Below are positions 1 to 64,000 of a stretch of 64,000 nucleotides of DNA, piece after piece. Source of the DNA: Waddliaceae bacterium (lineage in GTDB: Bacteria > Chlamydiota > Chlamydiia > Chlamydiales > JABHNK01). Below the pieces are notes generated by a model. The model searched no databases, was not told the DNA's origin, and saw nothing but the letters and a program-made list of their open reading frames with translations. Position numbers and translations under genes: made by a program. The stretch's first letter is position 1; each line of letters begins with the position of its first letter. The stretch covers positions 318 through 64,317 of the forward strand of contig JABHNK010000006.1 of the NCBI GenBank assembly GCA_018694295.1. The letters run 5' to 3'.

Positions 1-747
1 TTAGAAGTTGTGGAAGCGTTAATTGGCAAGGATGCCAAGGTTGATGAGCCTGATAAAGACGGCTTCACCCCTCTTTTTGTAGCAGCCCAGAATGGTCGCG
101 CAGAAGTTGTGAAAGCGTTAATTGCCAAGGGTGCCAAGGTTGACAAGCCCAACAACAGCGGTCGCACCCCTCTTTGGATAGCAGCAGAGGATGGTCGTGT
201 AGAAGTTGTGGAAGCCTTGGTCGGAGGGGGAGCTTCGCCCGACAGGTGCAGTAGACGCGATGACAATCCTTTTTTGTTGGCGGTAAACAACGGTTCTGAG
301 AAGATTATGGAAATTTTAGCGAATGCTTTAATCACAAAAAAAGGGTCGATTGACAAGCCTGATAAATACGGCCAGACTTTTCTTGGGCTAGCGGCTCGTG
401 CTGGCCATAAAGGTGCTGTAGAATCTTTAATCGACAAGGGCGCATCAGTTGACAAGCGTGATCACAAAGGTCGCACCCCTCTTTGGGTAGCAGCAGAGAA
501 TGGTCATGAAGGTGTTGTAAAATATTTAATCGAAAAGGGCGCATCAGTTGACAAGCGTGATCACAAAGGTCGCACGCCCCTTATGTTAGCGGTTCGTCAA
601 GGTCATAAGGGTGTTGTGGAAAAGTTGATAAGGAATGGTGCTGATGTTGGAAAAAGATCTTTCTTGGGCACTACACCGCTAAAAATTGCTTTAAAGAGTG
701 GCTATACAGAAATCGCCGACCTCTTACGCGAGGCCGGAGCCCAGTAA
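1..747 (+). CDS. Ankyrin-repeat protein, 5' end outside the window
   Basis: The frame is already open at nt 1 (LEVVEALIGKDAKVD...), so the track start at 10 is only the first in-window GTG. Tandem ~33-aa units carry the ANK signature G-x-TPL-x-x-AA-x-x-G-h-x-x-VV-x-x-LI-x-KGA-x-VD. Confidence 0.85.
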   Translation, partial: LEVVEALIGKDAKVDEPDKDGFTPLFVAAQNGRAEVVKALIAKGAKVDKPNNSGRTPLWIAAEDGRVEVVEALVGGGASPDRCSRRDDNPFLLAVNNGSEKIMEILANALITKKGSIDKPDKYGQTFLGLAARAGHKGAVESLIDKGASVDKRDHKGRTPLWVAAENGHEGVVKYLIEKGASVDKRDHKGRTPLMLAVRQGHKGVVEKLIRNGADVGKRSFLGTTPLKIALKSGYTEIADLLREAGAQ

Positions 748-1221
748 TAAAGCAGCATTCTTTTTCAAAAAAGCCTTTTTCCAATGGTAGTTGTCCAATA
801 TTCCCGTGGTGTCGCGTCCTAGGATGCTATATGCGACGTATAGCGCTTCTACTGAGGCGAGGCCTGCTTCGGGGTCGGGGCATTCCGTCTGGCATCGCGG
901 GTATGCCGTGGTGTAGCCTTCGGGAAGGCGGCGCCGTGGGATATCGCGAAATTCTGTGGTGTTCTCTACCATTTTCTGTGCATAGCGCCATGTGCCGTCG
1001 ATGAGGACGACGCCTTTGTCACCATCTTTTTCAGAGAGCTCTTCGCCGTCAAGAGACAGAAGTACGTATTTATTGAAGTCGATATCGCCGAAGTCGGGAA
1101 TGGGATACCTGAAGAAAAGCATGTCATCACGCTCCTCGAGGCCTCGAAGAGAGCATTTTTTTAGGTTTTCCTTGCGATGACGAAGGATAATGGTTGGCGG
1201 AAAAGATGGTATCATATACAA
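724..1221 (-). CDS. DTW-domain protein (tRNA-uridine aminocarboxypropyltransferase family)
   Basis: 165 aa. LIDGTWRYAQKM contains the D-x-T-W signature of DTW-domain (TapT/DTWD-like) proteins. The 3' end overlaps the convergent ankyrin gene by 24 nt. Confidence 0.6.
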   Translation of the reverse strand: MYMIPSFPPTIILRHRKENLKKCSLRGLEERDDMLFFRYPIPDFGDIDFNKYVLLSLDGEELSEKDGDKGVVLIDGTWRYAQKMVENTTEFRDIPRRRLPEGYTTAYPRCQTECPDPEAGLASVEALYVAYSILGRDTTGILDNYHWKKAFLKKNAALLLGSGLA

Positions 1222-1291
1222 AAGATTTGATGGTAATATAACGTATTATACCTCATCGAAGAGTTTTGTTACAAACTATAGGAGAGTCGCA

Positions 1292-2329
1292 ATGAAGAAG
1301 ATTATAACTATGATGTCAGCGGTGTTATGCCTTATAGCATATGGCGCCTATGCTGAAGATGGGAAAATAGCATGGATTGCCGACTATGACGAAGCTCTCG
1401 ACATAGCACGTAACGACGATAAGCCTCTCTTTATCTTCTTCAACGGCGCCGACTGGAGCGAGTGGTGCGAGAAGCTCGAAGAAGAAGTCTTTAAAACCAC
1501 GGAATTTGTCGAAGACACTAGCGACGCCTTCATCTTCGCTAAGATAGACTTCCCCAAAGATAAAAGCATCGCCCGCGAAGACCTTGCTAATAACAAAGCT
1601 GTAAGGGAAAAATTCAACGTCTCATCATTCCCTACCGTCGTCGTCGTCGATAGCGAAGAACGTAAAGTCGTTGTCATGGGATACCGCCCCGGTGGCGGCA
1701 AGGAATATGCTGATGCTCTATTAAGAAACTGGGAAGAATACTCTACGCTGGCCAATGCCGTCAAAGATATGAAAAACACCCGACTAACGACGAAGCAACT
1801 AGAAGACCTTTTCAAAGAAGCTAAAGCTTTCGGCGCCGAAGAATATGCCGATATGTTCATCGCCGAAGGCATAAGACGTATCGACAACGCTTTCTTCTTG
1901 CTAGAGAAATACCGTAGCAACGTACAGAATGGCAATATCGACGATATCGATGTAAGAGCATTACGGAATATCCTCGCCGAAGACAACCCCAACAACGAAA
2001 ACAACGTACAATATAACCTCGCCGTAATAGACTTCCAGGCGCGCATTGCCGGCGCCACAGCAGGGGATATCGATAAAGCACTAAAACCATTGATAACATA
2101 CCTCGATACCTTCGGCGCAGAAGATCGAGAGACAGCATGGCGCGTGACAATGACGATAGCACAGGTCTTCCACGACAATAATATGATAGAACAAGCTCTG
2201 AAATATGCACAGACATGCTACGAAACAGCACCCGAAGATATGAAAGACCGTATCGCCGAAGCGATAGATTTCATGGAAAAAAGCTCACCAAACACCAAAA
2301 TCAAAGAACTTACACTGCTTGAGCAGTGA
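1292..2329 (+). CDS. Secreted thioredoxin-fold protein (Thioredoxin_7/DUF255-like) with helical C-terminal domain
   Basis: I prefer the in-frame ATG at 1292, which has GGAGAG just upstream. It yields the signal-peptide-like MKKIITMMSAVLCLIAYGAYA. DDKPLFIFFNGADWSEWCEKLEEEVF resembles the thioredoxin-fold active-site region but has WSEWC instead of CxxC. Confidence 0.6.
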   Translation: MKKIITMMSAVLCLIAYGAYAEDGKIAWIADYDEALDIARNDDKPLFIFFNGADWSEWCEKLEEEVFKTTEFVEDTSDAFIFAKIDFPKDKSIAREDLANNKAVREKFNVSSFPTVVVVDSEERKVVVMGYRPGGGKEYADALLRNWEEYSTLANAVKDMKNTRLTTKQLEDLFKEAKAFGAEEYADMFIAEGIRRIDNAFFLLEKYRSNVQNGNIDDIDVRALRNILAEDNPNNENNVQYNLAVIDFQARIAGATAGDIDKALKPLITYLDTFGAEDRETAWRVTMTIAQVFHDNNMIEQALKYAQTCYETAPEDMKDRIAEAIDFMEKSSPNTKIKELTLLEQ

Positions 2330-2563
2330 GTTCGGAGTTCGGAGTAGGATTTTTCTACCACGGAGCCACGGAGGACACAGAGAAAAAGAACTGGCTGGGG
2401 GATTCCCCCAGGCCCCCATTTCTGAACGGTTGAATGGCGATCTTTTTAAAATTTTCGGGGTTCTAGGGGTGACACCCCTAGCTAGTGCTGTTCTTCACTT
2501 TTTTTTAAACTTTTGTTCTCCGTGTCCTCCGTGGCTCCGTGGTAAAAAATCGGAGTTTGGAGC
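2330..2563 (+). repeat. Family-A composite palindromic element, full copy A1
   Basis: Starts 1 nt after the stop at 2329. Layout: GTTCGGA GTTCGGA tail, AGGATTTTT, CCACGGAG-CCACGGAG-GACACAGAG arm, hairpins CTGGGGGATTCCCCCAG and CTAGGGGTGACACCCCTAG, then a mirror arm TTCTCCGTGTCCTCCGTGGCTCCGTGGTAAAAAATC. The arms are near-perfect reverse complements over about 38 nt. Confidence 0.85.
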
Positions 2564-2567
2564 TTTT

Positions 2568-2915
2568 TTACTGATCAGTGATTATTGACTTCAGATCACT
2601 GGCGATGTCGGAGGCTGAGGCATTGTGAGCTTTGGAGCGTGGGCGGACATTGACGACGAGGCCTTTGGGAAGCTCGTGCTGCATAAGACGGAACGCCTCA
2701 CGGACAAGACGTTTGAGCCTGTTGCGTTGATGGGCTTTGCCATAGCGGCGGGAGACGGTAAGCCCAAGGCGTGGTAGTGAAGAAGAGCTCTCGTCGATAT
2801 AGACGTCAGCGATACAATATACGCCGACGCGCCTGTCACCCTTGCGTGATATCATACGATATTCTCCGCGAGACACTACACGTAACAGACGAGAGAAAAA
2901 GAACCTTAAACTCAT
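2568..2915 (-). CDS. rnpA: Ribonuclease P protein component
   Basis: 115 aa and basic. [17 protein letters not shown] matches the RNase P protein RNR motif region. It lies immediately downstream of rpmH, the canonical arrangement. Confidence 0.85.
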
Positions 2916-2929
2916 GATTGCGGCCTAGG

Positions 2930-3064
2930 TTAGGCGCTTAATGTCTTGCGGCCTTCTCTGCGACGGCTGTTGATAATCTTTCTGCCGCTGGCGGTTTTCA
3001 TGCGTGCACGGAAGCCGTGTTTTGCTTTGCGACGAAGGTTGCTTGGTTGATATGTTCGTTTCAT
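2930..3064 (-). CDS. rpmH: 50S ribosomal protein L34
   Basis: Not in the ORF track (<60 aa). Hand translation gives [44 protein letters not shown] then stop: 135 nt, ATG at 3064-3062, TAA at 2932-2930. Confidence 0.95.
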
Positions 3065-3242
3065 TGTGGTATTCCTTTAAAATGATATATATAAAAACAA
3101 TACGAAACTATAACCGATATCATGAATATTTCTCAAGAAAATAAAATATCTTCTCTCTACAGAGAAAAACGTTGAAAATAAATTGCTCTACATGTTATCA
3201 CTATACATTAACTTTTTACATTTCTGAGGACGGAAAAGAACA

Positions 3243-3407
3243 ATGAAAGTACGAGCATCAGTAAAAGCCGACCCATCTAAAGGGGATAAGGTTGTACGGC
3301 GCAAAGGCCGTGTATATATCATCAACAAAAAAGACCCACGTCGCAAGCAGCGACAAAAGGGTCCTGCACGAGTAACGCGAGTAACGCGACCAACGCGAGC
3401 AAATTAA
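3243..3407 (+). CDS. rpmJ: 50S ribosomal protein L36, Cys-less chlamydial type, with a repeat-derived C-terminal tail
   Basis: Not in the ORF track. Translates [54 protein letters not shown]. The first ~42 aa match the non-zinc L36 form I recall from Chlamydia. rpsN follows 17 nt downstream. Confidence 0.9.
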
Positions 3408-3424
3408 GGGAAAATAAAGACACT

Positions 3425-3730
3425 ATGGCTAAGAAATCTTCGATAGCAAAACAAAAAAGACGTGAGCGCCTTGTGCAGCTCAAATGGGAGAAGCGACAGG
3501 GGCTTAAAGCTCTTATCAAAAATCTAGATACCACTCCTGAAGAACGCTATGATGCGCAGGTGACTCTTAATAAGATGTCGCCTAATGGATCGACAGTTCG
3601 CCTACGCAACCGCTGCCAGATGACTGGACGCGCCCGCGGTAACCTCAACAAGTTCAAGATCTCGCGAATATGTTTCCGCGAACTTGCTTCACGAGGGATG
3701 ATACCAGGAGTGCAGAAGGCAAGCTGGTAA
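3425..3730 (+). CDS. rpsN: 30S ribosomal protein S14
   Basis: 101 aa. [14 protein letters not shown]...[43 protein letters not shown] is the canonical long-form S14. Confidence 0.95.
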
Positions 3731-3759
3731 CCACAACGAAATACTTCTTTATAGAAGGC

Positions 3760-3802
3760 GCCAAGACAGCAGAATTCCACCTGTTTGTCTTGGCTTTTTT
3801 TT
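3760..3802 (+). terminator. Rho-independent terminator after rpsN
   Basis: GCCAAGAC(AG)...(CTGTTT)GTCTTGGC stem followed by T8 (3795-3802), 30 nt after the rpsN stop. Confidence 0.7.
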
Positions 3803-3838
3803 ACATATGATTTATAAAAGATCGAAAAGCTCGAGGAA

Positions 3839-4135
3839 ATGATTATGGATGCTCTTGGAGAAGTGGGATATATTGAAGAGCTTGCGTCACGTAATGCAGC
3901 AGCAATAGAAGCAGACGCTCAAGAACTTCAGGTTGTTGAAAAACCTGATCCCGCTGTTCCTGCTTTTGTTCCAGATGTTCCTGAAACAGATAGATCGATT
4001 CAAAAGACTGTATTAAGAATATTTGAAAGATACATAAGAAGACCATTGGTATCTTGTTTGGGATCGTTAAGGCAACGTGGCGTAAGAAAACATGCTACTC
4101 AAGAACTTCAGGTTGTTGAAAAAGGACTGAAATAG
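3839..4135 (+). CDS. Hypothetical protein containing a 26-bp perfect direct repeat
   Basis: 98-aa ORF with no recognisable domain. QELQVVEK is encoded twice by identical DNA (3918-3943 and 4098-4123). Confidence 0.35.
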   Translation: MIMDALGEVGYIEELASRNAAAIEADAQELQVVEKPDPAVPAFVPDVPETDRSIQKTVLRIFERYIRRPLVSCLGSLRQRGVRKHATQELQVVEKGLK

Positions 4136-4193
4136 ACTAGACTTTGAGAAAAGCGACTATTAAGAGAATAACAAACTACAAGGAGATATTACG

Positions 4194-4778
4194 ATGTCGA
4201 AATTATTTTTCCGCCACGGCGCCATGGGTAGCAGCAAGACCGCTAACGCTCTGATGGTACAATACAACTACAGTGAGAAGGGACAGAATGCTGTGCTGTT
4301 CAAGCCCGCCACAGACACACGCGATGGTGTCGCTGCCGTGAAGTCGCGGATGGGACTCGAAGCCAATGCTTTCGTAATACAAAACAACGATAATGTAAAA
4401 GATATGATATCCTCCATGCTCAAAGAAGGTGAAACAATAGACTGTATCATCGTCGATGAGTCGCAGTTCCTCACCGCCGACCATATCCTACAGCTTAGCG
4501 AGGTCGTCGATGATATCGATATCCCCGTGATATGTTACGGACTCAGGACAGACTTCATGGGAAACCTCTTCGAAGGCAGCAAAAAGCTTATGGAGTTTGC
4601 TAACGTCATCGAAGAAGTCAAGACGATATGCTGGTGTGGCAGTAAAGCTATAATGAATGCACGAGTCGTCGATGGCAACGTAGTAAAACACGGAGAACAG
4701 ATACAGATTGGTGGTAACGAATCGTATGTAAGCCTATGCCGCAAACACTGGAAGTCAGGAAAGCTAGGCGAGCATTGA
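4194..4778 (+). CDS. tdk: Thymidine kinase
   Basis: 194 aa with a P-loop (GAMGSSKTANAL), VDESQFL, and the C-terminal zinc-ribbon pattern ICWCG...LCRKHW typical of type II thymidine kinases. Confidence 0.9.
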   Translation: MSKLFFRHGAMGSSKTANALMVQYNYSEKGQNAVLFKPATDTRDGVAAVKSRMGLEANAFVIQNNDNVKDMISSMLKEGETIDCIIVDESQFLTADHILQLSEVVDDIDIPVICYGLRTDFMGNLFEGSKKLMEFANVIEEVKTICWCGSKAIMNARVVDGNVVKHGEQIQIGGNESYVSLCRKHWKSGKLGEH

Positions 4779-4797
4779 GATGCGGCTACGCCGAATA

Positions 4798-5094
4798 GTT
4801 CGGATTTCGGAATAGGATTTTTGCCACAGAGGACACAGAGGGATCACAGAGGATACACAGAGAAGGCGGCGGAAGGGCTAGGGGTTTCACCCCTAGAACC
4901 CCGAGGATTTTAAAAAGTTCACCGTTTACCGTTCAAAAACGGGGGTCTGGGGGAGGTTCCCCCAGCCATATTCTTTTTTTCTCTGTGAGGCCTCTGTGGT
5001 TCCTCTGTGTCCTCTGTGGCAAAATTGGGGTTTTAGCTTCGGAATTCTGTTCCGAACTCATTGAGCATTGAGCGCTCTCTGTGGTAAAAAAAAC
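4798..5094 (-). repeat. Family-A element, full copy A2 (core inverted relative to A1)
   Basis: GTTCGGATTTCGGAATAGGATTTTTGCCACAGAG GACACAGAG...CACAGAG arm, then CTAGGGGTTTCACCCCTAG, CCGTTCAAAAACGG, CTGGGGGAGGTTCCCCCAG, four CTCTGTG units, then CCGAAC/CATTGAG heptamers and a terminal CTCTCTGTGGTAAAAAAAAC. Confidence 0.85.
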
Positions 5095-5111
5095 AATGGT
5101 GAGTAATACCT

Positions 5112-6188
5112 GTGGATAAAAAAAAGAAAAAAACAGTAGTAGTTGGGATGTCGGGGGGAGTCGACTCCTCGGTGGCGGCGCTTATCCTCAAAGAGCAAGG
5201 ATATAACGTCATCGGCATGTTTATGAAAAACTGGGACGATACCGCCGACGAAGAATGTCCCGCCGCTGAAGACCACGACGATGTCGTAGCAATATGCGAG
5301 CAGATAGATATACCTTTCTATACCGTAAACTTCACGAAAGAATATTGGGATAACGTCTTCGAATCGTTCCTAGAAGACTGTAAGAAGGGGATAACACCAA
5401 ACCCCGATGTCCTATGCAACAGAGAGATAAAATTTAAGGTCTTCCTAGAAAAAGCAATGGAACTCGGCGCCGATTACCTCGCTACAGGACACTACTGCCG
5501 TAACATCATCGTCGATGGCAAAAATATGCTCGCCAGAGGTGTCGATAACAACAAAGACCAAAGCTATTTCCTATACACAATAAAAAGCGCGATATTAGAA
5601 AAGGTGCTGTTCCCCATAGGAGAGCTAAAAAAAGATGAAGTGCGACGTATCGCCGAAAAACATGACCTGGCGACAGCAAAAAAGAAAGATAGCATGGGGA
5701 TATGCTTCATAGGGAAACGCAACTTCAAAGAATTCGTAGGGAAATATCTAGGATTCTCGAAAGGGGAATTCCAAAAACTCGACGGCACAATCGTAGGAAA
5801 TCACGACGGTATAGCATATTACACAATAGGACAACGTAAAGGCCTCGGCATCGGTGGACCAGGAGAACCTTGGTTCGTAGTAGAAAAAGATCCAGAGAAG
5901 AATGTCGTATACGTCGAACAAGGAGAAGATCACCCTGCATTATATAGCAGCAAACTTACTGCTAAAGAAATATCGTGGGTAGGGGATAAACCAAAAACTA
6001 TTCCATATAAATGCACCGCTAAAATCCGATACCGACAAGCCGATGCACCATGCACCATCACAATATTATCAGACCATGAGGTAGAGGTGGAATTCGACGC
6101 CACACAAAAAGCCGTAACGCCAGGACAGTCAGTCGTTTTCTACGACGGCGAGCTTTGCCTCGGCGGAGCGGTAATCATTGGACATTGA
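5112..6188 (+). CDS. mnmA: tRNA-specific 2-thiouridylase
   Basis: 358 aa. The PP-loop [15 protein letters not shown] and conserved blocks [18 protein letters not shown] and GICFIG are typical of MnmA. GTG start. Confidence 0.95.
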
Positions 6189-6228
6189 ACAGTTATCATT
6201 GATCATTGATAAGTGAGTTTGAAAAAAT

Positions 6229-6277
6229 GTTCAATGTTCAATGTTCAATGTTCAATGTTCAATGCTCATTGTTCAAT
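6229..6277. repeat. Heptanucleotide tandem array (GTTCAAT)5-GCTCATT-GTTCAAT
   Basis: Read directly. It is preceded by CAGTTAT CATTGAT CATTGAT units starting right after the mnmA stop (6188). Confidence 0.9.
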
Positions 6278-6280
6278 GAT

Positions 6281-6307
6281 ATGTAATGCAGCTGTGCTGC
6301 ATTACAT
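6281..6307. terminator. Perfect 12-bp hairpin between convergent mnmA and lpdA
   Basis: ATGTAATGCAGC-TGT-GCTGCATTACAT. The 3' arm contains the lpdA stop codon (6302-6304). There is no U-tract on either side, so terminator function is uncertain. Confidence 0.45.
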
Positions 6308-7693
6308 ATGAATCGCTTTCTCATGGGCGGCTAAGGCTGCCTCTTTTATTGCTTCTGACAGCGTGGGGTGTCCGTGAACGGCGTCGCCGATGTCTTTTAT
6401 TGTCGCCTTACGTTTTATTGCCATGATGCCTTCGCCGATGAGTTCTGAGGCATGGGGCCCGAAGATATGCATCCCTATAAGCCTGTCGGAGTTCTTTTCT
6501 CCAATGACTTTCACTATGCCTTCAGTTTCTCCTGAGCATCGCGCTCTGGCATTGGCCTTGAAGGGGAACGTCCCTATTGTTATTTCTAGCCCTGCTTTTA
6601 TTGCCTCTTCTTCGTTGAGGCCTATGCTAGCGACTTCGGGGGTAGTATATATTATGTTGGGGATGGCTAGGTAGTTGACGGAGGCTTTTCCTCCAGCGAT
6701 TATCTCGGCAGTAGCAACACCTTCTTCCGAAGCTTTATGGGCGAGCATAGGACCTTCGATGACATCGCCGATGGCGTAGATATTACTCGTTGACGTCCTG
6801 AAGTTCTCATCTACGGTAAGGAATCCTCGATCGGTAGGCTGTATACCGATATTTTCGAGCCCGAGGTTTTTGGTGTTGGGAGTTCTTCCAACAGCGACGA
6901 TGACGACGTCGCCAGAAAGGAGAGTGCTTTGTTTGTCTTTAGTCGTTATTAGCGAGACGTGCCCTTCGCCGACCTTTCCTCTGGTGACTTCTGTCGCCAT
7001 AGAAAAAGAGATGCCTTGCTGTACAAGAGACTGTTGTAGCATCTTTGCGATGGCGGAGTCGCATCCAGACCCTATAGTGTCGAGGACTTCAACGACGGTG
7101 ACTTCACTGCCAAGCCTGTTGTATATCGATGCCATCTCAAGGCCTACGGCGCCGGCACCGACGATGATAAGACTTTTAGGTATCTCTTGAAGGCTCAAAG
7201 CTTCAGTAGAAGATATGACGTATTTACCGTCGAAAGGAAGGAATGGAAGCTCTGCAGGTTCAGAACCCGTAGCGACGATGATGTTGTCGATATCAATCTG
7301 CTGGTCGCTGTCGGCGATCTTTATTGCGAATTGCGACGCTATATAACCTTTACCCGTTATCACGTCGACATTGTGACGCTTAAGAATTCCGGCAACGCCT
7401 TCAGTAAGACCAGCAACGACCTTGTCTTTGTGTGACATCATAGTTTTTAGATTGGCAGTGAGACCCGAAGCTTCGATACCCATAGCCTTGCCATCGCGGG
7501 AAATTTTGTCGTAATATCCAGTACTGCTTAATAACGTCTTCGTAGGGATACACCCTACGTTGAGGCATGTGCCTCCAAGGGTTTCACGTTGTTCGATACA
7601 GACAGTGCTGAGGCCTAGCCGTGCACAGCGTATAGCAGCAACATATCCTCCAGGGCCTCCGCCGATTACAGCGACATCGTAGTTACTTTTCAT
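6302..7693 (-). CDS. lpdA: Dihydrolipoyl dehydrogenase (E3)
   Basis: 463 aa with the FAD motif VIGGGPGGYVAA, the redox-active GGTCLNVGCIPTK, and the C-terminal HGHPTLSE interface motif. Confidence 0.9.
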   Translation of the reverse strand: MKSNYDVAVIGGGPGGYVAAIRCARLGLSTVCIEQRETLGGTCLNVGCIPTKTLLSSTGYYDKISRDGKAMGIEASGLTANLKTMMSHKDKVVAGLTEGVAGILKRHNVDVITGKGYIASQFAIKIADSDQQIDIDNIIVATGSEPAELPFLPFDGKYVISSTEALSLQEIPKSLIIVGAGAVGLEMASIYNRLGSEVTVVEVLDTIGSGCDSAIAKMLQQSLVQQGISFSMATEVTRGKVGEGHVSLITTKDKQSTLLSGDVVIVAVGRTPNTKNLGLENIGIQPTDRGFLTVDENFRTSTSNIYAIGDVIEGPMLAHKASEEGVATAEIIAGGKASVNYLAIPNIIYTTPEVASIGLNEEEAIKAGLEITIGTFPFKANARARCSGETEGIVKVIGEKNSDRLIGMHIFGPHASELIGEGIMAIKRKATIKDIGDAVHGHPTLSEAIKEAALAAHEKAIHM

Positions 7694-7712
7694 GACACAT
7701 GGTCTCCTAATG

Positions 7713-8945
7713 TTATAGTTCTAAAGCTAAAGATGCAGGGTTTTCAAGGATCTCCTTGATGTGCGTCAAAAATGTTACGGCCTCTTTACCGTCGACGATA
7801 CGATGGTCGTAGGTGAGGGCAAGGTACATCATATCCCTGGCGACGATGGCACCGTCGATGACGACAGGGCGCTTCTGTATAGTATGCATCCCCAATATAG
7901 CACACTGTGGAGGATTGAGGATAGGCGTCGACATCAGAGACCCATAGACACCACCATTGGTGATGGTGAAACCTCCACCCTGAAGGTCTGAAACGTCGAT
8001 GGCGCCATTCTCGGACTTGACGGCATAGTCGATGATGCCGTTCTCGATGTCGGCGAACGACATATCATCGCAGTTGCGTAAAACAGGGACAAAGAGCCCG
8101 CGACTAGTTCCTATTGCGATGCCAATGTCGTAGTATTCTCTCGTTACTATGTCTTCACCGTCGATATAAGAGTTTATCATAGGAAACGTTTCTAGCGCCG
8201 AGACAGCAGCCCTTACGAAGAAAGACATAAACCCTAGCTTCGTGCCATGCTTAGCTTTGAAGGCCTCCTGGAAGGCGCTTCTAAGCGTCATGATCTGTGT
8301 CATATCGACTTCGTTGAACGTCGTAAGCATAGCAGCCTCGTGCTGCGCCTCGACAAGACGCGAAGCGATGACACGGCGTATCTTCGACATCTTCTCCCGC
8401 GATTCTTTGCGTTCCCCAGCGTTGCGCTTTACGGCCTTCCTAGGAGCAGGAGGCACCATATTTTTCTGTGGGGCTTCGGCAGCCTTAGGCTCTTCTTGTT
8501 TTTTTTGCTCTTCAGACTCCTGCGCAACAGGCTTCTGCTCTTCTTCGTCGTTGGGAGATAGAAGATCGTCGAGGAACCTGCCTTTGTCGATACGAGAACC
8601 TTGCTGTTTTGTGTCTTCTAAGGTTTTGTTTTCTTCTTCTGATGGTTTTTCTACCATTATAACCTCTTGTTTTTGTTGTGTATCGTTAACTATGGCGGGA
8701 GCTTCGGCGTGGGCGCTATCGACATGACCGATGACCTGTCCTATTGTGACGGTGTCGTCGACGTTGACACTAAGGGATAGCTTTCCAGCATGGGGAGCAT
8801 ATAGAACCTGGTTGACCTTGTCGGTCTCGAATTCTAAAATCTCTTCATCCTCTGCGACGAAAGCTCCAGACTCTTTTAAGATGGTGCTCACCGTAGCTTC
8901 TGTGATGGATTCTCCCATATGCGGGACTTTTATTTCGGACTTCAT
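7713..8945 (-). CDS. sucB: Dihydrolipoyllysine-residue succinyltransferase (E2 of 2-oxoglutarate dehydrogenase)
   Basis: 410 aa with an N-terminal lipoyl domain (EFETDKV), an acidic/Pro linker, and a catalytic domain ending [17 protein letters not shown]. Lies between sucA and lpdA. Confidence 0.9.
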
Positions 8946-8966
8946 AATTTCGTTGTTCCTTAGTTT

Positions 8967-11849
8967 TTATCCTCGTACGTTGTGGCTTCGGGATACGGTG
9001 ATTATCTCTTCATCAATATCGCCGAATATAGCACGCATAATTTCTGCACCCTGTTTTTTGTGGAGGGCATAAGACCCCGCCGCTGGCGAAGCGCTGCGCT
9101 CCCTGCCGACATACGACAGCGTAGTGCCTTCGGGGATGATATCATTGAGCTGTGGACGCATGAAGTCCCACGCACCCATGTTGCTAGGCTCGTCCTGGAC
9201 CCACAAGATTTTTTTGCATCCACCATAGGCGCCTATTGCAGACTTGATCTTATCGATATTAAGAGGGTACAGCTGCTCAAGGCGTAATATCGCCGTGGTT
9301 TTGTTGTTGAAATTCTTACGCTCGGCGATGAGGTCGTAGTATATCCTGCCACTGCATAGTATCACCTTAGAAGCATTGCTAGGAGGCTCGGGGTCAGGAA
9401 GGACCTCTTCGAAAGTTCCTGTCGCTAGGTCGTCGAGGCTGCTAACACATCCGGGATATCTAAGAAGACCTTTCGGAGTGAAGACAATAAGAGGTTTCTT
9501 GATGGTTCGCAGCGCTTGTCGGCGTAGGAGATGGAATAGCTGCGCTGGAGTCGTAGGGTTTGTGACCTGGATGTTTAGGTCGCCGGAAAGCTGAAGGAAA
9601 CGCTCTATCCTCGCAGAAGAATGCTCAGGACCCTGACCCTCATAGCCGTGAGGAAGGAACATCACAAGGTTGGAGCGTACGCCCCACTTCTGCTCGCTAG
9701 TAGCGATAAACTGGTCGATGACTATCTGTGCGCCGTTGCTGAAATCTCCGAACTGTGCCTCCCAGATGACTAAAGCATCGAGATTCGCAGCACTATACCC
9801 ATATTCGAAGCCAAGGACGCCGAACTCCGAAAGGGGAGAATTGAATACTTCAAAAACGCCCTGTCCCTTCCTAAGATGCCTTAAAGGGAAGTATCGTAGG
9901 TTTTTTACTTGGTCGGTCCATGAAGAATGCCTGTGGCTGAAAGTTCCGCGTCGTGAGTCCTGACCAGAAAGCCTAATGTGGTGCCCTTCATTGAGGAGCG
10001 ACGCCATAGCAAGATGCTCGCCCATTCCCCAGTCGATGCTCTTGACGTCGGAGCCTTCTTGGACCATCTCAAGCCTGGAAGTAATGAGATTTATAAGCTT
10101 CTTGTGGATCGTCAAACCTTCAGGGACGGTACAAAAAGCTTTGGCGAGGGTGACGATGGTTTTGCCGTCGACACCAGTCTTCGCAGGCTCAAAGAGCCTT
10201 CTCTCAGTGTCGAGGAGCTCTTCGCGGCTGGGCGGCTTCCACGACGGCGTAGCGCTGCCCTCGCTTTCGAGGAACGAAGCCTTGCTGCCTTTAAGAGACT
10301 TTTGTAACGATTCTTTGAACTCTTTCTCGAGACGCTCTGCCATATATTTCTCTATGACGCCAGTAGCGATAAGCTCATCACGATATAATTCGCGGATAGG
10401 CTTTTTCTTCTTGATAAGCTGATATTCTATTGGCTGAGTAAAGGACGGCTCGTCGCCCTCATTGTGACCCCACTTGCGATAACAGTGCATGTTGATGACA
10501 ACGTCGCAATGGAAATGCTGTCTAAACTCCACGGCGAGCATCGTAGCAAAGACACACTCTTCAGGATGCTCGGCGTTGACATGGAAGACCGGAGCGCCGA
10601 AGGTATGCGCTATATCAGAAGAAAAACGCGTAGAACGTCCATTCTTCGGCAACGTTGTAAACCCTATGTTGTTGTCGATGATGACATGTATGGTGCCACC
10701 AGTGCTATAACCTAAAAGGTTGCACATCTGCATCGTCTCATAAACGACGCCCTGCCCAGCAAATGAGGCGTCACCATGGATGAGGATAGGGACTATACGA
10801 GAACGCTCAATGTCGGCGTCACGTTGCTGATGAGAACGTACATACCCCTGGACGACAGGGTCTACAGATTCGAGATGGCTGGAGTTGTCAACAAGACGTA
10901 TACGGGCTTTGTTGCCGCCGGAAGTGGTAACGTCGGAGAAGAAACCTTTATGATATTTGACGTCGCCGCTTCCCTGGAAAAACTCTGGGACATAACTTTC
11001 CTCGAACTGTGAAAATAAGTCGGCATGCGATTTTTGAAGGACGTTGGCGAGGACGTTTAGCCTGCCACGATGCGCCATCCCTATGATGAATGTCTCCATC
11101 CCCAGCGACGTGCCGGATTCTAATATAGCAACTAACAAAGGAATAAGAGTCTCACCACCCTCGATGGAAAACCTTTTCTGGCCGACATATTTCGTATGAA
11201 GGAACGTCTCAAAAAGCTCGGATTTGTTGAGATGGTGGAGGATTAGCTGCTTGTCTTCGATAGTAAGCTGCGGCTTCGAACGTATTGGCTCGAGATGCTG
11301 CTGGATCCATTGCTCTACATCAGGATTGTTGAAGCCCATATACTCGACACCGATATTAGAACAATATGTGTCTTTCAAAGCAGCGATAATGTCGCTAAGA
11401 GGAGCATTGGCGACGTCGAGGATGCCACACGTAGGGAATGTCTCACCAAGGTCTTCGTCGACAAAACCTAGAGCGCTAAGCTGTAGCTGGGGAGCATCGT
11501 CGATGGTGACAGGCTCGGCGGCGACAGGATTGACATCGGCAAGAAGATACCCATATGAACGATATGCGTCGATGAGGCCCTTAACACGCAGACCCTTGAT
11601 GGTATCACCGTCTTCGGCAGAGACAGGCCCAGCGGCGGCAACAGGGACAGCAGCGCTTTTAACGGGCGAGGCGTCATGATTAGAAGAAAAAGCATGACGA
11701 CGAGGAGGAACAGAATTCTTGTCCATGTTAGAAAAAAAATGCCGCCACGACACAGGAACATCACTAGGACTCTTCTGATATTCGACATACAGCTGCTCGA
11801 AAAGCTCGATGTTGGCAGTGTCGATGTTTTGTGGTGTGCCTTCGCTCAT
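8967..11849 (-). CDS. sucA: 2-oxoglutarate dehydrogenase E1 component
   Basis: 960 aa. GMAHRGRLNVL, HGDASFAGQGVVYE and LPHGYEGQGPEHSSAR are hallmark OGDH E1 blocks. Confidence 0.95.
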   Translation of the reverse strand: MSEGTPQNIDTANIELFEQLYVEYQKSPSDVPVSWRHFFSNMDKNSVPPRRHAFSSNHDASPVKSAAVPVAAAGPVSAEDGDTIKGLRVKGLIDAYRSYGYLLADVNPVAAEPVTIDDAPQLQLSALGFVDEDLGETFPTCGILDVANAPLSDIIAALKDTYCSNIGVEYMGFNNPDVEQWIQQHLEPIRSKPQLTIEDKQLILHHLNKSELFETFLHTKYVGQKRFSIEGGETLIPLLVAILESGTSLGMETFIIGMAHRGRLNVLANVLQKSHADLFSQFEESYVPEFFQGSGDVKYHKGFFSDVTTSGGNKARIRLVDNSSHLESVDPVVQGYVRSHQQRDADIERSRIVPILIHGDASFAGQGVVYETMQMCNLLGYSTGGTIHVIIDNNIGFTTLPKNGRSTRFSSDIAHTFGAPVFHVNAEHPEECVFATMLAVEFRQHFHCDVVINMHCYRKWGHNEGDEPSFTQPIEYQLIKKKKPIRELYRDELIATGVIEKYMAERLEKEFKESLQKSLKGSKASFLESEGSATPSWKPPSREELLDTERRLFEPAKTGVDGKTIVTLAKAFCTVPEGLTIHKKLINLITSRLEMVQEGSDVKSIDWGMGEHLAMASLLNEGHHIRLSGQDSRRGTFSHRHSSWTDQVKNLRYFPLRHLRKGQGVFEVFNSPLSEFGVLGFEYGYSAANLDALVIWEAQFGDFSNGAQIVIDQFIATSEQKWGVRSNLVMFLPHGYEGQGPEHSSARIERFLQLSGDLNIQVTNPTTPAQLFHLLRRQALRTIKKPLIVFTPKGLLRYPGCVSSLDDLATGTFEEVLPDPEPPSNASKVILCSGRIYYDLIAERKNFNNKTTAILRLEQLYPLNIDKIKSAIGAYGGCKKILWVQDEPSNMGAWDFMRPQLNDIIPEGTTLSYVGRERSASPAAGSYALHKKQGAEIMRAIFGDIDEEIITVSRSHNVRG

Positions 11850-12033
11850 AATACCCCTAAAATTTCAACCTTTTGCTATATATAATGTATTATACATATT
11901 ATATGTACCTTGAGGAAGAAATATTTTAAAAGATTTTTTTCTTAGATAAGATATAAAAAGATTCACAAAAAATGCAGATTGTGGTAAACGGGTTCTCAGC
12001 AAAAAATAAGATAAGGTTAGCAAAGGAATAAAT

Positions 12034-12486
12034 ATGGGATTACGAAGCGATAGACTTAAAAAGCTCGAGGCAGAACTCGAAGACCTAGAAAATTGGATGA
12101 AACTGGGGCTCGTCCCCAAAGGCGACATAGAAAAACATAAGGAAGAGATCAAGGCAATAAAAGCTAGGGTCAAAGATGAAAAAATACGCCTTAAATCCCT
12201 TAAAGATACCGATGACGATGAAGAGCATGTCGCACCAAGGCGTAATGTCCAGAGGTCGTCTTTTGCCGAAACGGCACCCATGAACGATATGCACGTCGGA
12301 AACGGCAACAGCAATAACAACCACGATGAATCTTCTTCGGATATCGAAGACGAAGCATTCGAAACGCCGGCAAACGACAAAGACAAGGATGATGACGACG
12401 ACGATAGCGATGCCTTCAGCGATAGAGGACGCTTCCGCCGTGGATGGACTCGTGATATCTTAGACCCCGACTCCAATGAATGGTGA
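12034..12486 (+). CDS. Hypothetical acidic coiled-coil protein
   Basis: 150 aa with AGGAA upstream of the ATG. N-terminal heptad-like LKKLEAELEDLENW and a D/E/S-rich tail. No domain recognised. Confidence 0.5.
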   Translation: MGLRSDRLKKLEAELEDLENWMKLGLVPKGDIEKHKEEIKAIKARVKDEKIRLKSLKDTDDDEEHVAPRRNVQRSSFAETAPMNDMHVGNGNSNNNHDESSSDIEDEAFETPANDKDKDDDDDDSDAFSDRGRFRRGWTRDILDPDSNEW

Positions 12487-12522
12487 GAATCACAGGTTGT
12501 CAACTTACAGGGGTGTAGATCC

Positions 12523-13803
12523 TCACTCACTGTCACTGTCACTACCACTGTAATAAGATGCTTCAGGAGAAGGATCTCTAGTAGTAGGCGTTGTGGATAT
12601 TGGATGAGACACGCTGCCCGATGCTTGAGACACGTCGTGAATAGTAGGTTGATACGTTGCTTCTGTATTAATATGATTAATAATTTCATCGAGCTTTCCA
12701 TAGATAATATTCATTTGTCTATGAAAGTTCGTTGTAAGCTTTCCCGATTCTTCTTGGGCTTCCTTAAGATCTTTTCGTAGAGTAGAAAGCTCTTCGGAAA
12801 GACCAGCAGAAGCTAAACATTCAATACCGCTAGTCTTTTCAGAAATACTTTCTTCAAGCGACCGTGTTTTTTCGGCGAGGCTTTTTTCAAGACCATTTAT
12901 TTTTCCAGAGAGACCTTCAAATTGACGAAGAGCGCCTTGTAAAGATTTGATTTCCGCAGAGATTCCTGAAAACTTTGTAGTATCTGTTCCTTTGTAATCG
13001 ACTAAGTCTTTTTTGTGGCTAGCGAGCGCTGTTTGAAGCTGCAGAAGGTCTTTTACTGCAGAGCCCAGAGCTGCTTTATGTTCGCCTGTAAGTCTTTCAA
13101 TTTTATCATCAAGAGTTTTTTGTTGCGCGCCTAAATCGCCGATATCCTTCGCTTTTTCGGATAGCCCAGCATCGATACTTTTCCTTAGACCTTCTAATCC
13201 TTCACTAAGCTTTTTGTCGTCATCGGAAGATTTACTTTCCAAGGCTTTTAAGCGCGCCTCAAGCGGCGCAAGTCTTTGGCGTATAGCTTCGAGATCAGAA
13301 TTGCTGCTGTGGTCATCGGGAGTTTCTGGTAGTTCAGCGATGCTAGCGCGTAGCGAAGCGATCTCAGCACTTAAATCTTCATGGCCGTGCTCAGGGATCT
13401 CTACTGTATCTGATGCCGCAGGTTTTTCAGCAACGGACTCTTCGGGCTTATTTTCTACTTTCTCTGGCGAAAAAAAACTAGGATATATAAAACCAACAAT
13501 AGAGCCGAACAACGTCCCTACAGCAGCTTCCACAGCATAGATGACATGACTTTTGGCGTCTTCATAAGAGCGACGCTCGGAATTGGCCCTGATATTGCAA
13601 AAGGCTACAGCAGAGAATGTGATAACAGCAGCAACAGTATGATATGCCATGTCTATGGCAGAGAAAATAGACTGCGCGAGAAGAGCGACAACACTCGATG
13701 CACCTTTAGAAAGGACAGTTCCTTCGCCGTGTAAATCAGAAATCCAATTTGCAGAGGTCCTGCTTAACGCAAAATCAGTAGATAATAAGTTGACGCTCGC
13801 CAT
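12523..13803 (-). CDS. Inc-like membrane protein (bilobed hydrophobic domain + long coiled coil)
   Basis: 426 aa with two hydrophobic lobes (VVALLAQSIFSAIDMAYHTVAAVITFSAVAF and VIYAVEAAVGTLFGSIVGFIYPSFF) near the N-terminus, followed by ~300 aa of heptad-rich sequence. Paralogous to 14144-15106. Confidence 0.5.
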   Translation of the reverse strand: MASVNLLSTDFALSRTSANWISDLHGEGTVLSKGASSVVALLAQSIFSAIDMAYHTVAAVITFSAVAFCNIRANSERRSYEDAKSHVIYAVEAAVGTLFGSIVGFIYPSFFSPEKVENKPEESVAEKPAASDTVEIPEHGHEDLSAEIASLRASIAELPETPDDHSSNSDLEAIRQRLAPLEARLKALESKSSDDDKKLSEGLEGLRKSIDAGLSEKAKDIGDLGAQQKTLDDKIERLTGEHKAALGSAVKDLLQLQTALASHKKDLVDYKGTDTTKFSGISAEIKSLQGALRQFEGLSGKINGLEKSLAEKTRSLEESISEKTSGIECLASAGLSEELSTLRKDLKEAQEESGKLTTNFHRQMNIIYGKLDEIINHINTEATYQPTIHDVSQASGSVSHPISTTPTTRDPSPEASYYSGSDSDSE

Positions 13804-13831
13804 AACAAAGCCCTCGAAAATAATTGCATAA

Positions 13832-13989
13832 CTGATGTTAAGCGCTAATCTTGCTTTAGTGGTGTAGCGAAAGGGTCAAGATGTAAGTGCTTCCGACGAG
13901 CCAAGCTCTGAAGAGCTGGGCGAGAAGGAATACGCAACAGATTGCTCCTTGTAGCACGCCAATAAAGTGAGAGAAGCTCATAACGTCAG
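13832..13989 (+). repeat. Family-B 158-nt structured repeat, copy B1
   Basis: CTGATGTTAAGCGCTAATCTTGCTTTAGTGGTGTAGCGAAAGG...CCAAGCTCTGAAGAGCTGGG...CCTTGTAGCACGCCAATAAAGT...CATAACGTCAG. Lies 28 nt from the start codon of the minus-strand Inc-like gene, antisense to it. Confidence 0.85.
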
Positions 13990-14143
13990 TGTATAATCAA
14001 CTCCTAACGTTTTATCAAGGATATCATTTTTAACGCAAGAAAACTTTTTATAAAAAGAACCTCAGAAACACCCTAGAAACATATAATAAAAATTTTAAAA
14101 CCTCGAGCACAACGCTTTCGGGAAGTTCTCTGAAAACAGATAA

Positions 14144-15106
14144 TTATCTAAGTATCAAGCCACCCAAATAAGCTATAGTAAGAGCAAGCGAGGGCATTGC
14201 TGCCGCTGCTGTCGTATTAATAGAGCGCCGTAGAGATGACATTGCAACAGTCGCGTCTTCCGAATTTTTAAGAAGTAATTTCATGAGCTCTTCTAAACAT
14301 TTTTTAATATCGACGATGCTAGTTTTAATAGCGACATGACGCTCTTCAACGCTAGCGCTCAGAGCTTTTTTGGAGAGGGCTATAGCAATGGATTCTTCTA
14401 GTGTACTTAATGCTTCAAGCGTGGCTTTAGTCTCAACATCGGCGCTGTCGGCCTTCTGTTCAAGAAGACCATATAGTGGCTTAAGCGCTTCATCGATAGC
14501 AGCTTTTATACCAGCATTTTTTAGAGATTCAACATCTTTCTTCAGCGACGCGATCTCTTTCGCCGTTTTTTCAGCGGTGAGTCTTGCTTTCAGCGCCGGG
14601 AACTCGGCGCGAGCTTTTTTTATGAGACAGTAGTGTAGGCATGCTCTCTGTATCTTAGTGGTGGCTGCTTCTTTTTTTTGTTCAGCTGCTTCAGCACGAC
14701 GCGACACAGCGTCGGGGTCCATGATATCGTAGGGCATTTCTTTGGTATTTATGTGCTTGGCGGCGATGTCCGGCCTGAAGAGGCCTACGAGCGACCCGCA
14801 AGGTATCGCTATGGCGAGAGTTTTGGCGTGTCTAAGGTGTCTCCCGGCAATCTCGGCAGAAAACCGCTCGCCGTTGATATTTTTTACTATCAGGACCTTC
14901 TCGGCGAGAAGTACGGCACCGACGCCGCCGGCAGCGAGAAGATGACATACAGTGTCGATGGCAGCAAATATAGAATATGTCACTGCTGCTACGGCTCTTG
15001 TGGCGAAATGTTTTTGTAGAGACGAAGAGCTTTCATTCCAGTCGTGGATTTTCATGGAAATTGTGTTGCTTAGTGACGCGTCATGTGATATCGCTTGTAT
15101 TTTCAT
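14144..15106 (-). CDS. Inc-like membrane protein, paralog of 12523-13803
   Basis: 320 aa. It shares the SIF(A/S)AID..(C/Y)H..AA motif and the two-lobe hydrophobic layout (AVAAVTYSIFAAIDTVCHLLAAGGVGAVLLA; AKTLAIAIPCGSLVGLF), then has a coiled-coil region. Confidence 0.5.
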   Translation of the reverse strand: MKIQAISHDASLSNTISMKIHDWNESSSSLQKHFATRAVAAVTYSIFAAIDTVCHLLAAGGVGAVLLAEKVLIVKNINGERFSAEIAGRHLRHAKTLAIAIPCGSLVGLFRPDIAAKHINTKEMPYDIMDPDAVSRRAEAAEQKKEAATTKIQRACLHYCLIKKARAEFPALKARLTAEKTAKEIASLKKDVESLKNAGIKAAIDEALKPLYGLLEQKADSADVETKATLEALSTLEESIAIALSKKALSASVEERHVAIKTSIVDIKKCLEELMKLLLKNSEDATVAMSSLRRSINTTAAAAMPSLALTIAYLGGLILR

Positions 15107-15265
15107 AATTACCTCGCCTTGTAAACTATTAATTTAAAAAGATTAGTGTAGCAGATATATGTATTTTTTGTAAGAAAAAAGGACGACGATAACTTTATCC
15201 TTCACTTTTGATAGCGAAATACGATATATATATTCTCTAACATTTACCCTCGGGAGACCAAAACG

Positions 15266-17215
15266 ATGAAAAAACGTATCATTGGCGATTACAACATAAT
15301 CAAACAGATAGGACAGGGGGCTCTAGGGACGGTATGCCTTGCAGAACACCGCTTTATGAAGAAACAGTATGCGCTTAAAGTTCTACCAGAAGAACTCGCC
15401 GCCGATAGAGCCTTTATAAAACGTTTTGAGAAAGAAATAAAAACACTCTCGACACTAGACCATCCTCATATCGTAAAAGTCCATAATGTATCATCAGCGA
15501 AAGGGACATACTTCCTTGTCACCGACTGTGTCGTCGATGATATGGGCGAGACGACAAACCTCGCACAGTATATCACCACACACGAAGGGCCTATAGCAGA
15601 AGATGAGCTCGTCAGGATGCTTAAACAGGTCGTCGGTGCTCTCGATCATATACACACAAGGACGCAAGGCGAAGGCGCTATGGCACACCGCGGACTTAAG
15701 CTTAACAACGTCCTTGTTGGCAAAGGAAAGAAGGGCGTCGATCTTTTCCTCTCAGACTGCGGACTTTCTAACGTAATAGGTTCCGGTGCTGTACTATCTA
15801 GAGCATATAAAGCCCTTGGCGATACCCTCGACGTCACCGTTGTAGAGACGACGAAAGGCGGCGAAGAAAAATACCCATCGAAACCATCAGACCCAGAAAA
15901 TGTACAACGCCTAAATAACTCCTTCCTGCAACACCTTGCATTCCTCGCACCAGAACAAAGAAATACGAACGGTGCCGTCGCAGCTGTCAGCTCCGATATC
16001 TATGCCTTCGGCGTCATGACATACTACCTGATAACAGGGGAATACCCAGAAGGTATCTTCGACATGCCTTCAGCGCTACGCCCAGAATACCGACTTCCAT
16101 GGGATGACTTTATAAAAGCATGCATGCAAAAAGATCCCGCTAGGCGTCCTACGTCACTGCTAGGGGCTTTCGACGACCTCCTAAACCAAAGACATAACAA
16201 TGAAGATGGTTTCGTGACATATACCATGAAGAAACCACAGCCCAAGACAACAGAGAAAATAGAAGAAAAAGAACTCGTTGCCGTTGGCGCAATAAAAGCT
16301 CCAGCAAAGCAAGAGAAAAATAAAGCCTCGGAGCCTAAAGCCCTCCTCGCCGAGATGTCGGATTTAAAACCAGCGATAAAAGAAAAAGCCCTAGAAACAC
16401 CAACATACGAAGAAGATCCAGCAGCAACGATTCGTGTAGACCGTAGCGTTACACACTACGAGCCCGAGCCAGTGAAACATATCGATATAGAACCTATCAT
16501 GACTGATATGGTGGTGATAAAAGGTGGGAAATTCTTCCGCGGAAGTAACGACGGAAATAGAGACGAGATGCCACGACACGAAGTGAATATCGAAAGCATA
16601 GCAGTAGACATCCACCCCGTAACAAACGAACAATTTATCCGCTTCCTGGAAGCTATGGGAGGGGAGAAAGACGTTAATAACAACGACACCATACAACTCC
16701 GCGAGTCTAGGATAAATCGTCGCGCAGGAAGCCTCTCAATAGAATCAGGATACGGAAAACACCCAGCAGCAGGAGTTACATGGTACGGCGCCGTGGCATA
16801 CGCAAAATGGGTGGGAAAACGACTTCCAACAGAAGCAGAATGGGAAATAGCAGCACGCGGAAGTAACGAAAATAGCCCGTTCCCAGTAGAAGGCGATATG
16901 GAGAAAACAAAAGCTAACTACTTCAGCTCCGATACCATAGCAGTGAAAAGCTATGCGCCAAGCAATAACGGACTATACGATATCGTCGGAAATGTATACG
17001 AATGGTGCCAAGATTGGTACGGATATAACTACTACGAAGCTTCGGAACAAGAACCTAATGATCCTCAAGGTCCTATACAAGGCGTATACCGCGTACTTCG
17101 TGGGGGTTGCTGGAAAAGTCTTAAAGAAGACCTTAGATGCTCACACAGACATCGCAATAACCCTGGAGCAGCAAACAGCACCTGCGGGTTCCGATGCGTT
17201 TCTAATGTAGAGTAG
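15266..17215 (+). CDS. pkn1: Ser/Thr protein kinase with C-terminal FGE/sulfatase-modifying-factor domain (Pkn1-like)
   Basis: 649 aa. Kinase subdomains are present: GQGALGTV, ALKVL, HRGLKLNNVL, APE. The C-terminal ~240 aa carry the FGE-sulfatase pattern (GVTWYGAVAYAKWVGKRLPTEAEWE...GNVYEWCQDWY...RVLRGGCW). This is the same architecture I recall for chlamydial Pkn1. Confidence 0.85.
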   Translation: MKKRIIGDYNIIKQIGQGALGTVCLAEHRFMKKQYALKVLPEELAADRAFIKRFEKEIKTLSTLDHPHIVKVHNVSSAKGTYFLVTDCVVDDMGETTNLAQYITTHEGPIAEDELVRMLKQVVGALDHIHTRTQGEGAMAHRGLKLNNVLVGKGKKGVDLFLSDCGLSNVIGSGAVLSRAYKALGDTLDVTVVETTKGGEEKYPSKPSDPENVQRLNNSFLQHLAFLAPEQRNTNGAVAAVSSDIYAFGVMTYYLITGEYPEGIFDMPSALRPEYRLPWDDFIKACMQKDPARRPTSLLGAFDDLLNQRHNNEDGFVTYTMKKPQPKTTEKIEEKELVAVGAIKAPAKQEKNKASEPKALLAEMSDLKPAIKEKALETPTYEEDPAATIRVDRSVTHYEPEPVKHIDIEPIMTDMVVIKGGKFFRGSNDGNRDEMPRHEVNIESIAVDIHPVTNEQFIRFLEAMGGEKDVNNNDTIQLRESRINRRAGSLSIESGYGKHPAAGVTWYGAVAYAKWVGKRLPTEAEWEIAARGSNENSPFPVEGDMEKTKANYFSSDTIAVKSYAPSNNGLYDIVGNVYEWCQDWYGYNYYEASEQEPNDPQGPIQGVYRVLRGGCWKSLKEDLRCSHRHRNNPGAANSTCGFRCVSNVE

Positions 17216-17235
17216 ATTAGCGTATAGGAAAAAGC

Positions 17236-17430
17236 AGGATTTTTACCACAGAGCCACGGAGAACACAGAGAGAAAAAAGAATATGGCTGGGGGATTTTCC
17301 CCCAGACCCCCGTTTTTGAACGGTAAACTGTTAATGGTGAATTGCAAACTTTTTAAAATCCTCGGGGTCCTAGGGGTGAAACCCCTAGCCCGCCCACCTT
17401 CCTCTCTGTGTTCTCTGTGGTAAAAATTTC
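17236..17430 (+). repeat. Family-A element, full copy A3
   Basis: Begins about 20 nt after the pkn1 stop. AGGATTTTTACCACAGAGCCACGGAGAACACAGAGAG, CTGGGGGATTTTCCCCCAG, CCGTTTTTGAACGG, CTAGGGGTGAAACCCCTAG, CTCTCTGTGTTCTCTGTGGTAAAAATTTC. Confidence 0.85.
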
Positions 17431-17474
17431 TATTACGAACGCCTAAAAAGATAGGGGATAAACTAGTTTAAAAA

Positions 17475-18146
17475 ATGAAAACGATGCAAAAAAAAGCCAT
17501 AGTAGTACACTCTGGAGGCATGGACTCAACAATATGCCTGGCTCTCGCCATGAAAAAATACCACAACGACGATATCCTAAGCGTAACATTTTCATACGGA
17601 CAACGACACTCCACAGAAATCGATGCCGCAAAAAAGATATGTGAAGACTGGAATATCGATAACAAAATAATACCTCTAGACTTCCTCGCAACGCTGACAG
17701 ACAACGCGCTGATCGGCAACGACACAGAAATACAGCACCCCAAAGAAACCGCTCCCAACACCCTCGTAGTAGGGCGTAACGGCCTGATGGCACGCCTTTC
17801 AGCAATACATGTCAACAGCCTCGGCGGCAACACAATATTTATGGGAGTCGTCTTTCCAGACAACTCGGGATACCGCGACTGCTCACGAGAATATATGGAC
17901 CTCATGGAGCAGATCCTCCGCATAGATCTTGATGACAATACCTTCACAATACAGACGCCACTAGTCACTATGACGAAAAAAGAGACAATAGCACTTGCCA
18001 ACGATCTCAACATCTTGGAATACATCGTTGAAAATACAATAACATGCTACGAAGGCATAAAACACCCAGGTTGCCAAAAATGCCCAGCATGCATACTCCG
18101 CAATAACGGTCTCGCTGATTTTATTGATTCCGATGAAAATCAATGA
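17475..18146 (+). CDS. queC: 7-cyano-7-deazaguanine synthase
   Basis: 223 aa with the PP-loop VVHSGGMDSTICL, the SYGQRH block, and the C-terminal Cys cluster CYEG...GCQKCPAC typical of QueC. Confidence 0.9.
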   Translation: MKTMQKKAIVVHSGGMDSTICLALAMKKYHNDDILSVTFSYGQRHSTEIDAAKKICEDWNIDNKIIPLDFLATLTDNALIGNDTEIQHPKETAPNTLVVGRNGLMARLSAIHVNSLGGNTIFMGVVFPDNSGYRDCSREYMDLMEQILRIDLDDNTFTIQTPLVTMTKKETIALANDLNILEYIVENTITCYEGIKHPGCQKCPACILRNNGLADFIDSDENQ

Positions 18147-18522
18147 GAAATTCGACATCTCTGCCACGAAGGTAGAGGCCCTCATGATAAAAATCAAAGA
18201 ACTTGGGATATGCCTCGACGACATCGACGAAAGCTTCTCTCGCGGCAGTGGTAAGGGCGGGCAAAAGATAAACAAGACTTCTAGTAGCGTACATCTCCAT
18301 CATATCCCTACAGGCCTAAACGTCACGTGTCAGCGTGAGCGGCAACGTAACAAAAATAGATTTATAGCATTAAGAGCCCTCGTAGAGAAGATAGATGAAC
18401 ATCTCCATCCAGGAACTACAGAAAAATCCGCTGCCCTAGCGAAAATACGTAAACAAAAAAGCCGCCGCCGACGTAAAAGCGACAAGAAACACAACGTTTC
18501 AGAGCAAAACAAAACCCTCTGA
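18133..18522 (+). CDS. GGQ-motif peptidyl-tRNA hydrolase domain protein (RF-1 domain, ArfB/ICT1-like)
   Basis: SRGSGKGGQKINKTSSSVHLHH contains the GGQ catalytic motif, and the tail is basic. I prefer the ATG at 18133 (MKINEKF). It overlaps the queC end slightly. Confidence 0.7.
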   Translation: MKINEKFDISATKVEALMIKIKELGICLDDIDESFSRGSGKGGQKINKTSSSVHLHHIPTGLNVTCQRERQRNKNRFIALRALVEKIDEHLHPGTTEKSAALAKIRKQKSRRRRKSDKKHNVSEQNKTL

Positions 18523-18547
18523 CGAATACGCCAGAGGGCTTTTATTT
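18515..18547. terminator. Bidirectional hairpin terminator between convergent genes
   Basis: CCCTCTG-ACGAATACGC-CAGAGGG followed by CTTTTATTT. The stem includes the stop at 18520-18522. The convergent gene stops at 18546. Confidence 0.55.
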
Positions 18548-19196
18548 ACGCTTGAACTTCAAGCGGTTGAAGCTTAGGAGGGCTCTCGATAAGCTCTTGT
18601 AGAAATCGTTTTCTACACGTATATTCAATTCTGCTTATATACTGTTGTGTCACTTCTGAAATATCTAAAAGGTTTCTATCTCTATTAGAGGCTTCAAGAG
18701 GAATGAAACTCCAATAATGAGAGGCCTTTTTATTGAGCCCTTTTGATTCATAGTACTCAGCAAGGGGCTTGCATGCTTCTGAGTCGCCTTGGCTTACTAT
18801 AGCATCGAGAAGCTTGATGCCAAGACCTATTGTAGCATCATCTTTGCTATTGAGACATTCGTGGCCTTTAGATGAAAGGGCCTTGAGTTGTTCCATAGCT
18901 TTGTTAGAGACTTTCACGGCGATAATGGTTAAAGGTATCTTCGTAGCAATGAAACCCACAACGATAGCACTGAAAGAAATGGAAGTAATAGTTCCAAAGA
19001 TAACACCAGCGGCTAACCCAAGAGAAATAGTACGAATAAGATCACCTACAAACGCGATGGTCTTCGCAGTCGTTTTATTCTTATTGAAAATGGCAATAGA
19101 TTCGCCGATGGTTTTTCCGTTGCCGAGAGAAACAGAAAGATCTTCAACTGAAAATGGCGATCTTGAAATTATTGGTTGTATTTCCGTAGTCATCAT
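18546..19196 (-). CDS. Inc-like membrane protein with C-terminal helical (possibly Sel1/TPR-like) region
   Basis: 216 aa with one ~50-aa bilobed hydrophobic stretch (TIAFVGDLIRTISLGLAAGVIFGTITSISFSAIVVGFIATKIPLTIIAV). The C-terminal EACKPLAEYYESKGLNKKASHYW is loosely Sel1-like. Confidence 0.45.
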   Translation of the reverse strand: MMTTEIQPIISRSPFSVEDLSVSLGNGKTIGESIAIFNKNKTTAKTIAFVGDLIRTISLGLAAGVIFGTITSISFSAIVVGFIATKIPLTIIAVKVSNKAMEQLKALSSKGHECLNSKDDATIGLGIKLLDAIVSQGDSEACKPLAEYYESKGLNKKASHYWSFIPLEASNRDRNLLDISEVTQQYISRIEYTCRKRFLQELIESPPKLQPLEVQA

Positions 19197-19462
19197 GCTT
19201 CATGGTAAAATATTAAATTACTATCATCAGACATTATGGGATATAAAGCAATGATAATAAATATTTTATGCATATTTCAGCGGTGGCGCTATAGCGCCTA
19301 CGCTGAGATGACTACGACAAAGCACTCCAAAGCGTTTTTGCGCAGCAAAAAAAGCGCTTTGGAGTGCTTTGTCGTTGCGCATCCGATGTCATTACATGGG
19401 GAGTCCAGAGGAGAACCTCTCCTCTGGCGGGAGGGGTGTGGGGAGGGCAGCGTCCCTCCCCA

Positions 19463-20176
19463 CTAGACGAGGGTTTTTTCGGGGAGGAGCTTACGTTTTT
19501 CTAGGGATGTGCGCAGGTCGCGGTTGTTATCTTTGTCGAGGGATCCCGAGTTTAGGAGCCATTGTATATAGTCATTGGGGAGTTCTTCTAGGCGTCGTCC
19601 TTTGTGTTTCCCGAAGGGCATGGTGTTTATTTCTTGTGGCTTTTTCATGAGGATATGCGCCTCTTGTGGTGTGAGGCCTGGCGTCATGGCACAGAAGACT
19701 TCGTATAGCACGACTACATCATCGAGGGCCCTGTGGGCGTTGTTGGCTTCTATTTCGTATATCTCACGGAGATACTGCAGGGAATGCTTCGGAAGGTCAG
19801 GACGGTACCTTCTTGCCCATTTAAGGGTATCGAGGTATTCCCAGGTTGTTGGGAGGATGACGTCGTGTTTCTCGCATTCGTGTCTCAAAAAGTGGACGTC
19901 GAAGCCGTCGTTGTTGTGGGCGATAAGGATGGCGTCGTCGCCGCAGAAGAGAAGGAATCGTTCCCAGACTTGTGCGAAGCCTTGTGCTTCGGACACCATT
20001 TCATCGGTAATGCCGTGTATCGCAGTAGCGCTTTCGGGGATATGACATCCAGGGTTTATAAGCTCGGAAAAGCCAACGTTGCTGTCGGGGTCGTAGCCGG
20101 CAAGCTCTATGATGCTGTCCTTGCCGAAAGTTACTCCTGTTGTTTCTGTGTCGTAGAAAATAGCTTTGTTCATCAC
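19463..20176 (-). CDS. DEDDh 3'-5' exonuclease (DnaQ/epsilon-like) with C-terminal DUF3820-like domain
   Basis: FYDTETTG (Exo I), IAHNNDGFDVHFL (Exo II) and HRALDDV (Exo III). The C-terminal MPFGKHKGRRLEELPNDYIQWLL resembles DUF3820. GTG start. Confidence 0.8.
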   Translation of the reverse strand: MMNKAIFYDTETTGVTFGKDSIIELAGYDPDSNVGFSELINPGCHIPESATAIHGITDEMVSEAQGFAQVWERFLLFCGDDAILIAHNNDGFDVHFLRHECEKHDVILPTTWEYLDTLKWARRYRPDLPKHSLQYLREIYEIEANNAHRALDDVVVLYEVFCAMTPGLTPQEAHILMKKPQEINTMPFGKHKGRRLEELPNDYIQWLLNSGSLDKDNNRDLRTSLEKRKLLPEKTLV

Positions 20177-20223
20177 TTTAATCCTTTATTCTATACAAAA
20201 AATAAGTATATCAAGGAGTAAGA

Positions 20224-20262
20224 TTAAAAAGAAAGGGGCGTGATGGCGCTACGCGCGCCCCT
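20224..20262 (-). terminator. Rho-independent terminator after 20280-21284
   Basis: On the minus strand, AGGGGCG-loop-CGCCCCT followed by TTCTTTTT, about 18 nt after the stop. Confidence 0.6.
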
Positions 20263-20279
20263 GTCTTCCGTCTTCGCAT

Positions 20280-21284
20280 CTATCCTAGTGGCGGTGCTGT
20301 TGGACCTTCTTGTACGAGTAGATCATCATCATCAGGAGGAGCGATTGCTTCTTCTTCTGCTACAGGTTGTACTAAACGAATTTTAGGCTCTACTGTAGTT
20401 TGATGTCCTAATATTGCAGGACTAGCAGCATCTCTTTTAACGGAAAAAAACGGCTGCTGATGCCCTTCCTGGTCAATTGATCGTTTTTCTTTAGCTATGT
20501 CAGCATTGCCAGCTTTGTTGATGTTGTCAATACCAACCCCTTTCAAGAATATCGCTGTGGCAAGGCCTCCAAGAACAAAAGCCCCTCCAGCGATCATAGC
20601 GCCATTAGATGCTATAACAGCACCTACAATAGCAAACACAGCCCCTGCGGCAATGGCCACCTTCGATGTTAATGCTATCTTACGATAAAGTAATGATCTT
20701 TTATTAACACCTTTCCATAGAGATACAATTTTATTGATATGTTTGAAGTGAGGGTTTTGTTCGCCACATTCATCGCTTTTTATTCTTTCAAGCACTCTGC
20801 CTGCATTTTTAATTGTCTCGGAATCTTCTCGTAATGCAAGGAGTTTAGTTAAGTCGTTTCCGATAAATTTCATGGCAATAAATAAAACTACTGAGCCAGC
20901 GCTACCAGCAGCGGCGCGTTTAGCTTTACTGGGTTTATCACCCTCTTGAGAGTCAGTGTCACTGTCAGGAGCTGGAGTTGCTCTTCGTACACCTCTTGAT
21001 GAACCTCCAATAGCAACTGTAGTTCTTTTGTAGCTGAAGTTTGTACCTGCAGAAGGCCTTGGGCTGCAACGGCCTGAACCGTAAGGTCCTGCACGGGATA
21101 CTTGAGGACCGTCCGTAGTCGGTAACGGTTTAGAACAAGACTTTTCCAAGACAGATTGAAAAAGATCATTAAAAATCGAGTCTTCATACAATGAAGGTGC
21201 CGGACAGAAAACACCCGTACGTGGTTGAGTAGAATAAAAAGAACAAAGCTCACTAGGAACATTTAAAGGATCAAAACTAGACAT
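20280..21284 (-). CDS. Inc-like membrane protein with Pro/Asp-rich C-terminus
   Basis: 334 aa. The N-terminal ~150 aa are disordered-looking and S/P/G-rich. Central bilobed hydrophobic domain: VAIAAGAVFAIVGAVIASNGAMIAGGAFVLGGLATAIFL. Confidence 0.45.
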   Translation of the reverse strand: MSSFDPLNVPSELCSFYSTQPRTGVFCPAPSLYEDSIFNDLFQSVLEKSCSKPLPTTDGPQVSRAGPYGSGRCSPRPSAGTNFSYKRTTVAIGGSSRGVRRATPAPDSDTDSQEGDKPSKAKRAAAGSAGSVVLFIAMKFIGNDLTKLLALREDSETIKNAGRVLERIKSDECGEQNPHFKHINKIVSLWKGVNKRSLLYRKIALTSKVAIAAGAVFAIVGAVIASNGAMIAGGAFVLGGLATAIFLKGVGIDNINKAGNADIAKEKRSIDQEGHQQPFFSVKRDAASPAILGHQTTVEPKIRLVQPVAEEEAIAPPDDDDLLVQEGPTAPPLG

Positions 21285-21404
21285 TATAATTACCTCTTTG
21301 GTTAAGTTAAATTAATTACCACTATTATAACAAAGTCTCTAATTAATATCAAGATATTTATATTAGTTTATACAAAAACTTCATTACGGCTTTAAAAGTG
21401 GCCT

Positions 21405-21881
21405 TTACGACGTAGACTGCTTTTCTTGTACTTTTGCTTTAGCGAGCACTTCGTCGTAGGTGGTAGCACCGAGAGCTAGTGGCTCTATAGCTGGGAGAAA
21501 TTCATTACACACGCGTTCTAGGGTTTTAAGGTAGTTATAAAAGAGCATTTCGTCGAGTTTTTTGTGCGTCGTAGGGATTACATTGCGGTAGAAAACGAGG
21601 TGTGTTGTCTCGTCCATCCCAAATCCTGGCATATCGATTTCTTTGTTGATATAGTGAAGTAGACGTCCTACGCTTCCGAAGAGTTTTTCTTGTACTTCAT
21701 AGGGCATAAAAGCGATAAGTTGTACGAGTTTTCCGTCGTTGAGGGTCCTTAAAAACACTGCGATGTCGCGTTTCTCGACGGTTATGATGAAGTATATCTG
21801 CCCTGTTTCTTCCTGAACCTGGGCATTATACCCGTCTTTTTTGAGGACGGCGAGGATTTCAGGTATCGTAGCGTTTATCAT
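21405..21881 (-). CDS. Type III secretion chaperone-like protein (YbjN/CesT-fold family)
   Basis: 158 aa with the pattern G..(x)..IYFIITVEKRDIAVFLR...LVQLIAFMPYEV...LLHYINKEIDMPGFGMDE..HLVFYR. This fits YbjN-type/T3S-chaperone-like small proteins. Assigned by motif pattern only. Confidence 0.45.
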   Translation of the reverse strand: MINATIPEILAVLKKDGYNAQVQEETGQIYFIITVEKRDIAVFLRTLNDGKLVQLIAFMPYEVQEKLFGSVGRLLHYINKEIDMPGFGMDETTHLVFYRNVIPTTHKKLDEMLFYNYLKTLERVCNEFLPAIEPLALGATTYDEVLAKAKVQEKQSTS

Positions 21882-22045
21882 ATTGCTATGCCGGGGATGG
21901 CATTATTTGCTGAAGTGTCACTGATGATGTTCGGGTTATTGGTCGTTGGCATCGTCGTCATATCGTCTTCGGTAGGCATGACATACAAATTACAAGAGCT
22001 TAGCAGTACGGCACACACAAAAAAACAGCATATCGTCTTAATCAT
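21878..22045 (-). CDS. 55-aa lipoprotein-like ORF translationally coupled to the chaperone-like gene
   Basis: Not in the ORF track. Hand translation: MIKTICCFFVCAVLLSSCNLYVMPTEDDMTTMPTTNNPNIISDTSANNAIPGIAI. LLSSC is a plausible lipobox. Its TGA overlaps the downstream ATG as ATGA (21878-21881). Confidence 0.4.
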   Translation of the reverse strand: MIKTICCFFVCAVLLSSCNLYVMPTEDDMTTMPTTNNPNIISDTSANNAIPGIAI

Positions 22046-22123
22046 AGCATAATACCTTAATGTTTTACGGTTTTAGAGATTCAATTATATGCTTTTTCTC
22101 ACTATCCCGCAAGAAAATTCCTA

Positions 22124-22137
22124 CTCCGAACTCCGAA
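22124..22137. repeat. Solo heptamer tail (CTCCGAA)2 abutting the hflX stop codon
   Basis: GAAAATTCCTACTCCGAACTCCGAA-CTA. This is the same outer-end sequence as family-A copies A4 and A5. The CTA is the hflX stop (22138-22140). Confidence 0.7.
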
Positions 22138-23445
22138 CTATTTAACAATATACTTTGAGATCTTCCCTGCGAGGTTTGTGGGGATATCAGCTTGTATAAC
22201 GACGTCATTTTCGTCGTATTCTTGCGACAGTATTTTTCCTCCGCTGATGATCTCGGTGACGACATGATAATCGCTTTGTGGGATACGCACGTTGACGATT
22301 TTCCTTCGCGATCGGAGCTCTTGTGATATTGCTTCCATGAGGTCGTCGAAACCTTCGTGTTTCAGCGCGGAGACCACCACGGTGTTTTTGTACCGCAGAC
22401 GCATATAGTTAGCTCTTTCGTTGTCGTGGCACAGGTCGATTTTGTTGAGGACGGTTATCATAGGCTTCTCGTCGGCGCCGAGTTCTTTAAGGACGGCGCG
22501 AGTTGCCACGATATGTTCGTCGGCAAGGTGGTCACTGACATCTACGAGGTTTATTAGTACATCGGCGTCGGTGGCTTCCTCTAGGGTGCTTCTGAATGCT
22601 TCGACGAGGGTGTGTGGCAGTTTCCTGATAAACCCTACGGTGTCGATGAGAAGGATGTCTTGATGGTTCGGTAGCGTATAGCGTCGTGTTGTGGTGTCTA
22701 AGGTGGCGAAAAGCTTGTCTTCGACGAAGACGTCAGCATCGGTGAGGGCATTGAGTAGCGTAGACTTTCCGGCGTTGGTATATCCTATTATGGCGAAAGT
22801 CGGTATCTCGGAGCGTTCGCGCGAAACATGTTGCGTCTCACGGTGCTGCCGCACCTCTTTAAGGTCATTTTTTAGCTTGCTGATCTTTTTCTTAAGAAGG
22901 CTTCTGTCGATCTCAATCTGCTTCTCGCCGTCGCCTTTAAGGAAAAGTCCACCGCCACGCTGACGATCGAGGTGCTCCCATAGGTTCTTAAGGCGCGGAT
23001 ACTGATAACGTGTCTTTGCAAGCTCTATCTGCAGCTGCGCCTCTTTAGTGTGGGCGCGTTTGGCGAAAACTTCGAGGATAAGCTCCGTCCTGTCGATGAC
23101 AGGGCAGCCGAACTTCTCTTCGAGGTTGCGTTGCTGGCCAGGAAGGACTTCGTCGTCGAGGATGATAAGGTCGGCTTCGAGATCATGGGCGCTGGCGACA
23201 AGCTCTTCGACCTTGCCTTTGGTGATATACGTCGAAGAATCATACTTGCGAAGATAACAATGGCTCTTATCGACAACACCGACACCAAGCGTGTCAGCAA
23301 GAAGCTCAAGCTCGTCGAGATGATCGCCACAAACATTCTTCTCCGAAGACTTCATATATATTCCTATCAAAAACGCGCGCTGTGCTGGAGCACTTTCGTC
23401 GGCAAACATAGCACGACGCTCTTCGGGATTCTGTTCTATCTTCAT
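22138..23445 (-). CDS. hflX: GTPase HflX
   Basis: 435 aa with the HflX N-terminal domain, then G1 GYTNAGKSTL, G3 DTVGF and G4 NKID. Confidence 0.95.
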   Translation of the reverse strand: MKIEQNPEERRAMFADESAPAQRAFLIGIYMKSSEKNVCGDHLDELELLADTLGVGVVDKSHCYLRKYDSSTYITKGKVEELVASAHDLEADLIILDDEVLPGQQRNLEEKFGCPVIDRTELILEVFAKRAHTKEAQLQIELAKTRYQYPRLKNLWEHLDRQRGGGLFLKGDGEKQIEIDRSLLKKKISKLKNDLKEVRQHRETQHVSRERSEIPTFAIIGYTNAGKSTLLNALTDADVFVEDKLFATLDTTTRRYTLPNHQDILLIDTVGFIRKLPHTLVEAFRSTLEEATDADVLINLVDVSDHLADEHIVATRAVLKELGADEKPMITVLNKIDLCHDNERANYMRLRYKNTVVVSALKHEGFDDLMEAISQELRSRRKIVNVRIPQSDYHVVTEIISGGKILSQEYDENDVVIQADIPTNLAGKISKYIVK

Positions 23446-23566
23446 ACTATAAGGCTCCTCTCTTTTTCATAACACGTTATAGCATCTATAACCCATAATT
23501 GCTACATAATTTCGTTGTTATTTACGATGCTATAAGTTATACTTTTTCTTTGGTGTAGGAGAAAAA

Positions 23567-24793
23567 ATGAGATATAAGACTTTCAAGATCACAGCATTGG
23601 GGTGCAGGGCTAACCAGTACGAAGCGCAGGCAATGGCCGACCAGCTTCGGGCTCTCGGCTGCCGTGAAGCTGCTGATAGCGAGGTTGCCGATGTTTGTAT
23701 TGTCAACAGCTGTACCGTCACTGACTCTGCTGACAAGAAAAGCAGGTATCTTATCAGGAGGTTTGCTAAAGAAAATCCCGGCGCTACTATCGTCGTCACC
23801 GGATGCATGGCAGAACGTATTCCTGACCTCGCCGAAAAGGTCCCTGAAGTCGACCACGTCGTCGGCAACAAAGACAAAGAACACCTTATCTCTATACTGT
23901 TCCCCGAGCTTGAAAAGCTTCCGGAGTTTACCATAAAGTCCTTCGAAGGACACACCAGAGCCTTTGTTAAAATACAAGATGGATGCAACTCCTTCTGCAC
24001 ATACTGCATAATACCATACGTCCGTGGAAGGTCGCGGTCGCGGAAGGTCGAAGATATCGTAAAAGAGGTCCAGAGGCTTGTCGACAGCGGATACAAAGAG
24101 GTCGTCCTTACAGGGATAAATATTGGCGACTATGAAGATGGCACAAAGACGCTGGCGGACCTCATACGCGCAATCGATGGTGTCGATGGACTTGAAAGGC
24201 TACGGCTTTCGTCAATAGACCCCAACGACTTCGACGATGACCTTTACGATGCTCTTATGACGAGCAGAACGACATGCCCTTCGTTGCACCTTGTCCTACA
24301 GTCGGGATCGAACGCTGTCCTTAAGAAGATGAATAGGAAGTATAGTCGCCACGACTATTATGATGTCGTCGAAAGGTTCCGCAATGGCAATGCTGACTTT
24401 ACCTTCACCACCGACATCATCGTAGGGTTTCCCGGAGAGACGGAGAAGGATTTTCAAGATACCATTGACGTCGTACAAGAAGTAGGTTTCGTCCACGCCC
24501 ATATCTTTCCATACAGCGACAGACCCGGAACGATAGCCTCGAAATACGAAGAAAAAATCTCCGCAGCAACGATAAAAGAGCGTAAAGAGACACTTTCTCG
24601 TGTTGCTAACAACACAGCATATGATATACGAGAGAGGTATATAGGAAAAACAATGCAGGTCTTGATAGAAAACGGCTCTAAAGGACATACCGAAAATTTC
24701 TTGCCGGCTATAGTCAATGAAGGCAAAGCAAATACAATGGTAAAGGTTCTACTTGTAGAAAATACCCAAGAAGCGTTAATAGGAAAAATATGA
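23567..24793 (+). CDS. Radical-SAM methylthiotransferase, MiaB/RimO family (MtaB-like)
   Basis: 408 aa with N-terminal UPF0004 cysteines (GCRANQYE...NSCTVT), a radical-SAM CNSFCTYC motif, and a C-terminal TRAM-like region. Confidence 0.8.
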   Translation: MRYKTFKITALGCRANQYEAQAMADQLRALGCREAADSEVADVCIVNSCTVTDSADKKSRYLIRRFAKENPGATIVVTGCMAERIPDLAEKVPEVDHVVGNKDKEHLISILFPELEKLPEFTIKSFEGHTRAFVKIQDGCNSFCTYCIIPYVRGRSRSRKVEDIVKEVQRLVDSGYKEVVLTGINIGDYEDGTKTLADLIRAIDGVDGLERLRLSSIDPNDFDDDLYDALMTSRTTCPSLHLVLQSGSNAVLKKMNRKYSRHDYYDVVERFRNGNADFTFTTDIIVGFPGETEKDFQDTIDVVQEVGFVHAHIFPYSDRPGTIASKYEEKISAATIKERKETLSRVANNTAYDIRERYIGKTMQVLIENGSKGHTENFLPAIVNEGKANTMVKVLLVENTQEALIGKI

Positions 24794-25830
24794 AGATAAA
24801 AATAGCAACAAAACTTCGACCTTTTACACATACAACAGGTATGCCAATGATGCTGCCAGGATCGACGATTGCCGTCACGGCTTTTCCCACGAGCCTTGAA
24901 TTTCGCGACCTTACCTCCGCCACAGAAAATATTATCAGACTACGCGGAACTGAGGGAGGCGTCGACGATTTTATGGTCGTCGAAGACCTTGAAAAGGGAC
25001 GCGTTACAGTTTCCGGAAAGTCTAATAAGGGTGTTTTTCGTTATTCTATTGTTTTTGTTGACGAAGCAATTAGCATTGTCGTTGAAAAAGGAGATATTAA
25101 ATTTTCCGACCTTCCAAAGGGTTTCGTTATAAAAGATTCTGTTCCAAAGATGCAAATTCCTATCGAGCGTCTATCTTTAGGATGCCATAAGAAGCAAGAC
25201 TGGGATTTGGTTACTCGACGTCTACAGCTCGACGAAATTTTGCCGCACCTTCTACGCCTTGGCAGTATGATGCATTCTACTGACGAAGATATCCATGACG
25301 GCACCTTTTCTCTTCTTGATGAGTGCTCATCTGCTATACTGTCTCGTGACAAGGAAGCCATTTCTCCTGCATTGCAAAACCTTATAAAAGGCGCCTTCTA
25401 TGGTATAATGGTGCCACGTGTTTCTGACGGACACCAAGGTCTTATTTCCGAAGGCACTCTTCCTTCTGAGAGCTGCGCTCCACAGCTTCTTTTACGTACA
25501 TCCGATATCATACACTCGCTTTTCATCCATCAAGAAGGCACGACGATATCACTTCTTCCGATGTTGCCAATAGAACTTCATTGTGGTAGATTCGTTGATG
25601 TTTCTTGTGGTGATATTGGAACAATATCATTTGAATGGACGAAGAAGCTCCTTCGCCGTGCAATCTTCCGTAGCACATACGATGGACCCGTGACTTTTAA
25701 CTTCCAAAACGCCCTTAAAACTTTCCGTCTCAGAACGAGTGCTAAAGGGCGCGGCACAACGGTTTCTTGTGGCGACAATTTAGATATTAAAGCTGGCATT
25801 GCGTACTATCTTGATAACTTCTGTAAGTGA
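24790..25830 (+). CDS. Hypothetical protein, coupled to the methylthiotransferase gene
   Basis: 346 aa. Its ATG overlaps the upstream stop (ATGA at 24790-24793). No domain recognised. Confidence 0.55.
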   Translation: MKIKIATKLRPFTHTTGMPMMLPGSTIAVTAFPTSLEFRDLTSATENIIRLRGTEGGVDDFMVVEDLEKGRVTVSGKSNKGVFRYSIVFVDEAISIVVEKGDIKFSDLPKGFVIKDSVPKMQIPIERLSLGCHKKQDWDLVTRRLQLDEILPHLLRLGSMMHSTDEDIHDGTFSLLDECSSAILSRDKEAISPALQNLIKGAFYGIMVPRVSDGHQGLISEGTLPSESCAPQLLLRTSDIIHSLFIHQEGTTISLLPMLPIELHCGRFVDVSCGDIGTISFEWTKKLLRRAIFRSTYDGPVTFNFQNALKTFRLRTSAKGRGTTVSCGDNLDIKAGIAYYLDNFCK

Positions 25831-26019
25831 TAAAGTTAGAGCGCCTTTGTTTTTTTCTAAATAAGCTGTAATGTTTTCAAATAGTTTTTTGTTCCTACGA
25901 AGGAAGTTGTCAATATCGGTAATAATAATTTCTTGCTCTGCTATAAGAGTTAGTCCTGCAGCCATCTCTTCACGTGTTTTTTTGCTTTCAGTTCTATATA
26001 TGTAGAGAGCGGCGATCAT
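25780..26019 (-). CDS. Hypothetical small protein (third gene of a minus-strand triplet)
   Basis: 79 aa. The start overlaps the upstream stop as ATGA (26016-26019). The 3' end overlaps the convergent 24790-25830 by ~50 nt, so the gene or its extent is uncertain. Confidence 0.35.
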   Translation of the reverse strand: MIAALYIYRTESKKTREEMAAGLTLIAEQEIIITDIDNFLRRNKKLFENITAYLEKNKGALTLSLTEVIKIVRNASFNI

Positions 26020-26420
26020 TTCAGAACTCCATTTAACAGTATCCCTGGTATTCTTTTTTTTATAGTAGTTTCACTACTAGAGAAAGGCACTCTTACGGCA
26101 TCCTGTACACGACAATCTGTATCATCCGCGAGTGGTAGCACATGAATTACTGGTATTGGAGCATATATTGGAGACGCGTCGTCTTCATCTGTCCTTCTTC
26201 TTTTGGAAAGATGTTCGCAATTTCCACCTGAAAATTGTATTGCGAGTGTTTGTAATTGATGTGGTTGGTCAGGCTGGGCAGTAAATACATTTTCTTCCTC
26301 GAACTTTGGAGCAGGAATGGGGTCAGGTGAAGAAAAGCGGTCTGTATTTATAACGGAATTAGGGCCCTTTATAGAAGGGCCCTTTATAGAATAAGATTGT
26401 GAAAATTCTGGTAGTGTCAT
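26016..26420 (-). CDS. Hypothetical protein with tandem SIKGP repeat and KRRR basic patch
   Basis: 134 aa with AAGGA upstream of the ATG. YSIKGPSIKGPNS and SKRRRTDEDD suggest a disordered, possibly host-targeted protein. Confidence 0.45.
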   Translation of the reverse strand: MTLPEFSQSYSIKGPSIKGPNSVINTDRFSSPDPIPAPKFEEENVFTAQPDQPHQLQTLAIQFSGGNCEHLSKRRRTDEDDASPIYAPIPVIHVLPLADDTDCRVQDAVRVPFSSSETTIKKRIPGILLNGVLK

Positions 26421-26493
26421 ATGTTATGTCCTTTTTAAAAAGTTTTTTGTTGAACCTGAACGACTGTTTATGGGGCTAGCCAGGTTTAAATGA

Positions 26494-27462
26494 TTATAAC
26501 GGGAATATATTTGGATGCCGCAGTCTTTGTCCTTTTAGCATTCTTTCTTTTATATTAGCAACGCTGGTGGGATTAGTCATTTGATTAAAGAAACCTTTAG
26601 CCATCATGTCGATTTGATAAGCTATTATATCACTCAGAGAAGTATCATGTGGTGGTTGCTTAAATAATATGTATCTTTGAAGGCCTTCTTTAGTTGTAAA
26701 TCTTGTACTATCTAAGAAACGAGCTTTTTGACAGACCTCTTCTTCGGTATAAAGTCTTTTTGCCTCTTCCTTAATAGATCTTTGTTTAGATTTTCTTTCC
26801 TTGGCTATTTGAGGGACTAAATTGCGGGGGTATCCGATAGTTTCTTTTGCGCTGTATTTTTTATGGGTCGTTATTTGTCCTGCCAATGCCATCACGAGAA
26901 AACTGTCTAGGTAGCTTTTTGATAGACGAGCGTAGATTTTTTTCTCCATTTCTGTTGATTCTATTATCTCATAACTCCTTCCTTTGCCGGCAGCTTTTTT
27001 TTTGGTTGAAGGGGCTCTTCGTACCACATCCGCACGGAACTGTACTCGAGATGTTTTTGAAATAATTCTTTTATTGGTTTGTGTAGTAAGCGTAACTTCA
27101 ACAACTGCACGTATTGAAAGTTTTTGGAGCACTTCAGGAGAGACAGGGCGCGATGACGCGGGAGAAGAGACTGGTGAAAAAAACTCCTTATTGCCTCCGA
27201 GTTTCGGTAGCGCACCCATTAAATTGTGAGCAGATATAGGTTTTGGAGCTATAAACAGCGAAGCAGTAGGTATAGAATTAACAGGAATAAATGAAGTTCT
27301 AAAATTTAAAGCAGCTATTTCCCTGACTAGTTTTCTATCTATAGCAAGTATTGCTTTTTCTTGTTTTGCCGTTTCTAGAGCATAGTGCCGTTCATGGTCA
27401 ATCATAAGAAAGCTACCGCATGCAGTTGAAGGTTTTAATCCTGATGTTAGTGATGATGACAT
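26494..27462 (-). CDS. Hypothetical protein (first gene of minus-strand triplet)
   Basis: 322 aa with AAGGAA 6-7 nt upstream of the ATG. S/P-rich N-terminal third. No domain recognised. Confidence 0.55.
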   Translation of the reverse strand: MSSSLTSGLKPSTACGSFLMIDHERHYALETAKQEKAILAIDRKLVREIAALNFRTSFIPVNSIPTASLFIAPKPISAHNLMGALPKLGGNKEFFSPVSSPASSRPVSPEVLQKLSIRAVVEVTLTTQTNKRIISKTSRVQFRADVVRRAPSTKKKAAGKGRSYEIIESTEMEKKIYARLSKSYLDSFLVMALAGQITTHKKYSAKETIGYPRNLVPQIAKERKSKQRSIKEEAKRLYTEEEVCQKARFLDSTRFTTKEGLQRYILFKQPPHDTSLSDIIAYQIDMMAKGFFNQMTNPTSVANIKERMLKGQRLRHPNIFPL

Positions 27463-27590
27463 ATCGTTCCTTTTTATTTTATCTGTTAAGGCTTAAGATG
27501 TTAGCATTTTCTTGGATTTGTGTCAAGGAGGTTGTATTGAAATTTGAGTTATCGAAAGTTCTTATCTCATTATTTTCATTTGGTTTTTAA

Positions 27591-27693
27591 CTGATGTTAC
27601 TCGCTAATCTTGTTTTAGTGGCGTAGCGAAAGGAATACGCAGCAGATCGCCCTTGCAGCACGCCAATAAAATGAGAGCGGCGCGTAAGGTCAG
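27591..27693 (+). repeat. Family-B repeat, 103-nt deletion variant (copy B2)
   Basis: It has the same 5' and 3' blocks as the 158-nt copies but lacks exactly the 55-nt internal hairpin. The deletion junction falls in an AAGGA that flanks the hairpin on both sides in full copies. It lies 234 nt upstream of ligA, in sense. Confidence 0.85.
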
Positions 27694-27713
27694 TTTTAAA
27701 TGAAAATATCGGA

Positions 27714-36962: not shown

Positions 36963-39122
36963 TCACTTTGTTATATCGAAAGTTTTTCGTAGGGCGAATT
37001 CTGTTTTTTTGCCTTTGTTCCACTGTTTTACCGGGCGAAGGTATCCTACTATACGGGAATACACCTCTGTGTCTTCGCTACACTTCGGACATGTCGGCTG
37101 TTTTCCTAGAATGTATCCGTGCGAAGGGCATACCGAGAACGTCGGCGAGATTGTGAAGTATGGCATCTTATAGGTGTGGCATACCTTCTTAACAAAAGCT
37201 TTGACGGCCTGCGGATCGGCAACAGCTTCGCCGAGGAAGATGTGCTGTACCGTGCCACCGGTGTATTTCGTCTGTAGCTCGTTCTGCATATCCAATACCT
37301 GGAAGATGTCGTCTGAGAAATTTATCGGCAGCTGCGAAGAGTTTGTGTAGAAAGGATCGGCGTCTTTGTTTATGACATCGTCATTATTGGCACAGACAAT
37401 ATCGGAGAAGTTGTCTTTGTCGATCTTAGAAAGACGGTATGATGTCCCTTCGGCAGGGGTGGCTTCGAGGTTGTAGATGTTGCCGGTTTCTTCTTGGAAG
37501 GTGGCAAGCATGTCGCGCATATGGTCCAAGACCCGACATGCGAAAGCGTTGCCTTCTTCGGTGGCGATAGTGGTGTCGTGGAGGTTTATACACGCCTCGT
37601 TCATCCCTATGATGCCGATGGTGGCAAAGTGGTTGTACCAATAACTTCCAAAACGTTCTTTTATCATGCGTAGGTAGAACTTCGAATATGGATATAGGTT
37701 TTTCTCGGTAAACTGTTCTACGATCTTACGCTTCGTCTCAAGGCTTGTCTTGGCGATACGCATAAGATGGTCGAGATTGGTGAAAAACTCCTTTTCGTCG
37801 AGGGCTTTGTATCCCAGCTGCGGAAGGTTTATCGTAACAACGCCGATAGAGCCCGTCAAAGGGTTTGCGCCGAAGAGGCCGCCGCCACGCTTCTCAAGGT
37901 CGCGGAGGTCGAGACGTAGCCTGCAGCACATCGACCGTGCATCGTCGGGGGACATGTCGGCATTGACGAAGTTTGCGAAATAGGGGATGCCATACTTCGC
38001 AGCGACTTCCCAAAGTTTGTCCATGTTCTTCATCTCCCAGTCGAAATCTTTGGTGATGTTATAAGTGGGGATCGGGAAGCTAAAGACACGACCGCGAGCG
38101 TCGCCTTCGGCCATTATCTCAAGAAACGCTCTGTTGAACATATCCATCTCTTCCTGGAAGTCGCGGTATTTCTCTTTCTTGATCTCACCGCCGATGACGA
38201 CGTTCTCATTGGCGAGAACACCTGAAGGCTGTAGGTCGAGGGTGACGTTGGTGAAAGGCGTCTGGAAGCCTACACGCGTAGGGACGTTCATATTGAAGAT
38301 AAATTCCTGCATCGCCTGCCGAACTTCTTCGTAGGAGAGTTTGTCATAGCGGATAAACGGCGCAAGGAAGGTATCGAAACTCGAGAACGCCTCGGCGCCG
38401 GCAGCCTCGCCCTGAAGGGTGTAGAAGAAATTCACCACCTGACCCAAAGCGGCACGGAAATGCTTGGGTGGCTTGCTCTGCGACTTACCAAAAGCGCCGG
38501 TGAAACCAGAACGTATAAGGTCTTGAAGATCCCAACCTACACAATAAGGGGCGATGAGACTGAGATCGTGGATGTGTATCGCCGCAGACATATGCGCTTC
38601 GCGGATCTCTGGAGTGTATACCTTGTTGAGCCAATATACCTTGCTGAGCTCGCCAGCAGCATAGTTGTTTAAACCCTGAAGGGAATAGTCCATGTTGCTG
38701 TTCTCGTTGACCTGCCAGTCGAGACGTTTTAAATAGTTGTCAAGAAGATCGACGTCGGCCTTCTTTACCATCTCCCTGATGCGAGCATGCTGGTCGCGGT
38801 ATAAGATATACGACTTCGCCGTAAGCTTGAAAGATGAAGCAAGAAGGACGTCTTCGACGATGTCCTGGGTGTCCTCGACGGAAGGTACAGCGTCATGGAT
38901 CATCATCTGCATCATGCTAAGGATACGCAGCGTCAAGGTCTTGGCAACATCGTCGCCAAACTCTCCAGTAGACTTCCCGGAATTGATAAGCGCCGCAGTT
39001 ATCTTCTTGGCGTCGAAGGCAACACAGCGGCCGTCACGCTTTCGTATCGTAGTAAATACTGGGGAACCATTGTCTTCTGTTGTTGCTTTGTTGTCTTGTT
39101 TTTTAGTAATAGTTGTTGGCAT
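36963..39122 (-). CDS. nrdD: Anaerobic (class III) ribonucleoside-triphosphate reductase
   Basis: 719 aa with an N-terminal ATP-cone (IRKRDGRCVAFDAKKI), a C-terminal Zn ribbon CPSHG...CPKC, and the glycyl-radical motif SRIVGYLRPV. Confidence 0.95.
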   Translation of the reverse strand: MPTTITKKQDNKATTEDNGSPVFTTIRKRDGRCVAFDAKKITAALINSGKSTGEFGDDVAKTLTLRILSMMQMMIHDAVPSVEDTQDIVEDVLLASSFKLTAKSYILYRDQHARIREMVKKADVDLLDNYLKRLDWQVNENSNMDYSLQGLNNYAAGELSKVYWLNKVYTPEIREAHMSAAIHIHDLSLIAPYCVGWDLQDLIRSGFTGAFGKSQSKPPKHFRAALGQVVNFFYTLQGEAAGAEAFSSFDTFLAPFIRYDKLSYEEVRQAMQEFIFNMNVPTRVGFQTPFTNVTLDLQPSGVLANENVVIGGEIKKEKYRDFQEEMDMFNRAFLEIMAEGDARGRVFSFPIPTYNITKDFDWEMKNMDKLWEVAAKYGIPYFANFVNADMSPDDARSMCCRLRLDLRDLEKRGGGLFGANPLTGSIGVVTINLPQLGYKALDEKEFFTNLDHLMRIAKTSLETKRKIVEQFTEKNLYPYSKFYLRMIKERFGSYWYNHFATIGIIGMNEACINLHDTTIATEEGNAFACRVLDHMRDMLATFQEETGNIYNLEATPAEGTSYRLSKIDKDNFSDIVCANNDDVINKDADPFYTNSSQLPINFSDDIFQVLDMQNELQTKYTGGTVQHIFLGEAVADPQAVKAFVKKVCHTYKMPYFTISPTFSVCPSHGYILGKQPTCPKCSEDTEVYSRIVGYLRPVKQWNKGKKTEFALRKTFDITK

Positions 39123-39155
39123 GTGTTTTTTGTTTTCCTTTCGTGGTTAAAATAT

Positions 39156-40022
39156 TTATTGATCGCTGTCTTCCGAAGAATCATCTTCGTTGTCTTCAGG
39201 AGAAAGACCTTTGAAAAATCCGCCGAAGGTCTCAAGGACATCTTCGAGCTTCTTGCCTTCGCCTTTTAATATATCTTTTGCTGCCTCGAGGCTTTCCTTA
39301 AGGTCTATTGGCTCGCCATCGTCTCTGTCGAGAATTATCGTGTCAAGAAGCTTAGTCGGAAGATTTATCATGTCTTCCAACGACTTCTTAAGGTCGGGGT
39401 TTGTTAGGAGACTACGCATCATAGCATCTAATATTACCTTCATAAGGACATGCGGTGAGAAAGACCCTTCTTCGCCGATGTCGTACAGCTCGATCTTCGG
39501 TATCGTAGTATGTATCTTGCCGAGAAGAGGGTTTATGACGTCGACGGTGATGTTCTCAAGAAGAAGGCGCTTGATGATAACATTCCTTTCACCAGAAGGC
39601 GTTGCTGATTCTTCGGTGTCGGAAGATTCTTCGCCGGAAGGAGATAGGTTTTCGATGATGATGGTCCAGTTGGATTTACCTCCACCAAAACGATATTGCT
39701 CGACAGCAACAGATATGTCTTTGATGACGATCTCTTCGATCTCGTGCGGTGACGTCATGATACGCAACGGGTTGTACTTCACCATAAAAGAATCGGTGGA
39801 AAACGCCGTCGGAAGAGTAGAACCTCGTGGGTTACCAATAAAAAACTTTTCGATGGTAATACCACGAAAACCTACGTCGATAGTGTCGATGGTGACAGGG
39901 ACGTCAGCAGCAGTAGAAAGATACGACGATAGAAGGTCGGCGCGCTGCGTCCAAGAATAATATGCCCCGACGATGGCGATGACGACAACGAGAAAAAATA
40001 AACGCTTTATTGTCTTAAACAT
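39156..40022 (-). CDS. Membrane-anchored protein, AsmA/DUF748-like N-terminal region, acidic tail
   Basis: 288 aa with an N-terminal TM (LFFLVVVIAIVGAYY), then a beta-rich pattern reminiscent of AsmA/DUF748 proteins and a D/E/S-rich C-terminus. The 33-nt gap to nrdD suggests co-transcription. Confidence 0.45.
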   Translation of the reverse strand: MFKTIKRLFFLVVVIAIVGAYYSWTQRADLLSSYLSTAADVPVTIDTIDVGFRGITIEKFFIGNPRGSTLPTAFSTDSFMVKYNPLRIMTSPHEIEEIVIKDISVAVEQYRFGGGKSNWTIIIENLSPSGEESSDTEESATPSGERNVIIKRLLLENITVDVINPLLGKIHTTIPKIELYDIGEEGSFSPHVLMKVILDAMMRSLLTNPDLKKSLEDMINLPTKLLDTIILDRDDGEPIDLKESLEAAKDILKGEGKKLEDVLETFGGFFKGLSPEDNEDDSSEDSDQ

Positions 40023-40238
40023 AACAGGTTACACCTACATAAGAAAGGGCTTTAACAAAGAGGTTTTGTTTTTACGTAATGTTCTCTTGTACATCATTGA
40101 CATGTGAAGTAGCAAGGAAAATCTTCTCAATATTGGACACGATATCCGTAAATATATGGCGCTCATGTAGTACAAAAAATCAAAAAAAAAGATATACAAA
40201 ATTCTGGGAACTTTGTAGCCTAAAAAATATTTTATTCA

Positions 40239-40396
40239 CTGATGTTACACGCTAATCTTGCTTTAGTGGTGTAGCGAAAGGGACAAGATTCAAGTACTTC
40301 CGACGAACCAAGCTCTGAAGAGCTAGGTGAGGAGGAATGCGCAGTAGATTGTTCCTTGCAGCACGCCAATAAAGTTAAAGTTGCGCGTAAGGTCAG
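40239..40396 (+). repeat. Family-B 158-nt structured repeat, copy B3
   Basis: Ends 48 nt before the ATG of the 2157-aa ankyrin gene, in sense orientation. Same length and block structure as B1 and B4. Confidence 0.85.
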
Positions 40397-40444
40397 TGAT
40401 ACAACAAAAGTTTTATAAAACCTAAAACCTTAGGAAAAATAATT

Positions 40445-43400
40445 ATGAGCTCATCAAGTGTATTATCAAGTCAAACATCAACACCAATAGGAGCACCACT
40501 AAGACTCATGCCAGCATATCAACAGGATGGGAGTCACAGATATTATCAGAATGGGAGTCAAAGTCCCGTGGATGACGCTCCAGATCGAAGATCATTTACT
40601 CCATCTGAAAAAGATAGAATTGATATTGTAAGCAGGTCTATGAGTTTTGTTCACGGATTGAGCGATGAAGACGCGCGTATTGTTACTAAGGTTAAAGAAG
40701 CATTGAGTACAAAGGGAAATATTAGTCATAATCCTTCTATTTCAACATTGAAGGAGATTTACAGTAAGAAAGAAGGAGATGAAGCATTAACTAAAAGATA
40801 TGATAGAATATGGAAAGAGATATTCGTAAACAGAGAAGAATTTGGCGTCGTAGCTAAAAACCGCTTGATCAGAATTTTTCGAAAAAAAGAGTCTCTTGAC
40901 TTGCAAGGAAGCCCCATGGAAGGAGGGCGTGCACGAGATGTAAAAATACCAGAGATAGAAGGTGTGGAGGGGCTAGGGGATTCAGAAATCATAGGAGCCT
41001 TTGTCGATGGTTTTAACGCTTCAGAAAGTAGTAAAGGAAAGCGCAAGCAATATATCAATCGTGCTTATAGAGTCATTGCAGACATAGTAGAAACGACGTA
41101 TTACTATAAAGAAGACACCGGGAAAATGTTTTTTGACACACGTACCGTGGCATTAGCACGCGATGAGCTTCTTACGATGTTTGATTGTCAAAATTTGAAT
41201 GTCAAAGAAAGAGCCATTCGAAATATTATACTGCTTAATGAGCTTATGGTTGTTCCAGAAAGCGAATTAGAGAAAAAGACAGACAGTGGTTTAGAAGTGA
41301 TGGTAGAAGAACTTTTCAAAAGAAGTAAGGGCTTGTATGAAAATGTTGAGATAAAAAGAAAGACGGAAGTCGGTAAGGACACAATACTTAGAATTACTTC
41401 GCCACGTCTTGCATGGCCTCTCGTTAGAGCCTTGACAACGACGATAAAGACACAGGTGTTACTTGAAAAGGCAGGAAATAGGTTTCGTATTGAAGAAGGC
41501 GTTCGGCAGGAAAGGATTAAGGTTTTAGATAGAATCCTCGAGAGCAATAAAGTGATTAAACATGAAGAAATAACGGAAGATGGAGAAGTAAAATTTTGGG
41601 CAGAATTTGGTAAAGAACTTCTCGAATTAATGGGGCCGAAAGTGTCTGGAAAAGAAAGATTAAAAGATCTTGCTGTGGAAGCTGTTAAAGATGGTGTTGA
41701 GGTGGCGTCTTCGGTGGCAAGTGCAGCAGGAAACGTCGCTGCTCACGATCCTCTGGCGGTGGCAGAAGATGCTTTCAAAGTCGTTCAAACGGTAGGAAAG
41801 GCTGCCCTCAAGACCGCAGGGGCAGTAAAAGAGCATTCAGATAAAACAAAAGAATGGGCAAATAATCTTATTAAACTTGAAAAGGTGTGCTTCGAATCTC
41901 TTAATAATAGTGAGGAGTTTCGCCTCAGCGCTGTAAAACTCGTGCAGCAATATATGCACGGCGAAGAAACTAACACAAGCCTTTCGTATGGCGTTTTGAC
42001 GATATTGGAGCGCGTAGTCTTAGACTCTACGGACGATAACATAAGGGAAGAGGCCATGAAGCTTATCTTCCAATATAGCAATATTGGCGGCGATGAAATC
42101 AGAATCCGCGTAGTGATTGCTGCACTAACCATCTTATTCAACGTCAAAGATAAGCCTGATGATGGTGGTTCCAGTGATAGAATACGGAACACAGCATATG
42201 CTATCGTGTGTTATTGTCAGCATAGCGAAGACTTTCCTGACCAGGCCAAAGAAAGGATAAGGTCGGCGCTTGATACAGAAAATTTCGTTGATAGTGTTAA
42301 AGCAAAAGTCGTTGCTAGTGTTAAAGCAAGAATTCGTTCTGCGATGAGAGAAGCACTATGTATGAACGTCATACGTTTCGTTATGCGATGGGTCGCCGAT
42401 ATAAAAAGCGAAGGGGAATATGGAGGGTCCTCGTTGGCGACATTACTATCATATTCGCGAAAAACTGTTGTTGTGCCGCCATTGCTCGCATGGCTCAAAG
42501 AACTTTTCCCTAAACATTATAGAAAACCCGATGTTTATGGAAACACACCATATCACGTTGTCGCTATGCAAGACAATCCTAAGATGATACGATGTATCGC
42601 CGAGGAACTCAAAGCGATCAACATCAACCAAAAAGATTATGCCCAAGGTAAAGACAAGGGCTACGCAGCACTTCATTATGCCGTAGAAAAAGGGTTCTAT
42701 AAAACGGTAGAAGAGCTCATCAATATAGGAGAAACAATAAACCCGAAGATAAAGATTGATATTTGCGATAAAGAAGGTAATACACCTTTCCATATAGCAG
42801 TAAGAGAGGCAATAAAAACAGACAAACTTCTTGCTAAAGCAAGTGATGAAGAAAGAGGCGCCAAAGAAAAAACCGCGACAGCAGAACAAGAACTTAAAAC
42901 CTTGTTGGCAACGAGAAAAAATAAAAGCGATAATATAGAAGGAATAAGTAAAAAAAGAGAGAAAATCGAAGAGTTAAGGGAGGAAGAAGAGAAAAAAGAG
43001 GATAGGGTCAAAGAGCTGAAAGAAAAGCAGGCGCAACACAAGAAAATTGAAGCATTACTAGTTCAAAAATGTCCTAAGAGCATCAATTGTATTAATAAAG
43101 CGGGTGATACGGCACTTAATATAGCAATACGTGAAGACGCTGCTGAAAAAGCACTAGAAATTAAGGCGTTAGGTGGTGAGGTCGCTGAAAAAGAACGATC
43201 TAAAACAAGCGCTATAAGCGTGGCGGCACGATGTGATTCGACTAAGACATTAGTAGCACTTATATCGAAAAAACTTGAAGGCGTGAAAGGAGATGGTAGA
43301 GGCGCAGTATTATCAAAATTTGAAGCTATTGATATTGTCGAAGTATTCAATAGGGCAATACGCGCCGAAGAAACTGTTGATGATGCACTAATAATTTTTC

Positions 43401-46400
43401 ATCTGAACAATACGAAGAAATGTAACCCTTATAAAATATCCTTTCGATATAGCCAATGTTATACAAGCAGTGATTTTTTCTCCGACTTCGTTGGTAGTAG
43501 AAAAGCGAAAGATCCTTCACTTGAAAAATATCAGACTGTAGCAGATGCGATTACAACTGAAAGTCAGGGCAAAAAAGCAGATTCGTATTTGGAGATAGCT
43601 ATAACTCTGAAACAGGCATATTCGACAAAGGTAGAAAATATAGATGTTCTTAAAAGCTTTGTTGGAAGAGAGGGTTGGGAGCGGCCTAATAAATATGATG
43701 TTGGGCCGTTACACATGGCTGTTTTAGGTAAAAAACATGTAGGAATAGAACTGCTCGCAAAAAAATATTCTGGAAAAGAAAGTATTAGTATAGATGCTAA
43801 AACCAAGAAGGGTTTTACGGCACTTCACCTTGCGGCATTGCTCCATGACAAGCAAGCGATTAAAATTCTTCTTGATGAAGGAGCCGACCCTAATGTCAAA
43901 AATGAATATGGTGATACACCTTTCCAGATGATTTTTGGTGTAGAGGAACAAACAACAGATTATCTTCAGATAATGGTACATGAAACTTTTCCTTTTGTTT
44001 TACCAAAGCCGGAAGAACACTTTAAAGATTTTGCTGGAGTAGCAAAGTTGTTTATAGACAAAGATGCCAATGTAGGCCTTAAAAAAGGTTACGATCACAA
44101 CCTTCTTCATCGTGTTGCTTTGAGTGGGTCGAAGAAAATGGTAGAATTTGTATGTGAACGATACAAGAACAAGGATAAGGATCTTTTCTGGGATAAAAAT
44201 CATAAAGGAAGAATACCAATAGAAGAAGCGCTAGAAGCTAAGAAAAATAAAATCGTTGAAAAACTCATTAGGACAAAAGCTCATGATGGTTTGCGATTCG
44301 AAGATGCTGAAGATGCTCTTGATGCTTTTTTTATTGTTGAGGCTCTTGAGGCTCTTGAGGCTCTTAAGGCAGGAAGTGCCGAGGCCGTCGAAAGGCTCAT
44401 CAAGAAGATATTTAATAGTGATTCACAAACCAAAGAGGTTCTTGAGGCTCTTAAGGCTCTTAAGGCAGGAAATGCCGAGCTTGTTAAAAAACTCATCGAG
44501 ACGAAAGCTCATGATGGTTTAAAGACGATATTTCATGATGATGATACACGACTAGAAGAGGCTCTTGAGGCTTTTGGCACAGGAAACGCCGAGGCCGTCA
44601 AAAAGCTCATCAAGACGAAAGCTCATGATCGTTTTAAACTCGAAGATGCTCTTAAGTTTCTTGAGACAGGAAATGCTGATGTCGTTGAAAAACTCATCAA
44701 AACGATATTTAATAGTGATTCACGACTAGAAGATGCTCTTGAGGCTTTTAATATAGGAAATGCCGAGACCCTCGAAAGTCTTGTCAGAGTGAAATTTTAT
44801 GATGATCTTAAGGCAACATTTCATGGTGATCCACGACTAGAAGAGGCTCTTGAGTCTTTTAAGGCGGGAAATGCTGAGACCCTCGAAAGTCTTGTTAGGG
44901 CGAAATTTCATGATGATCTACGAAATTTTGCCAAGGCACTCCAAAAAAAGACAAGGATGAGCCTGGGGAATATCCTTGCGCGCGCAAACTTGACAGACCT
45001 GTTTAGAGAATATTATGAAGCCTATAGTTCTATGGTGTTTGATAAAGAAGATACACCACTAGGCCTTACGCCATTGCACGTCGCTGCTCGTGAAGGCAAT
45101 ACAGAGATCATTGAATTTTATAAAGGTAATAAATTGTCTCTCAATCATACCGATAAATATGGCAACACCGCATGTATACAAGCAGTCCTTGCTGGTAACA
45201 TCGATTTCCTCGAAAAACTCATCGAGGCAGGTGCTGATATTAATATAACGAATAAAGATGGACGTTCCGCGTTACATATCGCTGCCGCCAAAGGCTCGAC
45301 GAAAGCGATCGAACATCTTGTCGGCAAACGCTCTGGCGAAGAACTCTATAAAGTAGTACGGAAAAAGGACGTCTATGGCAATACTGCTCTGCAAATGGCG
45401 TCCACATACGGTAAGGTTGAAAGCGCAAAAGTACTTCTCGAGAAAGACCCAGAGCTATTTTTCATCCACAATGATGAGCGACGATATCCTATCCACACAG
45501 CAAGTGTCCAAGGGCATGAAAAACTATTTGAACATTTTGTGAGTGATGACCTTATTAGTCTTTTGCAGAAAGTAAGAGAAGGCATTGAACTCTCCTCTAT
45601 CATAGATTACAAAGATGTTGAAGGAAATACTCCATTTTTGCTTGCTGCACTAAAAGGAAGCCCTCCAATCGTTAAATTGTGTAAAGAGAGTGATGCTAGT
45701 ATCATTGTTACCGATAACAAAAATGAAAACGCCGCCCACAAAGCCCTATATTATCGACATCGTGATGTCGTAAAATATCTTGCAAAAATAGCTGCGGAAT
45801 CCATTTTAGGGGGAGTGAACTGTCTTTTCGGTGCTCTCGATGATGATGGAGAGCCTCCCGTTCACGAGCTAGCAAAGATGGGTGACAGCGATGAAGCGGT
45901 GAAAATTTTCCGTATTCTTATAGATCTCGGCGTCGATCCATGGGTTGAAGATAGGCAAGGTCGTACCCTTCTTGATAAAATGTGTGTCTATGGATGCTCC
46001 AAAGAACTGTGGAAGTCGATGATAGCTACGAAAGGCTGGTGGTGGATAAAAAGCCACGGACATCGAATTATAAAACTTAGCGCAAAGCGCGATAGCAAAA
46101 AAGAGACATGTCTTCATATTGCTGCAGCTAGTGGACAGTTTGATATTGTGAAATTTTTCATCAAAGACCCCGAAACTGAGTCGTCGCAATCACAAGTGTC
46201 ACGTAACGTCAATGCGTTCTTCGACAGGTTTAGAGTCCTTTGGCTTGGGGGTATCCTTGCGGTAAAGAACAAGGATGGAATGACGCCGTTGCACTGCGCT
46301 GTAAAGAAGAGAGAGTATGTTATAGCAGAATATATGATAGAACAAAGAAAGTATCTCATCAAGCAGTGTGACGATAAAAAACGTAATATTGTCCATATGA

Positions 46401-46918
46401 TTCTCGATAAAGAAAGTCTCGATGAGAAAGACCTCAAGTTTTTGGCGAAAGTCCTGAAAAAAGATCCTAGTATGCTAGAAGACACGGACGAAGACGGAAG
46501 AACACCATTATACGCTCTTGCTGATAATCTCCGTGACATCAGAGCCATTAAGATTGTACTACTAAATGTTCCAGGAGATTCTAGGGAAGAACAGGAGAAG
46601 GTCGTTGGTAAAAAGGCCGACGATAAAAGGTCGGCGAAGAGTATTGGTAAAACTAAAGAAGACGCGTTCCATAAGTGGATTGTTAAGTCTCCTGAGCTTC
46701 TTAAGGAAGGACGCGAAGGAGCTGGCCTTACAGAGGACCGGCTCAAAGACATACTAAGAATAGATGCTGAAGACGAGGTAGCTACCGATGATAGCAGCTC
46801 CCCACCAAGCTCTTCTGCAAGTAGTGCTTCAGACTTGACACCTCGAGTCTTTGCAGAACCAGAAGATCCCAAAGCTGAGGCAGGTCCTGAAATAGTTTGC
46901 TCTGAGCCTGAGCCCTAG
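40445..46918 (+). CDS. Giant ankyrin-repeat protein 1 (2157 aa)
   Basis: The N-terminal ~700 aa have no recognisable domain. There are many canonical ANK units (GNTPYHVVA..., GYAALHYAV..., GLTPLHVAAREGNTEIIEF...), a ~7-unit degenerate repeat array at 44225-44929, and a K/E-rich coiled-coil insert. Paralogous to the next gene. Confidence 0.85.
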   Translation: MSSSSVLSSQTSTPIGAPLRLMPAYQQDGSHRYYQNGSQSPVDDAPDRRSFTPSEKDRIDIVSRSMSFVHGLSDEDARIVTKVKEALSTKGNISHNPSISTLKEIYSKKEGDEALTKRYDRIWKEIFVNREEFGVVAKNRLIRIFRKKESLDLQGSPMEGGRARDVKIPEIEGVEGLGDSEIIGAFVDGFNASESSKGKRKQYINRAYRVIADIVETTYYYKEDTGKMFFDTRTVALARDELLTMFDCQNLNVKERAIRNIILLNELMVVPESELEKKTDSGLEVMVEELFKRSKGLYENVEIKRKTEVGKDTILRITSPRLAWPLVRALTTTIKTQVLLEKAGNRFRIEEGVRQERIKVLDRILESNKVIKHEEITEDGEVKFWAEFGKELLELMGPKVSGKERLKDLAVEAVKDGVEVASSVASAAGNVAAHDPLAVAEDAFKVVQTVGKAALKTAGAVKEHSDKTKEWANNLIKLEKVCFESLNNSEEFRLSAVKLVQQYMHGEETNTSLSYGVLTILERVVLDSTDDNIREEAMKLIFQYSNIGGDEIRIRVVIAALTILFNVKDKPDDGGSSDRIRNTAYAIVCYCQHSEDFPDQAKERIRSALDTENFVDSVKAKVVASVKARIRSAMREALCMNVIRFVMRWVADIKSEGEYGGSSLATLLSYSRKTVVVPPLLAWLKELFPKHYRKPDVYGNTPYHVVAMQDNPKMIRCIAEELKAININQKDYAQGKDKGYAALHYAVEKGFYKTVEELINIGETINPKIKIDICDKEGNTPFHIAVREAIKTDKLLAKASDEERGAKEKTATAEQELKTLLATRKNKSDNIEGISKKREKIEELREEEEKKEDRVKELKEKQAQHKKIEALLVQKCPKSINCINKAGDTALNIAIREDAAEKALEIKALGGEVAEKERSKTSAISVAARCDSTKTLVALISKKLEGVKGDGRGAVLSKFEAIDIVEVFNRAIRAEETVDDALIIFHLNNTKKCNPYKISFRYSQCYTSSDFFSDFVGSRKAKDPSLEKYQTVADAITTESQGKKADSYLEIAITLKQAYSTKVENIDVLKSFVGREGWERPNKYDVGPLHMAVLGKKHVGIELLAKKYSGKESISIDAKTKKGFTALHLAALLHDKQAIKILLDEGADPNVKNEYGDTPFQMIFGVEEQTTDYLQIMVHETFPFVLPKPEEHFKDFAGVAKLFIDKDANVGLKKGYDHNLLHRVALSGSKKMVEFVCERYKNKDKDLFWDKNHKGRIPIEEALEAKKNKIVEKLIRTKAHDGLRFEDAEDALDAFFIVEALEALEALKAGSAEAVERLIKKIFNSDSQTKEVLEALKALKAGNAELVKKLIETKAHDGLKTIFHDDDTRLEEALEAFGTGNAEAVKKLIKTKAHDRFKLEDALKFLETGNADVVEKLIKTIFNSDSRLEDALEAFNIGNAETLESLVRVKFYDDLKATFHGDPRLEEALESFKAGNAETLESLVRAKFHDDLRNFAKALQKKTRMSLGNILARANLTDLFREYYEAYSSMVFDKEDTPLGLTPLHVAAREGNTEIIEFYKGNKLSLNHTDKYGNTACIQAVLAGNIDFLEKLIEAGADINITNKDGRSALHIAAAKGSTKAIEHLVGKRSGEELYKVVRKKDVYGNTALQMASTYGKVESAKVLLEKDPELFFIHNDERRYPIHTASVQGHEKLFEHFVSDDLISLLQKVREGIELSSIIDYKDVEGNTPFLLAALKGSPPIVKLCKESDASIIVTDNKNENAAHKALYYRHRDVVKYLAKIAAESILGGVNCLFGALDDDGEPPVHELAKMGDSDEAVKIFRILIDLGVDPWVEDRQGRTLLDKMCVYGCSKELWKSMIATKGWWWIKSHGHRIIKLSAKRDSKKETCLHIAAASGQFDIVKFFIKDPETESSQSQVSRNVNAFFDRFRVLWLGGILAVKNKDGMTPLHCAVKKREYVIAEYMIEQRKYLIKQCDDKKRNIVHMILDKESLDEKDLKFLAKVLKKDPSMLEDTDEDGRTPLYALADNLRDIRAIKIVLLNVPGDSREEQEKVVGKKADDKRSAKSIGKTKEDAFHKWIVKSPELLKEGREGAGLTEDRLKDILRIDAEDEVATDDSSSPPSSSASSASDLTPRVFAEPEDPKAEAGPEIVCSEPEP

Positions 46919-47040
46919 CCAGATTACGCCGTGCCCGAGCCTGAGCTTATAAAAGTATAGCGTAGGCGTAGTTTTTTCTAGGAAAAATTAAGAGCGATGC
47001 GTTACTTTTCTTCCCATATACTTATATGAGGAGATGCTCT

Positions 47041-50000
47041 ATGACTGCGGTAGGCTATAGGGAACGACCATTTGCAGAACATCAGGACCAGACCGCACAA
47101 GCCGCCGCCGCAGCGCGAGCAGCAGCAGATGCAGCAAGAGCTTCTTTTCCGGGAGGAAGCGCCACGCTGGAACAATTTCAAACTCCGTCGTCACAAAGCC
47201 AGCCATTGCCGCTACCTCGAGGGGTATTAGCGGAAAGATTGATATCAAGGATTTTACCAAGCGGCCCTGATGCCGATATCGACGTGATATCAGCCACCGG
47301 CACTCTACAATTGTATGACACCGAGGCTTTTTCTGAGCCTATTCCTGGAAGCACTAATCCTTCAGAATGTAGTGAGAGTTCCGTGACCTCCGCCAGAGCC
47401 TCTCGACAAACCGAGCCCGTTACTGGAAGCACGAAGTCTCCAGAATGTTTAGCGGGCCTTGAAGAAGCCGAAAGCCTTAGAAGCCGAGTATTTAGAGGAA
47501 TAGGCAATAAAGAAGCAGGCGAATGGCACGTTGTCTTGATGAAATGCGAAATCTCTAAAACACGGAATGATATTTTTGAACTTTATAAAAGAACAAAATA
47601 TTGGGATGTAAAAGAACGCTGTCTGCAAATTCTTATCGAAATAGTAAAGAGCGACCCACTAGAAGATCGTACACTAGATGGTATGGGCGCTTTCATGAAA
47701 AAGATCTATTCTCAGATTGAAAAAAACAAAAGCTCTTTTGAAGAGCTTGTGATATCAGCAGAATACTGCCTTCTTATACAGCTTTTTGCGAATGTCGTTT
47801 TTACCGTCGTACAGGGAGCTGCTCTTAAAAGGTTAGAAAGAATCCCCAAGCAAGAGGAGGAAGAAGATAAGGATTCTGTTGTGTTGGCAGCAGAGAACAT
47901 TGCTTATATGAAAAAAAGCAAAAATGTTGAGATAAGGTACTGGGCATTATATGTTGAAGAGGCAGCGAAGTGTTTTAGCGATATGACTTCTTCAAAAGCC
48001 GACAAAGCTTTGAAGAGAGGACGGGGGATTATACAAGCCGGGGTGATAACGGCGCGTATAGCTACGAAGATATCTGGGGCTGTGGTGTCAGCAGCAGGAG
48101 GAATTGTTGGGGGCGCCGCCGCCGCCGTTGCTGGTAGCGCTAAAGATTTCGTCGCTTTATATGAAGAATTGAAGAAACTGGCAAAACACATCCCAAGAAT
48201 ATCAAACTGGCTTGAAAAACTTCTTATCGTAGATAGAATGGCACGGCTGACATTAGACGATACCGAACCTGATCGTTTCCGTGATCTCGTCGTCATGATA
48301 CAGCAGTATAAACATGAAAAGCACGAGGAAGAGTTTTTTCATGGCATTGTTGTTATCCTCGAAAACACCGCTATTCATGCTTGTAATCAAGAGGTTCGCG
48401 AGAGTGCGATGAAGCTGCTCATTCAATACCGTCGTCATGCGAAACCAAGTATACAACAACAAGTTGTTAGTGCTTTTTCTCGGATGGCACAAGAAAAAGG
48501 AGAGACAGGAACTACAGCGATTATTGTTTTGAAATATCTCGAGGCAGTAGGCGATATCGGTCAGGATTCACTTTCATCTTCTTACGAAGATAGCGCTATA
48601 GAAAGTATTGACTCAGTAAAAGAAGGGGCGTATTACGATAATGTCATAACGTTTCTGGAACATACGCTTCTCGAAATAAAAGACGCAGAAGAATATGGAG
48701 GGTATTCTCGGGGCGCAACATACGCTTTCTCCCGAGAATATAGTAAAATAGAAGCACTTATGAAGTGCGCAGCAGCATTCTTTCCCAAGGCTTTTAACCC
48801 CGATGTATATGGCAACACTATCTTCCATATAGCTGTTAAGAGGCGTGATAAAGACGCCATAAAGATAGTAGCACAGTGTGCTCCCGACGTTATTGATATC
48901 AACGCAAAAGACTATGACGATGAATATACCGCCCTACACTATGCCGTCCTCAGCAAAGATGTCGAGCTTGTACGTACTCTAATCGCAGAAGGAAAGAAAA
49001 AACACCCTCCAATAGATCTTAATGTTAAAGATGTCCGTGGTAATACGCCACTACATCTCGCTGTGAATGGCGATGACTTCAAAATGACAGAGCTTCTTAT
49101 TGCCCACGGCGTCGAACTAAACATCGCCAACAAGGAAAAAGAGAATCCGCTAAATATAGCCATACGTAAAAAACATGCAGAAATAGCACATCTTTTGCAG
49201 ACAGATTGTGACAAAATAAAGCGTGCTTTGAAAGCAGCCGGTCTTAGTGAAGAAAAAAAAGCCGCCTTGAGAAAAAAAATTAAAATGACAGAAAGCTGGG
49301 CGTTGGCAACAGGAGGCGGTTGGCATCATGCTATCGTTTATGAGGCGAATTTTAATAGGTCGGTGTTTAGCGTGGCAGCACAATATATAGAGCTTGGTGA
49401 AGTGCAAAAGCTTATGGGCGCCACTAGAGAACAAGGGTCTGAGAGGTTTACCGATGAGGAGGTTAAGGCGAGGGAAGGGAAAGCTGTCGACCACCGCTGT
49501 GATAAATACGTCATGGCGGCATTGCAAAGATTGTTCTCCAAAGCGGAGTTTGAAAGGATACCAAAGAGAGCCAAGACCCTACAGGCCGTAAGTGATAGGA
49601 TAGGCGTTCCTGAAGAGGTAAAACTTACAATGCTTGATTGCATTGACGTTGTCGAGATCCTGCAAAATCGCTTAAATATACCAGGCTTGAGTGCGCATAT
49701 ATATGCTCTTATAATGCATCATACAGGAGTCGAAGAAGCCGGTGGTCTACAAAAGCTTTTTGGCAATACCGAGCTTATGATGAAAGTTTCGAGCACTGTG
49801 GGTTTAAGAGAACACCTCAAGATTCATGGAGCTGTCGATATCAATGCAAAAAATGATTTTGGTATGACTTCTCTCCATTATGCCGTCCTTGGAGGGTATG
49901 TAGAGAGTGTAAGTATTTTGCTCGAAAATGGTGCAAACATCGATGCGCAGAATATCGAAGGATATACCCCGCTACACCTCGCGGCGATAATACGCAACCC

Positions 50001-52494
50001 AGCTATTATTAAACTGCTTGTCGAAAAAGGTGCCGATGTTAGCGCCAAGAGTATATATAAAGACCTGCCTATCATGCTCTTTAGCAGCCCGACAACCAAC
50101 AGGACTAAGTGCTTGCCGTTTATAACGCTACACCATCAGCAGCTTAAAGGAGAGGCCCCATTTTATACTATAGCGCCTTGTAGTGACGAGGATTCTAAAA
50201 CCGCGGCTTTGTTGATACCATCGGCAGGGGAGCGTGAGCTAGAAGATATGGTTGATGTCGAAAAAAATACCGTGTTACACCACGCTGTGGCATGTGGCGA
50301 TATAAAAACCGTAAAAAGCCTGCTTAAACAACATCCTGGTCTTTTCTGGTGTAAAAATAAGAGGGGAGAGATTCCTCTTGATGTTGCAGTAGCACAAAAA
50401 AAGACCTATCTTGTCGGAGCTGTTATAATGGCACAAGCGGGCAAAAACCTTCTGGGCTTCTCTAGCAAATATGATAGGCGCACTGGAAGAAATCCAACCT
50501 TTGCGAATCTCCTAGCCTCTCTCGATATGGTTGAGCCTTTTAGAATGCTTCACCAAAGCAATCCTTCAATAATACTTTATAAAGATAGATCTCCACGAAA
50601 GTTTTCACCACTACATGTAGCGGCGCGCGAAGGAAGCAGACGTATTGTTTCGTATTATATTAATAAGAACTTAGACACTACAACGTGCGACAGCCATGGC
50701 AATACACCACTTATACACGCAGTATTACGGAAAAAATTTAATGTTTTTAATGATCTTGTTAAAGCCGATAGAGCACGAAGATTAAGAAAAGACGATGATT
50801 GCAGTTCGGTATCGACACAGACGGCGTGGACGGATGAGAGAACGAGCCTCGACACCGAAACGAAAGAACAACTTAAAGACGCACCTCTTCATGAGATACC
50901 AAATAAAGATAGACGTACCGCTATGCATATCGCTGCAACGAAAGGCCTTGATAAATTCGTCGACGTACTTATCAAAGACGGCGCAGACCTCACACGTGAA
51001 GATAGCTATGGCGATACCCCTCTTCATCTTGCAGTGCGATATGGGCACCTATCTACTGCTGTAAAACTCGCAACAGCAGAGCCCAGAGCCATCTTCATTC
51101 CTAATCAAGAAAGAGATCTTATCCATACAGCGGCGATGTTTGGACACGATGAGATTTTCGCTTTTCTCCTAGGGGAATCAGTCATTGTTGAGTGCAAAAA
51201 GTACGATATAACCACTATCATCAACAGTGTAGAGGATTTTAAAGGTAAAAAAATCGTTAATATCAATGCTCGTGATAGCTTTAGAAGGACGCCACTTATG
51301 CTAGCAGCACAAGAAGGGAAGCTCAATATCGTGGAGACATGTAAAAAGTATGGTGCAAAGATAGATGCTTTCGACGACTCCGGAGAAAATGCTCTCCACA
51401 AGGCCGTATTTAATAGACATCTTAAAATTGTCATTGCGTTACTTGAGATGGCTAAGGAAGTGGTATATACTACGAGAAAAAGGCTTATACGAAAACCTGA
51501 TGCTGATGGAGAAGGAGTGCTTTTCGAGGCGGCAAAGCTCTGGTCTCATGATCTCGACGAAGATAAAGAAAAAGAACTTGAAGATATATGTGATCTTATT
51601 CTCGAACATGGAGTATCACGTGGAGAATCACGTGGCGCACCTTTATATGACACAGACGACAGTGACGAAAAAACATTTCTTCACCTTTTGGCACACTATG
51701 GTCTCAGCGACCTAATTGAACATATATTAGATAAAAATCTGATGCTTAGAGCGAGATTTCGCGCTGGGGGACAGTCGAAAAAAATTGTAGATATAAAAAA
51801 AAGGACGCTACTTCATAGCGCCGCCGAAGGAGGCGACTATAAAACTGTTGAGCTTTTATGTGAAAGAGGCTTTAGGGCAGACGTTGAAGACATACATGGA
51901 ATAACGCCGCTGATGCTTGCCGTCCGCAAAAAAAAATATGATATAGCGCGGCTGTTACGGGAACATAAAGCACGATTGAAACGTAAAGACGCTGAAGGAG
52001 AGACCGTCTTGCATGAAATTCTTAGAAGGAAGGCGCTTGATGATGAAGACCGACGGTATGCCTTGGAACTTATACATTCGAAACCCAAAATTCTCATAAT
52101 GGCAGATAAGGCAAACCTCTGTGCCCTCCACGTCTTGGCAGAAAATAGCTGCGATCCGATAATGCTTGAAATCTGTCTACGACATATTCCGAATAGATTT
52201 TTAGGAGGAAGAAAATCTCATGTGCGACGAAGAGATGATGGGGAGAAAGGAAGTCTTTCAAGAATGATAAAAAAACGTTCACGACGAAGAGATCATGAAG
52301 CTGAAGAGTCAAGCAAAAGCGCGATGGAAATAGCCGGGGACCGCACTGATTTTCCTGCAGCACAGCTTTTCGAGTGTAGAATAGGGAGAAGTAGAAATAA
52401 AGACTTGGGAGTAGACATAGGAGGCCCTATAAAAACAATCGAAGATTATCGTAGGCTTGCTGCTGCAGCTCCTTTTTTTCACGGCGCCTCTTAA
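47041..52494 (+). CDS. Giant ankyrin-repeat protein 2 (about 1817 aa)
   Basis: I prefer the ATG at 47041, with GAGGAG 7 nt upstream. Its N-terminal region is collinear with protein 1: WDVKERCLQILIE vs LNVKERAIRNIIL; IQQYKH..VVILEN..VRESAMKLLIQY vs VQQYMH..LTILER..IREEAMKLIFQY; EEYGG...FNPDVYGNTIFHIAV vs GEYGG...RKPDVYGNTPYHVVA. Many ANK units follow. Confidence 0.85.
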   Translation: MTAVGYRERPFAEHQDQTAQAAAAARAAADAARASFPGGSATLEQFQTPSSQSQPLPLPRGVLAERLISRILPSGPDADIDVISATGTLQLYDTEAFSEPIPGSTNPSECSESSVTSARASRQTEPVTGSTKSPECLAGLEEAESLRSRVFRGIGNKEAGEWHVVLMKCEISKTRNDIFELYKRTKYWDVKERCLQILIEIVKSDPLEDRTLDGMGAFMKKIYSQIEKNKSSFEELVISAEYCLLIQLFANVVFTVVQGAALKRLERIPKQEEEEDKDSVVLAAENIAYMKKSKNVEIRYWALYVEEAAKCFSDMTSSKADKALKRGRGIIQAGVITARIATKISGAVVSAAGGIVGGAAAAVAGSAKDFVALYEELKKLAKHIPRISNWLEKLLIVDRMARLTLDDTEPDRFRDLVVMIQQYKHEKHEEEFFHGIVVILENTAIHACNQEVRESAMKLLIQYRRHAKPSIQQQVVSAFSRMAQEKGETGTTAIIVLKYLEAVGDIGQDSLSSSYEDSAIESIDSVKEGAYYDNVITFLEHTLLEIKDAEEYGGYSRGATYAFSREYSKIEALMKCAAAFFPKAFNPDVYGNTIFHIAVKRRDKDAIKIVAQCAPDVIDINAKDYDDEYTALHYAVLSKDVELVRTLIAEGKKKHPPIDLNVKDVRGNTPLHLAVNGDDFKMTELLIAHGVELNIANKEKENPLNIAIRKKHAEIAHLLQTDCDKIKRALKAAGLSEEKKAALRKKIKMTESWALATGGGWHHAIVYEANFNRSVFSVAAQYIELGEVQKLMGATREQGSERFTDEEVKAREGKAVDHRCDKYVMAALQRLFSKAEFERIPKRAKTLQAVSDRIGVPEEVKLTMLDCIDVVEILQNRLNIPGLSAHIYALIMHHTGVEEAGGLQKLFGNTELMMKVSSTVGLREHLKIHGAVDINAKNDFGMTSLHYAVLGGYVESVSILLENGANIDAQNIEGYTPLHLAAIIRNPAIIKLLVEKGADVSAKSIYKDLPIMLFSSPTTNRTKCLPFITLHHQQLKGEAPFYTIAPCSDEDSKTAALLIPSAGERELEDMVDVEKNTVLHHAVACGDIKTVKSLLKQHPGLFWCKNKRGEIPLDVAVAQKKTYLVGAVIMAQAGKNLLGFSSKYDRRTGRNPTFANLLASLDMVEPFRMLHQSNPSIILYKDRSPRKFSPLHVAAREGSRRIVSYYINKNLDTTTCDSHGNTPLIHAVLRKKFNVFNDLVKADRARRLRKDDDCSSVSTQTAWTDERTSLDTETKEQLKDAPLHEIPNKDRRTAMHIAATKGLDKFVDVLIKDGADLTREDSYGDTPLHLAVRYGHLSTAVKLATAEPRAIFIPNQERDLIHTAAMFGHDEIFAFLLGESVIVECKKYDITTIINSVEDFKGKKIVNINARDSFRRTPLMLAAQEGKLNIVETCKKYGAKIDAFDDSGENALHKAVFNRHLKIVIALLEMAKEVVYTTRKRLIRKPDADGEGVLFEAAKLWSHDLDEDKEKELEDICDLILEHGVSRGESRGAPLYDTDDSDEKTFLHLLAHYGLSDLIEHILDKNLMLRARFRAGGQSKKIVDIKKRTLLHSAAEGGDYKTVELLCERGFRADVEDIHGITPLMLAVRKKKYDIARLLREHKARLKRKDAEGETVLHEILRRKALDDEDRRYALELIHSKPKILIMADKANLCALHVLAENSCDPIMLEICLRHIPNRFLGGRKSHVRRRDDGEKGSLSRMIKKRSRRRDHEAEESSKSAMEIAGDRTDFPAAQLFECRIGRSRNKDLGVDIGGPIKTIEDYRRLAAAAPFFHGAS

Positions 52495-52665
52495 AACGAC
52501 GCTTTTTAAATTGGGGTCAGACGTGAATTTTGTGAACCTAAAATCAGGATAGCGTTTGTGCAAAATGGTCAAGCTAGAGCATTGAGCATTTCTATTGGGT
52601 AATAAAAAAGCCTATGCAGGTATAATGGCAACAAATTTTGGAATAATAACAAAGTGAGGAATAAC

Positions 52666-53079
52666 ATGAGCGCAATGCAACAATATCGTATAAACACCAC
52701 GCCCTTTTCTGTCGAATATTCTACTAATGACGATGGTACTGTGTCCTGTAGTCTTTTATATCAGAAGACTTTCAAGAGTAAACGCCCACGACTTGATCCT
52801 CCTGAGAAGCCAACTTACATTCCAAGTGCAACATATGATGTTTCTATAGAGGTTTTTGAGGCCATCGAAAGAGTTTCAGGAACTTCTGCTCTTTACCCTT
52901 CAGAGCGCTTTAAACAGTGTGATCATGATATAAGAATTATAATTTTCGAGACTATTCATAAAGTGGATGAAAAAGTAGAAGACGTTGAAAAACGAATAAC
53001 GGAAGTCCTTACAAAATGTTTAGAAGGTGCAATAGGACAATACGACTCTCCTCACCCGCACCTTTTAATTAGCGTATAG
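52666..53079 (+). CDS. Hypothetical protein
   Basis: 137 aa from the ATG at 52666, with GAGGA upstream. No domain recognised. Confidence 0.45.
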   Translation: MSAMQQYRINTTPFSVEYSTNDDGTVSCSLLYQKTFKSKRPRLDPPEKPTYIPSATYDVSIEVFEAIERVSGTSALYPSERFKQCDHDIRIIIFETIHKVDEKVEDVEKRITEVLTKCLEGAIGQYDSPHPHLLISV

Positions 53080-53087
53080 GTTTTTAT

Positions 53088-53122
53088 CTCCGAACTCCGA
53101 ACCCCGAACCCCGAACTCTGAA
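53088..53122. repeat. Heptanucleotide tandem array (CTCCGAA)2-(CCCCGAA)2-CTCTGAA
   Basis: Starts 9 nt after the stop at 53079. It is followed by the hairpin TGCGGC-AAA-GCCGCA and TTT. Confidence 0.9.
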
Positions 53123-53242
53123 CTATGCGGCAAAGCCGCATTTCAATGATTCTAGTATATTCCTTGTACTTTAAACCTTAAGGAGTTACAATCTAAAGTC
53201 AAAAGTCGCAATCATTGACTTAACATACAAAAGGACAAAAAA

Positions 53243-54079
53243 ATGAAAGTAACAGGTACAGTAAGAGACTCTTCTCGACAAGGAACCTTCCCCGAAACAA
53301 GGGAGATTTCCGCTTCTGAACGTCAACAATATAGAGACTCAGTGGTAGTGCTGAATAGAAAGATTATGTCAGCAGAATACATACAAGAAATTATAAGAGA
53401 AAAAGGACTGTTTTGTGGATCAAAACAAAAGCCATCTAGACTCTCTAGTTTATTTTTGACAAGGAAACGTTATCGCTCCTTTAAAAAACAAGTAAGGTTA
53501 CAGTATTTATCCCAAGAGATAGAAGCGCCAGGAGTGCTAGGGGTTTATACCGTCCCTGATTTTGTAGATGTTGCCAATAAAATATTATCAAAACAACCTG
53601 ATTATTATATACCAAGCACTTTTGATCTATTAATGTCCAAGATTTTAAGTGTTAGTATGGCTCTTGATTTAGATAGTCTTTCCGGGATTGAAGAAGACTT
53701 TGCAGATGTAGCGATAAAGCTGGCAAAGCATGGGCAAGCACGCACCGCAGCTGGTAATTTATCTATGTTTTATGCGCTTATTGACATGTCTGTAGCAAAA
53801 AAGAGTTCTGGGAGTTTTCGATTTTCATTTGATGATAGAAACCGGGCGGCCCGAGCTGCGATTTCTTTGGTTGATTCGAAGTTATCATATCCAGAAGGTG
53901 ATAGGCTCTTTGTTATTCTTTTTGGTACGGTAAAAAAGATAGCAGATGAAGACTCTTTTGATGATGAAACGCGTAGATTGGCACGTGAAAAACTGGACGA
54001 CAAAGAACTATGGAAAAAATGCGAAGAAGATTATCTCAAGTTTTTGCTCGATCTGCGCAGTGTGGAGCTCTCTGTGTAA
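53243..54079 (+). CDS. Hypothetical protein whose last codons lie in a family-A arm
   Basis: 278 aa with AAAGGA upstream of the ATG. The C-terminal ...VELSV and the stop are encoded by CTCTCTGTGTAA of repeat A6. Confidence 0.5.
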   Translation: MKVTGTVRDSSRQGTFPETREISASERQQYRDSVVVLNRKIMSAEYIQEIIREKGLFCGSKQKPSRLSSLFLTRKRYRSFKKQVRLQYLSQEIEAPGVLGVYTVPDFVDVANKILSKQPDYYIPSTFDLLMSKILSVSMALDLDSLSGIEEDFADVAIKLAKHGQARTAAGNLSMFYALIDMSVAKKSSGSFRFSFDDRNRAARAAISLVDSKLSYPEGDRLFVILFGTVKKIADEDSFDDETRRLAREKLDDKELWKKCEEDYLKFLLDLRSVELSV

Positions 54080-54118
54080 CTCCGTGATTCCTCCGCGCCC
54101 TCTGTGGTAAAATCCTGG
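54068..54118 (+). repeat. Family-A solo arm A6
   Basis: CTCTCTGTGTAACTCCGTGATTCCTCCGCGCCCTCTGTGGTAAAATCCTGG. Lies between convergent stops at 54079 and 54135. Confidence 0.7.
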
Positions 54119-54134
54119 ATCGGCGTCCCTCCAA

Positions 54135-54824
54135 TCAGTGGCTTACGAAAGCTTGAATTTGCGGTGCTGAAGCTATCTCTTGCGACAGCGCAGATTCTAC
54201 GATCTTGCCGTCTTCCATAAGGTGTACTGTACAGTGAAGTTTTTCGACGAGGGCGGTGTCGTGCGAGGCGACGACAACGATATATCCTTCGGCGGCGAGC
54301 TCTTCGATGGTGGTGGCGATGGTGGCGGTAAGCGAGGGGTCTAGCGCTGATGTCGGTTCGTCCATACATATCACCCGAGGTTTCAGAGCTACAGCACGTG
54401 CTATGGCAAGGCGCTGCTTCTGTCCGCCGGAAAGCTGAGAGGGGATGCACGATGCTTTGTCGGCAAGGCCGTATTTCTCCAGAAGAGCATGGGCGATGGT
54501 GTCGGCATCATTCTTGGGGGTATGTAGTACCTTCTCAAGGGCGAGGGTTATATTCCTTAGCGCCGAAAGGTGGTCGAAGAGATGAAACTGCTGGAAGACC
54601 ATTCCCACAGTATGGTCGTGGAAGGTGTCGACAGCCACGCCGTCGAGCGTTATAACGCCTGCGTCGACGCTCTCTAGGTTGCAGAGAACCCTAAGAAGTG
54701 TAGATTTCCCTGTCCCTGACCCTCCCATCATAAGAGCTATATCGCCTGGAGCGACGGACATGGTGATGTCATCGAGGACGACCTTCTTACCATATGCTTT
54801 AGAAACACCTTTAATTTGTAGCAT
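54135..54824 (-). CDS. glnQ: Amino-acid ABC transporter ATP-binding protein
   Basis: 229 aa with Walker A GGSGTGKST, the signature LSGGQKQR and Walker B VICMDEPTSALD. Polar-amino-acid (GlnQ/ArtP) subtype pattern. Confidence 0.9.
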   Translation of the reverse strand: MLQIKGVSKAYGKKVVLDDITMSVAPGDIALMMGGSGTGKSTLLRVLCNLESVDAGVITLDGVAVDTFHDHTVGMVFQQFHLFDHLSALRNITLALEKVLHTPKNDADTIAHALLEKYGLADKASCIPSQLSGGQKQRLAIARAVALKPRVICMDEPTSALDPSLTATIATTIEELAAEGYIVVVASHDTALVEKLHCTVHLMEDGKIVESALSQEIASAPQIQAFVSH

Positions 54825-54870
54825 TGATCTTTACCTTCTTTCAATTATTAAACTGACCTTACGCACTACC

Positions 54871-55260
54871 GATTTTTTCACCACAGAGTTTCCCATGGAG
54901 TCCTGCCGCCCCTGCAATAAAAAGTAACAAGCCCCAATTTTTTCACCACAGAGCCACAGAGTACACAGAGAGCGCCCACCGCGTAGAGCGCGCGCAGCGG
55001 ACGCACAGCTGTCGCCATTGTCATTGATTGTACTTCCTTTCTTTGTTTTTCCTATAGCAAACGTAAAGATACAATCTTACTTTTACGACAACGGCGAGAG
55101 GGGGCACTGCCGTGTCCGGGTTTATTCAATGTTCAATGTTCAATTATCATTGTTCAATGAAAAAAGGGGGTCTGGGGGAATCCCCCAGCCATGTTTTTTC
55201 CTCTCTGTGTTCTCTGTGGCTCTGTGGTGAAAAATCCTATTCCTAGTCCGAAGTCCAAAC
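54871..55260 (-). repeat. Family-A element, rearranged 390-nt copy A7 inside the transporter operon
   Basis: Two left-arm starts (GATTTTTTCACCACAGAG at 54871; AATTTTTTCACCACAGAGCCACAGAGTACACAGAGAG at 54936-54972), about 150 nt of unrelated GC-rich filler, a GTTCAAT-type array (55124-55158), CTGGGGGAATCCCCCAG (55172-55188), a right arm CTCTCTGTGTTCTCTGTGGCTCTGTGGTGAAAAATCC, then a GTCCGAA-like tail. Confidence 0.8.
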
Positions 55261-55288
55261 TTTTTAGGGAGCTTTACCTTTGTAAGTT

Positions 55289-55960
55289 CTATAATTTATT
55301 GCTAACCTTTAACTTATTCTCAATAGTGAAAACCGCTACCGATAATATCGACGTCACAGCAAGATATAACAACGCCACGGCGAGCAATATGCTAAAAGCG
55401 TCGTACGTCTGGCTTCGTAATACCGACCCCTGCTTCGTAAGCTCCATAACGCCTACAATAGACGCCAAGCTAGAATCCTTGACAAGGGTGCTGAATTCAT
55501 TGCCCAACGCCGGCAAAACAACACGTATCGCCTGAGGGATGACGATATACCTCAACGACTGCATCTTGCTGAAGCCTAGAGTATAGGCAGTTTCTTTTTG
55601 CCCTGGAGGCACAGAGCCAATTCCAGAACGTATTATCTGGCTGACATACGCGCTGCTGTTGAGCCCTATGGCAAGGACAGCAGACCATAAAGGAGAGATG
55701 TCGAGGCCGAACTGTGGCAGCACATAGAAGATAAAGACTATCTGTACAAGCATCGGCGTTCCGCGGATTATAGTGACATATGTCCCTACAAGAAAACCTA
55801 CGAAACCATTACCCTCAGACTGAAGGACTCCCAAGGCCATTCCCAAAATCATCCCAAGAATACACGAGAACGTCGCTATCACTAACGATAACATAAGACC
55901 TTCTAAAAGATTCGGCAACGAAGAATATATCAGAGGAAAGTCAATCATCATAAGCTCCAC
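55289..55960 (-). CDS. glnP: Amino-acid ABC transporter permease
   Basis: 223 aa and polytopic, with the EAA-loop-like TAYTLGFSKMQSLRYIVIPQAIRVVLPALGNEF typical of HisM/GlnP/ArtQ permeases. Confidence 0.85.
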   Translation of the reverse strand: MELMMIDFPLIYSSLPNLLEGLMLSLVIATFSCILGMILGMALGVLQSEGNGFVGFLVGTYVTIIRGTPMLVQIVFIFYVLPQFGLDISPLWSAVLAIGLNSSAYVSQIIRSGIGSVPPGQKETAYTLGFSKMQSLRYIVIPQAIRVVLPALGNEFSTLVKDSSLASIVGVMELTKQGSVLRSQTYDAFSILLAVALLYLAVTSILSVAVFTIENKLKVSNKL

Positions 55961-56697
55961 TTTTCCTTTAACTTGTCAATAGTACCGTCAGTCTCCATGT
56001 CATATAAAACACTGTTGATGTCATGAAGAAGATACGAGCTCTTCTTCGAAACAACAAGAGCATAGTCGTCGCCAGGAGCGTTGAAAGATGACATAGTAAA
56101 ACCACTATTACTATCGTGACTGAAAAACGCCGAAGCCGTACTCTGTGCCGTAAAAAAAACATCAGCACGTCCACTCTTCAACGCCATAAAAGCATCGGCA
56201 GGGGACGGAAGCCTCATAAGAGGGAAATCGACAGTTTTCGAAAGATATAAGTCGGCAGTATAGCCCTCGTTGACGACGACAGTAAGACCCTCAAGATCGT
56301 CAAGAGACGATATAACATCATCGCCATCAGCAATAATAACAACAAGGTCGTCACCAGAAAGATACGGTTCTGTGAATAACACCTTCTTCGCCCTCTCAGC
56401 AGTATACGTTATTCCCGCAGCAATAACGTCAACTTTGCCAACAGCACCAGCAGGGATAAGAGCGTCGAAAGGCATGTCCTTTATCAGCATCGCCCTGCCT
56501 AAACGACGACATACCTCGGAAATAATGTCGATGTCAAAACCAACAATCTCACCATCATCGATATAAGAAAATGGCCTGTACTCAGCATTGGTGCCGATAA
56601 TAAGAGTTTCTTCGTCAACAGCAGGAGGTCCTGCAAAAAATATCGCCGAAATACTAACAAAAAATAATACTATAATACCTAAAATACCCGTCTTCAT
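55948..56697 (-). CDS. artJ: Amino-acid (arginine-type) ABC transporter substrate-binding protein
   Basis: 249 aa with a signal/TM N-terminus and a family-3 SBP pattern (GTNAEYRPFSY...GFDIDI...DVIAAGIT.T.ERAK...F.EPY). Adjacent to argR. Confidence 0.8.
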   Translation of the reverse strand: MKTGILGIIVLFFVSISAIFFAGPPAVDEETLIIGTNAEYRPFSYIDDGEIVGFDIDIISEVCRRLGRAMLIKDMPFDALIPAGAVGKVDVIAAGITYTAERAKKVLFTEPYLSGDDLVVIIADGDDVISSLDDLEGLTVVVNEGYTADLYLSKTVDFPLMRLPSPADAFMALKSGRADVFFTAQSTASAFFSHDSNSGFTMSSFNAPGDDYALVVSKKSSYLLHDINSVLYDMETDGTIDKLKEKWSL

Positions 56698-57155
56698 AAC
56701 ATGTCCTTAAAATACAACGTTTTACATATCTTGCGGTAGGTGGAAGCAATGTCGCCAACAGAAGAAGGCACAACAAAAATCGTGTTCTCTCCAGAAATAT
56801 TCCCCAAAATACTAAGCTCATTATGAGCATCTAAAAAATCACCAACAAAATCAGCAAGACCACATAACGTCTTCACTACTATCATGCTTTCATTATGGGT
56901 GATGTCCGTAATAGCAAGCCTCAATATCTTCTTCGAAACATCCTCGCCAGGAACCTCATAAACCAACTTGCCGTTAATAACACCCTTGACAACACCACAA
57001 TGTGCCAAATCACGCGATACCACAGCCTGCGTTGTGGAAATGCCATGCCGCTCCTTCAATAACGAAACTAAAACACGCTGGTTCTCGACAGAACACGACT
57101 CTATAACATCAAGAATCGCTGCACGACGCTTCTCTGCCTTCCTCCGTGTTCCCAT
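56694..57155 (-). CDS. argR: Arginine repressor
   Basis: 153 aa with a winged-helix N-terminus (QRVLVSLLKERHGISTTQAVVSRDL) and a C-terminal oligomerisation/arginine-binding region (GENTIFVV). It overlaps artJ by 4 nt. Confidence 0.9.
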   Translation of the reverse strand: MGTRRKAEKRRAAILDVIESCSVENQRVLVSLLKERHGISTTQAVVSRDLAHCGVVKGVINGKLVYEVPGEDVSKKILRLAITDITHNESMIVVKTLCGLADFVGDFLDAHNELSILGNISGENTIFVVPSSVGDIASTYRKICKTLYFKDML

Positions 57156-57168
57156 ACCTTCCTCATTT

Positions 57169-57182
57169 TGTATATTTATTCA
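57169..57182. promoter_or_regulatory. Candidate ARG box in the argR leader
   Basis: TGTATATTTATTCA matches the half-palindromic ARG-box core TGAAT-WWWW-ATTCA at 13 of 14 positions. It sits 14 nt upstream of the argR start codon. Confidence 0.4.
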
Positions 57183-57254
57183 TAATAAATGGCATAATAA
57201 TCCAAAAGCTTAATTTAGCGCAAGGAAAAATAGATATTTTTTTCGTCATCGTTC

Positions 57255-64000: not shown

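Follow-up and report, generated by a model that had tools for sequence, protein, structure and literature searches.

What are the palindromic repeats found at gene ends in a marine Chlamydiota MAG labelled Waddliaceae, and how did they come to lie there? The window, a 64,000-nt stretch of this MAG, was analysed as a whole. It contains seven loci and some fragments with arms, two G/C hairpin modules (HP1 and HP2) and heptamer tails. An earlier note had described a seven-locus repeat family and interpreted it as a palindromic element that is repeated, non-autonomous and located at the 3' ends of genes. Both statements stand: the motifs were present where placed, and shuffles or expected counts were about zero. 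The list of copies was correct for its loci and incomplete; additional fragments lie at 22112-22143, 35016-35075 and 53088-53124, together with a solo unit at 5074-5094. The copy at 4798-5094 had been described as one with an inverted core. It is a real copy, but actually the whole symmetric-armed element lies in the opposite orientation. The features are:

2328..2563, no strand assigned: full element 1, between the convergent trx-like (+, stop 2329) and rnpA (-, stop 2568) genes; heptamer tail 2328-2345 (GAGTTCG x2.6), linker AGGATTTTT 2346-2354, left arm 2358-2382, HP1 2395-2411, HP2 2463-2481, right arm 2518-2542 (reverse), degenerate tail to 2563; fold -116.1 kcal/mol, z -8.98.
4794..5094, no strand assigned: full element 2, in opposite orientation, filling the gap from tdk (stop 4778) to mnmA (start 5112); tail 4797-4813, linker 4814-4822, four-unit arm 4825-4862, HP2 4878-4896, HP1 4947-4965, four-unit reverse arm 4981-5018, CATTGAG-heptamer tail to 5073, extra solo terminal unit CTCTCTGTGGTAAAAAAAA 5074-5094; fold -147.6 kcal/mol, z -11.6.
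17236..17430, no strand assigned: full element 3, between a kinase-FGE gene (stop 17215) and queC (start 17475); linker 17236-17244, arm 17246-17270, HP1 17287-17305, HP2 17370-17388, two-unit reverse arm 17404-17419; fold -82.1 kcal/mol, z -6.5.
22112..22143, - strand: tail-only fragment (AAAATTCCT linker and ACTCCGA x2.4), overlapping the stop of the hflX-like gene 22138-23445 (-).
32177..32345, - strand: half element (arm and HP1 module) between ORF 29934-32174 and ORF 32357-33772; CAGTTAT heptamers 32177-32209, HP1 32229-32246, reverse arm 32259-32283, CATTGAG-heptamer tail 32305-32326.
35016..35075, no strand assigned: arm-less heptamer arrays CTCCGAA x2.3 and ACTGGTC x3.6, with units of the tail type.
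35655..35759, + strand: half element (HP2 module and arm), its tail overlapping the dcd stop (-, 35754-35756); HP2 35668-35686, reverse arm 35702-35726, linker 35730-35738, CTCYGAA tail to 35759.
53088..53124, - strand: heptamer array CTCCGAA x5.3, the unit of element tails, 9 nt after the stop of ORF 52654-53079.
54068..54118, - strand: solo four-unit reverse arm (arm 54070-54106), giving ORF 53243-54079 its last codons and TAA; a convergent ABC ATPase gene ends at 54135.
54871..55265, no strand assigned: long copy, located 5' of the ABC ATPase gene (start 54824, - strand); solo unit 54875-54890 and left arm 54946-54970, then an unrelated stretch of about 150 nt in the place of the HP2 module, TTCAATG heptamers 55125-55159, HP1 55172-55188, reverse arm 55203-55227, linker 55230-55238, tail to 55265.

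The arms of the window have the form TT(C/A)A-CCACNGAG-N-CACNGAG-NA-CACNGAG and occur in 11 clusters. The three-unit arm CCACNGAGNCACNGAGNACACNGAG has seven exact matches in the window and none in 100 shuffles; all seven are matches to the cross-phylum arm 25-mer. A looser two-unit arm gave 11 matches against 0.08 expected. CTGGGGG-loop-CCCCCAG is present five times and CTAGGGGTGAAACCCCTAG at four sites, each with an expectation of 0. The AGGATTTTT linkers occur on the + strand (2346, 4814, 17236) and on the - strand (22114, 35730, 55230). Arms form inverted pairs at 2351-2387/2513-2549 (92%), 4819-4864/4979-5024 (89%) and 54939-54972/55201-55234 (97%). RNA folding of the full copies yielded long hairpins (-116, -148 and -82 kcal/mol; z -9.0, -11.6 and -6.5). 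A/T runs lie on both sides of HP1 and HP2. The half element at 32177..32345 can be aligned to the left halves of the full copies and that at 35655..35759 to the right halves. Near-identical non-coding core modules were found at five loci (HP1 with GTTTTTGAACGG) and at four loci (TTTTTAAAATCCTCGGGGTTCTAGGGGTGAAACCCCTAGCCCG). This conservation of internal modules from copy to copy indicates that the element proliferated within the genome. Beyond the listed tails, the window has many other period-7 arrays.

The family had not been recognised in the earlier note, and a match to a catalogued family was sought in Rfam and the searchable literature without result. The window and 18 arm-bearing loci had no Rfam match at gathering thresholds; an E-value scan of two copies against Rfam returned, below threshold, only generic long-hairpin miRNA models. 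A description of the arm sequence strings was not found in the searchable literature. Ribosomal RNA was absent from the window (Rfam) and from all loci (conserved probes). DnaA boxes, parS, integron attC, sigma-54/ECF promoters, CsrA/Hfq sites and Type III restriction sites did not fit the sequence.

As read from the sequence, all seven loci are located at stop codons or at most about 21 nt from them. This agrees with the proximity or overlap noted before for stops at 2329, 4778, 17215, 32174, 35754 and 54079. The TGA at 2327-2329 adjoins the tail of element 1, and the TGA at 4776-4778 lies 20 nt ahead of the tail of element 2. The TAG at 17213-17215 is 21 nt ahead of the linker of element 3; the TAA at 32172-32174 precedes the heptamers of the half element 32177..32345 by 3 nt. 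The dcd stop (35754-35756, - strand) is within the tail of the half element 35655..35759. ORF 53243-54079 terminates with CTCTGTG-TAA within an arm, as expected from the claim that a repeat supplies the last codons and the stop of this gene. The gap between tdk and mnmA measures 333 nt in the window, where it is filled by the element, and 2 nt in the closest sampled relative (L326), which represents an empty site. Two related chlamydial contigs have no arms. For a MAG of an intracellular lineage, this indicates a recent colonisation by an element that is not present in the sampled regions of two relatives. The window encodes no transposase, as had been stated.

The arms are not restricted to this lineage. 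A search with the arm 25-mer obtained at least 120 stretches in GTDB genomes of many phyla and at least 120 in IMG/VR. Among the matches listed, the carriers are many bacterial phyla, some archaeal bins and phage-like contigs. The logo built on 140 arms of other taxa agrees with the window in its consensus and in its outer edge, which is sharp and lies at TTMA; the interiors are not conserved. The triplets of the logo are strictly conserved, its spacer positions are free and its periodicity is 8-9 nt. The core modules with the two G/C hairpins were matched neither in IMG/VR nor in other arm-bearing loci (2.2 Mb). The term 'lineage-specific', used before for the family, does not apply to the arms, which are common to many phyla and phage-like contigs; by sequence comparison, the 100-130-nt core with two G/C hairpins is the only lineage-specific part of the element.

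Within an element, 87 of 125 free positions of one arm are complementary to their counterparts in the other, compared with 52.5 +/- 6.5 for shuffled partners. The mismatches between arms showed no sense-strand bias (G:U versus A:C, 73 versus 62) and therefore lend no specific support to pairing at the RNA level. Of 283 arms, 133 stand alone and 24 point outward, so a hairpin is not obligatory. Units are found in direct, inverted and everted arrangements, and some loci have arm clusters (L285). Phage contigs carry several co-oriented solo arms directly 5' of start codons. Nostoc copies are nested in another inverted repeat, AGGACTTACGCA...TGCGTAAGTCCT. An autonomous transposon between distant arm pairs of phage contigs was considered and dismissed: the genes in between are ordinary tail genes.

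According to gene calls by crude ORF/GC3 heuristics, the TTCA side lies 1-25 nt past a same-strand stop codon in a large share of arms. A role of the arm as promoter or 5' element of the next gene was not supported; in a naive ORF test, the arms did not exceed the control. Under improved gene calls, the stronger signal was the closeness to the preceding stop. A fixed stop codon inside the element was looked for, and no offset was sharp except for the TAA/TGA in the TTAA/TGAA head. Solo arms are under-represented between divergent genes (6/89).

Judged from sequence, the arms are the inverted flanks of cassettes of about 450 bp, which encode a predicted GxxExxY / PDDEXK_3 protein of about 125 amino acids. 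Two loci (L046, L092) have the order arm-ORF-arm, with ORFs matching PF13366 (E 1e-40) and TIGR04256. A search for the GxxExxY protein gave at least 8000 candidates. In 80 metagenome loci selected by protein similarity alone, a forward arm was present upstream in 42, a reverse arm downstream in 53 and both in 35, against a background of 12/836 windows. PDDEXK_3 was the only gene consistently enclosed by arms in the loci examined. Three cassettes (L279, L293, L317) share 82-85% identity over about 435 nt; their flanks are unrelated, and the similarity ends sharply about 10 nt beyond the arms. A target-site duplication or direct repeat was absent at these ends, and a conserved target sequence was not seen. 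The TTCA/TGAA pair at the cassette ends belongs to the inverted repeat.

The upstream gene is co-oriented with the cassette in 20 of 21 callable cases. By the same crude heuristics, the distance from stop codon to arm is mostly 2-31 nt; the next start usually follows the cassette after 6-44 nt. The arms also occur in the cultured Bacteroides finegoldii, in the order radA-cassette-FAD protein. Sphingomonas has an arm dialect, CGCGARG, between fabD and fabG. Cassettes at orthologous sites (L255/L266, L259/L260/L276, L281/L309) have flanks as similar as the cassette, which implies a long vertical residence. Truncated GxxExxY ORFs are present at L278, L297 and L311, and a fragment at L084. The purine-rich left arm has a GGAG/GAGG Shine-Dalgarno-like sequence adjoining the ATG. 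A survey of the PD-(D/E)XK superfamily lists the function of PDDEXK_3 as 'Unknown' and reports multiple transfers among bacteria, archaea and viruses (PMC3424549). The AlphaFold model of the GxxExxY protein was poor (pLDDT 60) with meaningless Foldseek matches in PDB, and PDB had no sequence match. PADLOC matched neither the GxxExxY nor the IVP protein to a defence system, and no GxxExxY gene was found in the cultured-phage collection.

The window loci are thus probably complete or fragmentary copies of a palindromic insertion element that is non-autonomous and carries no gene; it would have arms of the GxxExxY-cassette family and have multiplied in the genome. Its terminal inverted repeats would be about 30 bp long, with three or four tandem 8-9-nt C(A/G)C-N-GAG units and a TT(C/A)A head. 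The same arm family would frame GxxExxY cassettes (PD-(D/E)XK family PDDEXK_3, TIGR04256) elsewhere. These arm-framed mini-cassettes are apparently very widespread, undescribed and wedged into operons just after stop codons. They seem to have no space for a promoter of their own; in combination with the co-orientation a few nt after the host stop, this suggests a probable expression by read-through. The left arm may supply the Shine-Dalgarno-like sequence for the cassette ORF. A GxxExxY gene is absent from the 64-kb window and from 5 kb beyond, and a six-frame hmmsearch with the GxxExxY profile detected no PDDEXK_3 coding trace in the window. As the ORF between the arms is absent, the window copies are gene-less derivatives. 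In the Waddliaceae MAG, the nuclease gene would have been replaced by the lineage-specific core, two G/C hairpins amid A/T runs. The gene-less form would have multiplied within the genome and landed beside stop codons. Movement may proceed in trans, by the GxxExxY nuclease or another factor that reads the CAC-N-GAG periodicity. In the transcript, paired arms could form a duplex of at least 25 bp, a potential RNase III substrate or 3'-end barrier in analogy to the stems of 23S intervening sequences. The core hairpins may contribute bidirectional termination. An unrelated IVP protein is found in similar cassettes, so both proteins could be cargo and not the engine.

Other origins have to be weighed. 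A terminator or insulator cassette that serves the host, as suggested by the earlier note, would end transcription in both directions by the G/C hairpins, with the arms merely stabilising an outer stem. This origin has a small but real chance. In its favour, every copy is found at the 3' end of a gene and two copies separate convergent genes; both hairpins have A/T runs on either side, and solo arms are rare between divergent genes. A scan for simple intrinsic terminators, defined as a G+C-rich stem-loop with a T-rich tract within 0-2 nt, called HP1 in three copies (2411-2395, 4947-4965, 17305-17287) and did not call HP2. HP1 passes in one direction; in the other, the T run begins about 8 nt past the stem. 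The outer arm stem has T before and A after, the reverse of a terminator. Function alone leaves the cross-phylum invariance of the arms and their flanking of a nuclease gene unexplained. The relative copes with a tdk-mnmA gap of 2 nt, and interiors in other taxa are without a terminator. Several copies have flanking genes that run in one direction, with the next start 15-45 nt away; termination at such a place would cut the operon. Termination is compatible with exaptation after insertion and so competes with the proposed origin, not with an effect. Alternatively, each locus could have lost a GxxExxY or IVP ORF in place, with a gene-less form that never moved. The persistence of cassettes at orthologous sites, the truncated ORFs and the unrelated sequence of about 150 nt in the copy at 54871-55265 agree with decay. 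It is nevertheless unlikely: independent decay would not yield near-identical core modules at five and four loci, which argue for copying of the gene-less form, and no PDDEXK_3 coding remnant was left in the six frames of the window.

Arrays of protein-binding sites, for a ribbon-helix-helix repressor on 7-9-bp units or similar to phage 'stoperators', could spread by selection in place of transposition. The strict triplets with free spacers at 8-9-nt periodicity, the direct, inverted and everted units and the solo arms before start codons on phage contigs would suit such sites. A candidate binding protein linked to the arms was not found. Sharp element ends that travel with unrelated flanks, the empty site in the relative and whole modules copied within the genome indicate an insertion of DNA segments, and render this reading very unlikely. 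The two models overlap, since the insertion element also needs a reader protein. Least credible, with hardly any chance, is a REP/REPIN mobilised by a RAYT (Y1 HUH), or a classical MITE that depends on a DDE transposase gene in another part of the genome. The elements are palindromic, extragenic and multicopy, some loci are clustered in a REP-like manner, and the evidence covers the sampled part of the genome. REPs are defined by a GTAG or CGTC head on a 20-40-nt imperfect palindrome (PMC3733652); neither this head nor such a unit is present. A RAYT gene was found neither in the window nor among the neighbours in 120 loci. All-against-all blastp and phmmer of the neighbouring ORFs at these 120 loci revealed no shared gene; the top cluster was ABC ATPases, and the others were arm translations. 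Arms consistently enclose PDDEXK_3 only and no target-site duplication was seen. The filing of the family as Correia/REP-like in the earlier note is therefore not upheld.

The insertion element may belong to a larger group. Genes for the four-helix-bundle 23S_rRNA_IVP outside of rRNA lie between tandem arrays of 7-8-nt repeats, which are inverted in 11 of 12 loci inspected. This framing matches the published architecture of the Coxiella 23S rRNA intervening sequence (IVS), with a 28-bp terminal stem that is cut by RNase III and tandem GACAGAT heptamers ahead of the S23p ORF (PMC4990558). Tentatively, GxxExxY and, in parallel, IVP/Avd-like cassettes might be members of one so far unrecognised class, minimal mobile elements of some 450 bp that insert immediately after stop codons and ride on the transcription of host operons. 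The chlamydial hairpins might be their MITE-like offspring, the 23S IVS a special case that landed in rRNA, and the intergenic heptamer repeats of cyanobacteria and other groups, for long without an explanation, their arms or footprints. Members of the proposed class would have a single small ORF between inverted tandem 7-9-nt repeat arrays, and their hosts would include bacteria, archaea and phages. Both PDDEXK_3/GxxExxY and 23S_rRNA_IVP count among the very large families without known function, and the DNA architecture offers a testable biology. Inverted tandem-repeat arms, post-stop placement, co-orientation with the upstream gene and gene-less derivatives define this architecture, which suggests selfish mini-cassettes that parasitise operons. 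If true, rRNA intervening sequences, intergenic heptamer repeats and hairpin elements that reshape mRNA ends would have a common origin. Recurrent small spurious ORFs in annotations are explained as arm translations (...HRGTEDTE..., ...LCVLCVSVV...). Genes with repeat-supplied C-termini and stop codons are explained as well.

Among known systems, REPs and REPINs are also short multicopy extragenic palindromes, often directly 3' of genes, which occur singly, in clusters or as inverted pairs. They have been proposed to act in termination and to stabilise mRNA, and are non-autonomous, with a protein from a single-copy gene believed to work in trans (PMC3733652, PMC3116915). In contrast, the window arms begin with CCAC and consist of tandem 8-9-nt repeats that are not self-complementary. 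Their sequence is common to many phyla, whereas REPs are species-specific, and they enclose a PDDEXK_3 gene, whereas REPs flank a Y1 HUH transposase gene. Correia elements and other MITEs are non-coding, 100-400 bp long, multicopy and intergenic; they have terminal inverted repeats and RNA hairpins that can be processed and affect neighbouring genes. MITEs are descended from DDE insertion sequences, and duplications of the target site (TA for Correia) flank them. The arm-framed cassettes had no visible duplication, and the coding counterpart is a 450-bp cassette with a 125-aa nuclease, far below the size of any insertion sequence.

Integron cassettes are likewise promoter-less with one ORF, a palindromic site right after the stop and read-through expression, and they are common in the same environmental phyla as the arms. 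Each has one attC with R''/R' boxes (RYYYAAC ... GTTRRRY) and unconserved stems, in arrays beside an integrase. GxxExxY cassettes differ by two sequence-conserved arms around one gene family and lie one by one, dispersed among housekeeping genes. The heptamer repeats (STRR) and small dispersed repeats of cyanobacteria comprise varied tandem 7-nt repeats in intergenic regions downstream of genes and very small elements that are nested within each other. These repeats are not known to be tied to a gene cassette, whereas heptamer arrays in this analysis flank IVP genes and adjoin CAC-N-GAG arms.

The closest described analogue of the elements is the 23S rRNA IVS of Coxiella burnetii and Leptospira (PMC4990558). 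The differences concern location, cargo and unit. An IVS is defined by its insertion in a helix of 23S (or 16S) rRNA, helix 25 or 45 in the case of 23S, and encloses a gene for a four-helix bundle; the window elements and GxxExxY cassettes lie between protein-coding genes, with no gene in the window copies and a PD-(D/E)XK nuclease in the cassettes, and have CAC-N-GAG as arm unit. Excision by RNase III has been demonstrated for the IVS and would be expected by inference for the window elements. Similar to the cassettes, the IVS is small (about 430 nt), and its terminal inverted repeats form a stem of about 28 bp, comparable to the long stems in the window (PMC4990558). GACAGAT x3 lies between this stem and the start of an ORF of about 120 amino acids, and the repeat region includes an AG-rich Shine-Dalgarno-like sequence (PMC4990558). 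The window elements likewise have period 7-9 arrays. The IVS is promoter-less and transcribed within the host transcript, and its sporadic distribution suggests horizontal transfer (PMC4990558).

The repeat loci of the window are inserted, multiplied, gene-less palindromic elements. Every motif reported in the earlier note was found in its place, and counts against expectation exclude chance: the three-unit arm CCACNGAGNCACNGAGNACACNGAG has 7 matches in the window with 0 expected, and the two-unit version 11 with 0.08 expected. CTGGGGG-loop-CCCCCAG occurs five times and CTAGGGGTGAAACCCCTAG at four sites. A repeat search of the window recovered arm pairs with 89-97% complementarity as well as the shared internal modules. 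Alignment of the copies defined a left module of arm, ~12 nt and GGCTGGGGG-loop-CCCCCAGACCCCCGTTTTTGAACGG, and a right module of TTTTTAAAATCCTCGGGGTTCTAGGGGTGAAACCCCTAGCCCG, ~10 nt and the reverse arm. A copy previously set apart as core-inverted is the same symmetric-armed element in opposite orientation. In RNA folding, whole copies gave long hairpins, with energies from -82 to -148 kcal/mol and z-scores from -6.5 to -11.6. In three copies, and in one direction, the core hairpin HP1 scores as terminator-like in a simple intrinsic-terminator scan. Reading the sequence at the window loci confirmed that each copy adjoins or overlaps a stop codon and that the terminus of ORF 53243-54079 lies within an arm, as had been proposed. 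A minus-strand 46-codon ORF (MATAVRPLRALYAVGALCVLCGSVV...) at 54871-55020 crosses an arm just 5' of the ABC ATPase gene; judged by its sequence, it is probably spurious, an example of small ORFs arising from arm translation.

The neighbours are housekeeping genes (rnpA, tdk, mnmA, 2-oxoglutarate dehydrogenase genes, queC, hflX, ligA, nrdD, dcd and an ABC transporter). Gene annotation searches found no transposase among the window genes, in agreement with the first reading. MnmA of the window is identical to a protein annotated in a 'Waddliaceae bacterium' MAG (Chlamydiota). In the nearest relative sampled, whose MnmA is 71% identical, the tdk-mnmA gap measures 2 nt; in the window it is 333 nt, and the element 4794-5094 occupies it. 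Arms are absent from the contig of this relative and from a 21-kb contig that belongs to a second chlamydial MAG. These differences and the near identity of the internal modules from locus to locus speak for insertion of the element and its spread inside this lineage's genome.

The window holds further repeats. A second family of ~120-190 nt, in direct orientation and 82-90% identical, is present at 13812-14002, 27584-27706, 40219-40409 and 57277-57467. Each copy lies just 5' of a minus-strand gene without Pfam match (starts 13803, 27462, 40022 and 57155), and the family may serve a set of paralogous genes as a common leader or promoter. For the ankyrin-repeat gene at 1-747, the number of 99-nt repeats in the assembly differs among sister contigs of the same population (L121-L123, about 3100-5636), which gives products that measure 212 aa, 562+245 aa and 847 aa. 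Two giant ORFs, 40445-46918 (2157 aa; internal 87-111-nt tandem repeats at 44253-44919) and 47026-52494 (1822 aa), are located in a stretch of low GC content and strong GC skew.

Contrary to one earlier suggestion, the arm is not lineage-specific: the same 25-mer pattern matched at least 120 stretches of GTDB contigs sampled at one genome per species, covering many phyla, and at least 120 in IMG/VR. As both listings are cut short, copy numbers and the span of taxa are minimum values rather than a census. The GTDB matches listed include Planctomycetota, Acidobacteriota, Verrucomicrobiota, Chloroflexota, Cyanobacteria, Gemmatimonadota, Desulfobacterota, Proteobacteria, Bacteroidota, Spirochaetes, Elusimicrobia, Armatimonadota and two archaeal bins; the archaeal label is open to MAG binning error and the viral label to cellular DNA within IMG/VR. 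Some phage-like IMG/VR contigs carry four or more arm copies between structural genes. A logo built from 140 arms showed, outside the positions of the search pattern, TT(C/A)A conserved directly 5' of CCAC and nothing further out. The DNA between paired arms is unrelated from taxon to taxon. Among the matches listed, 126 inward pairs, 133 solo arms and 24 outward pairs were counted, and only 31 of 283 arms lie within called genes. The TTCA side is typically 1-25 nt 3' of a same-strand stop codon (both by heuristic gene calls). The median loop of 108 arm hairpins is ~68 nt. Free arm positions are complementary in 87 of 125 cases within the same element, versus 52.5 +/- 6.5 between elements.

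Some arms have unusual surroundings. In Nostoc (L024, L083, L088, L094), a solo arm is nested in a further inverted repeat, AGGACTTACGCA...TGCGTAAGTCCT or GGGACTTCCAA...TTGGAAGTCCC, which resembles one element sitting inside a second. Locus L040 has direct arm arrays adjoining a gene whose product is presumably similar to phage Mu GemA. At least six arm hairpins surround one GxxExxY gene in L285 (600-2600), and an arm-bearing 87-nt unit stands in four tandem copies ahead of another in L263 (250-1150).

The arms of the window element are homologous to the flanks of GxxExxY cassettes. In L046 and L092, arms directly enclose an ORF of ~130 aa that matches PF13366 (PDDEXK_3) and TIGR04256 (GxxExxY protein). 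An unbiased set of 80 metagenome loci was chosen by GxxExxY protein similarity alone, with a single Acidobacteria-centred profile. A forward arm was present within 150 nt upstream of the gene in 42/80 loci, a reverse arm within 200 nt downstream in 53/80, and both in 35/80; elsewhere in the same set, 12 of 836 windows had an arm. The layout is stereotyped: on the 5' side, a few nt separate the host stop from TT(C/T)A-C[C(A/G)C-N-GAG]x3-4, and the ATG lies 0-20 nt further on. About 125 codons, a stop, 10-30 nt, the reverse arm, GTGAA/GTAAA and the next start follow, with 380-520 nt from arm to arm. Arms occur in CAC and CGC dialects.

These cassettes are discrete units in unrelated settings, placed after stop codons and co-oriented with the upstream gene. 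Three of them are 82-85% identical across ~435 nt with unrelated flanks; similarity begins ~10 nt ahead of the left arm and ends ~8 nt past the right arm, and no target-site duplication was found at these ends. Other cassette pairs are syntenic, which indicates long residence. By heuristic gene calls, 20 of 21 callable upstream genes share the orientation of the cassette, as do 23 of 30 downstream genes, which mostly start 6-44 nt past the arm. Among cultured bacteria, Bacteroides finegoldii has radA-cassette-FAD protein with canonical arms, and Bernardetia the same design. On a plasmid of Sphingomonas parapaucimobilis (L334; NZ_CP155749, 482837-483265), the GxxExxY gene sits in the fatty-acid synthesis operon, with fabD on one side and fabG on the other; its left arm is of the CGCGARG dialect (CGCGAAG/CGCGAGG), and no right arm is recognisable. 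Only 3-4 of the 240 listed loci picked by arm pattern have the gene; gene-less arms are thus far more numerous than cassettes.

Similar vehicles carry a second protein. The sole four-helix-bundle gene in the analysed loci matches PF05635 (23S_rRNA_IVP) and the PHROG 'Avd protein of DGR'. Inverted TCGGCNN heptamer arrays flank this IVP gene and five homologous phage-like loci. On plasmids from cultured bacteria, each of six diverse IVP genes, often within an operon, lies between tandem 7-8-nt arrays (GGACAGA/GGACGGA, GGGAACA, AAGGGAA, AGGAGATA, GGCAGAR and GCTAAAA), five inverted and one direct. On plasmids of Pseudanabaena galeata (L336) and Picosynechococcus PCC 7003 (L340), CRISPR-Cas operons contain IVP/Avd-like genes with tandem-repeat flanks, in the gene orders cas6-IVP-cas4 and cmr2-IVP-cmr3. 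Period-7 arrays (TTCGGAG, CATTGAG, TTCAATG, CAGTTAT and others) also adjoin the window elements and stand alone at several gene ends. The heptamer tails of the window elements, above all TTCGGAG, resemble the arms or leftovers of an IVP-type cassette nested with the CAC-N-GAG element. Just 5' of ligA (start 27928), a heptamer-armed hairpin without CAC-N-GAG units (27714-27772 and 27822-27906) comprises a 28-bp near-perfect palindrome and, after it, inverted arrays of ATAGCGG x4.6 and CTATGCG x4.4. Long arrays of ATCATTG x5.3 and AATGTTC x7.6 (6174-6278) occupy the convergent mnmA/lpdA gap, and the TTCAATG unit of this gap recurs inside an element at 55125-55159.

The cassettes are probably expressed by read-through, since 0-20 nt from arm to ATG is too short for a promoter; the arms could supply Shine-Dalgarno-like GGAG/GAGG. 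Some protein probably reads the CAC-N-GAG motif with its 8-9-nt period. The enclosed PD-(D/E)XK nuclease would be the obvious candidate for mobility or homing and would act on gene-less copies in trans. In RNA, paired arms would form a duplex of at least 25 bp, by analogy with the 23S rRNA intervening sequence (IVS) a substrate of RNase III or a block to exonucleases, and the A-run/hairpin/T-run core of this MAG's elements would add termination. Several points weigh against this scheme: no GxxExxY gene was seen in the 69 kb examined, no target-site duplication was seen, some arms are solo or outward-facing, and a G:U strand bias was not found in the arm hairpins. The ORFs could also be cargo, since two unrelated proteins, GxxExxY and IVP, travel in similar vehicles.

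The window element resembles MITEs and REPINs as a non-autonomous palindrome near gene ends. The suggested Correia/REP-like filing is not supported: the GTAG/CGTC head of REP/RAYT is missing, and a classical MITE was rejected because neither a target duplication nor a DDE parent was seen in the sequences examined. An attC site was rejected on its defining test, and an IVS because the site is not in rRNA. The element matches no Rfam family. The function of PDDEXK_3 is listed as unknown (PMC3424549). The searchable literature, with its incomplete coverage, holds incidental mentions of 'GxxExxY' and no description of the arm family or its GxxExxY/IVP link; NCBI/TIGRFAM curators may have recorded flanking repeats. 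There is a sizeable chance that the element marks a wider, unrecognised class. The promoter-less GxxExxY cassettes are loosely similar to integron cassettes, and these coding relatives of the window element work like an IVS. In Coxiella, the 23S rRNA IVS is described with the same features as the IVP loci seen here: RNase III cuts its 28-bp terminal stem, tandem GACAGAT heptamers stand ahead of the S23p start, and processing removes the AG-rich Shine-Dalgarno region (PMC4990558).

Follow-up and report, generated by a model that had tools for sequence, protein, structure and literature searches.

Tandem arrays of 7-nt units, real and far above chance, occur in the intergenic DNA of the window, the 64,000-nt (64-kb) contig stretch analysed here. 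The kind of repeat is known and its host is new: our literature search returned no report of heptamer repeats in Chlamydiota, and as far as could be found this is the first case from that phylum. The arrays are probably heptanucleotide simple-sequence repeats (SSRs) such as those of cyanobacteria, Xanthomonas, Bacteroidota and marine Beggiatoaceae, here resized by slippage in an uncultured marine chlamydia. One comparison demonstrates directly that arrays change size in steps of 7 nt, and several others do so indirectly.

The first-pass annotation had allowed for period 7 being no commoner than other periods, which does not hold within the window: 34 intergenic segments (6790 nt) contain seven exact period-7 self-match runs of at least 9, against a mean of 0.048 and a maximum of two in 500 dinucleotide-preserving shuffles. 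The same count is zero for periods 2, 3, 4, 5, 6, 8, 10, 11, 12 and 15, two for period 9, one for period 13 and four for period 14, the last being harmonics of period 7. Under a scored array definition we found seven period-7 arrays, six intergenic and the seventh spanning the last codons of a FliO-like ORF, and zero arrays for the other non-3n periods across the 64 kb. TRF gives 16 period-7 rows in the window, with up to 7.6 copies and 91% match, and the total comes to 17 arrays. Chance matches and assembly artefact are for practical purposes refuted as explanations, since the shuffles never reach the observed seven and identical arrays are present in at least five independent assemblies from different samples.

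Arrays with 2.5 or more units occur solely in intergenic DNA or at the ends of coding sequences, and the two-unit arrays within genes (6043, 7323, 51077) are at chance level. The survey covers one 64-kb contig stretch of the genome, and its gene map is ORF-based, checked with Pfam and with gene calls made on publicly deposited copies of this contig; on this map the intergenic share of the window is 10.7% (6.8 kb). Every array site listed earlier was confirmed at its coordinates by reading the sequence and by TRF (Table 1), among them 22124-22137 (CTCCGAA x2.4), 53088-53122 (5 units) and 55124-55158 (TTCAATG type). The earlier remark that the period of 7 is kept while the unit changes from site to site also stands, with at least six unit types in 64 kb: NTCAWTG/CATTGAN, CAGTKAY (whose opposite strand includes TAACTGA), TCCGAAC, ATAGCGG, GTTCACC and TAAAACC. 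Genes adjoining the arrays on the Pfam-supported map are mnmA, lpd, hflX, ligA, dcd and an ABC transporter. Searched against Rfam, the whole window gave no family match at the gathering score and the family-B element none at E ≤ 1; no paralogues of the 1822-aa ankyrin protein were found.

Table 1. Positions of heptamer arrays and adjoining elements in the window.
Feature	Position	Strand	Remarks
(GAGTTCG)2.6, left tail of family-A copy 2328-2563	2328..2345	+	begins within TGA stop of ORF 1190-2329
TCCGAAA TCCGAAC, tail of family-A copy 4798-5090	4798..4811	-	
(GTTCACC)2.7 within family-A copy 4798-5090	4917..4935	+	TRF
TCCGAAC then (CATTGAG)2, right tail of family-A copy	5045..5073	+	38 nt upstream of mnmA start
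Left arm, CATTGAN type	6174..6210	+	ATCATTG GACATTG AACAGTT ATCATTG ATCATTG; overlaps last 5 codons and TGA of mnmA (5112-6188)
Right arm	6230..6278	-	+ strand (TTCAATG)5 CTCATTG TTCAATG, i.e. CATTGAA on - strand; in left-arm register, complementary to left arm
Perfect 14-bp palindrome, 3-nt loop	6279..6311	.	overlaps stop codon of lpd (6302-7693, -)
Family-A copy, single degenerate tail unit (TACGAAC)	17239..17440	.	tails not obligatory
(ACTCCGA)2.4, tail-only family-A fragment 22112-22139	22123..22139	+	2-nt overlap with TAG stop of hflX (22138-23445, -)
Two inverted ATAGCGG-type arrays (27822-27852, 27877-27906)	27822..27906	.	21 nt upstream of ligA; hairpin, z = -6.1
Six CAGTTAT-type units, TAACTGA on - strand	32177..32218	-	2 nt past stop of ORF 29934-32174; adjoins half copy of family A
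TCCGAAC then CATTGAG CATTGAT CATTGAG CTCCGAG, tail of family-A half copy 32211-32333	32295..32333	+	23 nt upstream of ORF 32357
Seven in-register units, (CTCCGAA)2 CTGATAA (ACTGGTC)3 ACTGATC	35028..35076	-	encodes last codons and TGA of FliO-like ORF 35054-35632 (-)
TCTGAAC TCCGAAC TA, tail of family-A half copy 35643-35757	35740..35757	+	supplies or abuts TAG stop of dcd (35754-36317, -)
(TAAAACC)2.1	40416..40430	+	14 nt upstream of giant ankyrin ORF 40445-46918
(GAGCATT)2, independent two-unit CATTGAG array	52577..52590	+	
(CTCCGAA)2 (CCCCGAA)2 CTCTGAA	53088..53124	+	begins 8 nt past stop of ORF 52654-53079; no family-A arm nearby
(TTCAATG)3 TATCATTG TTCAATG within family-A copy 54888-55265	55125..55159	-	polymorphic; several assemblies break here
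Degenerate tail TCCTAG TCCGAAG TCCAAAC of family-A copy 54888-55265	55240..55262	+	

The array between the convergent genes mnmA and lpd had been placed at 6189-6277; it exists, with an extent that needs correction, beginning at 6174 within the last five mnmA codons and ending at 6278. It comprises 15 heptamers in a single unbroken register (ATCATTG GACATTG AACAGTT ATCATTG ATCATTG ATAAGTG AGTTTGA AAAAATG (TTCAATG)5 CTCATTG TTCAATG), and units 1-2 with the start of unit 3 encode the MnmA end (...AVIIGH*) and its TGA. Thus the 113-nt spacer between the two genes is made entirely of heptamers and one palindrome. The left and right halves of the array are complementary and form a long imperfect hairpin; folding of the 147-nt region 6174-6320, which holds the arrays and the 14-bp palindrome, gives z = -6.5. 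A second gene end encoded by an array, claimed earlier for position 35054, was likewise found: the FliO-like ORF on the minus strand ends ...GSVTSDQ*, its last codons and TGA coming from (GACCAGT)n. The units at 32177-32218 read CAGTTAT CAGTGAC CAGTTAT CAGTTAT CAGTTCA CAGCTCA. The TAACTGA array that they form is antisense to each of its two neighbouring genes, and the next start codon is 138 nt away.

Several arrays are associated with what we call family A, a MITE-like, non-coding element built of inverted repeats, about 180-380 nt long, whose hairpins are rich in G+C. Its parts are arms of 8-9-nt repeats (CTCYGTGG), an A-rich linker and inner G+C-rich hairpins, and the outer tail consists of 0-3 TCCGAAC units, followed in some cases by CATTGAG units. 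In copy 2328-2563 the right tail runs in the direct orientation instead of the inverted one.

Evidence for a change in unit number comes from a second MAG of the same species (GCA_018671415.1), which is 99.87% identical over window positions 43243-64000 (20.7 kb), with 21 substitutions. The sole indel is the lack, in that MAG, of one exact GTTCAAT unit at 55138-55144. The polymorphic array (55125-55159) lies inside a family-A copy that separates two genes, with the closer stop 129 nt away, and between-strain differences cluster in family-A copies. This direct polymorphism is one event of one unit. Indirect signs of the same process are found in arrays that differ by whole units. Regions 6244-6279 and 55125-55160 have a common composite end, (TTCAATG)n-NTCATTG-TTCAATGA, with five and three units, respectively; family-A tails vary from 0 to 3 TCCGAAC; and in the 53088 array a mutated unit (CCCGAAC) is duplicated beside itself. 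The first-pass annotation had proposed slippage-prone tails as one candidate and a copy-number comparison between strains as a check; the slippage-prone candidate is supported, the lone indel in 20.7 kb being one heptamer unit and paralogous arrays differing by whole units.

Five assemblies covering window positions 1-17693 are 99.994-100% identical and have the same array at 6174-6278. Arrays 6174-6278, 52577 and 53088 show no variation among the assemblies read, from strains that differ by just 0.01-0.13%. In six other assemblies the contigs end at 55125/55128 or about 150 nt upstream at most (54979/54991), as a length-heterogeneous repeat would cause.

Comparison with other genomes indicates how unusual this density is. 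TRF returns 25 period-7 rows per 100 kb in the window; the corresponding densities are 1.1 for the nearest chlamydial relatives (91 kb) and 1.9 for 78 unbiased mnmA loci of unrelated metagenomic bacteria (727 kb). The nearest chlamydial relatives have no such arrays beside the same housekeeping genes. The heptamer trait is lineage-specific, in agreement with the literature on such repeats. Because the closest SucA and MnmA homologues are just 56-63% identical (MnmA no nearer than 63% in a metagenome scan, SucA at most 59%; chlamydial where named), the host lineage is an isolated one, and no related species with the same spacers was found among these homologues. The contig recurs in Saanich Inlet samples, and its host MAG is labelled Waddliaceae (Chlamydiota).

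Scanning one genome per species for (CATTGAN)3CATTGA found at least 120 stretches of DNA. The matches listed, a sample and not a census from which the window's own species is absent, are mostly rumen Bacteroidaceae and Prevotella, along with Cyanobacteria (Fischerella, Calothrix, Xenococcus, Crocosphaera), Photobacterium and Veronia (Vibrionaceae), Verrucomicrobiota, Ignavibacteria, Acidobacteriota and Planctomycetota (Pirellulales). The listed loci hold at least 359 exact period-7 arrays with at least 120 distinct units, and types are mixed along single arrays as in the window; a changing unit at a fixed period is therefore a general property of heptamer-rich genomes. The same arrays occur in 66 IMG/VR contigs, which is no proof of a viral vector given that IMG/VR includes prophage-bearing host fragments.

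Taken as SSRs, the arrays would start from short 7-nt seeds in non-coding DNA, amplified and resized in whole-unit steps by slipped-strand mispairing, as shown for one array; that slippage generated the arrays in general is what we infer. They would last only where there is no reading frame, 7 being no multiple of 3 and TGA or TAA being present in many units. The TCCGAAC, CATTGAG and TTCAATG units were probably also dispersed around the genome as modules of family A. Native spacers in this compact genome appear to be tiny, with family A and arrays making up 80-100% of the longer ones, which would explain why arrays abut gene ends or run a few codons into stops. Arrays often form inverted pairs that lengthen hairpins, as at 6174-6278, at 27822-27906 and in family-A tails, and these may contribute to structure at transcript ends. 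Against the slippage account, it does not explain the recurrence of CATTGAN and TAACTGA in distant phyla or the preference for period 7.

Arrays had been described as starting 0-9 nt from stop codons. That is so for seven of the 17, which overlap a stop codon or begin at most 9 nt from one, while the rest lie elsewhere. When arrays are randomly placed within the spacers that contain them, 2.7 do so on average (P = 0.003), and the observed excess hints at insertion-site preference or selection, not pure neutrality. The adjacency is real and mostly driven by the family-A tail module, three genes terminating exactly at a TGA/GTTCGGAG or TA/GTTCGGAG junction; an insertion preference of that tail may add to it. 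Proximity to start codons of the Beggiatoa type was considered and rejected, as four of the 17 arrays lie within 40 nt of a start and 3.8 are expected.

Would the arrays instead be functional cis-elements, platforms on which an RNA- or DNA-binding protein recognises units of 7 nt, as in the post-transcriptional regulator model of MacGregor 2015, with slippage merely tuning their length? We regard this as unlikely, for all that the same units recur across phyla and arrays are enriched at stop codons. A Nostoc preprint (bioRxiv 10.1101/2022.06.06.494920) reports effects of heptamer repeats on recF/recO reporters, a heptamer deletion having altered recO reporter output, and proposes a heptamer-binding partner. 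CATTGAN arrays also show a possible sense-strand bias, with the TGA strand being sense in 24 of 34 gaps between co-directional genes of other genomes (24 vs 10) and in five of six such gaps in the window, a bias that crude ORF maps could create since antisense arrays are open in all frames and absorbable into ORFs (50 arrays were classed as within ORFs). On the other side, start codons show no enrichment of the Beggiatoa type, 64 kb contain six or more unrelated types of unit, and the only TAACTGA array is antisense to both neighbours. Moreover, near-identical strains differ in unit number, the nearest chlamydial relatives do without arrays at the same housekeeping genes, and contiguous 7-bp spacing would put successive sites on different faces of the duplex.

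More speculatively, CATTGAN, TAACTGA and TCCGAAC could belong to a functional, horizontally spreading heptamer 'code', read by a transferable nucleic-acid-binding or repeat-generating factor common to Cyanobacteria, Bacteroidota, Beggiatoaceae, some viruses and a marine intracellular chlamydia, with inverted arrays building transcript-end/3'-UTR structures at stops. We hold this to be improbable as a whole; it is compatible with the evidence in that the units occur in many phyla and in the 66 viral contigs, the nearest chlamydial relatives lack the trait and stop codons have an excess of arrays.

Another reading would reduce the arrays entirely to family A as a MITE-like element, whether as its parts, its target-site duplications or its excision footprints. 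The association itself is real, since copies that hold only about 19% of the intergenic DNA touch or contain nine of the 17 arrays. The first-pass annotation saw tails on every copy; TCCGAAC tails are in fact found on seven of about 11 arms. In addition, the tail-only fragment 22112-22139 resembles a remnant, and three gene ends show the recurring junctions TAG/TTCGGAG and TGA/GTTCGGAG. The description of the arrays as tails of family A thus fits nine of them and fails for the other eight, which have no arm nearby: 6174-6278 (the primary site), 22123 (the tail-only fragment), 27822/27877, 35028-35076, 40416, 52577 and 53088. That arrays might always be parts of family-A termini is contradicted by the same eight. 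Arm tails have 0-3 units, as against five in the TCCGAAC array at 53088, which has no arm, so no duplication of fixed length is involved, and the polymorphism between strains is of one internal unit. Photobacterium, Xenococcus, Pirellulales and rumen Bacteroidaceae have arrays built of identical unit types. As unit number ranges from 1 to 5 and other phyla also have such arrays in their genomes, the proposed target or footprint of mobilisation finds no support, and we see very little chance that family A alone accounts for the arrays.

Highly improbable, in our judgement, are selected all-frame stop modules that would halt readthrough or frameshifted ribosomes at gene ends or insulate adjacent ORFs. 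CATTGAN, CAGTGAC and TAACTGA do carry TGA or TAA, as had been pointed out, and give stops in all three frames per three units; at 6174-6278 both convergent genes have a CATTGAN array downstream in their own sense. The commonest stop-adjacent unit, TCCGAAC/GTTCGGA, which makes up four of the seven stop-adjacent arrays, has no stop triplet on either strand, and for this reason all-frame stops were rejected as a general rule. A stop is taken from the array itself only in mnmA and the FliO-like ORF, so the idea covers two of the seven stop-adjacent arrays and leaves five unexplained. Besides, an ORF ends by definition at its first stop, which makes 'the array supplies the stop' partly circular, and the 32177 array has its stop-bearing strand antisense to the preceding gene.

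Slippage-resized heptanucleotide SSRs, the reading that we prefer, bear on several matters that are unsettled for heptamer tandem repeats, a class recognised in scattered bacteria: the preference for 7 nt, the recurrence of units across phyla and function. That the trait occurs in a host of obligate-intracellular type, and not in those relatives that have been sampled, points either to its recent acquisition or to a lineage-specific change in replication or repair, and the tight link to family A suggests a route for seeding unit types around a genome. Saanich Inlet time-series metagenomes and metatranscriptomes make unit-number dynamics and transcript boundaries measurable without cultivation. 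In practical terms, heptamer arrays break assemblies, as in the six that end at or just upstream of 55125, and annotators should expect ORF ends set by repeat units.

The earlier statement that no mechanism or function has been described overlooks a literature on heptameric intergenic repeats (PMC4679880, PMC4692102, bioRxiv 10.1101/2022.06.06.494920), in which even the stop-codon argument is made. MacGregor 2015 (PMC4679880) reports direct repeats of TAACTGA between genes of marine Beggiatoaceae, 15 Cyanobacteria and 5 Bacteroidetes, in sets split by related heptamers, with mixed heptamer arrays in Microcystis and Elizabethkingia. In that study Cyanothece strains differ by indels 'mostly in 7 nt increments', overlap with ORFs is restricted by forward-strand stop codons, and a post-transcriptional regulator model is put forward. 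The likeness to our arrays lies in head-to-tail 7-nt units in 2-6 or more copies, nearly all intergenic, in sets 'split' by related heptamers, in all-frame stops on the forward strand that limit ORF-end overlap and in a sporadic phylogeny; array 32177-32218 is TAACTGA itself, on the minus strand. The differences are as clear. One unit dominates in Ca. Maribeggiatoa, where related heptamers are rarely repeated, whereas the window has at least six unit types and TAACTGA in one of the 17 arrays. Theirs are mostly forward and one to few nt upstream of starts; those of the window are enriched at stops, not starts, and its TAACTGA array is antisense. Known hosts are Beggiatoaceae, Cyanobacteria, Bacteroidetes and Thiocystis, and here the host belongs to Chlamydiota.

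Family A invites comparison with MITEs and REP/BIME-like palindromic elements (e.g., the Ca. Thiomargarita nelsonii MITEs, PMC4853749), as a non-coding inverted-repeat filler right after stop codons. Half of the window's heptamer arrays are family-A tails or inserts, but heptamer arrays also occur without family A, for which no transposase, fixed target duplication or family assignment is established. Contingency-locus SSRs, which underlie phase variation in host-adapted pathogens, likewise have short tandem units whose number is altered by slippage, but they belong to surface or virulence genes, where they lie in the 5' part of the coding region or in the promoter spacer and switch expression as units change; the 7-nt units of the window stand after stops or in spacers by housekeeping genes (mnmA, lpd, hflX, ligA, dcd).

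The STRR repeats of Calothrix and Nostoc, heterocystous cyanobacteria, have the units CCCCAGT, TTGGTCA and CAACAGT. Canonical forms of the window's units match none of these, ATCATTG being one base off a rotation of TTGGTCA, and the host here is not a cyanobacterium. Three tandem heptanucleotides of Calothrix PCC 7601 (STRR) are cited in PMC4692102, contingency-locus units are there given as typically 1-5 nt, and GGGAATC/GGGGAYT heptamer repeats are mentioned for Xanthomonas and Nostoc (via PMC4679880 and PMC4692102).

The closest match is with heptameric long SSRs. As relayed in PMC4679880 and PMC4692102, Mrazek et al. 2007 found heptanucleotides to be the commonest long SSR class in many genomes and suggested that 7 nt may correspond to the DNA segment held by the polymerase, which would favour slippage; Rehm et al. 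2015 (PMC4692102) restate this hypothesis and report that heptameric SSRs are over-represented in intergenic DNA. As far as these accounts of them go, they share with the window an intergenic period-7 excess, many dispersed arrays, variation in length and sequence between close relatives and inverted pairs; they differ in that the window's units are A+T-rich and unable to form G-quadruplexes. The name 'TAACTGA repeats' proper was rejected, as unit diversity, independence of start codons and orientation depart from the Beggiatoa case, and for these reasons the arrays are filed under heptameric simple-sequence repeats, with which they share contiguous units, a period-7 excess, a non-coding site (ORF ends being overlapped by a few codons at most) and whole-unit change between strains.

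Between near-identical strains, substitutions are concentrated within copies of family A, a MITE-like inverted-repeat element, reaching for example 5 in 33 nt, and the genes around these substitution-rich copies are identical between strains. Gene conversion among the copies would be expected to produce such clustering. Within a giant ORF, a 160-nt tract (59767-59930) carries about 19 substitutions relative to GCA_018671415.1, the second MAG of the species, while the 20 kb flanking it are otherwise almost identical. The tract resembles a patch left by recombination or gene conversion in a gene for a repetitive protein. Six independent assemblies have contigs that stop either at the heptamer array (55125) or within the left arm of the family-A copy harboring it (54979-54991); assemblies recurrently break at this repeat.

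Family B, a second dispersed element roughly 170 nt long, has four copies in the window, which are 77-93% identical. It folds as a single long hairpin (consensus -71 kcal/mol, with one compensatory pair) and has no match in Rfam. Directly downstream of three of the four copies are + strand genes, namely ligA and two giant ORFs. Upstream of ligA, between the family-B copy and inverted heptamer arrays, there is also a near-perfect palindrome (27714-27772) with 28-nt arms, 96% complementary, and a 3-nt loop.

The heptamer block of ATAGCGG type that precedes ligA (27822-27854) has a second copy, 91% identical, at 34850-34882, flanked by a radical-SAM gene and a fliO-like ORF; with two copies, this is therefore a dispersed array type too. 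The fliO-like ORF of this chlamydial MAG (35054-35632, - strand) matches FliO (PF04347, E = 8e-8) and adjoins dcd and nrdD/nrdG, and no further flagellar genes were found in the 64-kb window. TCCGAAC arrays are closed twice by the same module, GAACTAT-(T/G)CGGC-(G/A)(T/A)AGCCGCA, a short G+C hairpin, which suggests another recurrent building block 3′ of genes.

Very large ORFs occupy 40445-46918, 47026-52494, 57480-64000 and 1-747. Giant ORFs encode two ankyrin-repeat proteins, 2157 and 1822 aa long, and both vary in length among strains (2092 vs 2157 aa; 1817 vs 1822 aa). The reading frame at 57480-64000 exceeds 2170 aa and is still open at the window end; the gene called at this position in two other assemblies has no Pfam matches on record.

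Repeat features and substitution clusters located in the window
Feature	Position	Strand	Remark
Substitution cluster	35689-35721		in family-A copy
Substitution cluster	54908-55016		in family-A copy
Substitution cluster	54980-54984		in family-A copy
Family-B copy	13812-14002		
Family-B copy	27588-27706		lacks exactly the apical part
Family-B copy	40219-40409		
Family-B copy	57277-57467		
Hairpin module	4796-4780	-	at TCCGAAC array end
Hairpin module	53120-53140		at TCCGAAC array end
Internal repeats	44253-44919		87/111 nt
Period-6 array	62309-62359		in frame, GCCTGA x8.5
Period-9 array	62681-62741		in frame

Heptamer arrays are likewise found in IMG/VR, a viral contig collection: (CATTGAN)x4 arrays occur in 66 contigs, giant-virus MAGs among them, and (TCCGAAC)3 in 14, contigs that may be true viral genomes or host fragments.
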